Shown: one piece after another, positions 1 to 64,000 of the stretch
How the letters are laid out: every line of letters begins with the position of its first letter
Numbering within the stretch: the first letter of the stretch is position 1
Assembly: GCA_963663475.2 (NCBI GenBank)
Contig: CAXXJV010000001.1
Location: 2,464,001-2,528,000 of the forward strand
Origin: Candidatus Cloacimonadales bacterium
GTDB lineage: Bacteria > Cloacimonadota > Cloacimonadia > Cloacimonadales > JAFGVF01
Direction of reading: 5' to 3'
DNA length: 64,000 nt
The notes under the pieces: generated by a model
Told to the model about the DNA's origin: nothing
The model's input: the letters and a program-made list of their open reading frames with translations, nothing else
Database searches by the model: none
Translations under genes and position numbers: made by a program

Positions 1-903
1 ACTACCCTCAATAGCTGAAATATTACCTAGAAGTAGAGTATCTTGCTCTGATTCAAGTCTAGTATAAGCTGGATAAGTGTAAATTACTCTGATTTGATTG
101 ACAGCTATTCTTTCATATACATTAATTCTGTATATAGGGGTTTTTGCATGCTGATTAGACACATAATAATCAAGAGAATAATCTAGATTTTCAAAAACAT
201 AAGTATCAGATGTTAAGGGGATATTTCTCCATTTTTCATCTCTTCTCACTGACAAAATATAGTTTAGTTCTTTGTTATAATTATGAATAGTTAGAGGAAG
301 GTTTTGATTAGTAACTAGGCTTGTATCTCCTGGAGAAAGATTTATGGAATAATCAATCTGGGCTTTGGGCATAGCATTTAGATAAAATGAGGTCCAGGTA
401 GCTTTAAAGTTTGCGGAGAAGACTGAGAAGAGAAGTAGGTGTCCTAAAGCTAAGAAAACATAAAAAACTAGTGATTTTTTTGTTAATAGAGGAGGAAAGA
501 TAAGTCTTGTAGAAATTACTTTTTCATCACTCCTTTTGATAATCTTCTTTATAAAAGGATCATCAGACTTATAATCTTGAGATTCAAGTAATTCAAGAGT
601 TGATAAAAAAGTATCATTCTTATCTGCATTAATTTTATCAATTTTTCTAGCAGATAAATAATTGTTTAAAAATCTATCTTTTGCAGAAAATATAATATAG
701 ATAAGTAATAAAGCTCCAGTAACTCTCAGGGTTAAAGCTGTATAGAAAAGTTCTAAAGTATGCCCTTCAATTAGGTTATAGGCAACATTAAAGATTTGAA
801 ATAGAGTTATCAAAAGAAAAATAACCTCTATTGCTAATCTTCCGCTAATTATCAAATTATATTTATTTTTGTAATCTTCTATTACTTTTTTAAATTTATG
901 CAT
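1..903 (-). CDS. Membrane-anchored DUF4175-like protein, N-terminal part (runs off the window start)
   Basis: Absent from the ORF track because it is truncated. ATG at 903 gives MHKFKKVIEDYKNKYNLIISGRLAIEVIFF with hydrophobic segments; the same frame at the window edge reads IYTYPAYTRLESEQDTLLLGNISAIEGS, a YPAYT...G..S pattern seen in DUF4175-type proteins. Confidence 0.6.
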   Translation of the reverse strand, partial: MHKFKKVIEDYKNKYNLIISGRLAIEVIFLLITLFQIFNVAYNLIEGHTLELFYTALTLRVTGALLLIYIIFSAKDRFLNNYLSARKIDKINADKNDTFLSTLELLESQDYKSDDPFIKKIIKRSDEKVISTRLIFPPLLTKKSLVFYVFLALGHLLLFSVFSANFKATWTSFYLNAMPKAQIDYSINLSPGDTSLVTNQNLPLTIHNYNKELNYILSVRRDEKWRNIPLTSDTYVFENLDYSLDYYVSNQHAKTPIYRINVYERIAVNQIRVIYTYPAYTRLESEQDTLLLGNISAIEGS

Positions 904-993
904 TACAAGCCTTTATTTTTTCTTATCAACTTCACTCAATAGCTAAATTATGTCAAGAACTTAACAATATTTCTCATTTAACCTTTTTTTCAT

Positions 994-1875
994 CTACCCT
1001 AAGTTCATATATAGAAAAACTGAACCTAAGAAGATTAAGAGAATAGCTCCGATGAAAGACATAATACGTGAGATCTTGGCTATCGAAGCTTGTTTTTTTA
1101 GAGACAAACTAGCTAATGATTTAATAAACAAGGTTAAGCTATTCAAGACAATTAAAGTAAATGCCATTCCTAAGGCCATAGCTATAACCATCAACACACC
1201 AGTAGAATAAACTCCCATTTTCATTGCATATACAGCTATAATGATTGATCCTGGGCAAGGAACAAACCCTATCATAATTGCAGTTAAAAAGAGATTTTTA
1301 CCTTCATGAGAATGGTCTCTAGAGCTTTTATTAAGAATAGCTTTAATCAAAATATATATACCTAAAAGTATAATTATACCAAAGGATATATTCTGAGCTA
1401 TAATAGAAAAGCGAGTAGAATCTCTGAATAAACTCATACTTAGCAGTTTAAGAATCGCAACTAAAGTTAAACCTGATAATGAATGAAGAAAAGCAAAAAG
1501 AAATGAAGAAGCAACTATATTAGCATACTTGACTTTTGAACCGATTACTTGACTAACAAGAAAAACCTTTCCATGACCTGGTCCTAAAGAATGAATTATA
1601 CCATAAAGAAAAGCTATTCCTAAAGCTAAAAATAGAACTTTACTTGATCTATTAGTCTTGTATTCTCGTAACTTAAGAGATATGCTTCTCCTGATTTCTC
1701 TTTGTTGGTCAGTATTTTTCTCTAAAAAACTTTTCTTACTAGGCTGATCAATATTTTCAATCTTTCTGCTAGTATTTTCTTTGGCAGGTCTTCTTTCTTG
1801 TGAATGATTAAACTGACCTGGTAAAGCTATAGATATTAATACTAGTAAAAGTAAAATTATGTTCTTTAGTTTCAT
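994..1875 (-). CDS. Nickel/cobalt transporter family (RcnA/NicO/ZevB-like) membrane protein
   Basis: HSLGPGHGK motif, GFVPCPG motif, several TM helices, His-rich loop RDHSHEG; overlaps the DUF1007 gene. Confidence 0.85.
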   Translation of the reverse strand: MKLKNIILLLLVLISIALPGQFNHSQERRPAKENTSRKIENIDQPSKKSFLEKNTDQQREIRRSISLKLREYKTNRSSKVLFLALGIAFLYGIIHSLGPGHGKVFLVSQVIGSKVKYANIVASSFLFAFLHSLSGLTLVAILKLLSMSLFRDSTRFSIIAQNISFGIIILLGIYILIKAILNKSSRDHSHEGKNLFLTAIMIGFVPCPGSIIIAVYAMKMGVYSTGVLMVIAMALGMAFTLIVLNSLTLFIKSLASLSLKKQASIAKISRIMSFIGAILLIFLGSVFLYMNLG

Positions 1876-2474
1876 TTCTCAACCTTCCTGAGTGTAACTT
1901 TAACTTCTAAAGGATTTAACTGACCAAAATAATATGCTTTATCTTCATTTTCATAAACTTCTATTGTTTCTTCAATATTATCTTCCTTGATAATTCTTAG
2001 TCCTGAACTTGTATTTACATAGAACTTTGTATAAAACTCACTATCATAAATATTCAATTTTATAATTTGTTCTTCCTCACTTAAGCCAACAGGGACTTTT
2101 ATATCAAACTTATAATAGACATAGATATCTTGACTTCCTACTGAAAAGTTATAGACATCTTTAATGGGCTGTTTTTCTTCATTTAACACTAAATCTGTAT
2201 AATAGCCTACCTCCTTTAATCCTGGAAGTACGCTTTCTTTTAAATCAGCTAATTCTTGAGAATTTATATCCCCATCTCCATCGGTATCAAAGTCTTCCAA
2301 TATTATTATACTTGTTAAATCATCAAACATCCAGCGTTGACTTATAACTAAAGTATCACAGCATGTAGCATCAATATCTAAATCTACTCCAGCAAACAAG
2401 TGAGGATGTGCAGATAAACTAATATTTATTAATAATAAAATAATGATTAATAAATTTCTTCTAAGTATTTTCAT
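1872..2474 (-). CDS. DUF1007 family periplasmic metal-binding protein (ZevA-like)
   Basis: Signal peptide followed by AHPHLF, W.FD motif, EF-hand-like DTDGDGDINSQE; typical partner of the adjacent transporter. Confidence 0.8.
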   Translation of the reverse strand: MKILRRNLLIIILLLINISLSAHPHLFAGVDLDIDATCCDTLVISQRWMFDDLTSIIILEDFDTDGDGDINSQELADLKESVLPGLKEVGYYTDLVLNEEKQPIKDVYNFSVGSQDIYVYYKFDIKVPVGLSEEEQIIKLNIYDSEFYTKFYVNTSSGLRIIKEDNIEETIEVYENEDKAYYFGQLNPLEVKVTLRKVEK

Positions 2475-2588
2475 AATGTCCTCTTTTATGATAAATTTAC
2501 TTTTGCCCTTATTAGGTCAAGAATTTGTTGCAGCTAAATGCTTGAAGAGTCCTAATAATTTAAAGTCGATAAACTACTAGCGGGTATG

Positions 2589-3896
2589 TTAGTTATCTTC
2601 TTTTTCCTTAAGAAAGTTAGCTAAACTATCTAATGATCTCTGGGCATACATTTCCTTTTTCTTTTTCTTATCTCTCATATCAATAGCAGGTAATAAACCA
2701 AAATTTGCATTCATTGGTTGGAAGTTTTTCTGTTCAGTTTGAAGATGATTCCAAAGCTGACCAGAAATAGTATATTTGGGAAGTTCCTGCAAATTATTAT
2801 TGATAATATGAAAGACTAAAAGTCCTATGAAAATTGATTCAACATATCCCTCTACCCCAGCAAGTTGACCTGCAATAAAAATATTATCTTTCCCCTTTAT
2901 AGATAAATTATGATTCAAAACTTGGGGAGCATTAAGATAGGTATTTCTATGTATAGAACCATATCTCAAGAAATTTGCATTTTCTAAGCCTGGAATTAGT
3001 CTAAAGACTCGTTTCTGTTCTCCATATTTTAGCATAGTTTGACAGCCAACAAGATTATAAGCATTCTTGCCAGAGTTTTCAATTCTTAACTGGAGGGCAG
3101 CAAATGGTCTTCGATCTGTGATTGGGTCTTCTAGGCCTACGGGACGCAAGACTCCGAACCTAAGCGTATCTTTACCTCTCCGAGCTAACTCTTCTATTGG
3201 AGTACAATTTTCGTAAAACTTGAATTTGATATCGTTAAAATATTTGTTTTCAAATTCTTTAGCTTGGTGTTTTTCTGCTTGATTAAGTCCTTCAACGAAA
3301 TTATAATATTCTTCTTTAGTGAAAGGACAGTTTATATAATCGGCCTCTCCCTTATCATAGCGTGACTTGTAGTAAGCTTTTTGGAAATTGATAGAGTCTT
3401 TTTCTACAATAGGTGCAATTGCATCAAAAAAGTAGAGACTTGATTGAGGCAAATAAGGAGAAAGAGCATCAATGATTTTATCAGAAGATAAGGGACCAGT
3501 TGCTATTATGGTTAAGGAATCATCAATCTGCTCATATTCTTGATTAAAAACCTTTATATTTTCATGATTCAAAATTTTATTAGTAACTAAGTTACTAAAG
3601 TCATCTCTATCTACAGCCAAAGCATTTCCCGCAGGTACTGCACAAGCTTGGGCTAAAGGAAGTAATTTCACACCTAAGAGTTTCAATTCTTCTTTTAAAA
3701 GTCCAGAACCAGTAGTAGTAAGTTGTGATTTTAGAGAGTTACTACATACAAGTTCAGCAAATGTCTCAAGCTTATGGGCCTGAGAAAAACTTTTTGGTTT
3801 CATTTCGAAAAGCTTAACTTGCCAACCTGCATCAGCAAAATTTAAAGCTGCTTCACAACCTGCAAGTCCAGCTCCAACAATATTTATATTCTTCAT
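2589..3896 (-). CDS. trmFO: FAD/folate-dependent tRNA m5U54 methyltransferase TrmFO
   Basis: IVGAGLAGCEAA, AELVCSNSL, YFFDAIAP, AGQLAGVEGYVES and FQPMNANFGL motifs. Confidence 0.97.
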   Translation of the reverse strand: MKNINIVGAGLAGCEAALNFADAGWQVKLFEMKPKSFSQAHKLETFAELVCSNSLKSQLTTTGSGLLKEELKLLGVKLLPLAQACAVPAGNALAVDRDDFSNLVTNKILNHENIKVFNQEYEQIDDSLTIIATGPLSSDKIIDALSPYLPQSSLYFFDAIAPIVEKDSINFQKAYYKSRYDKGEADYINCPFTKEEYYNFVEGLNQAEKHQAKEFENKYFNDIKFKFYENCTPIEELARRGKDTLRFGVLRPVGLEDPITDRRPFAALQLRIENSGKNAYNLVGCQTMLKYGEQKRVFRLIPGLENANFLRYGSIHRNTYLNAPQVLNHNLSIKGKDNIFIAGQLAGVEGYVESIFIGLLVFHIINNNLQELPKYTISGQLWNHLQTEQKNFQPMNANFGLLPAIDMRDKKKKKEMYAQRSLDSLANFLKEKEDN

Positions 3897-4131
3897 TCTT
3901 ATATTACCTTATAATTTTTTTGCAATTTTTAAGAACTTGTCTTAAAAGGCAAGAATTATTTGTTTTATGAATTAATCATGCTCAAGTGTGGTGATAAATA
4001 TTTAGCGTAAAGCACATATTTAGAAAGCTTTCATAATATTTCTAGGATAAATTCTACCACACATAAAGATGATTCGATTTTAATTGACAGTTTTATTATG
4101 CTTCTAAATAGTTAGTAATTGAGAGGTCTAT

Positions 4132-5475
4132 ATGATTAATTTTACTAAATATGCTTTCTATTTAATTTTTATTGTAGTTATTGGCTGTTCTAATCAAGTT
4201 ACTTACCCAAAGGATTTAACCATCTACTCACAAAATCCTTTGGATTATCTAGATCCAGTAAATGGAGATTCTCTAATGGTAACAAAGCTACAGCAAAGCA
4301 AGACTGATTCCCTTTCCATGCGTAGATATTACTATTGCTGGAGTGATTCTCTGGCAAGTGATAGCCTAACATCTCTGAACTTACAGACCTATTATTTAGA
4401 AAAGATTCAAAATCTTAGAGACTATCCAGGAATAGGTGAAAATAAACTACTAAGAGATTCAACATTTTATTATGAAATGTCAGAGAAATGTAAGCTAGAA
4501 GAAGGTTTTAATACTTTAAAAAAGGGAATAATCTTACAAACTACAGATATAAGAGTCTTACCAACTAACAAACCCTACTTTTTAGATTTCGATAAAGCTG
4601 GTGAAGGCTACCCTTTTGATTACTGGCAAAACTCTACCATTCCTATGGCAACTCCAATTTTTATTTATCATGAAATCGATAACTGGCTTTTGATAACCTG
4701 CCATCTCTGCTCTGGTTGGGTAAGAAAAGACAAAGCTGCCTACATAAAAGATGAAGTTATTTCACAGCTACAAAAAAATAACAGAATTGCTATTATTAAA
4801 GATAAAACACCAATTTACTCCAAGACAAATGAATATTTAGGATTCGCTGATATTGGAACTTTCTTTCCCTATTTGTTTTCTGATGAGATTAATCATAAAG
4901 CTACATTTGTTAAAAGAAATGAATGGGGCTATGCAGACCTTATAGTCATTAACATTGCTAAAGATTTTGGTGAGAGAATGCCTATCCCCCTAACTCAAAA
5001 GAATATAGCACTTATTGCTTCTCAAATGATAAATCAAAACTATGGATGGGGAGGTATGTATTTTAATAGAGATTGCTCACAAATGACTCTTGATTTATTC
5101 ACTCCTTTCGGTTTAATCTTACCAAGAAATGGTAATCATCAAGCTACAAAAGGAGGTTATTTTCTTGCTCCAGAAAATATTGATAAGAAATATTATAATA
5201 AGTTCATTGTGGATAATGCTATTCCTTTTTTAAGTCTTGTTAGAATTCCTGGCCATATTATGCTATATGTAGGTCATAAGGATGGTCAAGCACTGGTTAT
5301 GCATAATATTTGGGGATTAAGAACTAAAGGCTTTTGGCGAAATGAAGGCAGGTATATAATTGGCAAGACTGTTATTTCAGGAATGAATCTAGGCAAGGAT
5401 ATCAAAGGTGTTGATAAAAAGAGATTAATGCTAAATAGACTTTCTGGAATTGTTCAACTCTTTTCGGAAGATTAA
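4132..5475 (+). CDS. NlpC/P60 family peptidoglycan endopeptidase lipoprotein with SH3 domains
   Basis: Lipobox VIGC, GEGYPFDYWQNS motif, YGWGG..NRDCS catalytic Cys, GHIMLYVG catalytic His. Confidence 0.88.
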   Translation: MINFTKYAFYLIFIVVIGCSNQVTYPKDLTIYSQNPLDYLDPVNGDSLMVTKLQQSKTDSLSMRRYYYCWSDSLASDSLTSLNLQTYYLEKIQNLRDYPGIGENKLLRDSTFYYEMSEKCKLEEGFNTLKKGIILQTTDIRVLPTNKPYFLDFDKAGEGYPFDYWQNSTIPMATPIFIYHEIDNWLLITCHLCSGWVRKDKAAYIKDEVISQLQKNNRIAIIKDKTPIYSKTNEYLGFADIGTFFPYLFSDEINHKATFVKRNEWGYADLIVINIAKDFGERMPIPLTQKNIALIASQMINQNYGWGGMYFNRDCSQMTLDLFTPFGLILPRNGNHQATKGGYFLAPENIDKKYYNKFIVDNAIPFLSLVRIPGHIMLYVGHKDGQALVMHNIWGLRTKGFWRNEGRYIIGKTVISGMNLGKDIKGVDKKRLMLNRLSGIVQLFSED

Positions 5476-5520
5476 AAAATATTTTATCATTAGGTTCAAT
5501 TATTGCTTATACTATAATAT

Positions 5521-6966
5521 ATGAGAAAAAAAATAACTTTGATTACATTATTATATCTTATCTTGAATATGAGCTATCCCTGTACCATAGGGGTTGCTTC
5601 TAATTCTATTAATGAGTCTAACAGGCCTATCCTCTGGAAATCTCGAGATATTAGTCCCACAACTATTAACACAGTTAGACATGTAGATATTCTTAATTAT
5701 GATTTCCTAGGAGTCACTTCTCCAGGACAGAATCGTATGTGGATGGGAATTAATGAGGAAGGATTGGCTTTAGCAAATTCTCTTTCCAACGACTTAACAG
5801 TTAGTGAAGGGACTTTTAATAATGGCAACTTAATATTCAATGCCTTAGGAACATGTTCTGATTTGGAAGATTTAGAAGATTACTTAGATTTCTTAAATGC
5901 CTCTAGTTTAGACCTTGAACTAAGAGGTAATTTCGTAGCCTTTGATGCTTCTGGTTCTAGTAAATTATATGAAGTAAACAATAATAATTATTGGACTTTT
6001 CCTACTAATTCTCTTAATAATCCATTTCAAATTAGAACTAATCACTCAATAAATGGTGGTGGTATGGAAGGTATTGAAAGATTAGTAAGATCTAGAAATA
6101 TTCTTGAGAATTTAGTTACTACTAACCAACTAAATGTCACTAATCTGCTTTCTCAACATACTCGTGATGTATCTGATGCCCATTCCCAAGCTTTAGATTT
6201 ACCTTGGGAATATGGTGACCCTACCCCACTTTTAGATACCTCTTATAGCATTAATAGATCAAATACCATTTCTGCAGTTGTTATTGAAGGTGTAGGTCCT
6301 GATGAAGACCCAAAATTAACTACTATGTGGTTAATAATGGGTAACCCCTTCGTCTCATATGCTATTCCTCTTCTGGTAGATCTAGACTTAAATTTATCTA
6401 TTTTAAACAGTATTTCTGAAAATTCTCCTGAGTTAGTAGCAAGACTTTGGTCTAGTGATAATGATTATTTGCTAGATACTTCCAAGTTTCTTTCAGAAGA
6501 TTTTTCACTCTTACAAGAAATAACAAGTAGAGAGAGTCAAATCTATAGTACTTTCGAAGAATTGAAATATGAATGGTTAGAAGATGATATAAACGATTCA
6601 ATAATTGCTTCTTATATAAATGAACAAGCTAGTCAGGCTTTAAATTTTTCAACACAAGTCCTCCACAATTTCACTTCTATTCATGATTCAGAAATTGCTC
6701 TTGACTCTAACCTAAAAGTTTTTCCCAACCCCTTTTATAATAATTTAGAAATCTCTTTAAAGACAGATAAGCACGAAGACGGTAAATTAAAAATATACAA
6801 TATTAGAGGGCAGCTTGTTACAGAATATAAAATTACTAGCAATGAAAAATCTTTAATATGGGATGGAAAAAATAGTAAAAAAGAGAAGATGCCTGCTGGA
6901 CTATATATTATAAGTTATCAAAGCTCCCAAAAACATGAAGTTACAAAAGCAATTTTAATGAAATAG
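5521..6966 (+). CDS. Secreted Ntn-hydrolase (C45/acyltransferase-like) with C-terminal T9SS/FlgD-type domain
   Basis: Signal peptide then CTIG (N-terminal Cys nucleophile), LWKSRD, GINEEGLALAN, RTNH; CTD VFPNPF...IYNIRGQ...WDG...KAILMK. Confidence 0.75.
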   Translation: MRKKITLITLLYLILNMSYPCTIGVASNSINESNRPILWKSRDISPTTINTVRHVDILNYDFLGVTSPGQNRMWMGINEEGLALANSLSNDLTVSEGTFNNGNLIFNALGTCSDLEDLEDYLDFLNASSLDLELRGNFVAFDASGSSKLYEVNNNNYWTFPTNSLNNPFQIRTNHSINGGGMEGIERLVRSRNILENLVTTNQLNVTNLLSQHTRDVSDAHSQALDLPWEYGDPTPLLDTSYSINRSNTISAVVIEGVGPDEDPKLTTMWLIMGNPFVSYAIPLLVDLDLNLSILNSISENSPELVARLWSSDNDYLLDTSKFLSEDFSLLQEITSRESQIYSTFEELKYEWLEDDINDSIIASYINEQASQALNFSTQVLHNFTSIHDSEIALDSNLKVFPNPFYNNLEISLKTDKHEDGKLKIYNIRGQLVTEYKITSNEKSLIWDGKNSKKEKMPAGLYIISYQSSQKHEVTKAILMK

Positions 6967-6984
6967 TTTAGGCAGAATTAATTA

Positions 6985-7587
6985 TTAGAACTTGATACTT
7001 TGGTACATTGAATTCATTTCTGCTTTTAAAGTTTCTTTTATTTTTACAAAATCTTCTTTTGATTTGACTCTTTGTGGCTTACCATATTTCATCCTAATAG
7101 TTGAAAACGGTTTTGGAAATCTAAACTTATCCCAGGAATTAAAAACCCATTCCCTATTTACATCAATAGCTACAGGCATAATATCTCTTTGAGAAAGATA
7201 GGCTGTAGTAAGAAGTCCATCTTTGATTGAATAAATTGGACCTCGAGGGCCATCAGGTGTGATAGCTATACTAGAAGATTTTAGATGTTTAATTAAACCT
7301 CTTAAAGCACTCGTTCCTCCTCTAGTAGATGAACCACGCACTGGGACATAACCTAATTTTGAAATAGGACCTGCAATAAGTTGCCCATCTTTAGATTGAG
7401 ATACTAGAACACCGATGTTTCTATCTTTATTTAATAAGGTTAAGGGAATTTGATCTCTATGCCATATCATGAAGACAGTTGGTTCTTGAGGATAATTTCC
7501 ATAAATTTCTTTCTTAATAGTTAGGTTGATTAACCTTAGTAGGAAAGCACCTAAATGTTCTTCGCACTTCAGTAAAAACTTATTCAT
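6985..7587 (-). CDS. DUF374 lysophospholipid acyltransferase-family protein
   Basis: WH, SQSKDG, RGSSTRGG, ITPDGPRGP and SWDKF..PKPF motifs. Confidence 0.9.
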   Translation of the reverse strand: MNKFLLKCEEHLGAFLLRLINLTIKKEIYGNYPQEPTVFMIWHRDQIPLTLLNKDRNIGVLVSQSKDGQLIAGPISKLGYVPVRGSSTRGGTSALRGLIKHLKSSSIAITPDGPRGPIYSIKDGLLTTAYLSQRDIMPVAIDVNREWVFNSWDKFRFPKPFSTIRMKYGKPQRVKSKEDFVKIKETLKAEMNSMYQSIKF

Positions 7588-8692
7588 AAATTATCTCTTT
7601 TATCTTTTTTGCACAGTTTTTGGATGCGCTTTTATCACCGAGGAGGCTTTTTATTCTCTTTAAGATTTGCTTAAATTCTTGCTTTCTCTGATCATTAGAA
7701 AGTATGTTTTCGATTTCATTTTTAATATTCTCAGCTGTCATATCTTCTTGAATTAATTCTTTAACAATCATATCATTAGCTATTAAATTTGGTAATCCTA
7801 TATATTTAACTCTAGAAATTCTCTTAGCAATAGCTACTGTTAAGGGATTAGCCTTATAAACAATGATAAAGGGAGTTGCAAAAAGGCTAGTTTCCAAAGT
7901 AGTAGTTCCTGATTTAGCAACTACAAAATCGCTATGTTTCATGATATCATAGTTATAATCTTTGATAAAGGTAATATTATTACTTATCTCTTTTTTCTGA
8001 AAAAAATTTAAAAATGATTCATCAGCAAGAGATATGAGATATTCTCTGTCCGAATCATTATTAGCTACTTGTAAAAATATTTCTATATGTCTTTCTATTT
8101 CTGATTTTCTACTACCAGGAAAAAGGCCAATCCATTCTTTGTTAAGATCTAAATTATAATGCTCGGCAAAATCATTCTTAGACATTTGAGCTGAAATCTC
8201 TTCAGCTACGGGATGGCCTACATAAGAGTTAGGTATATGATATTCATCTAGAAGCTTAGACTCAAAAGGATTTATACAGCAGACAAAGTCAGTATAAGCT
8301 TTTATTTTAAAAATTCGTTTATGCTTCCAGGCCCAGAATTGAGGACATATATAATATAAAACTTTAATATCAAGCTCTTTAGCTATTTTGGCAACTCGTA
8401 AATTTAAACCTGGATAATCGACTAATATTACTAAATCAGGTCTATCAGAAATGAAGATATCTCTAATTTCTTTCTCTACTTTTAAGAAAAAAGTTAAGTG
8501 TTTTATAACTTCAACAAACCCCATAACATTAAATCGTGAATATTCAAAGTGGCTCTCTAGTCCTTCTTTTTGCATTAAAGGACCACCAATGCCATAATGT
8601 TTGAAATTAGCTGATGAGTTAAGTTGTTTCATTACATACGATGCATGTAAGTCGCCAGATTTCTCACCAGCCAACCAAAATATCTTCTTCAT
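7580..8692 (-). CDS. lpxB: Lipid-A-disaccharide synthase
   Basis: AGEKSGDLH, VDYPGLN, PQFWAW, YVGHP, LFPGSRKSE, KSGTTTLE and IGLPNLI motifs. Confidence 0.97.
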   Translation of the reverse strand: MKKIFWLAGEKSGDLHASYVMKQLNSSANFKHYGIGGPLMQKEGLESHFEYSRFNVMGFVEVIKHLTFFLKVEKEIRDIFISDRPDLVILVDYPGLNLRVAKIAKELDIKVLYYICPQFWAWKHKRIFKIKAYTDFVCCINPFESKLLDEYHIPNSYVGHPVAEEISAQMSKNDFAEHYNLDLNKEWIGLFPGSRKSEIERHIEIFLQVANNDSDREYLISLADESFLNFFQKKEISNNITFIKDYNYDIMKHSDFVVAKSGTTTLETSLFATPFIIVYKANPLTVAIAKRISRVKYIGLPNLIANDMIVKELIQEDMTAENIKNEIENILSNDQRKQEFKQILKRIKSLLGDKSASKNCAKKIKEIIYE

Positions 8693-8693
8693 T

Positions 8694-9878
8694 CTAGTCT
8701 AATAAATTTAAAAATGGAGGTAATTCTATATCAATATCTGATTTACTATCAGTTTCTTGATCTTGGTTATCTTCCGAAGCTACTTCATCAGTTTTATCAT
8801 ACTTCTTTTGAAGAGATGTAAAATCTTTCATACTATTACCCATACCATATCCTTCTACTGAAGAATACTCAGTCTTCTTAGCATATTTTTTCATTGCAGG
8901 AGTATTTTCAATAACTTCATCATCAATTTCTAAACCTGTAGCAAGTACAGTAACTCTAATTTTACCTTCGTACTCAGAATCACAGAAAAAACCATTTATA
9001 CATATTATGTTGTTTCCAGTCTGACTTGTAATAGCATTGCAAGCATTCTCAAGTTCATTCATCTTCATATCATTACCAGCAAAAATATTGATTAAAAGAG
9101 CCTTACAGCCAGCAATAGAAATATCTCCTAAAAGTGGGTTAGTAATAGCTTCTTGGGCAGCCACAATAGCTCTGTCTTCTCCCTCAGCTTCAGCAGACCC
9201 TATTAAAGCATAACCCATATTAGTCATTATTGTTTTTATATCAGAAAATTCTACATTTATATATCCTGTTTTTGTAATAATATCTGAGATTGATTTAACA
9301 CCATTATAAATAATCATATCAGACTTCTTAAAGCCTTCAATAATACCAATGTCAGGATAGTGTTCAAGAATTTTACTGTTTGGTATCACTAAAAGAGTAT
9401 CTACTTGTTCTTTAAGATTATGTAAGCCCTTTTCAGCATTTGAGATTCTAATCTTGCCCTCATAAGGAAAAGGTCTAGAGACAACAGCCATTGTCAGGAT
9501 ATTAAGTTCTTTAGCAGCTCTAGCAACTATTGGGATAGCACCAGTACCAGTACCTCCCCCCATTCCAGCTACAAGAAAAATAAGGTCAGCACCTGATAAG
9601 GCTTCTTTAATTTCTTGGTAAGATTCTTCTGCAGCCTTCTCACCTATTTCAGGTAGTGCTCCTGCTCCTCTTCCATGAGTAGCTTTGGGTCCTAACTGAA
9701 TTAAGTTTGGGGCAAGAGATTTTTTCAAATCTTGAACATCGCTATTCATTGCGATAAACTCAACATTTTCTAATTTATTATTTATCATGGTGTTGATAGC
9801 ATTGCCACCAGCTCCACCAATTCCTACTATTTTAATCTGGGTTAATACAAAATCTGAAGCTTCATTAATTTCAAACAT
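8694..9878 (-). CDS. ftsZ: Cell division protein FtsZ
   Basis: GIGGAGGNA, tubulin signature GMGGGTGTG, PFPYEG, C-terminal DIELPPFL peptide. Confidence 0.97.
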   Translation of the reverse strand: MFEINEASDFVLTQIKIVGIGGAGGNAINTMINNKLENVEFIAMNSDVQDLKKSLAPNLIQLGPKATHGRGAGALPEIGEKAAEESYQEIKEALSGADLIFLVAGMGGGTGTGAIPIVARAAKELNILTMAVVSRPFPYEGKIRISNAEKGLHNLKEQVDTLLVIPNSKILEHYPDIGIIEGFKKSDMIIYNGVKSISDIITKTGYINVEFSDIKTIMTNMGYALIGSAEAEGEDRAIVAAQEAITNPLLGDISIAGCKALLINIFAGNDMKMNELENACNAITSQTGNNIICINGFFCDSEYEGKIRVTVLATGLEIDDEVIENTPAMKKYAKKTEYSSVEGYGMGNSMKDFTSLQKKYDKTDEVASEDNQDQETDSKSDIDIELPPFLNLLD

Positions 9879-9890
9879 CTCTATACCTCT

Positions 9891-11141
9891 TTATTCAGAA
9901 AAGAATTTTTTAATTTCATCAATTATGGATTTTATTTTAAAGGAACTTACTTTTTTCATACTTGAAAGCTCACATATTGAAGCACAATAACGCAACATAC
10001 CAATGGCAGTTGCTCCTTCTAATCTAGTTAATGCTTCTGTCTTACCACTAATATTATCCATACCAGGTTGGGAAATCTTCAGTGGTAAATTAAAGGTTTC
10101 TCTAGCGATACTTACATATGATTCTAAGTTACATGCTCCGCCAGTAAGAACTAATCCTGCAGATATCATTTCAGGCTTATAACATTTAACTAGTTCCTTA
10201 TAAGAATTTTCCAATGAGTCTTGGATTCTACGTTCAATAATTTCTTTTACTATCTGTAACTTAATCTTTTTAGTAATGTTGCGATCGAATGTTCGATATT
10301 CAATTTCTTTATTAAAATCTTGCTTAGAATAGTCTAGTTGCCCAAAACCAAGTTTTAAATCATAGGCAGTTTTAGGTAAAGTTCTAAGTACTGTATAAAG
10401 ATCTTTAGTTATCTCTTCACTACCCACTAAATTAACACTTATACCACGAATATACTTCTTACTAAAAATAATAGCATCGGAAATGCCTTCTCCTATATCA
10501 ATCATAATACAACCAAGTTCTCTCTCTTGTTCAGTTAAAACAGCTAGAGCTGAAGCATAACTTGCAAGGACAAAAGAATCTACTTTATAACCATTGATAT
10601 CAAAACACTTAGCAATATTTTGTAAAACACTCTTTTGGGCTAAGATTGTAGTAATTTCTCCTGATAACTTTGTTCCTGAAAACATTAAGGGAAGCTTGTA
10701 ATGTTCGCTGTTGTTATCTATTAGAAAAAACTTAGGTATAGTATGAATAATTTCATAATCTTCTAAACCTGTTTGTTTCAAAACACTATTTTTAGCATCT
10801 TCAAGTACTTGATCAATATGATCTTGTTTGATTTCTGTTGACTTTCCTTCAGAAGAAAGAGTAACCTTTCCTTCAGCATCAAGATATTTTACATAGTCTC
10901 CTGAAACACTTACATATAGATTTCGAATATCCATATTGGTTGATTCTTTAAGTCTATCAAAAGCTTCTTTTATAGTTTCAGAAAGATCTTTTATATCCAT
11001 TACTTTACCTTTCTGAAGGCCCTTAGTAGGGGCTTGGCCAATCCCCTTAATGTCAATCCTCTTATCAGGAAAAACTTCTGCTGTAACTGCTAAAGTTTTT
11101 GATGTAGCTAAATCAACTACTGTTATTATTTTACTTCCCAT
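9891..11141 (-). CDS. ftsA: Cell division protein FtsA
   Basis: Actin-like motifs VDLATSK, IDIGEG and LVLTGGA; C-terminal amphipathic helix IKKFFSE; lies between ftsQ and ftsZ. Confidence 0.93.
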   Translation of the reverse strand: MGSKIITVVDLATSKTLAVTAEVFPDKRIDIKGIGQAPTKGLQKGKVMDIKDLSETIKEAFDRLKESTNMDIRNLYVSVSGDYVKYLDAEGKVTLSSEGKSTEIKQDHIDQVLEDAKNSVLKQTGLEDYEIIHTIPKFFLIDNNSEHYKLPLMFSGTKLSGEITTILAQKSVLQNIAKCFDINGYKVDSFVLASYASALAVLTEQERELGCIMIDIGEGISDAIIFSKKYIRGISVNLVGSEEITKDLYTVLRTLPKTAYDLKLGFGQLDYSKQDFNKEIEYRTFDRNITKKIKLQIVKEIIERRIQDSLENSYKELVKCYKPEMISAGLVLTGGACNLESYVSIARETFNLPLKISQPGMDNISGKTEALTRLEGATAIGMLRYCASICELSSMKKVSSFKIKSIIDEIKKFFSE

Positions 11142-11151
11142 CTCTTCTCCG

Positions 11152-11922
11152 TTAATAATCTGCTCTTCGTGTTACTATTTGATCCTTATAACTTAAATCT
11201 ATATATAAACCAGAAGTGAAAGAATTGCTATGACTAAGGAACAAGTCAATCTTTTCACTAATGTTTTCTCTACCTAAATAAACAATATTTCCTCTAAACA
11301 TTTCTCGAATATATATTTTCTTCCCATCCATGAAAATATCAGATATCCTCTCTTGGAAATCAGGCCGCTCTTGCAATACATATTGTAAGTATTCATTCAT
11401 CAAGATAGTAAGGGAATCACTAATTACACTTCCATTACTAAAGTCAGTGGACTTACATTTTGTTGTAATTATCGGTAAAGATTTCTTTAGATATCCATAA
11501 TTTACGCGTTCCAAGACTTTAAGGTCTTTGGTTACATAGTAATTCTTTCCATCCGTAAAATTTACTATGCTAAATGGATTTTCCATTAAATACTTTACTT
11601 TTAATTTACTTAATATTCTGCGGTTTATATCAATCTTAGCTATAATGGGATATCTAGATTTTAAACTATCAGACATCACATCTAAATCTAAACGATATAA
11701 ATTTATGCCATAATAGGAAGATAGGTCTTGCTCAATATGATAACTCAACTTCTCAGATTCTCCAATAATATCAAGACTTTCTAATTTTAACAAGTCAGTT
11801 CTTTTAATAATCTCGAACGAACCCATTATAGTAAGAACAATTAAAACTATTGAAAGAAAAAAATAAATAAAGTACCTTCTAGTACCTCTTACGAAAGTAC
11901 TCTTTGAAGTTTTTCGCATCAA
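11152..11922 (-). CDS. ftsQ: Cell division protein FtsQ/DivIB
   Basis: Basic N-terminus, single TM, POTRA-like region, C-terminal YIDLSYKDQIV; synteny murC-X-ftsA. Confidence 0.8.
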   Translation of the reverse strand: MMRKTSKSTFVRGTRRYFIYFFLSIVLIVLTIMGSFEIIKRTDLLKLESLDIIGESEKLSYHIEQDLSSYYGINLYRLDLDVMSDSLKSRYPIIAKIDINRRILSKLKVKYLMENPFSIVNFTDGKNYYVTKDLKVLERVNYGYLKKSLPIITTKCKSTDFSNGSVISDSLTILMNEYLQYVLQERPDFQERISDIFMDGKKIYIREMFRGNIVYLGRENISEKIDLFLSHSNSFTSGLYIDLSYKDQIVTRRADY

Positions 11923-11924
11923 AT

Positions 11925-13298
11925 CTAGTCCTCTTTCAATCTGGATATAATCCTTTCTCCAAATTCATATATTCTTCCAGCTCCCATTGTTATGAAGATA
12001 TCATCTTCTTTCAATGTTTCAAGAACTTTATCTATAATTTCATCTTCACTTTCTATAAAAGTAACATTTTTATGACCTGAGTGGATAGCTTCATCAACTA
12101 TTAATTGACCAGTAACCCCTTCAATAGGTTTTTCTCTGGCAGGATAGATGGGGGCTACTAAGAGTTTATCGCAAGAGAAAAATGCTCTACCAAATTCTTC
12201 TGCAAAATCCCTTGTTCTGGAAAATAGATGAGGTTGAAAAAGTACAACAATTCTTCTATTTGTAGAATCTCTAAAACCATCAAGAGTTGCCATAATCTCA
12301 GTTGGATGGTGAGCATAATCATCAAAGAAGGATATACCTTTATAAGTTCCTTTGTTTTCAAATCGTCTGTAAACACCTTTATACTCAAACAATCCTTCTT
12401 GAATTAAATTAAAAGGTATATCTAATTCAAGACCTACAGATGAAGCAAGTAATGAATTTAATATATTATGCTTACCAGTAACTTGTAATTTAATCCTACC
12501 AAGCTTATAATTCTTGTATATCAAATCATAAGAAGAGGTGAAATCAATCATCTCAATATTTTCAGCTCTTACATCTGCTTGCTTGGAAAAGCCATAAGTA
12601 ACAACATTTTTACTAATTTCAGGAAGAACAGACTGAACACCTTTATCATCTAAGCAAGCTATAACTGAACCAAAAAAAGGAACCTTGTCTGCATATGTTA
12701 AGAAAGCAGATTTAATATCATCAAGATTACGATAACAATCTAAATGATCTGCATCAATATTGGTTATTCCAGCAATAATAGGTGATAGTGTTAAAAATGA
12801 ATGATCATATTCATCAGCTTCAACAACAATATATTTCCCAGACCCCATAAGATTATTTGATCCAAAATTTTTCACCTTACCACCAACAATAATAGTAGGA
12901 TCTAGTTTTGCTTTCTCAAGCATAATACCAACCATAGAAGTAGTAGTTGTCTTACCGTGAGTACCAGCTATACCAATACTAAAACTCATCCTAGTTATCT
13001 CAGCAAGCATTTCAGCTCTTCTGATTACAGGAATTCTCAGTTTTTTAGCAGCTATTACTTCTAAATTATCATCTTTAACAGCAGAAGACCTCACAACAAC
13101 ATCAACTTGTCCGATATTTTCTGGACCATGTCCTTCTACAATAGTAATACCGATATCTTCTAAATGTTGGGTTATTTCACTTTTCTTCATATCGGAACCA
13201 GATATTGTCAGTCCTTGATTATGGAGGAGCTCAGCTATTGAGCTCATACCGATTCCTCCAATTCCTACAAAATGTATTTTTTTTGTTCTTCCAAGCAT
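11925..13298 (-). CDS. murC: UDP-N-acetylmuramate--L-alanine ligase
   Basis: HFVGIGGIGMS, AGTHGKTTTT, EADEYD, DDYAHHPTE and FQPH motifs. Confidence 0.98.
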   Translation of the reverse strand: MLGRTKKIHFVGIGGIGMSSIAELLHNQGLTISGSDMKKSEITQHLEDIGITIVEGHGPENIGQVDVVVRSSAVKDDNLEVIAAKKLRIPVIRRAEMLAEITRMSFSIGIAGTHGKTTTTSMVGIMLEKAKLDPTIIVGGKVKNFGSNNLMGSGKYIVVEADEYDHSFLTLSPIIAGITNIDADHLDCYRNLDDIKSAFLTYADKVPFFGSVIACLDDKGVQSVLPEISKNVVTYGFSKQADVRAENIEMIDFTSSYDLIYKNYKLGRIKLQVTGKHNILNSLLASSVGLELDIPFNLIQEGLFEYKGVYRRFENKGTYKGISFFDDYAHHPTEIMATLDGFRDSTNRRIVVLFQPHLFSRTRDFAEEFGRAFFSCDKLLVAPIYPAREKPIEGVTGQLIVDEAIHSGHKNVTFIESEDEIIDKVLETLKEDDIFITMGAGRIYEFGERIISRLKED

Positions 13299-14371
13299 TA
13301 TTTTTCCTTTTCCATAGTTTCAATTATTGAGTTAACGATAGTATCAACTGCATTTATGTGAACACAATTAGCAAATCTTGATTTATAGTCATTAATATTA
13401 TCACTCAGCTTATCTATTTCTCTGATTAGAGTTTTAACGTCAAGATTATTTTGTTCTAAAATTACAGCTATTTTTTTTGATCTTTGTTCTACAGCATTCT
13501 TATACTGGTGATTCTCAGCTGCACTAGGTAACGGAATCAAGATAGCGGGTATTTTCTTTGCTTCGAGTTCTGCTATAGTAATAGCTCCTGACCTACATAT
13601 AGCAATATCTGCTATGTTATAAAGAGCATCAATATCATAAGAAAATCCAAACATGAATAAGCCTGGTTTACCCTGATGAATTCCTTGAAAATGATCTAAA
13701 TTATTTACTCCCATCTGCCAGATAACATTATATCTTTTTAATAAATCATCAAGAGCTAGATTAAGTAAGTTGTTTAAGACTTGGGAACCTTGACTACCTC
13801 CAATTAAAAAGATAGTTTTCTTGTTTTTGTCAAAACTGTATTCTCCCATATTTGCTAGACGATTAGACTCCACAAGCTTTTTATTGATAGGGTTTCCACT
13901 ATAAATTATCCGTTCATTCTTTAAATACTTTTTCGCATCTGTTTGACCAATAAATATTGCTTTAGCTTGCAGGTCTAAAGCTCTTGTTGTTAAGCCTGGA
14001 TAAGAATTTTGTTCCTGTAGGAAATAAGCAATTTTCCTTCCTCGAGCAACAAAACCAGAAGGTCCACTAACAAAACCACCACAACCTATGTAAGCATCTG
14101 GTTTGTATCTTTTAAAAATTTTCTTTACTTTAGTTATACTATTAAAGAGTTTAAACGGAAAAAGAAGGTGTTTAATAGTAAAATTACGGTAGAGTTTTTG
14201 CACGTTTATAGCTTCAAAATCGATATTCTTCTTTCCAATAATCTTCTCTTCCATAGAATTTTTATTGCCAACAAATAAAACTTCATGTCCTCTAGATATA
14301 AGTTCTTCAGAAATACTTAGTGCTGGCATAATATGACCACCTGTTCCACCTGCTGAGATAATAAACTTCAT
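13298..14371 (-). CDS. murG: Lipid II GlcNAc transferase MurG
   Basis: GGTGGHIMP, QEQN..PG, GNP, GGSQGS and HQYKNA motifs. Confidence 0.97.
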   Translation of the reverse strand: MKFIISAGGTGGHIMPALSISEELISRGHEVLFVGNKNSMEEKIIGKKNIDFEAINVQKLYRNFTIKHLLFPFKLFNSITKVKKIFKRYKPDAYIGCGGFVSGPSGFVARGRKIAYFLQEQNSYPGLTTRALDLQAKAIFIGQTDAKKYLKNERIIYSGNPINKKLVESNRLANMGEYSFDKNKKTIFLIGGSQGSQVLNNLLNLALDDLLKRYNVIWQMGVNNLDHFQGIHQGKPGLFMFGFSYDIDALYNIADIAICRSGAITIAELEAKKIPAILIPLPSAAENHQYKNAVEQRSKKIAVILEQNNLDVKTLIREIDKLSDNINDYKSRFANCVHINAVDTIVNSIIETMEKEK

Positions 14372-15504
14372 TTTGCTAATCCTTCTCTTGCTAAAATATT
14401 TAGTACTATTGCCAAGGAAAATGAATCCATTAAAAAAGCAGATCCACCATAAGAGATGAATGGTAAAGATACACCTGTGGAAGGAAGTGTTGATATTGCA
14501 ACACCTATATTTACAATAACCGTTATGATAAAATTAAGACTTAGGCCTAAAGCAAAATATCTGCGATACAAATCTTTAACCTTTATAGACTGCATAAACA
14601 ATCTAAAAAAGAGTGCAAAGAATATTGCTACAATTATTGAAGAGATAATAAAACCATATTCCTCGCCAATAAAAGAGAATATATAATCTGTATTTGCTTC
14701 TGGTACGAATTTTCTGGCAGCAGAACCAAAATCTGATTTTGTACCCCAGAGTCCTCCTGCTGATAATGCTCCTAAACTTTCCACTATCTGGCGTTCTCTA
14801 TCGGCACTAACTTCAACTTGCTTTCTATTAGGATTTAACAACAAGTATTTTGAATATACCTTGAGTCTCTTGAATCTGTAGCTTTGACCAAACATGAATA
14901 TTCCTGAAACTAGAATAATACCAATCAAGATTGTAGAAATGATAATTTTTAGGTTCAGGTTAGCTAGAAAGAGCATAACAAACAAAGCAGCAGACGTAAT
15001 AAGGATAATACTCAAGTGGGGTTCTTTGAGGATCAAGACTAGAGAAGTTAGATAAAATCCAATGAATATTATAGATTTTTTAGCAAAGACTTTTAACTGA
15101 TTATTCTCAATTAAATCATGGTGCTTAGCTATATAAATTGCAAGTGAGCTAATAATTATAATTCTGGTATAATAACTTGGTTGAAAAGAAAAGAAAAATA
15201 AGTCCAGTGCTCTTTTTGCTCCTAGAATCTCTTTTCCATACTTTAAAACAGCTAATAAAAGACCTGTAGAAAGAATATAATGCCAGTATTCATATTTTTT
15301 AAAGATATCTATATTTCCCCTTCTAACAAAAACTATTAGAAGTATCATAGACATTGGAGCAAAGACAAAGCCTTGCTTTTTAAGAGAACTTAAACTATTT
15401 GCCTTAGAATAATACATTAAAGTAACGAAACCAATAAAGGTTAAGATAATATATAAAATTAAGGCATACTTATCTAGTTTCTTATATTTATAATCATTAT
15501 TCAT
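14368..15504 (-). CDS. ftsW: SEDS peptidoglycan polymerase FtsW
   Basis: Multi-TM; GAKR, FQPS, PEANTDYIF..IGEEYG and PSTGVSLPFISYGGS motifs; between murD and murG. Confidence 0.93.
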   Translation of the reverse strand: MNNDYKYKKLDKYALILYIILTFIGFVTLMYYSKANSLSSLKKQGFVFAPMSMILLIVFVRRGNIDIFKKYEYWHYILSTGLLLAVLKYGKEILGAKRALDLFFFSFQPSYYTRIIIISSLAIYIAKHHDLIENNQLKVFAKKSIIFIGFYLTSLVLILKEPHLSIILITSAALFVMLFLANLNLKIIISTILIGIILVSGIFMFGQSYRFKRLKVYSKYLLLNPNRKQVEVSADRERQIVESLGALSAGGLWGTKSDFGSAARKFVPEANTDYIFSFIGEEYGFIISSIIVAIFFALFFRLFMQSIKVKDLYRRYFALGLSLNFIITVIVNIGVAISTLPSTGVSLPFISYGGSAFLMDSFSLAIVLNILAREGLAK

Positions 15505-16825
15505 GGTTAGCCAAACTCTTTACTATTTCTTTAAAAGTTGCTCCTCGGTGCTCATAGTTTTTAAATGAATCATAACTAGCACAAGCAGGAGAAAGCAAGA
15601 TTATATCACCTTTAGTAGATTCATGGTAAGCTTTCTTAACTGCATCTTTTAAATCTTGACAGGACTCAATTGAAGGAAAGGAATTAAACTGCTTAAGCAT
15701 TTTATCTTTTGTTTCACCAATAAGATAAATTTTCTTAGCATAAATATCTAGATGTTCTAAGAGAATAGAGAAATCTTCACCTTTGTCAGAACCACCCATA
15801 ATAATTCTTACTCTCTGTTTGAAAGCACTTAGGGCATATTTCACAGAATCAGTGTTAGTTGCTTTAGAATCATTTACAAAGGTTACACCATTAATATCTG
15901 CGACATACTCCAGACGATGAGATAGTCCCTTGAAAGTTGAAAAAGCCTTTTGAACTTCTTCATTATCCAATTTTATACCTAGATTTTCCAAAACTAACAT
16001 TGTTGCCATGATATTTAAGATATTATGTTCTCCTTTTAGTGAAGTCTTATTCATATCAATCTTTAATCTTGGCGTATGAAGAAAAGAATCTAGTTTTTTA
16101 ACTTGACTGTCAGCTTTTAAACTAAAAGATTTAATTATAGCAGGGATTAAATTTACAAAATTCATGATTTGTGTATCATTATCATAAATTATTGCAATAT
16201 CATCTTTTCTTTGTTTTTTAAAGATATTAAATTTTGCTAAAGCATAAGCATCAAATGAATCGTAGCGATTTAAATGATCAGGAGTAATATTCAATAAAAC
16301 TGCAATTTCTGGTCTAAATGTATCTACTAATTCTAGCTGGAAACTACTTAATTCAAGTATTATATATTCATAGGCATATTTTTCTATCGGCAAACTAGTG
16401 AAGGCTATGCCGATGTTACCTCCCAAGGCTACTTTAATATTCAACTCATTAAGAATATGGTAAATTAGTGAAACAGTAGTACTCTTACCATTGGAACCTG
16501 TTACGGCTATGACCTTTGTTGCAGGGTGCTTAATTCTAAAACCAAACTCTATTTCGCTTATTAGCTCATTACCATTTTCCTTCAACTTCTTAATGATTGG
16601 AACATTAAGTGGGATTCCTGGAGAAACTATTACCTGAGGATAATCAAGAATTTTATCTGAATGACCACCACATTCATAGTCTAATCCTCGTAAATCACCT
16701 TCGTTAATATCACAATCTTCAATACTTTTATATTCTGAAATAAATACGTCATAGCCTAATTCTTTAGCTTTTTTTGCTGCAGAAATTCCTGAGCGAGCAA
16801 GTCCTAAAACTCCGATTTTTTTCAT
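15497..16825 (-). CDS. murD: UDP-N-acetylmuramoyl-L-alanine--D-glutamate ligase
   Basis: GLARSG, TGSNGKSTT, LELSSFQL, NDSKATN and LLSPACASYD motifs. Confidence 0.98.
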   Translation of the reverse strand: MKKIGVLGLARSGISAAKKAKELGYDVFISEYKSIEDCDINEGDLRGLDYECGGHSDKILDYPQVIVSPGIPLNVPIIKKLKENGNELISEIEFGFRIKHPATKVIAVTGSNGKSTTVSLIYHILNELNIKVALGGNIGIAFTSLPIEKYAYEYIILELSSFQLELVDTFRPEIAVLLNITPDHLNRYDSFDAYALAKFNIFKKQRKDDIAIIYDNDTQIMNFVNLIPAIIKSFSLKADSQVKKLDSFLHTPRLKIDMNKTSLKGEHNILNIMATMLVLENLGIKLDNEEVQKAFSTFKGLSHRLEYVADINGVTFVNDSKATNTDSVKYALSAFKQRVRIIMGGSDKGEDFSILLEHLDIYAKKIYLIGETKDKMLKQFNSFPSIESCQDLKDAVKKAYHESTKGDIILLSPACASYDSFKNYEHRGATFKEIVKSLANHE

Positions 16826-16833
16826 AAGATAAC

Positions 16834-17934
16834 CTACCTAAGTTTAATTGTGCTTAAACCGATAACTAATAATAAGATTGTTATAATCCAAAATCTTACA
16901 ACTATTTTAGATTCAGCAAAGCCTTGCAGTTCATAATGATGATGTAAAGGAGCCATCTTAAATATCCTCTTACCTACACCAAATTTACTTTTTGTATATT
17001 TAAAATATCTGACTTGAATAATAACAGACATAGCTTCAGCAATAAATACAAAACCAACAATTGCTAAAAATATCTGTTCTCTTAGAAGAATTGATAACAT
17101 AGCTAATATTCCACCTAGTGGAAGAGAACCAGTATCACCCATAAATATATCTGCAGGCCTACAGTTATACCATAGAAAACCTATTAAAGTACCAACTAGG
17201 GCAGCAATAAAGACAGTTAGTTCACCTGCTTTAGGTATATATACTAAATTAAGATAATCTGCATGATTAATATTACCTTTTAAATATGACATAACACCCA
17301 GACCAAAGGCAACAATTGCACATATTCCTTCTGCTAAGCCATCAAGTCCATTAGTTAAGTTAACAGCATTTGAGGTTCCCACCACGATGAAGATAACGAT
17401 CGGAATAAAAGCAATTCCTAAATAAATAGCAGTATGCTTCAGGAAAGGAAGGTCAATATATGCTAAATATTCAATATCATTACTAAAGTATAAAAACATA
17501 GCAATCATTAAGGAAACACTTACTTGTCCTAAAAGTTTATACCTAGGAATTAAGCCTTTGCTAGAGATAGCAAAATTCTTAAGATAATCATCTACAAAAC
17601 CAAAAATCCCTAACCAAACTGTTGTTAAATACATCATCCAGATATAGGAATTATCCCACCTACTCCACAAGAGTGAAGACCCTAAGAGTCCTATAAGAAT
17701 AATTAAACCTCCCATGGTAGGAGTGCCTTGTTTGGCATGATGTCTATCAGGCATATCCTCATCAATTGTTTCAACTGCTAAGTGGCTTTTTAGGATTTTG
17801 ATGATAGCTGGACCAAAGAGGTAGCTAAAGATCAAAGCTGTTATAAAGGCACCAGCTGATCTAAAAGTGACATAGGTAAAAACCCTAAGCGGGTTGAAAA
17901 TTTCAATATACTGACTAAATAGATGATATAACAC
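16834..17934 (-). CDS. mraY: Phospho-MurNAc-pentapeptide transferase
   Basis: KQGTPTMGG, GFVDDY, FMGDTGS and MAPLHHHYE motifs. Confidence 0.98.
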   Translation of the reverse strand: MLYHLFSQYIEIFNPLRVFTYVTFRSAGAFITALIFSYLFGPAIIKILKSHLAVETIDEDMPDRHHAKQGTPTMGGLIILIGLLGSSLLWSRWDNSYIWMMYLTTVWLGIFGFVDDYLKNFAISSKGLIPRYKLLGQVSVSLMIAMFLYFSNDIEYLAYIDLPFLKHTAIYLGIAFIPIVIFIVVGTSNAVNLTNGLDGLAEGICAIVAFGLGVMSYLKGNINHADYLNLVYIPKAGELTVFIAALVGTLIGFLWYNCRPADIFMGDTGSLPLGGILAMLSILLREQIFLAIVGFVFIAEAMSVIIQVRYFKYTKSKFGVGKRIFKMAPLHHHYELQGFAESKIVVRFWIITILLLVIGLSTIKLR

Positions 17935-20744
17935 TATACAATCTCCAATAATTTTTCTAGATGAATACCGTGAGAACCCTTTATCAGAATAACTCCTTTT
18001 GAAAGTTCTTTAATAATTTCAGAGTTAATCAGATCACTAACACTTGCAAAATGAGCATGACCTTCATATAACTTTGCTAATTTACCAACAGTATAAACTT
18101 TGATATTTGTCAAATCTTTCAACATATTTTTTATTTCTGAGTGTAATTTACTTTCCTTCTCTCCTAGTTCTAGCATATCTCCCAAGATAGCTATATGTGG
18201 CATATGCGGCTGATAATTTGCCCAAAAGTCTATTGCTGCTTTCATAGATTTAGGATTAGCATTATAGCAATCAGCTATGATTATTTTATCTTTTCTAGTA
18301 ATAATGTTCATTCTATTATTGCTTTTAATTTCCTTCTTTAATGCAAAAACAATATCATTAATATTGATATCCAGTAGTCTAGCTAATGATATTGCAAAGG
18401 CATAATTCAAGGCAAAATAAGGAATAATATTGTTTATCTCATAATGGGAATTATTAATTTGAAGGGTCATACTATGTGGACCTAAGTCAACAATTTTATA
18501 TACGAAGCTATTATCATTATTCTGTCCAACTGAATATGCTAAATTTCTATACTCTTCTGATTTAAATTCAGAGAAGAGGATATTATCACCTGGGAAAAGA
18601 AAGGTCTTGAGCTTTCTTCTGAACAAAGCAGTTTTTTCTTTATAAACTCCTTCTAGTGATCCTAATTTTTCTAAATGAGCAGAATCTACCGATGTTATTA
18701 AGGCATAATCTGGTTCAATAATATCACTTAAATAACCGATTTCTCCAAAATTGTTTGTTCCAATTTCAAATACAGCAATATCATCTGAGGCTTTTACTCT
18801 AAAAATAGTTCTGGGAAGGCCAATATAATTGTTTTCATTTCCCAAAGTTTTGAGTAGAGAGTGATTTTGCTCTAAAATACTAGTAATTATTTCCTTAGTT
18901 GTGGTTTTACCTGTACTGCCTGTGATAGCAACTTTCTTTATATTAAAGAGTTTTAGGAATCTTTTAGCTAAAAAACCATAGAATTGAAGTGCATCTGTTA
19001 CTTGTAAATGATACTTTGAAGGATGCCTAATCTCACCTACAGTAAAATATTTTCCAGGAGAACCATGAATAGCGTCTATAAAATTATTACCATCAAAATT
19101 CTCACCTTTTATAGCTATAAAGAGAGATTCTTCTTTAATCTGTCTTGAATCAGTGGATATGTAATTAATTATCATATTAGGATAATTATCATACAAGCTT
19201 TTGTCAGAGAGACCTTCAAATTTTAATTTTAAATCTAAAAGGTTAATTGCATCATAAGGAATTGCTAGTTTATCGGAATTATCTTCAGCTGAATAGCCTT
19301 TAATTATATTGGCATCAGAAAATGGGTATTTTTGACCTTTTATTTCTTGATAATTCTCATGACCTTTTCCAAGAATGATCACAATATCATCTTTTTGTCC
19401 TAAAGTAAGAGCCGATTCAATAGCAATTTTACGATCTCTAATAATAAAGTAATTTTCTGCTTCTAAATCTAAAACCATATCAGCTATTATTTGATTATTA
19501 TCTTCCCATCGAGGATTATCATCGGTAAAAATAGCTAGATTAGATAACTTAGTTGCTATTTTAGCCATTAAACTTCTCTTACTTTTATCTCTATCACCAC
19601 CGCATCCAAGTACGACTATAAGTCTCTTGTGATCTGTTTTTCTAAGTGTACTTAGTACTTGCTCTATAGCGTCAGGAGTATGAGCATAATCAATGAAAAC
19701 TTTACTTTTAGCTGAGCAATCAATCGGTTCTAATCTCCCACTGGTACGTCTGAGTTCCTTAAGAATATCCTTTTTGAAGATTAATTTAGGGAAAAGTTGC
19801 CTACATATTGTTAAGGCCAATAAAAGATTATAGACATTAAAATCGCCAATGTAATTACTTTCAATATCTTCTTTAAGATTTCCATAGTTTAGAGTAAATT
19901 TGGTAAAGTCTGAATTATTCTCTATGTTTGAAGCATAAACATCACTTTGTGGATTTAAACCATAAGCTACTTTTTTACTAATGAAATTATTGTAGTATTT
20001 CTTTCCGTATTCATCATCAGTATTTATAACTGCAATAGCATCTTGTTTTTCAGCTGTATCAAAAAGAATTTTCTTGGCCAAATAATAATTTTCAAAAGTT
20101 GTATGGAAGTCTAAATGGTCTTGGGTAAGATTAGTAAAGCCTACTACATCAAATTCTTGGCCAAATACTCTATCTAAGACAAGAGAATGAGAAGATACCT
20201 CCATTACAACAACCTGACATGCTTGATCAACCATCAGAGCTAATATTCTATTTAGATCAGAAAGATCTGGAGTTGTCCTACTTAAGGGAATCATCTCTCC
20301 CCCATATGAATAACCTAAAGTACCTATTATTCCGCACTTAACACCTAGTTTGTTTAAGACATCAAAAATGATAGTAGAGGTTGTAGTTTTCCCATTGGTG
20401 CCTGTTATTCCAATTAACTTAAGTTTTTTTGAAGGATTTCCATAGATCTCAGCAGCAATTAAAGCTCCTGCTTTTCGTGAATTTTTTACTAGAATAGAAT
20501 TTGCATTCACTGATATATCCTTTGCATGGATGATAAGATTTGCTCCAGCCTGAATTGCCTTATCAATGTAATCATGTCCATCTTGTTCTAATCCTTCTAT
20601 AGCAACAAAGGCAGCTAGCTGGCAGACCTGCCTAGAATCAATAGTAATATCATTTATAATTAATTGATCATTTTCAATATTTGAATTAATAAAAAGCTTT
20701 TCATTTTTTAAAATCTGAATAATCTTTTTGGTATTTAATTTCAT
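17934..20744 (-). CDS. murEF: Fused MurE-MurF ligase (meso-DAP-adding MurE + D-Ala-D-Ala-adding MurF)
   Basis: N-half: GITGTNGKTT, MEVSSH, DYAHTPD, DNPR, GKGHE. C-half: DSR, ITGSTGKTTTKE, NNYIGLP, DCYNANP, LGDMLELG, KGSHG. ATG at 20744 follows an AGGAGA RBS; the track start at 20762 is less likely. Confidence 0.95.
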   Translation of the reverse strand: MKLNTKKIIQILKNEKLFINSNIENDQLIINDITIDSRQVCQLAAFVAIEGLEQDGHDYIDKAIQAGANLIIHAKDISVNANSILVKNSRKAGALIAAEIYGNPSKKLKLIGITGTNGKTTTSTIIFDVLNKLGVKCGIIGTLGYSYGGEMIPLSRTTPDLSDLNRILALMVDQACQVVVMEVSSHSLVLDRVFGQEFDVVGFTNLTQDHLDFHTTFENYYLAKKILFDTAEKQDAIAVINTDDEYGKKYYNNFISKKVAYGLNPQSDVYASNIENNSDFTKFTLNYGNLKEDIESNYIGDFNVYNLLLALTICRQLFPKLIFKKDILKELRRTSGRLEPIDCSAKSKVFIDYAHTPDAIEQVLSTLRKTDHKRLIVVLGCGGDRDKSKRSLMAKIATKLSNLAIFTDDNPRWEDNNQIIADMVLDLEAENYFIIRDRKIAIESALTLGQKDDIVIILGKGHENYQEIKGQKYPFSDANIIKGYSAEDNSDKLAIPYDAINLLDLKLKFEGLSDKSLYDNYPNMIINYISTDSRQIKEESLFIAIKGENFDGNNFIDAIHGSPGKYFTVGEIRHPSKYHLQVTDALQFYGFLAKRFLKLFNIKKVAITGSTGKTTTKEIITSILEQNHSLLKTLGNENNYIGLPRTIFRVKASDDIAVFEIGTNNFGEIGYLSDIIEPDYALITSVDSAHLEKLGSLEGVYKEKTALFRRKLKTFLFPGDNILFSEFKSEEYRNLAYSVGQNNDNSFVYKIVDLGPHSMTLQINNSHYEINNIIPYFALNYAFAISLARLLDININDIVFALKKEIKSNNRMNIITRKDKIIIADCYNANPKSMKAAIDFWANYQPHMPHIAILGDMLELGEKESKLHSEIKNMLKDLTNIKVYTVGKLAKLYEGHAHFASVSDLINSEIIKELSKGVILIKGSHGIHLEKLLEIV

Positions 20745-20752
20745 TATTTCTC

Positions 20753-22939
20753 CTAGTGGCACTTAATTGTAAGTTTCATATTATCAGTAATTTCTGTGCC
20801 TGGTGCCAGACTTTGATGATAAATAATTCCCTTCCCCCTGGCATCTACTTTAATATTTTTGGAAATACAAAACTCTAATGCTTTTCTTAATGTTGAATTT
20901 CTAAAATCAGGTAAGACATTACTATCTACATTGGTTGCAATAGTACTATAAAATAGAACTTTATTTCTTTCTTTTCTAAACATTACCCCAGGTTCAGGGT
21001 ATTGATGATTAACTATAGCATCCATATTGCTTTTATTGGTCAGGTAATTGACATCTAGATTACTAATTATTTTCTCTGCCTCTTCAATTGTTAATCCATT
21101 TAGATCTGGCATTACTAGCATATCACTATTTTTTACCTGGTAATCAAACTTCATTACTCCCTTCTCGGAAGCTAAGAGTCTTTCATAGACTGCTTCAAAA
21201 GTAGGTAAGGCTGAAGTTGCAGCGAATCTATACTTCCTAGCTGGTTTATCAAAAGTAACTACAATAACATATTTTGGGTCATCTTTGGGTAAGTAACCTA
21301 CAAATGTAGATGTATATTCCCACTTATTTGTACCACGAGTCTTTGCCGATTTAACCTCAGCAGTACCAGTTTTCCCAGCTAAACCCAGTAACTCATTATT
21401 GAAATATTTTCCAGTACCGTATTCGAAAACTTTTCCTAAGTAATTTTTTACTGTATCAACAGAAGTCTTTTTAGCAATTCTTCTGGAAACTTGTCTTTCA
21501 GAAGCATTTACTAGATTACCTTTACTATCAGTAATCATCTTAATTATTCTAGGAACTAATAGCTCTCCCCCATTAGCTATAGCACAATAGGCATTTGCTA
21601 GCTGTAATTGAGTTACACCAATTTCTTGACCAAAAGCTATTGAATGTAAAGAAAACTGTGACCATTGATAGATAGGACTTATCTGGCCTTTAGCCAAGCC
21701 ATATAATTTTGTAGATACTGTTCTTCCAAAACCAGTTTTTCTTAAGAGCTGATAGAATTTTTCTTGCCCCAGCATTTCAGCAATTTTGGCTGAACCAACA
21801 TTGGAAGAATAGGCAATTATTTCTTCTCCTCGTAAGGGATAGTCTAAAGGATGATCATCGACTATCTTACGTTCTTGATTCTTCTTTTGACCTGTATAAT
21901 CTGGGTAATATGTTCTACAATCAATCCCTACATTAGGGTCATAAACTCCACTATCAATTGCTCCTAGCATGGTAAATGGCTTAAAAGTAGAACCAGGTTC
22001 AAATTGGTAACTTACAGGAAAATTGCTTGAAGACCTCAATAGTGCAGGATCTTTACCAATATCATCTTTTTCAAATCCTGCCATAACTATAATCTCTCCT
22101 GTAGAAGGATCCATTACTGTACACATTCCTACCTTAGCCTCATATTCTATAATCTTTTCTTGCAATATTTTTTCAACTTCAAATTGCATTTCGCTATCTA
22201 TAGTTAAATATATATTATAACCATCGACTACTTCTTTACTCTGTAATCCTATAGCAGGAATATTATTCCCATGAGCGTCTTTGATTACCTCTTTCCAGCC
22301 AAATTTTCCACTCAGCTCTTCATTAAAAGAAGCCTCTATCCCTGTTTCACCTTCTATGGAGTATTTAGATTTATTTATTCTTGTATTAGATATTGTTTCT
22401 CTACTTTCTGTTACATGTCCTATGAGTCTTGAGGCAACGTGTTCCGACATGTATTTTCTTTTATAACCAATGAATTCTGTAATATAGCCTGGAATTTTAT
22501 TTCTATTAAAAGATTCTATTAGCTTATCTAATAACATTTCATTTAAATTATAGAATAAAATCGGACTTTTAGAATTTAATCTGTTTATTAATGTCCTATA
22601 ATTTTCACCAGTTATATTTGAACTTAGCTTAGCAATTTTTTCTTTAACTTCTTGCAAAGTTCTACCATCATCATCATTTCTTAGCAAATATTTCTCAATT
22701 GCTGTTAAATCTATATCTACTTGATAAAACTTCTCTGTGGTTACCAACAATTCATTCTTTCTATCATAGATTGAACCCCTGATCGGGTTAATGAATTCTT
22801 TGACTGGACTATTTCTTCTCAATCTAAGATGTTTTAAATTATAAACATCCTTAACTTGAATCAAAAATAGCTGTACTATCCATAGTACAGCTACTAAAAA
22901 TAATATAAATAATATGAAATTGTATCTTCTGCCAGCCAT
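20753..22939 (-). CDS. ftsI: Class B penicillin-binding protein FtsI with two C-terminal PASTA domains
   Basis: RGSIYDR, EPGSTFK (SxxK), SSN (SxN), KTGTA; PASTA-like MPDLNGLT and LPDFRNST. Confidence 0.95.
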   Translation of the reverse strand: MAGRRYNFILFILFLVAVLWIVQLFLIQVKDVYNLKHLRLRRNSPVKEFINPIRGSIYDRKNELLVTTEKFYQVDIDLTAIEKYLLRNDDDGRTLQEVKEKIAKLSSNITGENYRTLINRLNSKSPILFYNLNEMLLDKLIESFNRNKIPGYITEFIGYKRKYMSEHVASRLIGHVTESRETISNTRINKSKYSIEGETGIEASFNEELSGKFGWKEVIKDAHGNNIPAIGLQSKEVVDGYNIYLTIDSEMQFEVEKILQEKIIEYEAKVGMCTVMDPSTGEIIVMAGFEKDDIGKDPALLRSSSNFPVSYQFEPGSTFKPFTMLGAIDSGVYDPNVGIDCRTYYPDYTGQKKNQERKIVDDHPLDYPLRGEEIIAYSSNVGSAKIAEMLGQEKFYQLLRKTGFGRTVSTKLYGLAKGQISPIYQWSQFSLHSIAFGQEIGVTQLQLANAYCAIANGGELLVPRIIKMITDSKGNLVNASERQVSRRIAKKTSVDTVKNYLGKVFEYGTGKYFNNELLGLAGKTGTAEVKSAKTRGTNKWEYTSTFVGYLPKDDPKYVIVVTFDKPARKYRFAATSALPTFEAVYERLLASEKGVMKFDYQVKNSDMLVMPDLNGLTIEEAEKIISNLDVNYLTNKSNMDAIVNHQYPEPGVMFRKERNKVLFYSTIATNVDSNVLPDFRNSTLRKALEFCISKNIKVDARGKGIIYHQSLAPGTEITDNMKLTIKCH

Positions 22940-22948
22940 CTTAGGATA

Positions 22949-23317
22949 CTAATATGAATATATAGGTTTAAGTTCATCTGCACTCAATGTTGATGAAAAT
23001 AGGTCTAGTATTACAGTAAATGTTACGTTTTTCTCATTGGTTATGACTTTACTATAAGTTACAAGAGATGAATCATCATTAGGTTCTATAAAACCAAATC
23101 TGTCTGTCGCTACTCTCTTGATATATAATCCTGACTTATAATAAGATAAATCTGATTTCTTGCTAGTATAGGTAGTTACTTTTTTATTGTACAGTCTTTC
23201 ATATTTTATAGCTTCTTTACTGTACTTCACACTATAATAGTTTAATATTCCAGTAGCTAGAATATACATTGAAATAATTACAGCAAGTGTAATAATAATT
23301 TTAATAATATTTTTCAT
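22949..23317 (-). CDS. ftsL: Putative cell division protein FtsL
   Basis: N-terminal TM, coiled coil ending in IKRVATDRFGF; located between rsmH and ftsI. Confidence 0.65.
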   Translation of the reverse strand: MKNIIKIIITLAVIISMYILATGILNYYSVKYSKEAIKYERLYNKKVTTYTSKKSDLSYYKSGLYIKRVATDRFGFIEPNDDSSLVTYSKVITNEKNVTFTVILDLFSSTLSADELKPIYSY

Positions 23318-23336
23318 CCCAACTCCTTAAGATGTT

Positions 23337-24263
23337 TTAAAGTTTTTCGGCCACTCTTAGCTTAGCACTACGTGCCCTACTATTATTGCTAAGTTCTTCA
23401 TTATCAGCGACTATTGGCTTTCTAGTTAAAATACTGAGTGTTGATTTTTTTCCACAAATACATATTGGAAAATGGGGTGGACATGTACAATTTAGAGATT
23501 CATATTTCATAAAATCTTTCACTATCTTATCCTCTAAACTGTGATAAGATTCGACAACTAATCTACCACCTGGATTTAGTATATTTAAGGCATCTTTTAA
23601 GACTGAACTTAATACTTCCATTTCGCAATTAACTTCAATTCTCAAAGCTTGATATAGACGAGAAAGCATCTTTGTTAGGAACTTTGGATTAATTTTGAAG
23701 TTATCTTCTATCAGCTTGTTTAAATCACTCGATGTTCTTATTGGCCTTTTTGCTCTTTGGCTTACAATTAAGGTTGCAATTTTTCGGGCAGACTTCTCTT
23801 CCCCATAATCTCTGATAATTTTGGTTAATCCATCTAAATCATAAGTATTAATAATTACTTCAGCTGTTAAATCTCTACTTTTATCCATTCTCATATCTAA
23901 AGGAGAATCTTGAGAAAAAGTGAATCCTCGTTCTGCTTCATCGATCTGAAATGAAGAAACTCCTAAATCAAAAAGTATTCCATCAACCCTGTTCACTTCC
24001 TCGAAAGAAAGTCTGGTTCGCATATTTACAAAATTATCTTGAATAATATTGACTCTTTTGCCAAACTTTTCTAATCTTTTACTAGCAAAAGCTATAGCAT
24101 CTGGATCTTGATCAAAGGCATATAATATCGCACTATCATTGGCCTCTAGGATAGATTGTGAATGTCCTCCACCTCCCATTGTACCATCAACTATAATAGA
24201 ATTATCTCGGATATTTAATGCTTCAATGCACTGCTTTAACATAACTGGCTTATGATACATCAT
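23337..24263 (-). CDS. rsmH: 16S rRNA m4C1402 methyltransferase RsmH
   Basis: HKPVML, DGTMGGGGHS, DLGVSS.QID, LDMRMD, QALRIEVN, YHSLED and RSAKLR motifs. Confidence 0.98.
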   Translation of the reverse strand: MMYHKPVMLKQCIEALNIRDNSIIVDGTMGGGGHSQSILEANDSAILYAFDQDPDAIAFASKRLEKFGKRVNIIQDNFVNMRTRLSFEEVNRVDGILFDLGVSSFQIDEAERGFTFSQDSPLDMRMDKSRDLTAEVIINTYDLDGLTKIIRDYGEEKSARKIATLIVSQRAKRPIRTSSDLNKLIEDNFKINPKFLTKMLSRLYQALRIEVNCEMEVLSSVLKDALNILNPGGRLVVESYHSLEDKIVKDFMKYESLNCTCPPHFPICICGKKSTLSILTRKPIVADNEELSNNSRARSAKLRVAEKL

Positions 24264-24715
24264 ATTCTAACCACCGGTCTTTCTTTACTGTTTCTAATCT
24301 GATCCATAAGATATCTTTGGTGAGCATCAAAGTTCTCAAGCGACCAAAGAGCCACATAATTTCCTCTACCAACAAACTTAACTTTATCAGTAATATTAGC
24401 TCGATCTATAAGCTCAGGAGAAATTCTAAATCTTCCAGCTGAACCTTCTAATGATTGGATTCCCATTGAATTATCTTCTAATATGCTCAAGTTCCAATCG
24501 TTTATATCATCACCCTGACTTCGGTAAACATCACAAATACTTTCAAATTCAACCTTGGGAAAAAGAACTAAGCAATCGTAATTTGGGCTTTGGGAAACAA
24601 CAATCTTATCAGATTGATAAGTGTTCAATATGTCTTTGAACTGCTTAGGTAACACAACTCTGTTCTGAGTTATGCTACTAATATGTGTTCCATTGAACTT
24701 TCCTGTTATCGCCAT
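24260..24715 (-). CDS. mraZ: Transcriptional regulator MraZ (divergent)
   Basis: 151 aa, two AbrB-like repeats (F.G......NRVVLP..F; GRFRI...L; VGRG.YV.LW); first gene of the dcw cluster. Confidence 0.85.
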   Translation of the reverse strand: MAITGKFNGTHISSITQNRVVLPKQFKDILNTYQSDKIVVSQSPNYDCLVLFPKVEFESICDVYRSQGDDINDWNLSILEDNSMGIQSLEGSAGRFRISPELIDRANITDKVKFVGRGNYVALWSLENFDAHQRYLMDQIRNSKERPVVRI

Positions 24716-24724
24716 TCCTTATTT

Positions 24725-24797
24725 CTCCCATTTTTGACTTAAAATGAATTTATTTACCTTACAATGACAGAATATGACTTTACTTAATCTATGTCAA
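24725..24797 (-). promoter_or_regulatory. dcw promoter (-35 TTGACA at 24792-24797) with 10-bp-periodic candidate MraZ boxes
   Basis: tgtcaa at 24792-24797; hexamers ctccca/tgactt/tgaatt/tacctt/tgacag/tgactt/taatct recur at exact 10-nt spacing between 24725 and 24790. Confidence 0.55.
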
Positions 24798-25047
24798 ATA
24801 TTTTTTTTACTTTTTTTCCTTTTAGGTAAAATATAGCTTAACTATCTACTTTATAGATATTTATTGCAGTGTAATATTTAGTTTTTATTACATATTTTGA
24901 TTTATCTTTGTTCTCTTGTAGCTGGTTTTCAAAAAGGCATTTGCCTTTTTTTGCCTTTTAATGATTTTCCCTAATTTATTTAACCCAAATAATGCAATAG
25001 ATCTTTGAGAATAGCACTATATTCTTTTGCAAAAGTAACTTCCATTA

Positions 25048-25456
25048 TTTCTCCGAATATATAAAATATATGCGTCAAAATTCTGTAAGCTATTTTGCTA
25101 AAAGAATTTGCACTCTTCTCTAAAGCTCTATTGCACCATTCGGGTTTAATTGATAAGTTTAAACATTATGCCCAAAATTACCTTCCCAAGTAAGCTATCC
25201 TTATTTTTACTTGAATTTTTGCCCAAAACTAGGTAACTTAAAGGGTAGTTATGAGTAAATATGTTAGTACATATTGTGATTATGACAAAATATGACTTTT
25301 TTACCCTATATGCTGTATATAAATTTTATAACTAATTCAGAACTTAATAGTTAAACCAGATAGCCTAATAGAAATTTAGTGAAGAGGGCAAGATTCTTTT
25401 AGCAAGCAAAATAGCTTACAGAATTTTAACGCATATAATTTATATATTTGGAGAAA
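25048..25456. repeat. Long imperfect inverted repeat (arms ~112-116 bp at 25048-25159 and 25341-25456), MITE-like
   Basis: Left arm tttctccgaatatataaaatatatgcgtcaaaattctgtaagctattttgc... matches the reverse complement of the right arm tttctccaaatatataaattatatgcgttaaaattctgtaagctattttgc... Confidence 0.9.
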
Positions 25457-25900
25457 GGGGAATGTTGACGGGAGTTGCTCACGGAGTAGCGACTTCCGAC
25501 ACTCTTTCGCCCACCCGCCCGAAGTCCCTTGCCTACGGCTGAGGAACTCCGGTCTGTGTGTGAAAGGGAATGTTACTCTCCCCGCCTTACGGCACCCCTC
25601 TCATACCGCTCTTACGAGCTGAAAGGGGAATTAAGAGACAATCCCGCGACCCATTCCCGTAACCACTTGTAATCTGCATAACCGCGGGCAAGGATGCCCG
25701 CATTCCCAGTTAGAATCTTCTTTTCCTTTTGTGTCTTCGTGCCTTTGTGGTAAATCACTTATTATTATCGGTGTTTTCGGTGGCTTATTCTTCCTTCTTA
25801 AAACTCTGTGAAACTCCTCTTTACCTCTATGAACTCTGTGTTAAAGAGCTTTTCTTATTCGTGAAATTCGGTCTAATTCGCGTTAATTCGTGTAAAGAAT
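25452..25900. repeat. GC-rich mosaic of REP-like hairpins and short degenerate repeats
   Basis: Hairpins gggagttgct..agcgacttcc, ccgaagtccctt..gaggaactccgg and gcgggca-agga-tgcccgc; ctttgtg/ctctgtg/attcgtg-type repeats; clearly higher GC than the flanks. Confidence 0.7.
25573..25633 (+). repeat. 61-bp dispersed repeat, copy 1 (copy 2 at 51369-51429)
   Basis: ttactctccccgccttacggcacccctctcataccgctcttacgagctgaaaggggaatta versus ttactccccccgcctaacggcaagcctctcatacccctctaatgagcagaaaggggaatta. Confidence 0.9.
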
Positions 25901-26087
25901 CGAAATGGAATATAAACCTAGATAAAAGTTGAGTATTAATCCTTCAACTTAAGATTTTTCTTCTTTGACCTAAAATAAAAATCCAATACAAAAACAAGCC
26001 TTCATAATATTTAAGAGGACTTTTTTGGAATTTTGGTCCGCTTTTCATAAAAAAAATTAAAAAACTTAGCTTATACCATCATTTACC

Positions 26088-26144
26088 CTTCCTTTACAGT
26101 CTTTCGATGAAAGTCGGACTTTCATCGAAAGACTGTAAAGGAAG
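26088..26144. repeat. Perfect palindrome, 28-bp arms with 1-nt centre
   Basis: cttcctttacagtctttcgatgaaagtc-g-gactttcatcgaaagactgtaaaggaag. Confidence 0.97.
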
Positions 26145-26233
26145 AATCATAGATGAAAAGGTGATAATTACTCTTTTTCTTTCGATTTATCGAATAATAC
26201 AATAAAGCCTTTAATATTTCTAGAGATAACAAA

Positions 26234-26261
26234 ATAAAGCCCTGTAATAACAAGGCTTTAT
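26234..26261 (-). terminator. Intrinsic terminator after the 26286-27911 gene
   Basis: ataaagccctgt-aata-acaaggctttat hairpin with an A/T tail just past the stop. Confidence 0.75.
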
Positions 26262-26285
26262 ATTATATTATTAAATTATATGATA

Positions 26286-27911
26286 CTATTTCATAAGGAT
26301 CATTTTGTTTGTTTTACTATAGCTATGGGAAATTAGTTTATAGAGATATACTCCTGAAGTTACATCTTTATTATTATTATCTTTTGCATTCCAAACTATT
26401 ACATGTTGACCAGGAAGGAATTTTGGATAAGTTTTGATAATCTGACCTTTTAAGTTATAAATTATCAATTGGGCTGTATCACTTTCTTTAACACTGAACT
26501 TAATTGTTGTTTGAGGATTGAAAGGATTAGGATAAGCTGATGATAAATTAGTTGCAGTTGGAAGTACATTATTATTTTCTTGACTTTCAATTTTTACAGT
26601 AACAGGACCATAAAGAGTATTTTCATTACTTAACTCTAAACTTTCCAACCAATAGTAATATGTTGTTTGATTATCAACTTCTTGATCAAGATAAGAATAA
26701 TTAGCACCATTTGCAGTATTATGAGCAGTAATAATTTCAGGATTTAATCTTTGAGCTGTCTGTGAATCTTCATTTTCATTTCTATAGATATTATAACCTA
26801 ATAAATTAGATTCAGAAGCTGTTTCCCAGTTTATTTGTGCGTAGTTCTCAGCTGTGATAGTAGCACTAAATGATGATAATTCTACTGGAAGAGTTTCAGA
26901 AGGAATACCTGCAGAAAATTCTGAGAATGTATTTAAACCTGTAACAGTAACCTTACTTCCATTGTATGATAATGCTACTCCTGGAATAGAAGTAACATCA
27001 AACCAAACTTGACTTGAGTCACTTCTTTTTAGTATCCTATATTCTATATCTCCATTATAGTCTTCTATTGTTGCTAAATCAAAAGTGATAGTATAATTAT
27101 GACCTTGACCAGTAACAGTATTAATAGTCCAATAGACTGGTAATAAGCTTGAAATAGTTTCTGGAAGATCACCTACAACACTTGGGGCAATTTCGTTGAG
27201 CATGATAGAGATATTAATATCAGGATGATCATTTTCAGTAAAGGCAATTTCTATTAAAGAACCAATTGTTTCATAGATATCAGTATTTCCTGCTGGGATA
27301 TCTACACTTTCAGGCAAGGCTAATGAGTCTTCTGTTAGGAAGCGAGTATTTGGTTTATACATATTGAGAGAACCACTAATCAGAGGGAAAGAGTCATCTT
27401 TATATTTATAAACGCACCTGTTTGGGTCTGATTTATAGTACCATCTTGGATAACCACTAGTATAAGAGCCATCTCTATTTTCCCAATAGATAATAATATT
27501 ATCTGTACCGTTATATGCAAAGTCATTAACATTAAAATCTAAAGTGAACCAATCTCCTACATTGCCAGTAAAAGTTATACTTCCATCATAAACCTTAACA
27601 GCACCATTAGTGATTGGATCCTCATAGTTTGGCATTGGAAAATTATCTAAGGATGTATGCTGAATATAAATAGATTGATTTAACATTTCATAGTCATCAG
27701 TCGCTCTAGCAAATTGATATTCAAGTCCAGTTACATTAAAAGATTGATTAGCTAATTCCTCAGCTGTATAAATCACTCTTGACCAACTATAATCATAATA
27801 TCCATAAACAGGTACATAAGAAGTGATAGCAGTACCACCACCTACCTCAATAAAATCTGCAAAAAGTCCAAAACACATAATTAACATTAAAAATACAAGT
27901 AGCTTTTTCAT
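26286..27911 (-). CDS. Secreted protein with N-terminal 'IEVG..P.YGYYDY.WSR.IY' module, PVELSSF Ig-like domain and T9SS/FlgD-type CTD
   Basis: Signal peptide; N-terminal module homologous to those in the three large paralogs; LPVELSSF..W.TASE.N..GY motif; CTD YPNPFNP...KMILMK. Confidence 0.85.
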   Translation of the reverse strand: MKKLLVFLMLIMCFGLFADFIEVGGGTAITSYVPVYGYYDYSWSRVIYTAEELANQSFNVTGLEYQFARATDDYEMLNQSIYIQHTSLDNFPMPNYEDPITNGAVKVYDGSITFTGNVGDWFTLDFNVNDFAYNGTDNIIIYWENRDGSYTSGYPRWYYKSDPNRCVYKYKDDSFPLISGSLNMYKPNTRFLTEDSLALPESVDIPAGNTDIYETIGSLIEIAFTENDHPDINISIMLNEIAPSVVGDLPETISSLLPVYWTINTVTGQGHNYTITFDLATIEDYNGDIEYRILKRSDSSQVWFDVTSIPGVALSYNGSKVTVTGLNTFSEFSAGIPSETLPVELSSFSATITAENYAQINWETASESNLLGYNIYRNENEDSQTAQRLNPEIITAHNTANGANYSYLDQEVDNQTTYYYWLESLELSNENTLYGPVTVKIESQENNNVLPTATNLSSAYPNPFNPQTTIKFSVKESDTAQLIIYNLKGQIIKTYPKFLPGQHVIVWNAKDNNNKDVTSGVYLYKLISHSYSKTNKMILMK

Positions 27912-28233
27912 TTTTTTCTCCTTTCTTTTTTTATTTCTTCAACTACTTAGTAAAAGACCTAAGAAACAATGATTTCTTTCTCAAACTATTCAAATCTTTT
28001 ACATTTTATAGATTAATATAGTGCAGAAACTATTCCAAGATTTATTCAGGAATATTTATCTAGGCTATTGTATTGATTTATAATAAGTTAAGATTTTTAG
28101 TCTTATATTTTTTAAAGCTATAAGTGTGATTATAGAAAATAATTATTGCAATACTGCAAAATCTACTGCAATTTATTGCATTTTTGCAATTACTAAAAAA
28201 TGTGGCTCAAATTCAGATAAACCCATGAAGTAA

Positions 28234-28258
28234 TAAAGCCCTGCTAAGCAGGGCTTTA
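28234..28258 (-). terminator. Intrinsic terminator after the 28293-33176 gene
   Basis: taaagccctgc-taa-gcagggcttta perfect hairpin. Confidence 0.85.
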
Positions 28259-28292
28259 GTCTTGTATCAAATCAATAAATGATTTTATGATA

Positions 28293-31200
28293 CTATTTCA
28301 TTAATATCATCTTTTGAGTTTTAGTTAAGGATTTAGAAGTCATTTTTGCAAAATAAACTCCAGAAGCAACTTTATTGTTATTCTGATCTCTACCATTCCA
28401 GATATACTTATGATTTCCAGCTTGCAAGTTATCATTACATAAAGTTTTCACTTTTTGTCCTCTTACATTATAGATTTCAAGTTTAACATGTTGGCTTTTA
28501 TTAATATCAAATGATATTGTAGTTTCAGGATTAAATGGATTAGGATAATTCTTATTTAATCTAGTAATCATCGGAACAATATCAGAGTCATTAGATACAA
28601 TACCATTAGTTATTTCGAAAGAAATCTCATCACTAAATGCAGAACCTACATAAGAATTATCAATTGTTTGAACTGATACATAATAGGTTCCATTTTGAAG
28701 ATTATTGATAGAGCAAGCAAGACTGTTTAGCATATTACCATTATGTGGTTTAAGTAAGAAACCATCATTAGTAGCCATAGAAGAGAAGATTTCATTACCA
28801 CCAGAACTTGTACCAACTTTGATATTGTAAGTTAAGCCCAGCTGAGGTGTTTCATTATCAGAACCCATACCCCACTCTAGGGCAACCATATCATCTTCAA
28901 CCACAGCACTAAGCATAGCAGGTGCTTGTGGAGCAGAATTACTTAACTCAGTTTGATTTTCATATAAATTACAATAGTAATCTAAGTAGTCATATCTACC
29001 TGTTAATAGAACATCAGAATTCCCATCACCATTATAATCAATCATAGTAAGTTCACCATATTTTAAAGCGTCTAAACTATCAGCATAGGTAAAAGTATCA
29101 TTACCTTGATAGAAGTGAACTTGTCCTGTCCACCATTCTTGATTTTGAACACCATTAACAATTACATCAAGTAAACCATCAGAGTTAAGGTCATGAATCT
29201 TCATATCACCCTGTCTGATACCTGCAATATAAGTTTCATTTTCAGGAAGATTAATGTTTGTAAAGGTATCGTCTCCATTGTTACGAAGAATGTACAAGAC
29301 AGATGGTATTTCTAGTTGAATAGAACCAGTAACGAAAAGATCCATTAATCCATCATTATTATAATCACCCCATTCAACAACTGTATAACGTACACCTTCA
29401 ATACCTAAGTCTATTTCTGTAAATTCATTATTTCCTTCATTTTTCCAGACAGATACTCTCCAATCCCAGCTATCTACTCTTCCTGCTGTAGCAATATCAA
29501 GTAAGCCATCGTTATTGAAATCAGCAAACTTAGCATCTCCTGATGACAATTGATGAACTTCTGGAGCTATCATTTCGAACTGATAATTACCTTGGTTTAC
29601 GTAAATTCTAGTATAATCAACATCTCCAATCTCTAGATCTAAAACACCAGTATAGAGAACATCAAGTAGTCCATCGCCATTATAATCTTTCCAATCTGTA
29701 TTAGATCCCTTAAGAGGAGGTAAGTTAGTTTCAACTTCAGTATAAGTACCATTTTCATTTACATATACTCTACTGATGTAGTTATTTTGTTCATATTGAC
29801 CTGAAGTATAGATATCTAAGTCGTTATCATTATCTAAATCTATCCAATCTACACAACCGAAACCTGTACCATCAAGACCTAACTCAAGTCTTTCAAATTG
29901 GCCATCACCATTATTTTTATAAATAGTAATAGCTGATGTATTAGAGTCAACAACATAGCCTGTAGCTAAGATATCATAATCTCCATCATTATCATAATCA
30001 CCAGCTTCAGTTTCACTTTGCCAGAAGCCTTCCATTCCTGCGTTAATATCTTGGAAGCCAAATGAGTAAGTTTCACCTAGTAACTCGATAATGTGACCTG
30101 TATCATCAGCATGTAAGAGCTGACTATGAATTTCTAATTGACCTGAGTGATTTCCACTTTCAGGGAAATTCATTGCAAGACTAATAGTTAATGTATCTTC
30201 TAAAACAAGATCATTAAGAGTTTGACCTGTTACCTGTCCCGCAAGTCCTATTAAGAAGTTATCTGAGACTGTGACAGTTTCAAAATTAATAGGCATTTCA
30301 TTGAGATTGATAATCTGCATTGACATTATAGGTGATTGGCTACCATTGATTGTAGCAGGGAAAGTAATTGATTCAGCAGAATATTCAACTTCAGCAGTAA
30401 TTGAGTTAGCTAGTAAATCAACATATACTTGTGGATCAGCAACAGAATTAGATGAAATCATAAGACTATCATTAACTGTTCCAGAGACATTATTAGCATA
30501 TTTAACTTGAATAACTGCAGTTTCTGCAGGCTGGATAGTAATATCTGTAAGAGTAGATAACCACTGGTCATTATCATATTGAAGATTAAAATACTCAGGT
30601 GCAGTAATTTCATCAACAGTTAAAGGCATAATACCTGAATTAAGAATATTAAAAGTCAAGATATTTTCACCATTTCCTTGATACATTGTACCAAAATCTA
30701 GTGCTTGAGGACTAACAGTTATTGAATATTGATCTTCTGGGTTTAGTGGATTCTCAAGATTTTCATCAGCACCTTTATAAGGATTCACAAGATGTCTTAA
30801 ATCACCATCAATATCATACTCAACACCATCTATAGGATTTCCTGCTAAAGCAAAATCACCTAGAGATATTCCTGTAAGATGTAAGTCATAATTTGAAACA
30901 AATTCAGCATTAAAGACACTGGTATTCATATCAGTTGCAGAAGTAGTTTGCCAAGTTTCTAAATCTGGGCAATCAGTATTAATCCATGAACCAATAGAAC
31001 CATTTTCACAATAATAGGCATTATCATCAGCATTCCAAGTACCACCACCAAAGGTATAATCGATAACATAGTGATCATTATCACCAGAACGATTATTAAC
31101 AAAGAGATTATTCTTTAAGTTTATAATACCGTCTGTACCTGTTTTTTGTACACAGAAGTCATCGTCAGTACCTATACCTGCTAAAAGAACAGTATTATTA

Positions 31201-33176
31201 TAGACATTAAGTGTCATGTCAGAATTACCTGCATCTAATCTAAGTCCAAATACTTTATCATTATTATCTTCAGTAACAGATATAAAGTTATTAATTATAT
31301 CAGCTGAAACTTTCTGAACTCTGATAGCATAGATATTTGCTGTGGCTTCTTTTAAACCATAAATGTGGTTATTTGTGATTTTAGCATTATTTGCTTCAGA
31401 ATTGTATTGAACATATACCCCATAAACAGCTACTTCTGGAGTATAATATTCTGAAGTATAAAAGATAGTATTATTATGAATAATGTTATCGTAAGAAGCA
31501 TCTCTTACATGGAAACCATAATTACCAAAGTTTGAGACATTAGCGTTTTTAATTGTGATGTTATTAGAAGCATATATGTAGTAAGCTCTATCATATTTAA
31601 TATCATCATCATTAGTATCAGTAATATCAATACTATCGAAAGTAATATAGGCAGCATTATTAAATTCAATTACATTTCCTTCTAAATAATTATAGTCAAT
31701 TAAAGGATTGTTACCTTCTCCGACTTTTTGGAAGATAATTGGATTTTCTTGACTACCAAGAGCTGTAATAGCTGATAGAGAATCTGTAAATATCTGACCA
31801 GCTTGAATATTATAAATGATACCACCTTGAGGAATGATACCATTATTTAAGGCTAAAATTGCATCTTGGATTGTTGTATAATCACCATTACCAGTATTAT
31901 CAATTACATATTCAGATTCTAGTAAGCTAACAAGTGGATTTTCGAGATTTTCATCAGCACCTATATATGGATAACTTGCATGACGCATTTCTCCATCAAA
32001 ATCATCAAGAACATTTTCTATTGGTAATGCAGTAAAAATTTGATTAGCTAAAGAACTTCCTGTAAGATGAAGATCTCCTTCCATAAATTCTACAAATTCA
32101 GGTAAGATTACTTGTGAAAGATTATCCATGCCAATTTCTGCTTGCCATTCTGCTAAATCAGTATATTCCACAGCTACCAGTCTTCCAAAGAAACCTTCTT
32201 GACTAGCTGCATAGTAGATATTATTATCTAATTGAACTTGTGGTTGTTGGAAGCTATACCAAAGAGCATACTGTTCCTCACCTAATCTGTTATTAACAAA
32301 TATATTATTCTTAACTATAACATCTCCAGCACCACCAGAAATATTGATACCATAACCAGAGTCACTAGAACTTCCAGCTAGATAAACACTATTATAATAG
32401 CATTCAATGCTTCTGTCAGCACGACCAACTATTCTTATACCATAAACTTTATCATTATTATCATAGGGTAATGAAATCATATTATTAGCACAGATGCCTG
32501 TAACTTGATTAAAATCAATACCATATATTGTTGAAGTTGCTTCTTTTATTCCATATATTTTATTCTTTAATACTTCAGCATTCTCTGCACCAGAATTATA
32601 GGCAATTTGAATACCATAAACAGAAGATTCAGATGTAAAGAAGTCTTCACTATAAAAGAGTTCATTATTAGTTATACTTGTGTTTGTTGTTGCACTTGAT
32701 GTTTTTACCCCATACTTATTAAAGTCCTGAATAATACAGTTCTTAATAGTAATATGGTCACTTGAATCAAGATAGAAACCACTTAAATACTTATCATCAT
32801 TAACTAGATTTGGATCTTGGATATGAATACCATCTACTGTTATATAAGCAGCTTGAGAAAAATTGAAGACATGATTATCAATTGTTTCATTGTAAATTAT
32901 TGGGTTAGCGCCTTCTCCACTTTTTTGAATCACAATTGGTGCAGCTTGTGTTGCAACAATAGTGATAGCTGGAAGGTCTTCTGTAAAGCTTTGTCCTGCA
33001 GTTACATTAATTATCAGTCCATCAGTTGGTAGTTCTGTCAAACCGTTAGCATAGTTGATAGCTTCAGTAATTGTTAAATAGTCGCCATTACCACTAGTAT
33101 CAACTGTTTTTACTTCTTGACCAAAAGCCAGTGTAAGTAAAGACAAGATAAATAATACAATAGTCACTCTTTTCAT
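28293..33176 (-). CDS. Large secreted protein: two tandem right-handed beta-helix modules, ASH/Ig-like domains, FG-GAP/VCBS repeats, FN3 and T9SS/FlgD-type CTD
   Basis: Duplicated ~400-aa module starting GNGDY.TI..AI and ending D.DG..R...PY.GADENLENPL; repeated D(Y/F)(N/D).DG..D motifs; CTD YPNPFNP...KMILMK. Confidence 0.85.
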   Translation of the reverse strand: MKRVTIVLFILSLLTLAFGQEVKTVDTSGNGDYLTITEAINYANGLTELPTDGLIINVTAGQSFTEDLPAITIVATQAAPIVIQKSGEGANPIIYNETIDNHVFNFSQAAYITVDGIHIQDPNLVNDDKYLSGFYLDSSDHITIKNCIIQDFNKYGVKTSSATTNTSITNNELFYSEDFFTSESSVYGIQIAYNSGAENAEVLKNKIYGIKEATSTIYGIDFNQVTGICANNMISLPYDNNDKVYGIRIVGRADRSIECYYNSVYLAGSSSDSGYGINISGGAGDVIVKNNIFVNNRLGEEQYALWYSFQQPQVQLDNNIYYAASQEGFFGRLVAVEYTDLAEWQAEIGMDNLSQVILPEFVEFMEGDLHLTGSSLANQIFTALPIENVLDDFDGEMRHASYPYIGADENLENPLVSLLESEYVIDNTGNGDYTTIQDAILALNNGIIPQGGIIYNIQAGQIFTDSLSAITALGSQENPIIFQKVGEGNNPLIDYNYLEGNVIEFNNAAYITFDSIDITDTNDDDIKYDRAYYIYASNNITIKNANVSNFGNYGFHVRDASYDNIIHNNTIFYTSEYYTPEVAVYGVYVQYNSEANNAKITNNHIYGLKEATANIYAIRVQKVSADIINNFISVTEDNNDKVFGLRLDAGNSDMTLNVYNNTVLLAGIGTDDDFCVQKTGTDGIINLKNNLFVNNRSGDNDHYVIDYTFGGGTWNADDNAYYCENGSIGSWINTDCPDLETWQTTSATDMNTSVFNAEFVSNYDLHLTGISLGDFALAGNPIDGVEYDIDGDLRHLVNPYKGADENLENPLNPEDQYSITVSPQALDFGTMYQGNGENILTFNILNSGIMPLTVDEITAPEYFNLQYDNDQWLSTLTDITIQPAETAVIQVKYANNVSGTVNDSLMISSNSVADPQVYVDLLANSITAEVEYSAESITFPATINGSQSPIMSMQIINLNEMPINFETVTVSDNFLIGLAGQVTGQTLNDLVLEDTLTISLAMNFPESGNHSGQLEIHSQLLHADDTGHIIELLGETYSFGFQDINAGMEGFWQSETEAGDYDNDGDYDILATGYVVDSNTSAITIYKNNGDGQFERLELGLDGTGFGCVDWIDLDNDNDLDIYTSGQYEQNNYISRVYVNENGTYTEVETNLPPLKGSNTDWKDYNGDGLLDVLYTGVLDLEIGDVDYTRIYVNQGNYQFEMIAPEVHQLSSGDAKFADFNNDGLLDIATAGRVDSWDWRVSVWKNEGNNEFTEIDLGIEGVRYTVVEWGDYNNDGLMDLFVTGSIQLEIPSVLYILRNNGDDTFTNINLPENETYIAGIRQGDMKIHDLNSDGLLDVIVNGVQNQEWWTGQVHFYQGNDTFTYADSLDALKYGELTMIDYNGDGNSDVLLTGRYDYLDYYCNLYENQTELSNSAPQAPAMLSAVVEDDMVALEWGMGSDNETPQLGLTYNIKVGTSSGGNEIFSSMATNDGFLLKPHNGNMLNSLACSINNLQNGTYYVSVQTIDNSYVGSAFSDEISFEITNGIVSNDSDIVPMITRLNKNYPNPFNPETTISFDINKSQHVKLEIYNVRGQKVKTLCNDNLQAGNHKYIWNGRDQNNNKVASGVYFAKMTSKSLTKTQKMILMK

Positions 33177-33178
33177 TT

Positions 33179-34000
33179 TTATTCTCCTTTAATTGTTTTC
33201 AAATATGTTTTAAGAGGAATACCCTCATCAAAATAACTGTGAAATGTTTTTACATACATCTTCGCTAATTGTGGATTATCAACAAACATTGAAGTATGGG
33301 TTGTCAGTAGAGCATCTTTGTTAGTTATGCTCAAAATAACTTTTTTCCTATCTAGAACAACTAATTTTGTATGTACTTCATCAACAACTCTTACCTCTGC
33401 CCCATTTTCTTCCCATAATTCTAAGAAATGCACAAATTCTGGATTTTTCATATCAGCCTTTTCAGTAACAAATTTGTATTTGAGACCTGGATAATAGGCA
33501 ACCTTACCCCGTTTTTGAACAGCCGAGAAATCAATGACATAAGGAGCTTTATTCATAGTAAGAATTTCCTCTTTAACATCTTTACCATATTCATTGATCT
33601 TTTCTAATATTTCATTATTACCGACAATTACTTCAATATGCTTGGAAGGATCATCATTACCTTCTTGTGAAAGTTCGTAAATTGGTTCAAGCTCTTCAGA
33701 CAAAAGATTGATACTCTTTACCTTTTTCTCATACTCTTCTTTGTTTTTTTCTAATAAATTGTTAAAAGCAAAACGAGGATTAATTGCATTAAATCTTTTA
33801 ATTTTATCATCATCAGATTTTTTACAAAATCCTTTATCATGCAATAAATTAATAACTTCATAAACTCTAGTTCGAGGAACATTTGCTAGATTAGCTAGCT
33901 CTGTAGCAGCTAAATCTGGCTTTTGAAGCAAAACATGATAGACGCTTGCTTCGTATTTTGTTAATCCAATATTGATTAATCTTTCAATGATATCAGGCAT
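33179..34000 (-). CDS. TrmB family transcriptional regulator
   Basis: GLTKYEASVY..LL...ATELA..ANVPRTRVYEV...L..KGF wHTH; C-terminal PLD-like effector domain HTKLVVLD. ATG at 34000 is better spaced from the GGGAG RBS than GTG at 34006. Confidence 0.92.
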   Translation of the reverse strand: MPDIIERLINIGLTKYEASVYHVLLQKPDLAATELANLANVPRTRVYEVINLLHDKGFCKKSDDDKIKRFNAINPRFAFNNLLEKNKEEYEKKVKSINLLSEELEPIYELSQEGNDDPSKHIEVIVGNNEILEKINEYGKDVKEEILTMNKAPYVIDFSAVQKRGKVAYYPGLKYKFVTEKADMKNPEFVHFLELWEENGAEVRVVDEVHTKLVVLDRKKVILSITNKDALLTTHTSMFVDNPQLAKMYVKTFHSYFDEGIPLKTYLKTIKGE

Positions 34001-34064
34001 TTTCACTCCCTTTTATATCTTATGGACAAATAATATAAAGCAAAAATAATTAGTCAATATATTT

Positions 34065-34084
34065 TTGTAACTTTTTAGTTACAA
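34065..34084. promoter_or_regulatory. Palindromic candidate operator upstream of the trmB promoter (-35 TTGACT at 34052-34057, minus strand)
   Basis: ttgtaact-tttt-agttacaa perfect inverted repeat 7 bp upstream of the -35 hexamer. Confidence 0.45.
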
Positions 34085-34152
34085 CAACAATAAATCCACT
34101 TTCTAAGCCTGTTAAGCTTGTCTTTTTTTTTAATCTTGCTCTGGGAAACAAA

Positions 34153-36985
34153 TATCCCTTTCAGGGATTTTTGATGAATCAATATAGTAATGAAATATTC
34201 TCATTTTCCTATATTATTCCCACCAGACTCGAACTTGAGCCTTTCATAATATTCTAGACAAGTAAAAAGCCTCGCTGTTCAGCGAGGCTTTAACTTGATT
34301 ACTATCGTTTATTTCATTAAAATCATTTTCTTAGTTGAGCTAAATTTGCCATTTCTCATTTTATAGAAATAAAGGCCAGAAGCTACAGCTTTATTATTAT
34401 CATCTCTACCATTCCAAACAACACTATGGTTACCAGCATTTCTATAGTCATTAAGGAGAGTTTTTACCTTCTGTCCTTTAACATTATAGATATCAATTGA
34501 GACATTACCAGCTTCTTTAGTAGTAAAGGCAATTGAAGTTTCTGGATTAAATGGGTTTGGATAATTTTGAGCTAATGAATTTATTTGTGGAATGTCTTCG
34601 ACATGTTCATTATCAACACCGTCAGGAGTAGAGTCTATTCTGAAGTTATCAACCATAAAGATAAAGGCATCATTACTTATACATTCAATTGCAAATCTTG
34701 CAGTTGTACCAGCAAGTTCACTAACATTGAAGTTGTAAAGAGTCCATTCAGTTGGTGCTTCTAAATAATCAATACCTTGGTGAAGTGAATATTGGAAATC
34801 ACTAACTTCACTACCACCAAGAGACATCTTAACTCTGAATTTTTCTAAACCAAACTCATCAGTATAAGACTTTGCATAGAAGGAAACAACTGATGTTGTT
34901 CCGACTGTGAATCTATGTGTAATTATCCAGTCATCATTCTGTCCTTCTGTAGAAGCAAATGATGTTAAGAATTTATCTCCACTTTGAGGAATCATATCTT
35001 CGATAGGTGGAATAGTTGCTGAAGGATTAAAGACCATATAAGACATTGCTGAACCAGCATTACCGTAATCAACATTACTGATAGTATAAGTAGTTCCACC
35101 ATCTATATCATATTGAATCCAACCAGGTAAGTTAAGGGTAAAGTCTTCATGATCATCAAAATCATCTCCCCATAATGGTTCACCGATATTATAGTAGATA
35201 ATAATAGCAGTATTTGATGGTAGAGAGAAACCTTCAGGATCTTCATACATACCAACAACATGATAGTGGTATTCTGTACCTACAACCACATTAGCATCAT
35301 GGTAAAGATTAGTTCCTATTGGGATCATTTCTTCAGTAATAACTTGACCATCTCTATAAATATGATAACCTGTTAGGTATCTTTCATAAGGAGGTTCAAC
35401 CCAGGTTAATGCAACATAACCAGATTGATTAGAAGCTTCTAAGTTTAGAGGTGAATTGAAATCATAGTTATAATTAGCATCAACATAGAGATTATACAAT
35501 CCTGTATCTTCTCTAGTTAATCTTTCATTTTCTCCATTCTCATTCTTTCTTGTGTGAGGAGGTGTTACACCTTGAGGGTAAACATTAGATTTGGCTACTC
35601 TAAGGAAGTAGTTACCACTTTGAGGTAGAACAAATTCAATACTTGAGCCATTATCAAGATAAACAGCTGGGTCAATTTCACTAGCATCGTTAGCTGGACC
35701 ATAAAGCCACATAGAAGGATTTACATCTGAGCCACCAGCATCTTCTACTGAGCAAAGTAGAGTATCACTAATACCCATTGCAGGGATTAGATACCAATCA
35801 ATATCACCAATAGGCATAATAGCATAAGTATCACCATCAACAGGAAGAGTTAGTGTTGTAGCATCTTCTGGAACATCATTATTATCATCAGCATAAGCGT
35901 AACCAGAAATAACAACTTCATGAGTAACTCTAGTTGCATCATCAACTATTTGGATGGTAGCAGACTTCGTTCCTTCTGAGTTAGGAGTGAAAGCTACACC
36001 AATAGTAGCAATATCATTGAAAGGTAATACTAAAGGATAAGTATTATTATCTGTTGTTATTGTAAATTGATCTGCATCATCTCCACCTAAAGTTGGAGCA
36101 TTAGCAATTGTTACATCTTGGAGACCAATAGATCTCATGGTAATAGTCTTTTCAACTGAAGTCCCATCTACAGGAGTCATATCAAATAGACTATTAGTAG
36201 GATAAACTGTTAAATCTGGAGCATCAGGAATAGCACCAAACTCAAGTTGAATATTTGCATATGAATTACGTTGGTAGTTAGCTGTAGGTGGTTCAGCAGG
36301 ATCTGGTACAGTAGAATCACTATAATAAACAAGAGATCTTGTTAAATCACTAGCTGTACAATAGAATTCATCATTAGAGTCGTGATACTGAGGAACAGTA
36401 TGGAAAACGCCTACAACTAAGTTTTGACTATTATCATAGATAAATGGAATATCTAATTCAAATTCCACCCAACCATCTTCTTGTGGAACTGTAATACTAC
36501 CATTATAAACTTCCATTAGAGATTCAAAGCTAATCCAGGAATCTCCATCAGCGAAATCAACTTCTGAGGTTAAGCCCATGTAGATTTTCATATCATCTGG
36601 ACCCCAAGCTGAGTTACCATTATAATGCCAAGAGATCTTTTCAATACGTTGATCAGCAATACCAATCTCACCTGCGTAATAAATACTTTGTGACCAAGTA
36701 TGTCTATACCATGGTTCAAAAGGTATGCTTTGACCTGTTAGTTCACCATTACCAATGATAGCAATATTATCAGGTAAAGCAGGAAGGATAAAGGCACTTG
36801 TAGCAATTTCTATGGAAGGTATAGCAGTATCATTAGATAGAATGTTAAAGCTTCCACTATAGGCACCTTCTGCTATTGGAGTAAGATTTACTTCAACAAT
36901 TTGAGTTTCATTAGGAGCAATTGTTAATTCATTAGGTATAAATGTTAATGCATCTCCGTCTTGAGAGAAGTCGATTTCTAAAGGT
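34153..36985. repeat. ~2.8-kb near-identical direct repeat, copy A (copy B 39716-42548); its 3'-gene part also repeats at 45976-~47910
   Basis: Constant offset of 5563 bp; includes ~155 bp of non-coding DNA downstream of the stop. Confidence 0.95.
34264..34291 (-). terminator. Intrinsic terminator of paralog A
   Basis: aaaaagcctcgctg-tt-cagcgaggcttt. Confidence 0.85.
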
Positions 36986-39321
36986 AAAGTACCAATATTT
37001 TGAATATTAAGTAATGCTAGACCAGTTCTATTAAGATAAACATCTCCAAAGTTAAGTGCTTCTTGAGCTACTTGTATCATAGGACCAGAAGGAATTGATT
37101 CTATGACAAAATTATCAATATAAACTGAAAGGTATGTATCACCTGAACCGACATATTTCATAGCAATAAACTGATCATCTGCTGGAGCAATATCAAGTCC
37201 CTGTTGATAATATTGGTAATCCGATGAGCAAGAGATTGTATCAAGGGCTGTAAATTCAATATCACCAGAGTTACTATTAGTAGTTCCAAGGATAAGTTCT
37301 TCACCAACATCACCTGAATAGATCATAAAACGTACTCTTCTTGTATTAAGTTCACTTACAGGAGGTGTAATAGCAATAATTTCTGCTGCTGCATCCCCTG
37401 AGTTATATAATCTGAGAGCATTATCTCCTTCGTATGGATATATAGTAGTAACTCCAGCTCCTGCATAATCTGAAGTGCTTGAAACTACACTAGTCCAATC
37501 TTGTGGTAATTCAAGGGATTCTAGTTCTTCAAATCCCTCAAAATGTGGGAATTCTATAATCATATCATCATAACCTATTCCATTTAGTGGAATATATGTG
37601 TTACCATTAGTTGCATCATTTATAACAATATTATCTTCCAAATTTCCAACAGATTGTGGGTTAAAAGCAACAGAAAATTGGGCAATATTATCAGTAAGCT
37701 CTAAAGGGTATGTATTAGAATCATTTAGAAGAAAATCAATATCTGTATCTAAAGAAACACTATTAATTACTAGAGTACCAAGTCCAGTATTTCTCATAGT
37801 AAAAATCACAGAGTTAGTAACACTATTAATAATAGTTTCTTCCCAACTGAATTGATTTGGTGTTATCATTAATTGTGGTTCTGTAGGAACGTCACCAATA
37901 GTAAGAAGAACATTAGCAATGATATTTTGGACAGTGCCAGTAGGCGGTGTAACAAAATCATGATCGTTCCCATCATCATAGTGATATATACTCTTATTAC
38001 CAGTCACAAGTGAACCATAAAATTCATCACTATATGAAGTATATCCATCACTATTAGCTTCAAAAGCAATGACTAGATTATCACTATTGTTATAGTTAAA
38101 AGGCATAGTAAGAGGGATTGTTACCCAGCCTTCTTCAGCTGGAACAGAGAAAGGACCATCATAAGCTAGAACAAGATCATCAACAGATATCCAAGAATCG
38201 CCATCGATAAATTCATCAACTTGAGTATGGCCTAAGTAGATTTGAATATTATTTTCTGTCCAAGCCCCATTACCATTGTAGTAATATGAAATTTCTTCAA
38301 TTCTTTGATTATCAACATTTATCCATTCTTGATCATAAATTGTTTGACTTAGGGTATAGCCATAATAAGGTTCCATTGGGAGATGGGTATCAGTTTGGTC
38401 ACCTGAACCAATAATAATAGCATTTTCATCTCCACTAGAGCCAAAAAACCAGATAGGTGATGGTGTAAGATAATCATTTAAATTATTACCTGCTACAACC
38501 CTCCAATAATATGTTGATAATGAATTTAGTTCATCTATTTGAATTGATTCTTGTGTATACTCTTCAGTTATTAGTGCAGATTGAACCATTTCATTTACAT
38601 CACTTAAATTATCACTAAAATATACATTCACCCAATCTGTTAATTCACCAATTTCCCATGTTAGTTCAACTGGTGCATCTATATTAAAACTACCGTTTGC
38701 AGGAGTAACTAAAACAGGAATTTCAGGCTCATTTTCATCTGTAAAATGAAATCTTGTATTAGGATAAAGTGAAGAGATAATACCATCTGCCACAGGGAAA
38801 AAACTATCAGCATAATTATAGCAGGCTCTTGCAGGATCAGCAGAGCTAGCAGTAAATAATGGTTCGTCACTTTGATAAGAACCATCATTATTAAAGACTA
38901 ATATTTCTAAATTATCTGTACCATTATAAGAAAATGTTACATCTAAAGGAAGATCATACCAACCAGTCCCATGATAAGTTAAAGTTCCACTATAAACTAG
39001 AACATAGTCCTCATCAGTTTCAGGATCAACATAATTTGTAGCAGAAAAACTGTCTTCTGTAGTATGTTTAATATAGAAAGCTTGATTTTGCATTTCATAG
39101 TTAACAGGTGAGTTATTTAAATGATAACTTATAGTGTGAATATCCATTTCATTTTCTAAGTCTTCAGCCAAATAAATTGTTCTAGACCAACCATTGTCAT
39201 AAAACCCGTAGGCAGGGATAAAACTTGTTGTTTCACTTCCATTACCGACTTCAATAAAGACAGCATTTAAGGATGCTATCAATAACATTAATACAGTGAA
39301 AAATAATATTTTCTTTTTCAT
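34309..39321 (-). CDS. Large secreted adhesin-like protein, paralog A (three repeated N-terminal modules, ASH/choice-of-anchor D, FN3, cleaved-adhesin/choice-of-anchor J, T9SS/FlgD-type CTD)
   Basis: Signal peptide; MRNTGLGTL.I ASH-like repeats; LPGW.QYD.DG...NDDWIIT...VSFYAKS cleaved-adhesin pattern; CTD. AGGAG abuts the GTG, so the ATG at 39321 is the likely start. Confidence 0.85.
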   Translation of the reverse strand: MKKKILFFTVLMLLIASLNAVFIEVGNGSETTSFIPAYGFYDNGWSRTIYLAEDLENEMDIHTISYHLNNSPVNYEMQNQAFYIKHTTEDSFSATNYVDPETDEDYVLVYSGTLTYHGTGWYDLPLDVTFSYNGTDNLEILVFNNDGSYQSDEPLFTASSADPARACYNYADSFFPVADGIISSLYPNTRFHFTDENEPEIPVLVTPANGSFNIDAPVELTWEIGELTDWVNVYFSDNLSDVNEMVQSALITEEYTQESIQIDELNSLSTYYWRVVAGNNLNDYLTPSPIWFFGSSGDENAIIIGSGDQTDTHLPMEPYYGYTLSQTIYDQEWINVDNQRIEEISYYYNGNGAWTENNIQIYLGHTQVDEFIDGDSWISVDDLVLAYDGPFSVPAEEGWVTIPLTMPFNYNNSDNLVIAFEANSDGYTSYSDEFYGSLVTGNKSIYHYDDGNDHDFVTPPTGTVQNIIANVLLTIGDVPTEPQLMITPNQFSWEETIINSVTNSVIFTMRNTGLGTLVINSVSLDTDIDFLLNDSNTYPLELTDNIAQFSVAFNPQSVGNLEDNIVINDATNGNTYIPLNGIGYDDMIIEFPHFEGFEELESLELPQDWTSVVSSTSDYAGAGVTTIYPYEGDNALRLYNSGDAAAEIIAITPPVSELNTRRVRFMIYSGDVGEELILGTTNSNSGDIEFTALDTISCSSDYQYYQQGLDIAPADDQFIAMKYVGSGDTYLSVYIDNFVIESIPSGPMIQVAQEALNFGDVYLNRTGLALLNIQNIGTLPLEIDFSQDGDALTFIPNELTIAPNETQIVEVNLTPIAEGAYSGSFNILSNDTAIPSIEIATSAFILPALPDNIAIIGNGELTGQSIPFEPWYRHTWSQSIYYAGEIGIADQRIEKISWHYNGNSAWGPDDMKIYMGLTSEVDFADGDSWISFESLMEVYNGSITVPQEDGWVEFELDIPFIYDNSQNLVVGVFHTVPQYHDSNDEFYCTASDLTRSLVYYSDSTVPDPAEPPTANYQRNSYANIQLEFGAIPDAPDLTVYPTNSLFDMTPVDGTSVEKTITMRSIGLQDVTIANAPTLGGDDADQFTITTDNNTYPLVLPFNDIATIGVAFTPNSEGTKSATIQIVDDATRVTHEVVISGYAYADDNNDVPEDATTLTLPVDGDTYAIMPIGDIDWYLIPAMGISDTLLCSVEDAGGSDVNPSMWLYGPANDASEIDPAVYLDNGSSIEFVLPQSGNYFLRVAKSNVYPQGVTPPHTRKNENGENERLTREDTGLYNLYVDANYNYDFNSPLNLEASNQSGYVALTWVEPPYERYLTGYHIYRDGQVITEEMIPIGTNLYHDANVVVGTEYHYHVVGMYEDPEGFSLPSNTAIIIYYNIGEPLWGDDFDDHEDFTLNLPGWIQYDIDGGTTYTISNVDYGNAGSAMSYMVFNPSATIPPIEDMIPQSGDKFLTSFASTEGQNDDWIITHRFTVGTTSVVSFYAKSYTDEFGLEKFRVKMSLGGSEVSDFQYSLHQGIDYLEAPTEWTLYNFNVSELAGTTARFAIECISNDAFIFMVDNFRIDSTPDGVDNEHVEDIPQINSLAQNYPNPFNPETSIAFTTKEAGNVSIDIYNVKGQKVKTLLNDYRNAGNHSVVWNGRDDNNKAVASGLYFYKMRNGKFSSTKKMILMK

Positions 39322-39556
39322 AGTCACTCCTCTATAATTATAATTTGTGCTTTTTCCCTAAGATTATTATCTTATAAACTCTATCTTAAGTTTATATATA
39401 GTTCAATTTTCCATTTATCAGTAAATCTAGTCAATATTATTTTTGTTAATTTTGAGTTTACAAATCTAAAATTTAATAAATATCTACTAAACTATGATTA
39501 TTTGTTTTTATTAATAACAATATTTGTATTTTTAAAAACACACTCTGCATTTATTT

Positions 39557-39730
39557 ATTATCCCGAATAGTGCTATTCTCAAAGATCTATTGCATTATTT
39601 GGGATAATACATTATTTATCATTTTATTAAACCCTTACAGGGTAATATCTTTGGGCTAGCCATCATTACCTAGGCTTGCGATACTTTCAGCATCTTACCC
39701 TGGGCTAAATTATTTTATCCCTTTCAGGGA
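39557..39730. repeat. Intergenic hairpin and REP-like cluster
   Basis: Hairpin attatcccgaatagtgc..gcattatttgggataat, in which 39567-39603 is the exact reverse complement of 24984-25020; REP-like acccttacagggt, cctaggc..ccctgggct and tccctttcaggga. Confidence 0.75.
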
Positions 39731-39826
39731 TTTTTGATGAATCAATATAGTAATGAAATATTCTCATTTCCCTATATTATTCCCACTAGACTCGGACTTG
39801 AGCCTTTCATAATATCCTAGACAAGT

Positions 39827-39854
39827 AAAAAGCCTCGCTGTTCAGCGAGGCTTT
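39827..39854 (-). terminator. Intrinsic terminator of paralog B
   Basis: Identical to the hairpin at 34264-34291. Confidence 0.85.
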
Positions 39855-39871
39855 AACTTGATTACTATCGT

Positions 39872-42800
39872 TTATTTCATTAAGATCATTTTCTTAGTTG
39901 AGCTAAATTTGCCATTTCTCATTTTGTAGAAATAAAGGCCAGAAGCTACAGCTTTATTATTATTATCTCTACCATTCCAAACAACACTATGGTTACCAGC
40001 ATTTCTATAGTCATTAAGGAGAGTTTTTACCTTCTGTCCTTTAACATTATAGATATCAATTGAGACATTACCAGCTTCTTTAGTGGTAAAGGCAATTGAG
40101 GTTTCTGGATTAAATGGGTTTGGATAATTTTGAGCTAATGAATTTATTTGTGGAATATCTTCGACATGTTCATTATCAACACCGTCAGGAGTAGAGTCTA
40201 TTCTGAAGTTATCAACCATAAAGATAAAGGCATCATTACTTATACATTCAATTGCAAATCTTACAGTTGTACCAGTAAGTTCACTAACATTGAAGTTGTA
40301 AAGAGTCCATTCAGTTGGTGCTTCTAAATAATCAATACCTTGGTGAAGTGAATATTGGAAATCACTAACTTCACTACCACCAAGAGACATCTTAACTCTG
40401 AATTTTTCTAACCCAAACTCATCAGTATAAGACTTTGCATAGAAGGAAACAACTGATGTTGTTCCTACTGTGAATCTAGGTGTGATTATCCAGTCATCAT
40501 TCTGTCCTTCTGTAGAAGCAAATGATGTTAAGAACTTATCTCCACTTTGAGGAATCATATCTTCGATAGGTGGAGTAGTTGCTGAAGGATTAAAGACCAT
40601 ATAAGACATTGCTGAACCAGCATTATCATAATCAACATTACTAATAGTATAAGTATTTCCACCATCTATATCATATTGAATCCAACCAGGTAAGTTAAGG
40701 GTAAAGTCTTCATGATCATCAAAATCATCTCCCCATAATGGTTCACCAATATTATAGTAGATAATAATAGCAGTATTTGATGGTAGAGAGAAACCTTCAG
40801 GATCTTCATACATACCAACAACATGATAGTGGTATTCTGTACCTACAACCACATTAGCATCATGGTAAAGATTAGTTCCTATTGGGATCATTTCTTCAGT
40901 AATAACTTCACCATCTCTATAAATATGATAACCTGTAAGGTATCTTTCATAAGGAGGTTCAACCCAGGTTAATGCAACATAACCAGATTGATTAGAAGCT
41001 TCTAAGTTTAGAGGTGAATTGAAATCATAGTTATAATTAGCATCAACATAGAGATTATACAATCCTGTATCTTCTCTAGTTAATCTTTCATTTTCTCCAT
41101 TCTCATTCTTTCTTGTGTGAGGAGGTGTTGCACCTTGAGGGTTAACATTAGATTTGGCTACTCTAAGGAAGTAGTTACCACTTTGAGGTAGAACAAATTC
41201 AATATTTGAGCCATTATCAAGATAAACAGCTGGGTCAATTTCACTAGCATCGTTAGCTGGACCATAAAGCCACATAGAAGGATTTACATCTGAGCCACCA
41301 GCATCTTCTACTGAGCAAAGTAGAGTATCACTAATACCCATTGCAGGAATCTTATACCAATCAATATCACCAATAGGCATAATAGCATAAGTATCACCAT
41401 CAACAGGAAGAGTTAGTGTTGTAGCATCTTCTGGAACATCATTATTATCATCAGCATAAGCGTAACCAGAAATAACAACTTCATGAGTAACCCTAGTCGC
41501 ATCATCAACTATTTGGATGGTAGCAGACTTTGTTCCTTCTGAGTTAGGAGTGAAAGCTACACCAATAGTTGCGATGTCATTGAAAGGTAATACTAAAGGA
41601 TAAGTATTATTATCTGTTGTTATTGTAAATTGATCTGCATCATCTCCACCTAAAGTTGGGGCATTAGCAATTGTAACATCTTGGAGACCAATAGATCTCA
41701 TAGTGATAGTCTTTTCAACTGAATTACCATCTACAGGAGTCATCTCAAATAGACTATTAGTTGGATAAACTGTTAAATCTGGAGCATCAGGAATAGCACC
41801 AAACTCAAGTTGAATATTTGCATATGAATTACGTTGGTAGTTAGCTGTAGGTGGTGCAGCAGGATCTGGTACAGTAGAATCACTATAATAAACAAGAGAT
41901 CTTGTTAAATCACTAGCTGTACAATAGAATTCATCACCAGAGGCATGATACTGAGGAACAGTATGGAAAACGCCTACAACTAAGTTTTGACTATTATCAT
42001 AGATAAATGGAATATCTAATTCAAATTCCACCCAACCATCTTCTTGTGGAACTGTAATACTACCATTATAAACTTCCATTAGAGATTCAAAGCTAATCCA
42101 GGAATCTCCATCAGCGAAATCAACTTCTGAGGTTAAGCCCATGTAGATTTTCATATCATCTGGACCCCAAGCTGAGTTGCCATTATAATGCCAAGAGATC
42201 TTTTCAATACGTTGATCAGCAATACCAATCTCACCTGAGTAATAAATACTTTGTGACCAAGTATGTCTGTACCATGGTTCAAAAGGTATGCTTTGACCTG
42301 TTAGTTCACCATTACCAATGATAGCAATATTATCAGGTAAAGCAGGAAGGATAAAGGCACTTGTAGCAATTTCTATGGAAGGTATAGCAGTATCATTAGA
42401 TAGAATGTTAAAGCTTCCACTATAGGCACCTTCTGCTATTGGAGTAAGATTTACTTCAACAATTTGAGTTTCATTAGGAGCAATTGTTAATTCATTAGGT
42501 ATAAATATTAATTCATCTCCGTCTTGAGAGAAGTCAATTTCTAAAGGAGCTATACCCCAGTTTTGAATATTTAATTGAGCAACACCTGTTCTGTTTAAAT
42601 AAACATCTCCGAAGTTAAGAGTATCTTGAGTAACAACAATAGCTGGACCAGTAGGAATTGATTCTATAAAGAAGTTATCAATATATACTGAAAGATAAGT
42701 TGTACCTAATCCTAGATATTCTAATGCGATAAACTGGTCATCTTCAGGAGCAGTAGAGAAACCGTGTTGGAATTGTTGATATTCAGTAGTTAAGTAGACT

Positions 42801-45673
42801 GTATCACGAGCTGTGAAGTTAATATCTCCACTATTATTTGAAGCAGTACCAATGATTATTCCAGCACCAGCTGTAGAAGATTTAGCCATAAATCTTATTC
42901 TTCTTGCAGTTAAGTTATTTATAGGAGGAGTAATAGCAGTAATTTGAGCTTCAGTATCAGAAGAATTATAAAATCTAAAACTTCTTTCTCCTTCAAAAGC
43001 AGAAGTATTAACTGCTGCGTTAGCATAATCTGTTGTACTATTAACGACAGTTGACCAGTCTAAAGGAAGAGCACCAGTATCATAGCCTTCAAATCCTTCA
43101 AAATGAGGAAAATCTGATATCATAGCATCATAACCATTTCCTGCTAAAGGAATAATAGTTTCAGATCCTTGATCATCGGTAATTGTAAGATTTGCTGTAA
43201 AATCTCCTTCAGTTAATGGATGGAAGTTCACACCAATAACTACAGGAGCATTTGTTATGTTTAGAGGGTATTCATTATTATCAACAAGAATGAAATCAGT
43301 AGTTTGATCAAGCACTACACTATTAATAGTTAAAGTGCCTAAACCAATATTACGTATGGTAATTTCAACTAGAGAAGAAGTGTTTAAGATAGTCGCAGGA
43401 TAAGTCCACTCGAGAGGTGTTATCAGTGCAACAGGTCCTGTAGGCATTTCTTCTATTGAAAGGTCATCAATATAAACATAGTCATAGGTATTTAAGAAAG
43501 CATCAGCTTTAAAAACGATAAATTGGTTATTATCATTTTCAACATTAAGGTTAACAAAGAATTCTTGATATTCTGTAGTTAAAGTTAATGTTTCAACTAA
43601 TTCAAAGTTATCAATATTAGAGTTACTATCGCATACACCAACTTTAAGTTGAGTATTTTCATCAGATGATTTAGCATAGACTCTTATTCTTTTTGTAGTA
43701 AGTCCAGAAACTGGAGGAGTAAAAGCAATTAAATCAGCTTCCAAATCACCTGAATTATAGAATCTAAATGAATTATCTCCTGTATTTGGATTTGATGTTA
43801 TAACCCCAACCGAAGCATAACTAGATGTTGAGTTTAATATAGAATTCCAATCTTGAGGTAAGGTATTTGCTTCAAGACCTTCGAATCCTTCAAGGTGAGG
43901 GAAATCATAGATCATAGCATCATAACCACTACCACTTAAAGGAATTATAGTATCACCATTTTCTGCATCATTGATAGTAAGGTTAGCAGTAAAATCTCCC
44001 ACAGTTAAAGGATGGAAGGTAACTGTAAACTGTGCTGTATCATCTGTAAGATTTAAAGGATAAGAATTATCATCAACCATGATAAAGTCAGTAGTTTGAT
44101 CTATTGAAATACTATTAACAGTAAGTGTACCTAGGCCAGTATTTCTCATTGTGAAAGTAACAGTATTTGCAGAAGAATTTATAATAGTATCATCCCAACT
44201 ATATTCTTCAGGTGTTACCATAAGTTGAGGTGTGGTTGGGATATCGCCAACAGTTAAGAGAATGTTAGGTATATATGGGTGAGCAGTACCACTTTGCGGA
44301 GTAATAAAATCACTATTTGTACTATCAGAATAATAATAAATACTCTTTGTTCCATTAGTGGCTGTACATAAGAACTCATCGTTTGAAGAAGAGTAACCTT
44401 GAGTATTTGATTCAAAACCAATGACTAAATTATCTTCATTATTATAGTTAAAAGGAACAGATAATGGTATAGTTACCCATCCTTCTTCAGCTGGAACTGT
44501 TAAAGGTCCATCATAACATAAAACAAAAGTATCGAGAGGTAACCAAGAGTCACCATCAGTAAAAGTATCTAAATCTGTGTGCCCAAGGTAAAGTTGAACA
44601 TTGTCTTCAGTCCAAGCAGAATTACCATTATAATAGTATGAAACTTGTTCAATTCTTTGATTGTCAATATTTAACCATTCTTGATCATAGATTGATTGTG
44701 AAATAGTATAACCATAGAAGGGTTCCATTGGTAGATGTTGATTAGTCTCAGCTCCGTTACCAATAACTATTGATCCTTCTTCAGCAGCTGTTGAGAAAGA
44801 CCATATAGGAGTATAAACAAGATACTCAGAGATATTGTTACCAGAAACTATTTTCCAATAATAGTTGGTTAAAGGCTCTAGATTATCTAGGGTATAAGTT
44901 TCTTGAGTGTACTCATCAGCAACAAGGGCATTTGCGTCCATATCAGCAACTTCACTAAATTCAGAGCTAAAATAAACTTTAACCCAATCAGTATCTTCTC
45001 CGTTTGTCCATGCAAGTTCAACAGGTGGAGTAAGATTCATTGAGCCATTTTCAGGTGCAGTTAAAGTAGCCATTCCAGGTTCATTTTCAGCAGTGAAATG
45101 AAAACGAGTATTTGGAAATACTGATGAAAGAGTTCCTGCTGTTGTAGGGAAAGTTCCATCTGCATATTTATAAACAGCTTGTTGAGGTGTAGCTGTAGTT
45201 GCTAAGAAATTTGGGTAACCAGTTGTGTAAGAACCGTCGTTATTCAATACTAAGATTTCTAAGTTATCGGTTCCATTATATTCGAAAGAGCTGTCTAAAG
45301 TAATATCAAACCATCCCCCACCATTATAAGTTAAGTCTCCATTGAAGACTAATTCATAAGAGTCATCTGTTGTTGGATCAACATATTCTGTCGATAAGAT
45401 TGATGAATCAGTAGTGTGTTTAATATAGAATGATTGGTTTAGCATATTGTAGTTGCTAGGTGAGTTTCCGACATGATAAGATATGGTGTTAATCTCCATT
45501 TCGTTAATTAAATCTGTTTGGAGATAAATTGTTCTCGACCAACCGTAATCGTAATATCCATAAGCTGGGATATAGTTGGTAGTTTCACTTCCAGTTCCTA
45601 CTTCTACATAAATAGCATTTGCTGCTAAAGCGAGAAGCATTAAAATAGCCACGAAAAATAATTTCTTTCGCAT
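39872..45673 (-). CDS. Large secreted adhesin-like protein, paralog B (one extra ASH + beta-sandwich module, +263 aa)
   Basis: Same architecture as paralog A, with an internal duplication of the 'TP.E..W..TI.N...GYDAMI.DFPH.EGFE' unit. Confidence 0.85.
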   Translation of the reverse strand: MRKKLFFVAILMLLALAANAIYVEVGTGSETTNYIPAYGYYDYGWSRTIYLQTDLINEMEINTISYHVGNSPSNYNMLNQSFYIKHTTDSSILSTEYVDPTTDDSYELVFNGDLTYNGGGWFDITLDSSFEYNGTDNLEILVLNNDGSYTTGYPNFLATTATPQQAVYKYADGTFPTTAGTLSSVFPNTRFHFTAENEPGMATLTAPENGSMNLTPPVELAWTNGEDTDWVKVYFSSEFSEVADMDANALVADEYTQETYTLDNLEPLTNYYWKIVSGNNISEYLVYTPIWSFSTAAEEGSIVIGNGAETNQHLPMEPFYGYTISQSIYDQEWLNIDNQRIEQVSYYYNGNSAWTEDNVQLYLGHTDLDTFTDGDSWLPLDTFVLCYDGPLTVPAEEGWVTIPLSVPFNYNNEDNLVIGFESNTQGYSSSNDEFLCTATNGTKSIYYYSDSTNSDFITPQSGTAHPYIPNILLTVGDIPTTPQLMVTPEEYSWDDTIINSSANTVTFTMRNTGLGTLTVNSISIDQTTDFIMVDDNSYPLNLTDDTAQFTVTFHPLTVGDFTANLTINDAENGDTIIPLSGSGYDAMIYDFPHLEGFEGLEANTLPQDWNSILNSTSSYASVGVITSNPNTGDNSFRFYNSGDLEADLIAFTPPVSGLTTKRIRVYAKSSDENTQLKVGVCDSNSNIDNFELVETLTLTTEYQEFFVNLNVENDNNQFIVFKADAFLNTYDYVYIDDLSIEEMPTGPVALITPLEWTYPATILNTSSLVEITIRNIGLGTLTINSVVLDQTTDFILVDNNEYPLNITNAPVVIGVNFHPLTEGDFTANLTITDDQGSETIIPLAGNGYDAMISDFPHFEGFEGYDTGALPLDWSTVVNSTTDYANAAVNTSAFEGERSFRFYNSSDTEAQITAITPPINNLTARRIRFMAKSSTAGAGIIIGTASNNSGDINFTARDTVYLTTEYQQFQHGFSTAPEDDQFIALEYLGLGTTYLSVYIDNFFIESIPTGPAIVVTQDTLNFGDVYLNRTGVAQLNIQNWGIAPLEIDFSQDGDELIFIPNELTIAPNETQIVEVNLTPIAEGAYSGSFNILSNDTAIPSIEIATSAFILPALPDNIAIIGNGELTGQSIPFEPWYRHTWSQSIYYSGEIGIADQRIEKISWHYNGNSAWGPDDMKIYMGLTSEVDFADGDSWISFESLMEVYNGSITVPQEDGWVEFELDIPFIYDNSQNLVVGVFHTVPQYHASGDEFYCTASDLTRSLVYYSDSTVPDPAAPPTANYQRNSYANIQLEFGAIPDAPDLTVYPTNSLFEMTPVDGNSVEKTITMRSIGLQDVTIANAPTLGGDDADQFTITTDNNTYPLVLPFNDIATIGVAFTPNSEGTKSATIQIVDDATRVTHEVVISGYAYADDNNDVPEDATTLTLPVDGDTYAIMPIGDIDWYKIPAMGISDTLLCSVEDAGGSDVNPSMWLYGPANDASEIDPAVYLDNGSNIEFVLPQSGNYFLRVAKSNVNPQGATPPHTRKNENGENERLTREDTGLYNLYVDANYNYDFNSPLNLEASNQSGYVALTWVEPPYERYLTGYHIYRDGEVITEEMIPIGTNLYHDANVVVGTEYHYHVVGMYEDPEGFSLPSNTAIIIYYNIGEPLWGDDFDDHEDFTLNLPGWIQYDIDGGNTYTISNVDYDNAGSAMSYMVFNPSATTPPIEDMIPQSGDKFLTSFASTEGQNDDWIITPRFTVGTTSVVSFYAKSYTDEFGLEKFRVKMSLGGSEVSDFQYSLHQGIDYLEAPTEWTLYNFNVSELTGTTVRFAIECISNDAFIFMVDNFRIDSTPDGVDNEHVEDIPQINSLAQNYPNPFNPETSIAFTTKEAGNVSIDIYNVKGQKVKTLLNDYRNAGNHSVVWNGRDNNNKAVASGLYFYKMRNGKFSSTKKMILMK

Positions 45674-45921
45674 AGTCACTCCTTTTTCTTTTTCCTTAAT
45701 TTTGAGTTGTGCTTTTTATTTCATTTTAAGAATTCGAATTTATTAGTGCTTAGTTAATTTCTACGATAGAATTTTCACATTAACTCTAGTAGTTTAGAAG
45801 AAAATATAGGCTAAAGTATGAAAGAGATCATTGAACTTCTAAACTACTATAATGTCTATATACGAAATATCGATTTAATTAAAAATTTGGCAAGAACTTT
45901 TTTAACTTTTTTTCCATAATG

Positions 45922-45945
45922 AAAAGGCCCTGAAAATCAGGGCCT
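45922..45945 (-). terminator. Intrinsic terminator of paralog C
   Basis: aaaaggccctga-aaa-tcagggcct. Confidence 0.8.
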
Positions 45946-45975
45946 ATATTTTTATTTCTTACTTGTTAGGTAAGC

Positions 45976-48900
45976 TTATTTCATTAAGATCATTTTCTTA
46001 GTTGAGCTAAATTTGCCATTTCTCATTTTGTAGAAATAAAGGCCAGAAGCTACAGCTTTATTATTATCATCTCTACCATTCCAAACAACACTATGGTTAC
46101 CAGCATTTCTATAGTCATTAAGGAGAGTTTTTACCTTCTGTCCTTTAACATTATAGATATCAATTGAGACATTACCAGCTTCTTTAGTAGTAAAGGCAAT
46201 TGAAGTTTCTGGATTAAATGGGTTTGGATAGTTTTGAGCTAATGAATTTATTTGTGGAATATCTTCTACATGTTCATTATCAACACCGTCAGGAGTAGAG
46301 TCTATTCTGAAGTTATCAACCATAAAGATAAAGGCATCATTACTTATACATTCAATAGCAAATCTTACAGTTGTACCAGTAAGTTCACTAACATTGAAGT
46401 TGTAAAGAGTCCATTCAGTTGGTGCTTCTAAATAATCAATACCTTGGTGAAGTGAGTATTGGAAATCACTAGCTTCACTACCACCAAGAGACATCTTAAC
46501 TCTGAATTTTTCTAACCCAAACTCATCAGTATAAGACTTTGCATAGAAGGAAACAACTGATGTTGTTCCTACTGTGAATCTAGGTGTGATTATCCAGTCA
46601 TCATTCTGTCCTTCTGTAGAAGCAAATGATGTTAAGAATTTATCTCCACTTTGAGGAATCATATCTTCAATAGGTGGAGTAGTTGCTGAAGGATTAAAGA
46701 CCATATAAGACATTGCTGAACCAGCATTATCATAATCAACATTACTAATAGTATAAGTATTTCCACCATCTATATCATGCTGAATCCAACCAGGTAAGTT
46801 AAGGGTAAAGTCTTCATGATCATCAAAATCATCTCCCCATAATGGTTCACCAATATTATAGTAGATAATAATAGCAGTATTTGATGGTAGGGAGAAACCT
46901 TCAGGATCTTCATACATACCAACAACATGATAGTGGTATTCTGTACCTACAACCACATTAGCATCATGGTAGAGATTAGTTCCAATTGGGATCATTTCTT
47001 CAGTAATAACTTCACCATCTCTATAAATATGATAACCTGTTAGGTATCTTTCATAAGGAGGTTCAACCCAGGTTAATGCAACATAACCAGATTGATTAGA
47101 AGCTTCTAAGTTTAGAGGTGAATTGAAATCATAGTTATAATTAGCATCAACATAGAGATTATACAATCCTGTATCTTCTCTAGTTAATCTTTCATTTTCT
47201 CCATTCTCATTCTTTCTTGTGTGTGGAGGTGTTGCACCTTGAGGGTAAACATTAGATTTGGCTACTCTAAGGTAGTAGTTACCACTTTGAGGTAGAACAA
47301 ATTCAATATTTGAGCCATTATCAAGATAAACAGCTGGGTCAATTTCACTAGCATCGTTAGCTGGACCATAAAGCCACATAGAAGGATTTACATCTGAGCC
47401 ACCAGCATCTTCTACTGAGCAAAGTAGAGTATCACTAATACCCATTGCAGGGATTAGATACCAATCAATATCACCAATAGGCATAATAGCATAAGTATCA
47501 CCATCAACAGGAAGAGTTAATGTAACAGCATCTTCCGGAACATCATTATTATCATCAGCATAAGCGTAACCAGAAATAACAACTTCATGAGTAACTCTAG
47601 TTGCATCATCAACTATTTGGATGGTAGCAGACTTCGTTCCTTCTGAGTTAGGAGTGAAAGCTACACCAATAGTAGCAATATTATTGAAAGGTAATACTAA
47701 AGGATAAGTATTATTATCTGTTGTTATTGTAAATTGATCTGCATCATCTCCACCTAAAGTTGGAGCATTAGCAATTGTTACATCTTGGAGACCAATAGAT
47801 CTCATAGTAATAGTCTTTTCAACTGAATTACCATCTACAGGAGTCATCTCAAATAGACTATTAGTAGGATAAACTGTTAAATCTGGAGCATCAGGAATAT
47901 CACCAAATTCAAGTTTTATATTAGCAAAGGCATCTCTAATATAATTTGCACTTGGTGGTGCGACAGGATCAGGATTTGTGGAATCGCTATAATAAATAAT
48001 ACCTCGAGTGGAGTTAGAAGGGGTACAATAGAAGTCATTATCACTTGAATGATAACCAGGGGTATCTTCTTCAACAGCAACTACAAGGTTTTGGGTATTA
48101 TCATAGACGAATGGAATATCTAATTCAAATTCAATCCAACCATCTTCTGCTGGGGCATTTAGAGTACCAGTATAAACTTGCATAAACTCACCAATATCAA
48201 TCCAGTCTTCATTATTAGCAAATTCATTCATATCTGTATGAGCCATGTATATTTTGAAATCATCTGGACCAAAAGCCCCAGTTCCATTATAATGCCAGGA
48301 AATTTTTTCAATACGAGAATCAGTAATTCCTATCTCATTAGCATAATAGATTACTTGCGAATAGGTATAGCCATAATATGGTTCAATTGGCATATTCAAA
48401 TTCGTAGCAGTACCTGTACCAATAACAGCGATATTATCAGGTAATGCCGGTAATATAAAAGCATCTGTATATATAGTTATTGATTCATTATTAGTATCAT
48501 TAGAAGTAACAGTAAATGAACCAGAATAATCTCCTTCAGCAATTGGGTTTAAACTAACATCTATGATTTCACTAGTTTCAGGTTCGATTGTAAGAGTTGT
48601 TGGATTGAAAGTAAGTTCAGTACCTGTAGAAGAAAGTTGGATTTCTAAATCACTTACACCCCAGTTTTCTACAGTGAGGTTACTTACGCCTGTCCTGTTC
48701 AAATAAACATCTCCGAAGTGAAGAGTGTCTTGGATAACTACTATAGCAGGACCAGTAGGAATATATTCAATAAAGAAATTATCTATATATTGGGTAACAT
48801 AAGTACCACCTGTTCCTAAATATTTAAGAACAATAAAACTAGCATTTTCATCAACACCAGCAAAATTTTGTACATACTGTTGCCAATCTGAACTAAAGGT

Positions 48901-50988
48901 AATAGTATCAATTGCAGTGAAATTTAACTCACCAACATTGTTATGAGCTACACCAACAACAATCTGTCCACCATCAGTAGATGATTTCCCCATAAAACGA
49001 ATACGTTTTGTAGTAAGGTCGTCTATAGGTGGAGTAATAGCATAGAGGTCAGGGTTTGTAGCATCAGCATTGTATAATCTTAACGTAGATGGACTTTCAT
49101 AACCACCGTAAGTATTTACTCCAACAGCAGAATATGTTGCAGCGTTTTCTATTACTGAAGCCCAATCTTGAGGAAGTTGTCCAATTTCGACATCTTCAAA
49201 ACCTTCAAAATGAGGGAAATCATAAATCATAGCATCATAGCCAGAACCAGTAAGTGGTATCACTGTATCACCGTTTTCTGCATCATTAATAGTAATGTTA
49301 GCAGTAAAATCTCCCACACTTTGTGGATTAAAAGCAACAGAAAAATGTCCAACATTATCTGTAATTTCTAAAGGGTAAGTATTATCATCTGTAAAGATGA
49401 AATCACTTGTTTGGTCAATAGTTACGCTATTAATTGTTAAAGTTCCTAAACCAGTATTTCTCATTGAGAAAGTTGTAGCATTTGTGACAGTATTTATTAT
49501 TGTATCATCCCAGTTATATTCTTCAGGGGTTATCATCAACTGAGGAGTAGTTGGTATATCACCCATTGTAAGAAGAATGTTTGCTATAAATGCTTGAGTA
49601 GTTCCAGTTGGAGGGGAAATAAAACCATAATTAGTTACATCATTATAGTGGTAAATACTTTTATTTCCATTCGTTGAAGTAGCATGAAACTCGTCGCTTG
49701 ATGAAGTATAACCTTGTGTATTAGCTTCAAAAGCAATAACTAAATTGTCATTATTGTTATAATTAAAAGGTATGGTTAAAGCTAGTGTAACCCATCCCTC
49801 TTCAGCTGGAACTGATAAAGGGCCATCATAACACAAGACAAAATCATTAATATCAAGCCAAGAATCACCATCCGCAAAGGCGTCTATTTGAGTATGACCT
49901 AAATATAATTGCACATTATCTTCTGTCCAAGCGCTATTACCATTATAATAGAAAGATACTTGTTCTATTCTTTGGTCTTCAATATTTAACCATTCTTGAT
50001 CATAGATCATTTGTGTAAGTGAATAACCATAAAAAGGTTCCATAGGCAGGTGTGTATTTGCCTCTGTTCCGTTACCAATAACAATTGATCCCTCTTCTGC
50101 ACTTGTAGCAAATGACCAGATTGGAGAAGGTGTAGTGAATTCAATCAAGTTATTTCCTGCTTCAATTCTCCAATAATAAGTTGTTAAGGGATTTAGATCA
50201 TCAGTAGTTATTGTTTGCTGGGTATATTCTTCTGAGATTAGGGCTGCTTCTGTCATATCACTAACATCAGTATATACATCACTTAAATAAACGTTAACCC
50301 AATCAGTATTAACTCCATTTGTCCAAGTTAGTTCAACAGGAGATGATTGATTGAAAGAACCATTAGCAGGACTTGCTAATGTTGGGAGTCCTGGTTCATT
50401 TTCTGAAAGGTAATGGAATCTAGTATTTGGGAATACAGGAGATAACTGACCGTCTGCAGCAGGAAATGTTCCATCAGAATAACTAAAACAAGCCATTTCA
50501 GGTGAAGCTGAAGTAGCTGTAAAAATTGGTTGTGAAGATGCATAAGATCCATCATTATTAATAACTAAAACTTCTAAGTTATCACTACCATTGTAAGTAA
50601 AAGTTTGATCAAAAATTATATCAAACCAGCCTGTTCCATTATAAGTTAAAGTACCACTGAAAACTTCAGTATATGTTTCATCAGTAGTAGGATCAATATA
50701 TGTTGGATTTACGAAGTTTTCCTCGGTAGTATTTTTTAAATAGAAAGTCTGGTTAAGCATCTCATAGTTGCTAGGTGTGTTGTTTACATGATAAGAAAGT
50801 TTGTTAATTTCCATCTCATTCTCTAAATCTGCGGCAGGATAAATAGTCCGTGACCAACCGTAATCATACCAGCCATATGCTGGGATATAACTAGAGGTCT
50901 CATTTCCATCACCAACCTGTACAAAGACTGCATTTAAGGACATTATCAAGGTTAATAATGTTAAAACAACAATCATTTTCTTTTGCAT
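45976..50988 (-). CDS. Large secreted adhesin-like protein, paralog C
   Basis: Same architecture and length as paralog A; last ~635 aa nearly identical to A and B. Confidence 0.85.
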   Translation of the reverse strand: MQKKMIVVLTLLTLIMSLNAVFVQVGDGNETSSYIPAYGWYDYGWSRTIYPAADLENEMEINKLSYHVNNTPSNYEMLNQTFYLKNTTEENFVNPTYIDPTTDETYTEVFSGTLTYNGTGWFDIIFDQTFTYNGSDNLEVLVINNDGSYASSQPIFTATSASPEMACFSYSDGTFPAADGQLSPVFPNTRFHYLSENEPGLPTLASPANGSFNQSSPVELTWTNGVNTDWVNVYLSDVYTDVSDMTEAALISEEYTQQTITTDDLNPLTTYYWRIEAGNNLIEFTTPSPIWSFATSAEEGSIVIGNGTEANTHLPMEPFYGYSLTQMIYDQEWLNIEDQRIEQVSFYYNGNSAWTEDNVQLYLGHTQIDAFADGDSWLDINDFVLCYDGPLSVPAEEGWVTLALTIPFNYNNNDNLVIAFEANTQGYTSSSDEFHATSTNGNKSIYHYNDVTNYGFISPPTGTTQAFIANILLTMGDIPTTPQLMITPEEYNWDDTIINTVTNATTFSMRNTGLGTLTINSVTIDQTSDFIFTDDNTYPLEITDNVGHFSVAFNPQSVGDFTANITINDAENGDTVIPLTGSGYDAMIYDFPHFEGFEDVEIGQLPQDWASVIENAATYSAVGVNTYGGYESPSTLRLYNADATNPDLYAITPPIDDLTTKRIRFMGKSSTDGGQIVVGVAHNNVGELNFTAIDTITFSSDWQQYVQNFAGVDENASFIVLKYLGTGGTYVTQYIDNFFIEYIPTGPAIVVIQDTLHFGDVYLNRTGVSNLTVENWGVSDLEIQLSSTGTELTFNPTTLTIEPETSEIIDVSLNPIAEGDYSGSFTVTSNDTNNESITIYTDAFILPALPDNIAVIGTGTATNLNMPIEPYYGYTYSQVIYYANEIGITDSRIEKISWHYNGTGAFGPDDFKIYMAHTDMNEFANNEDWIDIGEFMQVYTGTLNAPAEDGWIEFELDIPFVYDNTQNLVVAVEEDTPGYHSSDNDFYCTPSNSTRGIIYYSDSTNPDPVAPPSANYIRDAFANIKLEFGDIPDAPDLTVYPTNSLFEMTPVDGNSVEKTITMRSIGLQDVTIANAPTLGGDDADQFTITTDNNTYPLVLPFNNIATIGVAFTPNSEGTKSATIQIVDDATRVTHEVVISGYAYADDNNDVPEDAVTLTLPVDGDTYAIMPIGDIDWYLIPAMGISDTLLCSVEDAGGSDVNPSMWLYGPANDASEIDPAVYLDNGSNIEFVLPQSGNYYLRVAKSNVYPQGATPPHTRKNENGENERLTREDTGLYNLYVDANYNYDFNSPLNLEASNQSGYVALTWVEPPYERYLTGYHIYRDGEVITEEMIPIGTNLYHDANVVVGTEYHYHVVGMYEDPEGFSLPSNTAIIIYYNIGEPLWGDDFDDHEDFTLNLPGWIQHDIDGGNTYTISNVDYDNAGSAMSYMVFNPSATTPPIEDMIPQSGDKFLTSFASTEGQNDDWIITPRFTVGTTSVVSFYAKSYTDEFGLEKFRVKMSLGGSEASDFQYSLHQGIDYLEAPTEWTLYNFNVSELTGTTVRFAIECISNDAFIFMVDNFRIDSTPDGVDNEHVEDIPQINSLAQNYPNPFNPETSIAFTTKEAGNVSIDIYNVKGQKVKTLLNDYRNAGNHSVVWNGRDDNNKAVASGLYFYKMRNGKFSSTKKMILMK

Positions 50989-51368
50989 AGTCACTCCTTA
51001 ATCGTGTTTAATAAATTCCTTAATTTTGGATTGTGCTCAATATACTTGATAACAAGTATCTATTTGCTATGGTGGTAGCAAATTCTTTTAATACAAATCA
51101 AAGAAAGCATATTATTTTTTTCTTGGCAAGTATTATTTTTAATTTTTCTTAATATTTTAACTTTTTGCGATAATTAAATCTATCTTAACAGTGTTAATAT
51201 CTTTTCCACTATTAATTTTTTATATTGTTAACTTAATATTTCTTAGTAGTGAAATTCTTGATTATTAGTTTCAGTTTATTAATTCCTACTTTTACCAATT
51301 AAGCCACCAATAGATGTTTTTTGCTTGGATAAATTTTTATTAATTGTATCAAATTTTCAACAGTTCAT

Positions 51369-51429
51369 TTACTCCCCCCGCCTAACGGCAAGCCTCTCAT
51401 ACCCCTCTAATGAGCAGAAAGGGGAATTA
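51369..51429 (+). repeat. 61-bp dispersed repeat, copy 2
   Basis: Direct repeat of 25573-25633. Confidence 0.9.
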
Positions 51430-51607
51430 GATTCTCACACCAAGGCACGAAGAAGATAAGGAAGAATATTTTTAACAAAAATTATTTGGGATTTAACGAC
51501 TTACTTTTGCAAAAGAAAAAGGAGTTAATCACAAAGGAATACTGCATTAGGGATATAAAGTTGGGGTAAGAATATGTTAGTTGAAGTATAAAGAATAAGT
51601 TTTTGTG

Positions 51608-51684
51608 TGGTAGCGAGAGGAGGATTTGAACCTCCGGCCTTCGGGTTATGAGCCCGACGAGCTACCAAACTGCTCCATCTCGCG
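51608..51684 (-). tRNA. tRNA-fMet (CAT), initiator
   Basis: CGCGAGATGGAGCAGTTTGGTAGCTCGTCGGGCTCATAACCCGA...CGCTACCA; C1:A72 mismatch and three G-C pairs in the anticodon stem. Confidence 0.97.
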
Positions 51685-51695
51685 ACAATAAAAAA

Positions 51696-51772
51696 TGGGG
51701 TGGCTGATGGGGCTCGAACCCACGACGCCAGGAACCACAATCCTGTGCTCTACCAACTGAACTACAGCCACC
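51696..51772 (-). tRNA. tRNA-His (GTG)
   Basis: GGTGGCTGTAGTTCAG...CAGGATTGTGGTTCCTG...CAGCCACCCCA, with encoded G-1. Confidence 0.97.
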
Positions 51773-51812
51773 ATATTTAAGGTAAAATGTGTGTTTTATA
51801 ATTTTAAAAGAA

Positions 51813-51889
<77 letters not shown>

Positions 51890-51898
51890 ACATTAAAA

Positions 51899-51975
51899 TG
51901 GTAGCGGCACAGGGACTCGAACCCCGGACACTCGGATTATGATTCCGATGCTCTAACCAACTGAGCTATGCCGCC
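51899..51975 (-). tRNA. tRNA-Met (CAT), probably elongator (Ile2 not excluded)
   Basis: GGCGGCATAGCTCAG...TCGGA-ATCATAA-TCCGA...TGCCGCTACCA; lacks initiator hallmarks. Confidence 0.92.
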
Positions 51976-51982
51976 ATTTTTA

Positions 51983-52059
51983 TGGTAGCGAGAGGAGGAT
52001 TTGAACCTCCGGCCTTCGGGTTATGAGCCCGACGAGCTACCAAACTGCTCCATCTCGCG
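51983..52059 (-). tRNA. tRNA-fMet (CAT), second identical copy
   Basis: Same sequence as 51608-51684. Confidence 0.97.
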
Positions 52060-52071
52060 TCAAGTTTTATC

Positions 52072-52099
52072 AATTTATAAAATAGTGTTTTTCTGTCAA
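52072..52099 (-). promoter_or_regulatory. Sigma70-type promoter of the five-tRNA operon
   Basis: TTGACA (52094-52099), 16 nt, TAAATT (52072-52077), just upstream of tRNA-fMet. Confidence 0.6.
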
Positions 52100-52172
52100 G
52101 TAAAATTTTCATTTATTTGATTTTCACTTATCAATCAGGAAAGATTGATTAACACTAACACACTATATAGAA

Positions 52173-52249
52173 TGGCACGCCCAAGAGGAGTCGAACCCCT
52201 AACCTTCTGATCCGTAGTCAGACACTCTATCCAATTGAGCTATGGGCGC
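52173..52249 (-). tRNA. tRNA-Arg (ACG)
   Basis: GCGCCCATAGCTCAATTGGATAGAG...TCTGA-CTACGGA-TCAGA...TGGGCGTGCCA; own TTGACA at 52285-52290. Confidence 0.97.
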
Positions 52250-52706
52250 ACATCGTTTTTGCATAAAAAAACTAGGGGGTTTTATGTCAAGCATATTTTT
52301 TAACTTTTTTTAGTGATACTTAGCTATCATATTGATTAATTGAAGGTTAATAAGTCTTTTTATTTTTTATATTCTCCTTATAGGCTAGCATCTTATTCTT
52401 CTTTAATTGTTAGTCTCCCTGAAAAAATGGGATTTTTACAGGAAAAAGTATAAAAGTATAAAGTGACACCCAAGTTTTCCATCTGCAAAAACGATCCATA
52501 TATCTCATAAAATCCCACACATTAAACTCTTACACCTATTTTCAATCGTTTTTTCAAAATTTCCAATTTAACTGCTTTCACAGGAAACTTTATCGTTTGA
52601 TTTATACTTTTAAAGTAGTTTTGTGGTTGTAAAGAACACCATTAATAACCTTAAACATCTAATAAATAAAGAATTAGTCTATTTTGTAGTTTTAAGGCAA
52701 TTGAAA

Positions 52707-52839
52707 AAAATCGTTTTTACGCTTTTTTCTCACTGCAAAAACGATTCGGTTTCTCACATTTGATAAAAAAGCGTAAAAACGATTTTGAAGAAGTGACAGA
52801 GTTTTTTCATTATTGATAAAAAACCGTAAAAACGATTTT
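52707..52839. repeat. Iterated sites: two direct 27-mers plus one inverted 22-mer
   Basis: ttgataaaaaa(g/c)cgtaaaaacgatttt at 52760-52786 and 52813-52839; aaaatcgtttttacgctttttt at 52707-52728. Confidence 0.92.
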
Positions 52840-52864
52840 AACTTTATTAACAATATAGCGTTAA

Positions 52865-54733
52865 TTATTTTTGAAAAGTAACGTCCAAACTCGCTCCGTA
52901 TAAATTCTTTTCGATTATTCTGTATCGACATTTAGATTCTATAGTTTTGCTTAGAACAGTTTTCAGTTCTTTCTTAGCTGTAGAAACTCTTTTATTCTTG
53001 CTCTTGCAGCTTTTAGTTTCTAGCAATCTAATTTTTAACGAATCATTTTTTAGTTCTATGATTATTGAATCAATATCTGTTATGCAAGATTCACTTGGTT
53101 TCTTTCTGAAGTCATAAATATTTATTCTCGAGTTATATATCAGAGCAAATCCTTCAAAGTTTCTTAGTGTATTCTTTAAATGATTAACTTCATGTTTCCT
53201 GCCTTTGTCTGAGATACCTTCTTGGTGCCTGTCCAAGTCTTCCTTAATCAATTCAAAATTATCATGAGGTGTTTTGATATAAAATTTTTGGTGATCTATT
53301 TCTTGTACTTCACTCAATCTATAATCATCTTTAAATATGAATTTCAGTATTGCCCAAAATAGATTTTCATAAGATGGTATTAGATCTTTATCTAAAACTT
53401 TGAATAAAATATACTTATGGGCATTTGTATCTGTTTTAAAGATATTATTTAACTTTTCACTTGGTATGCCATTTTGTTTTGCTCTTTGTTTGAGCTCATT
53501 AAACATAACATTATGAATCATTTTTGGGTTAGATACTTGCAATTCACTTTCTTTTAATAACATATTACATATATTAAAATTGATAGTAACAAAACTTGAA
53601 GAAGTAAACTTTTCTGTAAAAAAAATATCTGCTGATCTAGCATTTGTAATCGGATTGTGATCTAAATACGTTTCTATGCCAACGCAGTGCTTTCTTAATA
53701 TTGATATTCTTCTAACTTCATCATAAAAATTAATTCTTGATCTGTGGACTGGTAATTTGAATCTAACATAAGGAATATAAGATTTTATTTCTTTAGTAAC
53801 TAATCCTGTTTGAATAGCATCTCTGATAATTTCTTTATATTGTGATGCTTGTTTCTTCTTAACATCAATAATTTTCAATGACTCAATTTCATAAGATTTT
53901 TGTAGTGCACAAACTTCTGGATCATGATAAATTGAATCATATAGTTCATTTACAAAAGGATTTAAACTACTATTAATATTCAATTTAACAACTCTATCGG
54001 AATTATTTAAAGAGTTAATGAATGAAAAAATATCAGCATTAAATGGTATATGCGAATAGTGTGCATCTATTGAGATAATTGATAATTTTCGTATAATTCC
54101 ATAAACATCCGTTAATTGTTGAAGTTTATGAATATTTAACTTGCAAGAGTTAGAACTTAGCAACATTTTAAACAAAAACCTAATACTTTGCTTCATTTCT
54201 GTACTCAAAGAAGAGTTTCTATCTAGTCTATGCAAAGAAATTAAAAAATGAAACTTTGAAACATCGAAATTATTAATTATGACATTGGCAATTTCTTCAA
54301 GCTCATTATCTAAATTACATAAGAAAATTGATTTAAATCCTTTTAACTTTTTTGCAAACTTTAACAATGATCGTTCATCTGCATATGTATTCTTAGTGTG
54401 CCCAAAATTTGACAGCATAAACCAACTTTTAAGAATACTGTTACCTGTATATTCTTGACCGTTAACTTTGATACTTCCTAGGGAAAAACTCGAGCCTTTA
54501 TGAATATTATCAAATAAATCAACCATAGCACACTGTAACATCAGATATTCATACCTGCTATGGGATGCTCCATCAAATGTTTTTTCAATCAACCCCAAAT
54601 GCTTAATTCTTTTCTGTCTATCAAACTCTTTTTCAGTTTCATACAATGAATAAACACTTCGAGCAATATCATAAAATTTTATAGAGACTAGTCCAAAACT
54701 AGGGATAGCTACCTTATGAATAATTGAGGACAA
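52865..54733 (-). CDS. Degenerate SAMHD1/dNTPase-like HD domain fused to a C-terminal PD-(D/E)XK nuclease; candidate anti-phage protein
   Basis: EFDRQKRIKHLGL..TFDGASHSRYEY and LSNFGHT..TYADE align by eye to F.RL..I.QLG...F.GA.H.RFEH and LHD.GH.PFSH..E; C-terminal HE...TDID...LLETK. TTG start with AAGGAG RBS. Confidence 0.7.
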   Translation of the reverse strand: MSSIIHKVAIPSFGLVSIKFYDIARSVYSLYETEKEFDRQKRIKHLGLIEKTFDGASHSRYEYLMLQCAMVDLFDNIHKGSSFSLGSIKVNGQEYTGNSILKSWFMLSNFGHTKNTYADERSLLKFAKKLKGFKSIFLCNLDNELEEIANVIINNFDVSKFHFLISLHRLDRNSSLSTEMKQSIRFLFKMLLSSNSCKLNIHKLQQLTDVYGIIRKLSIISIDAHYSHIPFNADIFSFINSLNNSDRVVKLNINSSLNPFVNELYDSIYHDPEVCALQKSYEIESLKIIDVKKKQASQYKEIIRDAIQTGLVTKEIKSYIPYVRFKLPVHRSRINFYDEVRRISILRKHCVGIETYLDHNPITNARSADIFFTEKFTSSSFVTINFNICNMLLKESELQVSNPKMIHNVMFNELKQRAKQNGIPSEKLNNIFKTDTNAHKYILFKVLDKDLIPSYENLFWAILKFIFKDDYRLSEVQEIDHQKFYIKTPHDNFELIKEDLDRHQEGISDKGRKHEVNHLKNTLRNFEGFALIYNSRINIYDFRKKPSESCITDIDSIIIELKNDSLKIRLLETKSCKSKNKRVSTAKKELKTVLSKTIESKCRYRIIEKNLYGASLDVTFQK

Positions 54734-54745
54734 ACATTTCTCCTT

Positions 54746-55472
54746 TTAAATAACCCTAAACAGAAAGACCATCTCACCTAAGATCCTGAAGGTCTCAAGT
54801 TCAAAGTCTTCTATTATTATTACATCAAAATCTGGATTAAGTGGTTTAAGTATAACCCTCTTCTTCTCTTTATCAAATTGTAGTTTTTTTAAAGTAGCAC
54901 CTTCAGGTGTATGACAAGCACATACTTTACCATTCAAACTTGGTATATCTATGTTCTCTCTTATAACAACAACATCTCCATGAGCAATTATTGGGAACAT
55001 ACTGTTTCCATTAACCTTGAGAGCTATATACTTGTTCTCTTGATCTGACAAATAAGCTTTTGGTATCTCTATATACTTTGATGGAGCATCATCATAACCA
55101 TTCATTGGAGTACCTGCAGCAATCTCTCCATATATAGGTAGAGTTATAACCCTTGAATCGAAAGGGTTGAGTTTATGTTTATATACTGAGTTATTTCCTG
55201 TCATCTCTTCTATATTCTTTTTATGACCATCTCCATAGAGATTTCCATCAGAATCTAAAACAAACATTCCACCTTTACCAGTTAATAACCAATTTAAGTT
55301 TAAACCATAGCGTTCGTTGATACGAGCCATGGCTGTTGCTGGAGGTTTACTTGTTTTTTCTGTTCAACCAATCTGATAGATTACCTGATGTGACCTCAAT
55401 AGTATTCGTAAACTCGGAACGCTTTATATCAAGAGCATTTACGAACATTAACAGCCTATCTTTTATATCCAT
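54746..55472 (-). pseudogene. CI/LexA-like phage repressor (HTH + S24 autopeptidase), split by a 1-nt frameshift
   Basis: ATG 55472 gives MDIKDRLLMFVNALDIKRSEFTNTIEVTSGNLSDWLNRKNK*; the next frame continues KTSKPPATAMARINERYGLNLNWLLTGKG...IAAG...GNSMFP...TLKK. The shift is at the T6 run 55354-55359. Confidence 0.88.
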
Positions 55473-55519
55473 TTAATCTCCTATCTTTTATATCCATTTA
55501 ATCTCCTATCTTATATATC
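55455..55519. repeat. 25-bp tandem duplication covering the repressor RBS and start codon
   Basis: cctatcttttatatccatttaatct twice (55455-55479, 55480-55504) plus a partial third copy. Confidence 0.95.
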
Positions 55520-55526
55520 ATTCCAT

Positions 55527-55638
55527 TTCGCATTGTTGCACACTGATGCGTTGGACTGAAACTTTTCCTTGACTACTTTCGCATATTTTGCTTTATAGAT
55601 TTAGTAATCATTATTTGCAACATTGCGAACAATGTCAA
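55527..55638. promoter_or_regulatory. Phage genetic switch: face-to-face promoters with three operators
   Basis: ttcgcattgttgca (55527-55540), ttcgcatattttgc (55578-55591), inverted tgcaacattgcgaa (55616-55629). Leftward TTGACA (55633-55638)-17 nt-AATAAT; rightward -35 TTGACT (55569-55574). Confidence 0.7.
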
Positions 55639-55658
55639 TAAAAATTTAGGAGGTTCGA

Positions 55659-55901
55659 ATGAGATCACCATATCATCCTGCTGTAATAAGATCAGCTATG
55701 ACGCTTAAAAGACTCACAACAAAGGCATTAGCCGAACGCTTATTCATCTCCAGAAGATCATTAGATTATTTTATTAATGAAGGAATACATATAAGAAAAG
55801 CAGAAGATGTCTTAGAAATTCTTCAACCTGAGCTTGATGAGATAAGTGAAATTTATCGCAAACACACTAACATAGAAGTCGAGAGTTGCGAAAAGAGGTA
55901 A
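55659..55901 (+). CDS. Ner/Cro-like HTH regulator
   Basis: AGGAGG RBS; YHPAVIRSAMTLKRLTTKALAERLFISRRSL resembles the Ner-type WH.A.I.A.L...G.S...L pattern; divergent from the repressor. Confidence 0.7.
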   Translation: MRSPYHPAVIRSAMTLKRLTTKALAERLFISRRSLDYFINEGIHIRKAEDVLEILQPELDEISEIYRKHTNIEVESCEKR

Positions 55902-55962
55902 TGATGGAATACAAAGAACTAACAGTTAACAACAAGAGTTTAACTAGGAAAATATCCAGTTA

Positions 55963-56223
55963 ATGAGTTATGTAGGATTAAAAAATTTAAATACAATCCT
56001 GATGGTCGCAGTTGATATAATATACTCTGCTATAAAATATTTAGATGAGCTATTATACTTATACCCAGAATTTGGAAATTTGAAAGAACAGACATATAAA
56101 TATGTATATTATAAGCTTAGCAGAGTCATAAAACATATATTCAGCAATACAAAACTTAACAAGATTTTACCCTGCAAAGGTGAATATCATGACAAGTTAC
56201 AGCTGAAGATCAATTTTTCTTAA
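55963..56223 (+). CDS. Hypothetical protein, possibly a phage gene remnant
   Basis: 86-aa ORF coupled by TAATG overlaps through a 20-aa ORF (55901-55963) to the Ner-like gene. Confidence 0.35.
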   Translation: MSYVGLKNLNTILMVAVDIIYSAIKYLDELLYLYPEFGNLKEQTYKYVYYKLSRVIKHIFSNTKLNKILPCKGEYHDKLQLKINFS

Positions 56224-56387
56224 AAAAAATGGGGGTATGCCAAAAATTACTAAAAATTACTTGACATTACTAGAACATACGGCTTAAATATCTTTAGCAT
56301 ATTTACTAGGATTTTGTTTACAGAAATTTAACAGAAGATGAGATTTTGCCAAGTGGTAAGTTTTTAACTTAAAAATAAGGAGTATCT

Positions 56388-58004
56388 ATGAGAAAATTTG
56401 TACTATTAATTCTATTGTTGCTGACCGCAATTCTACAACTATACGCAGACAACGAACTAGAACCTTGGATTACCCTTAGTGGAGAGTGGGCTCCATCCTG
56501 GTTTGGGAAACACATGGCAGTATTAGACTTTAATGCAGATGGTATAGATGACTTAATCGTTTATCATATTGGAGAATATGGTGTTTATCATGGAGCTTTA
56601 AATATCTACTTTGGTGGAAGTAATTTCGGTAATGAACCTGATATGGTAATAGAAGGAGATCATGTTGGTCATTTAAGAGAAGGTGTCTTCTACTGCGGAG
56701 ATGTTAATGGTGATGGCTATGATGATTTTATAAGTCATGCTTTTGTTCATAGTGATGGTGTTGGAGACCCGAATGATTACGCCTTTCGCTACTACTTTGG
56801 TGGACCCAATCCTGATATTGAAGTTGATCAAGAATTTTCATATAGTGATAATGATCAAGATTGGTATGGGATAAGAACCTGTTTAGGAGATGTTAATAAT
56901 GATGGTTATGATGATATTGGGCTTAAAAGATTTGAGGGTAATGGTTATCCTTTAAAGATATTACTTGGTAATACGCTTGAACTTGTGGAAATTATTCCTG
57001 CTGAAGAGTCAACTCTTTTTTTCCCTAATATTGAACCTATGGGAGATATCAACAATGATGGTATAGCTGATTTCTCAGTTGGTTATGGATATGAAGCACA
57101 TGGTACGGAACATCAACATACAAGAATATTCTATGGAGGAGAAGATTTTACAACTAGTTTTATTGACTACAAACACTATGTTAATTCCGAATACATGTTT
57201 AAAGGGGCAAAGACTATTGGTGATTTTAATGGGGATGGATTAAATGATTTTCTTTTTCCAGTACCAAATAATGCGTCAAACGACTATTATGCCTTAGCCA
57301 TACGAGCTGACGAGATACTAGAGTCAGATGAACTTCATGTAGAACAATTTTATTATGACCAACCTTTACTAGACGCTTCTAGACCTATGTCCTACACTAT
57401 AGGTTACGGAGACTTTAATGGTGATGGTTTTAGTGATTTTGTTGGTTCTAATATGGAATATGCTATAGATGATGGAGCTGCCGGAATCTGGTTTGGCAGG
57501 GCAACCCCAAACGGAGATTGTGATATTAGATTAAATAGTCCAACTGTAGTTCATCAATTTGGCTACAAAGTTAAAGTTGGAGATTTTAATGGTGATGGAT
57601 TGGATGATATTGCTATCTCTTCTCCTCACCGAGCAGGTTCTTTAGAAGATGGATTTAATGGAGAAGTTTATATTTATAAAGGATCAGTTGATTTAGCTGA
57701 TACGGCTGTAGCTAATAGTGACCAAGAAGTTGAAGAAAATCATGGTATAAGATTAAATATCTACCCGAATCCTTCTAAATCTAGTATGGATATTAAGTAC
57801 ACTATTAAAGGTTCCTTAAGTAGAGATATTTCGGGTACACAGCTAATTATCTACAACATTAAAGGTCAAAAAATTTATTCAACAAGTATTAATAGTAAAG
57901 ATAACACAATTAGCATACCTCAAGTCCCATCAGGATGTTACATTGCTGAAATTAAAGAAAACAATAAAGTCTTGGCTTCTAGTAAGTTTAATTTAATAAA
58001 ATAA
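56388..58004 (+). CDS. Secreted FG-GAP/integrin-alpha beta-propeller protein with T9SS-type CTD
   Basis: Signal peptide, seven D(F/V/I)N.DG..D repeats, CTD IYPNP...IYNIKGQ...KFNLIK; AAGGAG RBS; TTGACA at 56261. Confidence 0.88.
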   Translation: MRKFVLLILLLLTAILQLYADNELEPWITLSGEWAPSWFGKHMAVLDFNADGIDDLIVYHIGEYGVYHGALNIYFGGSNFGNEPDMVIEGDHVGHLREGVFYCGDVNGDGYDDFISHAFVHSDGVGDPNDYAFRYYFGGPNPDIEVDQEFSYSDNDQDWYGIRTCLGDVNNDGYDDIGLKRFEGNGYPLKILLGNTLELVEIIPAEESTLFFPNIEPMGDINNDGIADFSVGYGYEAHGTEHQHTRIFYGGEDFTTSFIDYKHYVNSEYMFKGAKTIGDFNGDGLNDFLFPVPNNASNDYYALAIRADEILESDELHVEQFYYDQPLLDASRPMSYTIGYGDFNGDGFSDFVGSNMEYAIDDGAAGIWFGRATPNGDCDIRLNSPTVVHQFGYKVKVGDFNGDGLDDIAISSPHRAGSLEDGFNGEVYIYKGSVDLADTAVANSDQEVEENHGIRLNIYPNPSKSSMDIKYTIKGSLSRDISGTQLIIYNIKGQKIYSTSINSKDNTISIPQVPSGCYIAEIKENNKVLASSKFNLIK

Positions 58005-58014
58005 GGAGTAAAAA

Positions 58015-61000
58015 ATGAAAAGGTTATTTGTAACAGTATCACTTGCAATATTTGTTTTAAGTTGTTGGTCATCAATTAGAGATGATTTCCTTATTGGTAA
58101 TTATGGCTACATTCATCCAGCTTATGGAGAAACTTCATATACTAGATTGTTCACTTTAATGCAAGAAGCCAACTATAATTCATCAATTTGTTCGCCGGTA
58201 AAACTTACCCAGTATCCATGGGGAGATTTGAGTACAATGTTAAGTAAAATGGAGCAATGCGATTTAACTCCAATTCTTTATGATAATTATACTAATTATT
58301 CCAATGGTGTGATAAATGAAATAAGCCCAAGAAATCTTTCCATGGGTATATATGCAAAATTCGAAGCTGAGTTTGATAGTAGAGAAGATAACAATATTCC
58401 TGAAAGTGATAGGCATATAGAAGAGAATAATGACATTTACCATTATCATTTTGATATTGATAGAATTGGGGCTATAAATCAAGCATTCGGAAGAAGATTC
58501 CTGTTTTGTTCACCTACTACAATGACAGAAGATGTTATTGTTGATAATTTAAGGCATAGGTGGAAAAATCACAAAAATGGTGTTGATGGAGATTTTATTG
58601 ATAATGCTGATTATTTACCTTACAAGGAAGCATTTGAATTCTCTAATGGTAGTGATGAATTAAATTATATCCAGTACAATAAGTTATATATGACAGTTTG
58701 TTATAAGGTTAGTTCAGACACCTCTTCTGCTTTAAAATTTGGTCTAAAGTTACTTAACATTGATGCCAACGATAATGAAGAGTGGTATTTTAAAGAGATT
58801 AGAAATACCATGAATAATGATTATGGAAACGTGTTGACCTATACAGCACAGGAACTTAATGACCCTGCAATAACATATGTAGACACATTGGAATTTTCAG
58901 ATTTTAGGAAGATAACTTTCGAGTTAGAATTGTCTAGTTTGTTGGATGGAGAAATTAATAGTCGAGACAATGATGATAGTAGATCATATCTATATAACTT
59001 TCATAGCAGAAAAAGATTAAATGGCATAACCCCATACATATACTGGGAAGGTAATCATGATGTTAGAATCGATTATATTGAGTTTGAAGATGACGTACAT
59101 AAACAAATTGTGGATGGCGTGGCACTTGATGCTTTAGAAAATAGATTAAATAAATACTCCTCAGTACATAATCACTATACTGTAGATGAGCCCAAGTTTA
59201 CTCACTTTGATTCTCATAAATTGATAGATGAAAGACTTAATAATTATAACATAATCACAACTAATTGGCCAATAAATTTTAAAGAGAAAAAACCAAATAA
59301 TACTAGATATTTTCATCCAGGGCAATTTGTAGAACAAGCCCAACCTGATGATTTAATGATAGATTTTTATCCACTAAAACCTGACGCTAATTGGAATAAT
59401 ATTGATGATGATAATTTTGTTCAATTCCTAATAGATTGGTGGGCTTGTGCAAACTATAGAAGAGCAAAACATAAAGCTGAAGATAGACCATTTTATGTTG
59501 TGCCTTGTACTGCTGGTAAATGGGATAATCGTTTTAATATATGGGTAGGATATCAATATCCGACGATCAACATGATTAAATGTCTGCAATATTTACCTCT
59601 CTGTTATGGGGTTGATGGAATAATAGATTTTCCATTTTATAAAGATACTACATTTAATGATAATGACCCTGAAGATAATGGTCATCGCTGGTATGCCCTA
59701 GTTAATGATGATGATAATGATTCCATTCATCCTAATGGACGGCATATTACACCACAATACTATGCAATAAAAGAAGCCAATGAAAAAGTATATAGATATG
59801 GAAATATTCTTAAAGATTTAACATGGCTAGATGCTACTACTATTAAAGCAAATGGTATTCAAGCTCTAGATTCTGAAATCTATATTATTGGTCAAAATCA
59901 GGAAGAAGGTGAAGATAAACCCCTTAATAATAGTATCTATAAATACTTCCCAACTGGAGGAATAAAAACTTCTAGTATTGGGAATAATAATGATAGAGAC
60001 ACCTATAATGGCTACATTCACATCGGATTGTTTGAAGACGAATATGGTCATCAGAAGTATATGCTTGTGAATAGGCGTACTGATTTTGTTGAAGATAGTA
60101 GTGGCTTAATGAATACTTTAAACCCTGATATATTAACTTCAAGATATGAAGATCAAGTATCATTTTTCCAAGCTTCTCCTCAATGTGTAAATTTTGATTT
60201 AGATTATGCAACTGAGGATTTTAATAATTCATTCGGTTCTCATGTTGCCCTATATGATCCTTATTCAAAAGAAATTTATCGACCTAACTCAGAAAATGTA
60301 ATAAGTGTTGAACTTAAACCTGGAGAGGGTAAAATGTTAGAATTTGTAAATTATCTATCTGGGGATATAACGATTTCACCTTTGCCATATTTAGATGGAC
60401 ATTATGTGATAGGTGACACGTTAAATATTGATGATAATGTTAGTCTATCATTTTCTCCTGAGTCAAGAGTATGTATAAAAGATAGTACAATAATTAATAT
60501 CTGCAAAAATGCAAAGCTATCATTAAGTGGAAGTGTAGAAATAAATAGTACCATAAATGCTGATTCTTTAGCAACACTTGAATTACTTAATACTTATAAA
60601 TGTTTATTAGGAGATGGAGTTAAGTTAAATGCCAATAACGGAACAATTATAATTGAAAACTCTTCACTAGAAGCTATAACAGATAAATGGGGCGGTCTAT
60701 ATTCTGATAATTTAGCAAATTTAAATAGTTGTATTATAATTAAAAATAGTGAGTTAAAACAATTTAGTAATCTTAGTATGCACAATGGATTTCTGACTAT
60801 TCTTGATGATAGTAATCTGTATTTTACTCAAAGGTATACTGTTCTTAAAAATGTTACAACTAACATCCATAATTCAATATTAAACTTTGAACACAATGGA
60901 TTTCGTTATTTTAACTCAAATTTGGAAGGAAACATATATATAACTAACACACAATTTAATGGTTCTTCAAATCTGAAAGCCATTGAACTTTCAGGTTCTG

Positions 61001-62652
61001 TTTTAGGTCTTGTAGTTTTAGATGGTGTAACCTTTAACAACTTTAATAAAGGAATAAATATTGTGAGTTTTAATAATTCACCCTCATATTTTGAAAATAT
61101 AGTGATTGCTGATTGTGAATTTAACAATTGCGATAGTGGAATATTGCTCACCGATTCACCTTCTTTTGGACAAATCAATATAAACACAACTGCATTTAAC
61201 AATATTGATGATGAAGGAATTGGAGTATATATATTCAATACTAATACAAGCGTCAATATAGATAGCTGTTCATTTTCTGGTAATGGTACAGGAATATCTA
61301 CTACTGGTATATCTCCATTTATTTCTAATTCCATATTTTCTAATTTAACAGTAGGTGTTAAAGAAGAATTAACAATTTCAAATACTGTAGCTAAGATAAA
61401 AGATTGTACTTTTAGGTATTGTGATACTGGATTTGAAGGTAGAGAATCCACAACAAGATTGGAAGAGAATACTTTTCAAGAAAATATAACAGGTATCAAA
61501 TCTCTAACAAATTCAGTTTTAGATATTTCTTATAATGCTTATAATATTTTTGATAATTCGATTAGAAATTTATATTTTCCAACAGATGAACCCAATGACT
61601 ATTTAATAAAGTGTTTAAAAGGGCATAACGATTTCTACCATAGATTTTCTCCACCAAATACACTAGCAAATGATTTTGATTTTACTGTACCTATTATGAA
61701 TAGGATTGGTATAGATGCAAGTTATAATTGGTTCTCAACTTCTACAGTGAGAGTTGCACCAGCATCAATGTCTAATTATGTTTCGGTTAATGAATTCGAT
61801 CCTGTCTCAAATTCTTTTTACCCACCTTCTATAACACCCGATAGATTTTATGAAGCCCTATGTGAAGAAAATAGTGGTTATAACTTAGAAGCATATCTAA
61901 TATATAAATTAATTTTAGATGAAGCTATACCAACTGAGAGTAGTCTCTGGGCTAGTTGTGTTGATGGTATTTATAGAAACTCTTATATTATTGGTATTGA
62001 TATTTTAGAAGTTGATAGCTATATGGAAGATAAAGTAGAACAATTTTCATCTATTGATAACTCCTTATCAGAAATGATTGACAACTATATAATGAGAGTT
62101 CATTTACTTTACAAGAATTACAATGAGGTTATAACTATTCTCGAGAATAGAATTAATTGTCCAACTTCTGAAATTGACTCTCTTAGTGCTGTACTTGATT
62201 TAGAGATAGTACTAAAATTGGCTAACGCTTCGCAAGGTAAATCTGAGGTTAATACAACTTTTGCTCAATATAAATATAAGACATTTGAGAAGTTCGAAGA
62301 AGAACATGCAAAGCATTGGGACATATATAATGATATGACAAAAGATGATGAATCAGATTATAATGTTCTTCCTCCTAACAAGCTTAATCTATCTAACTAC
62401 CCAAATCCTTTTAATCCTGAAACGACTATCATGTTTGGTTTACCTGAAGATAGTGACATAGAGATAAAGATATACAATCTAAAAGGACAAGTTGTTAAAA
62501 AACTTGTAAAAGATCACTTTAAAGCAGGCTATCATGCTGTTGTTTGGAATGGTAAGAATGATAGTAATCAAAAAGTTGCTTCTGGTGTTTATCTAACAAG
62601 AATAACTTCTAAAGAGAAAACTAAAACTAAAAAGATAATGCTTATGAAATAG
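58015..62652 (+). CDS. Large secreted protein: putative glycoside-hydrolase-like N-terminal region, right-handed beta-helix, T9SS/FlgD-type CTD
   Basis: Signal peptide; YTVDEP, DFYP and LCYGVDGII.F motifs; repeated C.F.N...GI beta-helix turns; CTD YPNPFNP...KKIMLMK. Confidence 0.75.
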   Translation: MKRLFVTVSLAIFVLSCWSSIRDDFLIGNYGYIHPAYGETSYTRLFTLMQEANYNSSICSPVKLTQYPWGDLSTMLSKMEQCDLTPILYDNYTNYSNGVINEISPRNLSMGIYAKFEAEFDSREDNNIPESDRHIEENNDIYHYHFDIDRIGAINQAFGRRFLFCSPTTMTEDVIVDNLRHRWKNHKNGVDGDFIDNADYLPYKEAFEFSNGSDELNYIQYNKLYMTVCYKVSSDTSSALKFGLKLLNIDANDNEEWYFKEIRNTMNNDYGNVLTYTAQELNDPAITYVDTLEFSDFRKITFELELSSLLDGEINSRDNDDSRSYLYNFHSRKRLNGITPYIYWEGNHDVRIDYIEFEDDVHKQIVDGVALDALENRLNKYSSVHNHYTVDEPKFTHFDSHKLIDERLNNYNIITTNWPINFKEKKPNNTRYFHPGQFVEQAQPDDLMIDFYPLKPDANWNNIDDDNFVQFLIDWWACANYRRAKHKAEDRPFYVVPCTAGKWDNRFNIWVGYQYPTINMIKCLQYLPLCYGVDGIIDFPFYKDTTFNDNDPEDNGHRWYALVNDDDNDSIHPNGRHITPQYYAIKEANEKVYRYGNILKDLTWLDATTIKANGIQALDSEIYIIGQNQEEGEDKPLNNSIYKYFPTGGIKTSSIGNNNDRDTYNGYIHIGLFEDEYGHQKYMLVNRRTDFVEDSSGLMNTLNPDILTSRYEDQVSFFQASPQCVNFDLDYATEDFNNSFGSHVALYDPYSKEIYRPNSENVISVELKPGEGKMLEFVNYLSGDITISPLPYLDGHYVIGDTLNIDDNVSLSFSPESRVCIKDSTIINICKNAKLSLSGSVEINSTINADSLATLELLNTYKCLLGDGVKLNANNGTIIIENSSLEAITDKWGGLYSDNLANLNSCIIIKNSELKQFSNLSMHNGFLTILDDSNLYFTQRYTVLKNVTTNIHNSILNFEHNGFRYFNSNLEGNIYITNTQFNGSSNLKAIELSGSVLGLVVLDGVTFNNFNKGINIVSFNNSPSYFENIVIADCEFNNCDSGILLTDSPSFGQININTTAFNNIDDEGIGVYIFNTNTSVNIDSCSFSGNGTGISTTGISPFISNSIFSNLTVGVKEELTISNTVAKIKDCTFRYCDTGFEGRESTTRLEENTFQENITGIKSLTNSVLDISYNAYNIFDNSIRNLYFPTDEPNDYLIKCLKGHNDFYHRFSPPNTLANDFDFTVPIMNRIGIDASYNWFSTSTVRVAPASMSNYVSVNEFDPVSNSFYPPSITPDRFYEALCEENSGYNLEAYLIYKLILDEAIPTESSLWASCVDGIYRNSYIIGIDILEVDSYMEDKVEQFSSIDNSLSEMIDNYIMRVHLLYKNYNEVITILENRINCPTSEIDSLSAVLDLEIVLKLANASQGKSEVNTTFAQYKYKTFEKFEEEHAKHWDIYNDMTKDDESDYNVLPPNKLNLSNYPNPFNPETTIMFGLPEDSDIEIKIYNLKGQVVKKLVKDHFKAGYHAVVWNGKNDSNQKVASGVYLTRITSKEKTKTKKIMLMK

Positions 62653-62728
62653 TATCATATGATACCATGAACTATAGAATCCTGTTATAAGGGGTTTTAT
62701 AAGGCATGATTAATATGATAAATAAATT

Positions 62729-62754
62729 AAAGGCACGGCGCTAGTCGTGCCTTT
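62729..62754 (+). terminator. Intrinsic terminator after the two cargo genes
   Basis: aaaggcacgg-cgctag-tcgtgccttt hairpin. Confidence 0.75.
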
Positions 62755-62839
62755 CTATAATTAAAACACTCTTGAGTTGATTATCCCTAGCTCGTTGATT
62801 TTTATATTTAATTAACTCAAAGTTCAGCTTAAGTGAAGA

Positions 62840-63622
62840 ATGACCATAATCTATATAGTTAAGATATTTCAGTCCGTTGATATCATAGATACGCAGATAA
62901 AATCAGCTCATGATTCTATTGCTAATCACACAGGTTTAGGCAATAACAAACACACAGCATCTCAAGTTAAGACAACTGATGGTTCTGATGTTGAAACTAA
63001 ACTAGCAACACTATTTTCAAGTAAAGCAGATAATGGTCACACTCATGATTATGCTAATTCAAGTCATGCCCATAGCACTGATAATATTAAGAATAATGAA
63101 GGCACATCACTAACCTCAATCTTAAGTCAAAATGATTCAAGGCTAGCTAGCGTAGAAAATACTCTCAAGTTCTTAGATCCTGATTTAAGCAGTGTTACTG
63201 TATCTGCTTTCATTACTAATCAAACAAGTGGTATTAGAATTATGTGTAGCGTTATGCCATTGATTAACATACACAACTGGAATATAAGAATAATAAAGGC
63301 TGGTAGAACCTTAGCTGAAGTAACTAGTGCTAGTTCTTTTTTCTTTATAGCAGAAGACTCTTTAGATGGTATTATTGATGGTGATACAGTAGATATCATA
63401 GTTACAGCTTTTTCAGGTCAGAGTAGTCAAACTACAACCTATTCTCACAAATATGAGCACATAAGTTCTAATGTTGAAGAACGACTAATAAGTATTGAAC
63501 ACCAGTTAACTATTGGTAATATTATCTTTAAAAATGGAAGCTACGCTGTCGCTACAAGGAAAAAACCTATGTCAATGTATAGTAGAGTAGAAGCTTACCT
63601 AGTTTCTTTTCCTCATTTATAA
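62840..63622 (+). pseudogene. Phage tail-fibre-like protein fragment
   Basis: DIIDTQIK..HD.IANH....NKH.ASQV and KADNGHTHDYANSSHAH are typical tail-fibre H-x-H repeats; no clear RBS, and both termini look like unrelated sequence. Confidence 0.5.
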
Positions 63623-63809
63623 ATTTTAATAATTAATATAGTAGTAATGCATAGACTTTTTTGAATAAGATAATCAATATTAGCATTAATGGACTCTTGA
63701 AAATCTATTAAGTCAAAGTGATTTTATATTATCATTATGATTAATTTTCTTGCAAAATCAAATTTTGTATTTATTATAAAAGTATCATGAATATTAAATA
63801 GGAGAAAAT

Positions 63810-64000
63810 ATGAAAACAATAGTTGTAGGAATCAATCATGCAGGAACATCTGCTATAAGAACACTTATGGCCCAAAATAAAGATATGGAAATAATTGCTT
63901 ATGATAGAAATGATAACATTTCATTTTTAGGTTGTGGTATAGCCCTAACAGTCAGTGGTGTTGTAAAAGACCCAAATTCTCTCTTTTACTGCAATCCTGA
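63810..64000 (+). CDS. nox: NADH oxidase (pyridine nucleotide-disulfide family, H2O-forming type), partial
   Basis: AGGAGA RBS; MKTIVVGINHAGTSAIRTL...YDRNDNISFLGCGIAL with the redox Cys motif SFLGCG. Confidence 0.9.
   Translation, partial: MKTIVVGINHAGTSAIRTLMAQNKDMEIIAYDRNDNISFLGCGIALTVSGVVKDPNSLFYCNP

Follow-up and report, generated by a model that had tools for sequence, protein, structure and literature searches.

Does the 622-residue protein encoded beside a phage repressor gene in a Candidatus Cloacimonadales bacterium join a catalytically dead dNTPase module to a nuclease, and could such a protein defend its carrier against phages? The original prediction, made by eye from the DNA, had suggested both. 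We analyzed the locus within a 64,000-nucleotide stretch of contig CAXXJV010000001.1 (the window, to which all positions refer).

A 622-residue protein of an unnamed family

The open reading frame was confirmed at the predicted place and strand (Table 1), and the S24/CI-like frame upstream of it ends at 54746, which leaves the 12-bp gap that had been claimed. All of the motifs read by eye (EFDRQKRIKHLG, FDGASHSRYEY, LSNFGH, RKLSIISID, GRKHE, TDID, LLETK, and AKKEL) were indeed found in the translation. Upstream of the TTG start, the frame stays open for 4 codons at most. The gene occurs as a single copy in its genome and has a G+C content of 27%, versus 31 to 35% in its flanks. Because 28 full-length homologues with 31 to 37% identity were found and a profile search retrieved 636 clusters (50% identity) at E ≤ 1e-3, with at least 456 clusters at E ≤ 1e-10, the frame represents a real gene and not a chance one.

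Homologues were found in Bacillota, Bacteroidota, and Proteobacteria, and in at least four phyla overall, and cultivable carriers include relatives of Bacillus such as Priestia and Peribacillus. Within its own phylum the gene was present in 1 of 101 sampled genomes, and it was missing from all four further genomes sampled from the genus. Searches with the 622-residue protein gave no meaningful match in Pfam (E ≤ 1), NCBIfam, or PHROGs, and no family of PADLOC-DB 2.0.0 at E ≤ 1; five distant members matched no PADLOC family at E ≤ 1e-5. DUF4263 in particular was matched neither by the protein (Pfam, E ≤ 1) nor by 20 distant members (E ≤ 0.01). No homologue was detected by tblastn among the 50,697 phage records of INPHARED, none was confirmed in IMG/VR with two peptide patterns that reach fairly close relatives only, and a plasmid search returned just two matches. 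A literature search, with subscription journals and bioRxiv supplements outside its coverage, found no paper that describes a nuclease joined to a dead HD-dNTPase. With neither a PADLOC model nor a description found in the literature, the architecture does not appear to be a named system, in line with the prediction.

Table 1. Positions of the features discussed at the locus
Feature	Position	Strand	Basis or remark
Conserved non-coding element	52453..52781	minus	Follows the cargo and borders on host DNA
Dead-dNTPase/nuclease-like gene	52865..54733	minus	622 aa + stop; TTG start; AAGGAG ribosome-binding site 6 nt upstream
Putative PD-(D/E)XK nuclease domain, residues 490-622	52868..53266	minus	E-D-E-K quartet and predicted secondary structure
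SAMHD1/EF1143-like HD-dNTPase module, residues 1-466	53336..54733	minus	VIA, Foldseek, profile, hhalign
Metal-ligand replacements in the N-terminal module			Y63; S108-N109; probably R215
S24-peptidase part of the CI-like repressor gene	54746..55330	minus	Reads from an internal ATG after a frameshift
Promoter-like site TTGATA-16-TATACT	54849..54876	minus	Consensus scan; in the 3' end of the repressor gene
HTH part of the repressor gene	55347..55472	minus	41 codons, then TAA
Ner/Cro-like small HTH gene, 80 aa	55659..55901	plus	Divergent from the repressor gene
Mu-type transposase gene stub, first ~14 codons	55886..55928	plus	Prophage stops here

The N-terminal module is a SAMHD1-type dNTPase homologue

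We compared the predicted model of the protein (pLDDT 86.4, pTM 0.83) with known structures using VIA and Foldseek. The best VIA match of the N-terminal module was SAMHD1 from R. irregularis (9mr6; Z 20.9, 347 residues aligned, rmsd 4.2), and 2hek (Z 20.2), 2q14 (19.3), human SAMHD1 (19.3), and EF1143 (19.0) scored similarly, with alignments to these SAMHD1/EF1143-type enzymes spanning ~300 to 360 residues. Bacterial dGTPases and CloA, in contrast, reached Z scores of just 12 to 14.5. Foldseek returned 192 matches at E ≤ 1e-3, with SAMHD1 first (E 5.7e-7, probability 1.00). Neither the Pfam HD and HD_assoc_2 models nor a single-sequence search against PDB sequences gave a meaningful match for the 622-residue protein. 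The family profile A3, run against PDB sequences, matched 9mr6 (1.1e-5), 2o6i (7.3e-5), 2hek (3.6e-4), and 2q14 (5.4e-3), and hhalign of the family against five canonical HD_assoc_2 proteins gave a probability of 96.5% (E 7.7e-10). Residues 1 to ~465 are thus a homologue of the SAMHD1/EF1143-type dNTP triphosphohydrolases, which bears out the HD-dNTPase scaffold that had been proposed. The module shares its fold and its N-terminal motifs with the dNTPases SAMHD1, EF1143, BT4208, and Aquifex O67745, and its length is that of a whole enzyme.

However, the SAMHD1/EF1143-type dNTPases have metal ligands, whereas the present family has lost them and has gained a nuclease-like domain of ~130 residues. 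HMMER paired RwEY of the family with RFEH of 9mr6 and aligned the same stretch with EF1143 (2o6i), 2hek, and 2q14, and hhalign paired LLsNxGH with LLHDxGH of the HD_assoc_2 dNTPases. Two of the equivalences drawn by eye, RYEY with RFEH and LSNFGH with LHDxGH, were thereby recovered, whereas RKLSIISID and D(R/K)xDYxxRD were aligned solely in a low-confidence extension. Among 128 full-length representatives, the position of the first His (Y63) is occupied by Tyr in 126 and by a gap in the remaining 2; position 108 is His in one, position 109 is Asp in none, and the His-Asp pair is found in none. Likewise, the HD.GH motif is missing from all 173 stored family proteins, and across the family the His...His-Asp positions are filled by Tyr, Ser/Leu, and Asn. 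The fourth ligand, which we take to be the corresponding Asp of SAMHD1, is probably replaced by Arg215, although the equivalences of R215 and D223 to dNTPase residues rest on a low-confidence stretch of the alignment.

The loss of the HD centre is therefore ancient and family-wide, and recent decay is rejected for that reason. Decay of a resident HD gene was likewise rejected as a source: the HD proteins of the same genome are of unrelated types, and they include a normal HDLGH dGTPase-like gene. HD_assoc_2 was found in none of 41 sampled genomes of the phylum, and a normal HD_assoc_2 enzyme was also present in all five tested genomes that carry a homologue.

Several other residues of the module are near-invariant in the 128 representatives, namely H58 (124), R60 (122), H112 (122), R215 (126), and D223 (128), as are T116, E120, and Y269. 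Judging from the alignments, R60, H112, T116, E120, R215, D223, and Y269 cluster in motifs that make up the substrate pocket in active relatives. H58 and H112 align with His residues of canonical HD_assoc_2 dNTPases (AxHxRF and HDxGH), whose equivalents in SAMHD1 are presumably not metal ligands.

The C-terminal domain carries a nuclease-like residue quartet

The C-terminal ~130 residues place E...D...ExK on the α-β-β-β-α-β order of predicted helices and strands that is expected of a PD-(D/E)XK nuclease, in which the residues fall on the first helix, at the beginning of the second strand, and on the third strand. In the model, E515 lies in a predicted helix (510-522), D553 and D555 lie at a β-hairpin formed by strands 550-554 and 556-561, with D555 between the two, and E572 lies in strand 565-573 with K574 just past it, followed by helix 579-592 and strands 603-609 and 613-621. 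The quartet E515-D555-E572-K574 is intact in 125 of the 128 representatives, and D555 and K574 are present in all of them.

Comparison with solved structures was less clear. Ten of the 50 VIA matches listed for the domain were PD-(D/E)XK nucleases, all in the noise range: Can1 (Z 5.3), Card1 (4.9), VC1899 (4.5), Can2 (4.4, 4.3, and 4.3), PaqCI (4.4), AF1548 (4.4), HamA (4.0), and LCMV L (3.8). They were mixed with kinase lobes and anti-sigma factors, and a further VIA comparison gave matches to eRF1 and anti-sigma factors at Z ≤ 5.2. Foldseek gave no match at E ≤ 1e-3 against the PDB or BFVD, and its match list contained no PD-(D/E)XK nuclease. An hhalign comparison with NERD/YraN proteins from five genomes aligned the D and ExK motifs, yet with a probability of 5%. 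Pfam at E ≤ 10, run on nine C-terminal domains, yielded one HSDR_N match at 0.09 and nothing consistent, and the ESM features of the domain placed it with NERD clusters at 0.89, which serves as a lead only. The nuclease signature, which had been called complete, thus holds at the level of its near-invariant residues, whereas the restriction-endonuclease fold is unconfirmed against solved structures (Z ≤ 5.3), and we refer to the domain as a putative nuclease.

The gene lies in the remnant of a Mu-like prophage

The S24 part of the upstream gene matched Pfam Peptidase_S24 (4.8e-21) and the PHROG 4 repressor (5e-28), and it shares 88% identity with a 257-aa paralogue that is still intact in this genome. 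Compared with the paralogue, the window lacks 2 bp of an A-run near 55353, a deletion that separates the HTH part from the S24 part; a 24-bp tandem duplication spans the start of the HTH part. Contigs of runs X1, X3, and X4 match the window across the deletion site, and relative X5 has two additional letters behind 55353. The divergent Ner/Cro-like gene gave weak PHROG regulator matches and has a counterpart in the intact copy (L030:4220-4393). Window positions 54756-55928 could be aligned with L030 positions 5275-4124 at 82.8% identity over 1180 bp, and there the transposase frame runs on as a 675-aa rve + Mu-transpos_C protein. The intact prophage copy of the same genome encodes Phage_CI_repr + S24, rve + Mu-transpos_C, an AAA_22/TniB-like ATPase, and DUF3164. 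In the window, a multicopy repeat of the genus starts at 55931, past the transposase stub, and the prophage is reduced to its left ~3.5 kb with the broken repressor, the ner-like gene, and 14 transposase codons.

The repressor, the ner-like gene, the transposase stub, and the intact copy confirm the predicted prophage immunity region and identify it more specifically as Mu-like. The surrounding phage genes had been described as decayed; this applies to the repressor with its 2-bp deletion, whereas the rest of the prophage is absent rather than decayed. Since the 622-aa gene has remained whole despite the damage to the repressor gene and the loss of the prophage, it appears to be independent of the phage.

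On its other side, the gene is followed by a conserved non-coding element with two strongly conserved blocks (~52455-52485 and ~52542-52587) and a long inverted repeat (~52706-52787). The element is 80% identical over 334 bp in G066, where it follows a different cargo, and its two blocks recur in G045, in a second G000 copy, and in L082 and L083. It may be the left end of the prophage, although the short block also occurs elsewhere. Besides six tRNAs, Rfam reported nothing at the gathering score in 50900-56500.

A consensus scan placed a promoter-like site within the repressor gene, close to its 3' end and ~115 nt ahead of the 622-aa frame; it may be the promoter of the cargo. G066 has kept a 134-bp repressor remnant beside its other cargo, and this remnant starts at window position 54877. 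The 622-aa gene would probably be transcribed either with the repressor or from this site.

The slot between repressor and end element often holds defence-type genes in close relatives

In related prophages, the slot with the same two flanks holds different genes. We compared eight such slots located beside repressor copies or remnants 64 to 100% identical to the intact repressor; the cargo frames of L081-L094 were classified by PADLOC alone. Genes recognized by PADLOC occupied five of the eight slots, and PADLOC-unmatched proteins the other three. The occupants include a GmrSD-like protein (Pfam GmrSD_N 1e-34 and GmrSD_C 5e-21; PADLOC Orf5 1.5e-75), a Stk2-like kinase (3e-50), an Old/GajA-like protein (1.5e-56), and members of PDC-S56 (2.5e-192) and PDC-S31 (3.4e-41), PDC being candidate families and not proven systems. 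Slots beside more distant repressor homologues were poorer, with two clear PADLOC matches among ten. In relative X5 both flanks are present and the 622-aa gene is missing. The corresponding slot of G085 encodes a protein that is likewise 622 aa long but proved to be unrelated (hhalign 0.3%). The arrangement resembles that of the accessory ('moron') defence genes of temperate phages, in that a variable gene lies between conserved flanks beside the immunity repressor; in contrast to those, the window prophage is cut down to its left ~3.5 kb. No published account of this slot in Mu-like phages was found in our literature search. Because the slot carries anti-phage genes in related prophages, the 622-aa gene is probably an undescribed one-gene defence.

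The neighborhoods of distant homologues gave less support to a defence role. Across nine such loci no conserved neighbor or partner gene was found, and defence content was scarce, limited to a PDC-S26 gene at a distance of 7.5 kb and a single weak match to NUDIX. In three of the nine, integrases lay within 6 kb of the homologue, and other homologues had housekeeping settings devoid of mobile or defence neighbors: L002 (groEL), L005 (tig/clpP/clpX), and L010 (tRNA synthetase). The expected association with defence is thus supported indirectly by the cargo slot, but not by the nine distant neighborhoods, which held little known defence content.

Possible function and alternatives

The explanation we favor, at even odds, is that the protein is a single-protein defence nuclease controlled by its pseudo-dNTPase domain and carried as cargo of a Mu-like prophage. 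In its favor are the dNTPase homology, the lost catalytic centre, the conservation of the remaining residues, the mobility suggested by the scattered distribution and the lack of a conserved neighbor, and the cargo slot. Counting against it are the unconfirmed nuclease fold, the scarcity of known defence genes around the nine distant homologues, the three close slots with PADLOC-unmatched proteins, the poorer slots beside more distant repressors, and the failure to find homologues in the phage collections. If so, the gene would be accessory cargo of a transposable prophage that outlived the loss of the prophage intact, and its most likely role would be to protect the lysogen from infection by other phages or from incoming DNA. 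The dead module would have lost nucleotide hydrolysis and would still bind a nucleotide-like ligand, the candidates being dNTPs and NTPs, dNTPs modified by a phage, and signalling nucleotides, with Arg215 replacing the lost metal at the ligand phosphates. Ligand binding, or a ligand-driven oligomeric change as in SAMHD1, would turn on the fused nuclease and lead to DNA cutting, and the outcome might be cell death (abortive infection) or a spared cell. A narrower proposal, which we hold tentatively and with more doubt than belief, is that the SAMHD1-fold pseudoenzyme acts as an immune receptor that reads the dNTP pool, or a non-canonical dNTP of the phage, without consuming it and so licenses the nuclease.

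Bacterial dGTPases act in anti-phage defence. According to the report on Clover, CloA is an HD-dNTPase in anti-phage immunity whose activity is set by nucleotides at allosteric sites, a bacterial precedent for nucleotide control of this fold (10.1101/2025.07.09.663793). However, CloA and the defence dGTPases are active enzymes that deplete dNTPs, whereas the 622-residue protein has lost the centre and its output would be a nuclease. CloA is also structurally more distant (VIA Z 13.3), and Clover requires a partner enzyme, CloB, whereas the present family has no conserved partner in the nine loci. A second parallel is offered by Can1, Can2, and Card1 of type III CRISPR systems, which combine a ligand sensor with a PD-(D/E)XK nuclease activated by a nucleotide signal and which were the best, albeit weak and noise-range, structural matches of the C-terminal domain (Can1 Z 5.3, Card1 4.9, Can2 4.3-4.4). 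Their sensor, however, is a CARF domain rather than an HD fold, and they depend on a CRISPR cyclase, none of which lies near the 622-aa gene.

A less probable alternative, to which we give limited credence, is a defence or restriction-type nuclease of type IV or Shedu-like character, in which the dead module serves as an oligomerization scaffold, binds nucleic acid, or recognizes a target. SAMHD1 entries with DNA or RNA oligonucleotides (8d9j, 6u6y, and 6u6z) were among the Foldseek matches, and the slot also holds the GmrSD-like enzyme, a restriction endonuclease by its Pfam name. The Shedu paper documents single-protein PD-(D/E)XK defence nucleases, SduA (DUF4263), with variable N-terminal sensor domains and nucleic-acid-binding N-termini (10.1101/2023.08.10.552793). 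The 622-residue protein would likewise combine an N-terminal regulatory domain and a C-terminal PD-(D/E)XK-type nuclease in one polypeptide. However, it matches neither DUF4263 (Pfam) nor SduA (PADLOC), and the main text of that paper does not mention HD domains, SAMHD1, dNTPases, or phosphohydrolases. The near-invariant residues in the pocket motifs would also favor a retained ligand site over a mere scaffold.

That the protein has no part in defence seems improbable to us. It would then be a nuclease serving the prophage by host-DNA degradation, by superinfection exclusion of another kind, or by counter-defence, or a host factor of DNA repair or recombination. The housekeeping settings of several homologues (L002, L005, and L010), the lack of a matching PADLOC model, and the PADLOC-unmatched proteins in three of the eight close slots fit such a role. 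However, a distribution as patchy as 1 of 101 genomes of the phylum, yet at least four phyla, is unlike that of a housekeeping repair factor. A gene that is intact despite the broken repressor and the lost prophage does not need the phage, and no homologue was found in INPHARED by tblastn or confirmed in IMG/VR, where the patterns reach fairly close relatives only. Furthermore, the genes that replace it in the slot are mostly of the defence type.

Very improbable, in our view, is an HD-like module that remains enzymatically active through a centre rebuilt from H58, H112, D223, and other residues, which would make the protein a bifunctional phosphohydrolase-nuclease. These three residues are indeed highly conserved (124, 122, and 128 of 128), but H58 and H112 match His residues of the canonical dNTPases that we take to be non-ligands. 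Moreover, every member has lost three of the ligand positions and probably the fourth as well, where an Arg would repel a metal ion.

Significance

Surveillance of the nucleotide pool is an emerging theme of immunity, with SAMHD1, bacterial dGTPases, and Clover as examples, and to our knowledge, an enzyme alters the nucleotide pool in every known case. A catalytically dead dNTPase that controls a nuclease would solve the problem differently, by sensing the pool instead of depleting it. If the proposal of an immune receptor is right, an ancient fold that restricts animal viruses by dNTP depletion would have become a nucleotide sensor in bacteria, and the family, which comprises 456 or more clusters at E ≤ 1e-10, would represent a widespread, unnamed one-gene defence. 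Giving the family a name would supply an annotation for hundreds of 'hypothetical proteins'. The slot that these Mu-like prophages have between repressor gene and end element looks like a suitable place to search for new defence genes. A single gene of ~620 codons, with homologues in cultivable relatives of Bacillus, would also provide a tractable system for learning which nucleotide change gives a phage away.

A dead SAMHD1-type module

We compared the 622-aa protein with Pfam, NCBIfam, PHROGs and PADLOC, and nothing meaningful was found, which for PADLOC agrees with the original prediction that no named system is recognisable. The single sequence likewise found no match among PDB sequences. 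The gene is present as a single copy in the 3.30-Mb genome, just four more codons are open upstream of its start, and its G+C content is 27% versus 31 to 35% in the surroundings. All motifs quoted in the original prediction were present in the translation. Searches yielded 28 full-length homologues at 31 to 37% identity, and the profile built on them matched 636 clusters (50% identity) with E ≤ 1e-3; of these, 456 had E ≤ 1e-10 and 162 had E ≤ 1e-30. The majority were 590 to 660 aa in length. Pfam matched none of twenty distant members. At the level of sequence, the protein belongs to a real family.

The predicted HD-dNTPase scaffold was upheld by structure and profile comparisons. The AlphaFold model was confident (pLDDT 86.4, pTM 0.83), and Foldseek against the PDB gave 192 matches at E ≤ 1e-3, with SAMHD1 entries at the top (best E 5.7e-7). 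A structure search independent of Foldseek (VIA) matched SAMHD1 from R. irregularis (9mr6; Z 20.9, 347 residues aligned, model 4-460), Aquifex O67745 (2hek; Z 20.2, 309 residues), BT4208 (2q14; Z 19.3, 300 residues), human SAMHD1 (7ujn; Z 19.3, 360 residues) and EF1143 (2o6i; Z 19.0, 306 residues), whereas Dgt-type dGTPases and Clover CloA scored lower (Z 12-14.5). A3, a profile of 103 full-length representatives that is broader than the first, matched the PDB sequences 9mr6 (1.1e-5), 2o6i (7.3e-5), 2hek (3.6e-4) and 2q14 (5.4e-3), and hhalign aligned it with five ordinary HD_assoc_2 proteins over residues 10-123 (96.5% probability, E 7.7e-10). Both kinds of comparison identify the N-terminal module as a homologue of SAMHD1-type dNTPases. 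HD_assoc_2 proteins were found in all five genomes examined that also carry a homologue of the 622-aa protein. Separately, 41 sampled genomes from the window's phylum yielded none of these canonical SAMHD1/EF1143-like dNTPases; among 14 control genomes, 9 had the family.

In the A3 alignments to PDB sequences and HD_assoc_2 proteins, Y63 was aligned with the His of RFxH, S108-N109 with the His-Asp pair in LLHDxGH, and H112 with the next conserved His. Among 128 full-length representatives, position 63 was Tyr in 126 and a gap in two; position 108 was Ser in 68, Leu in 32, Gly in 10 and His in 1; position 109 was Asn in 111 and Asp in none. No representative had the His-Asp pair, and the HD.GH pattern was absent from all 173 stored family proteins, fragments included, so the exchange noted in this one protein extends to its family. 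Recent decay does not explain it, as no homologue with an intact HD, close or distant, was found in the best 150 of the 636 clusters. The aligned proteins indicate that the catalytic centre has been lost throughout the family's whole history.

A nuclease-like C-terminal domain

The proposed C-terminal nuclease residues proved highly conserved: E515 in 127, D555 in 128, E572 in 126 and K574 in 128 of the 128 representatives, with the quartet complete in 125. In both predicted models, E515 sat on a helix, D555 where a turn enters a strand, and E572 where the following strand ends, with K574 just beyond that strand, then a helix and two strands; this modelled placement is that of the PD-(D/E)XK core. 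Foldseek with the C-terminal domain, which modelled alone had a pLDDT of 84.1, gave nothing at E ≤ 1e-3 against the PDB and BFVD, and its re-examined list contained no nuclease. A wide VIA search placed the Can1 nuclease first (Z 5.3), and PD-(D/E)XK nucleases made up 10 of 50 rows (Can1, Card1, Can2, VC1899, AF1548, PaqCI, HamA, LCMV L), at Z 3.8-5.3, which is below significance, mixed with kinase lobes and anti-sigma factors. Language-model features pointed to NERD clusters (0.89, a lead only), and hhalign against NERD/YraN proteins paired D555 and ExK with their counterparts at just 5% probability. Motif, conservation and predicted topology make it likely that this domain is a nuclease.

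On Priestia megaterium plasmid NZ_CP048887.1 (L041), a stand-alone annotated hypothetical protein of ~152 aa next to a DUF6602 protein resembles residues 455-575 (30% identity, E 8e-8). The nuclease-like domain thus also exists alone.

A cargo slot in Mu-like prophages

The predicted prophage immunity region was confirmed, as was the 12-bp gap to the upstream ORF (ending at 54746), which belongs to a CI-like repressor gene (Peptidase_S24, 4.8e-21; PHROG 4, 5e-28). This gene is broken, its HTH part lying in a different frame. An intact paralogue elsewhere in the genome (257 aa, 88% identical) adjoins a Mu-type transposase (rve and Mu-transpos_C), a MuB-like AAA ATPase and a DUF3164 protein, and is therefore a Mu-like transposable prophage repressor. 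Compared with it, the window's gene is 2 bp shorter within an A-run near 55353 and carries a 24-bp tandem duplication over its RBS and start codon. Contigs from three sequencing runs of the same organism match the window at the 2-bp loss, and a relative (run X5) has both letters. Window 54756-55928 is 82.8% identical to the intact copy over 1180 bp, comprising the repressor gene, operator region, ner-like gene and first ~14 transposase codons. Because homology ends there, the window holds just the left ~3.5 kb of the prophage; of the supposed decay of surrounding phage genes, the broken repressor stands, and the rest is absent rather than decayed. The 622-aa gene is the sole long ORF still intact in the remnant.

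Homology stops exactly where a ~335-bp multicopy repeat of the genus begins (genome G046 has at least 10 copies with 72-73% identity, G045 one with 97%), so this repeat may have caused the truncation. The repeat may be an IS remnant, a MITE or a gene-family leader. Three further CI-like repressor homologues (33-37% identity, one with an internal stop) occur in the genome, which apparently harbours several copies or remnants of transposable prophages.

In four genomes of the genus, a DNA search showed the same two flanks, the repressor gene 3' end through its stop codon and the non-coding element after the 622-aa gene, enclosing other genes. Relative X5 likewise has both flanks and a different sequence in place of this gene. 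Eight further slots were examined next to repressor copies or remnants that share 64-100% identity with the intact one, and five held a PADLOC-recognised gene, the PDC families being candidates only. Ten slots beside more distant homologues (43-53% identity) gave two clear matches (PDC-S29; PDC-S11/PD-T4-3, with a type I methyltransferase further along), two ambiguous ones and six without a match. Defence-type genes are clearly over-represented in the slot.

Cargo of the eight close slots (L, loci; G, sampled genomes, G000 being the window's own)
Locus	Genome	Cargo	Match
L030	G000, second copy	GmrSD-like endonuclease	Pfam GmrSD_N 1e-34, GmrSD_C 5e-21; PADLOC Orf5 1.5e-75
L029	G045	Ser/Thr kinase	Stk2 3e-50; PD-T4-6 models too
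L028	G066	642-aa protein	PDC-S56 2.5e-192
L082	G085	PDC-S31 protein, cassette tandemly duplicated	3.4e-41
L084	G020	Old/GajA-like protein, second ORF from repressor gene	1.5e-56
L081, L083, L085	G085, G085, G032	proteins without PADLOC match

At L082, the whole unit of repressor 3' end, PDC-S31 gene and end element is duplicated, which suggests that the flanks can recombine, moving their cargo as a cassette. Two blocks of the end element are near-invariant, and it contains a long and perfect inverted repeat. It recurs after the cargo at L028, L030, L082 and L083, and had no Rfam match; its short block is additionally present at four sites in the genome and beside non-phage genes in relatives. 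Candidate identities for the element are a Mu-like end, a terminator unit and a small RNA. A promoter-like site in the repressor gene is a possible cargo promoter, and in G066 the retained 134-bp remnant of the repressor gene starts at the position matching window 54877.

Coordinates of features (window positions unless a locus or genome is named)
Feature	Position	Strand	Remark
622-aa ORF	52865..54733	-	TTG start, AAGGAG 6 nt upstream
Six tRNA genes	51608-52249		just past 622-aa ORF
Non-coding end element	52453-52781		begins 84 bp after 622-aa ORF
Element counterparts	L028:10182-10508; L030:7296-7409
Promoter-like site	54876-54849		inside repressor gene 3' end; 10/12 consensus matches
Repressor HTH part	55347-55472
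Tandem duplication	55450-55500		missing from intact paralogue
Multicopy repeat	55931-56266
86-aa ORF	55963..56223	+	in repeat
Duplicated cassette (L082)	G085:C1:2414000-2421900
Repressor homologue	G000:C1:2537077-2537787		~9 kb past window end
Repressor homologue	G000:C1:170284-170994
Repressor homologue	G000:C1:2680013-2680732
Plasmid protein	L041:4055-4513
Very large ORFs	28293-50994; 56388-62652		1545-1935 aa, two of 1672 aa
ORFs with tail-like C-terminus	45976-50994; 56388-58004; 58015-62652

The very large ORFs are host genes unrelated to the 622-aa gene; three ORFs share by eye a C-terminal pattern with ORFs elsewhere in the genome that have Por_Secre_tail/FlgD_ig Pfam matches.

Distribution

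The family profile was run on 101 genomes sampled from the phylum and found the gene in one, the window's own; it was in none of the four other sampled genomes of the genus. Homologues were found in Bacillota, Bacteroidota and Proteobacteria, one full-length copy on a Peribacillus megaplasmid, and none in phage records and IMG/VR with the methods used. Nine homologue loci shared no conserved neighbour gene; three (L004, L006, L007) had integrases less than 6 kb away, and two were single-gene insertions amid housekeeping genes. The picture is of a self-sufficient single gene moving horizontally.

Proposed role

Of the readings considered, a one-protein nuclease effector with the dead dNTPase module as its regulatory part is the best supported. 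The pocket would bind a nucleotide-like ligand, and ligand binding or oligomerisation would gate the fused nuclease, whose target may be phage or cellular DNA. CARF nucleases are one precedent for a sensor and a PD-(D/E)XK nuclease in one protein. Shedu is another such single protein (10.1101/2023.08.10.552793), and Clover CloA is a precedent for nucleotide control of the HD-dNTPase fold in bacterial immunity (10.1101/2025.07.09.663793).

The dead module could instead be a scaffold or a DNA-recognition part, which we consider rather unlikely. Its other motif positions are near-invariant among the 128 representatives (H58 124, R60 122, W104 123, G111 126, H112 122, T116 123, E120 125, Y269 126), so the pocket is under selection, though it cannot act as the usual enzyme. 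A nuclease acting outside defence is improbable. The enrichment of defence islands looked for around distant homologues did not appear, known defence content at the nine loci being sparse (one PDC-S26 gene in L006, a weak match to NUDIX in L005); in this analysis, a defence role is supported mainly by the enrichment of the cargo slot. A rebuilt active site in the module is very improbable: in a greedy, low-confidence hhalign extension, R215 (126/128) and D223 (128/128) fell on the first and last Asp of D(R/K)xDYxxRD, and if the first is the fourth metal ligand, as we take it to be in SAMHD1, all four ligands would be gone, with a positive side chain replacing the metal.

For the pseudo-dNTPase and nuclease architecture, we found no published description and no library model. 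Prophage accessory genes that join a sensor domain to a nuclease are already known; new to the regulatory reading is the pseudo-dNTPase as the sensor, and there is a fair chance that the family represents a new class of nucleotide-sensing receptor.
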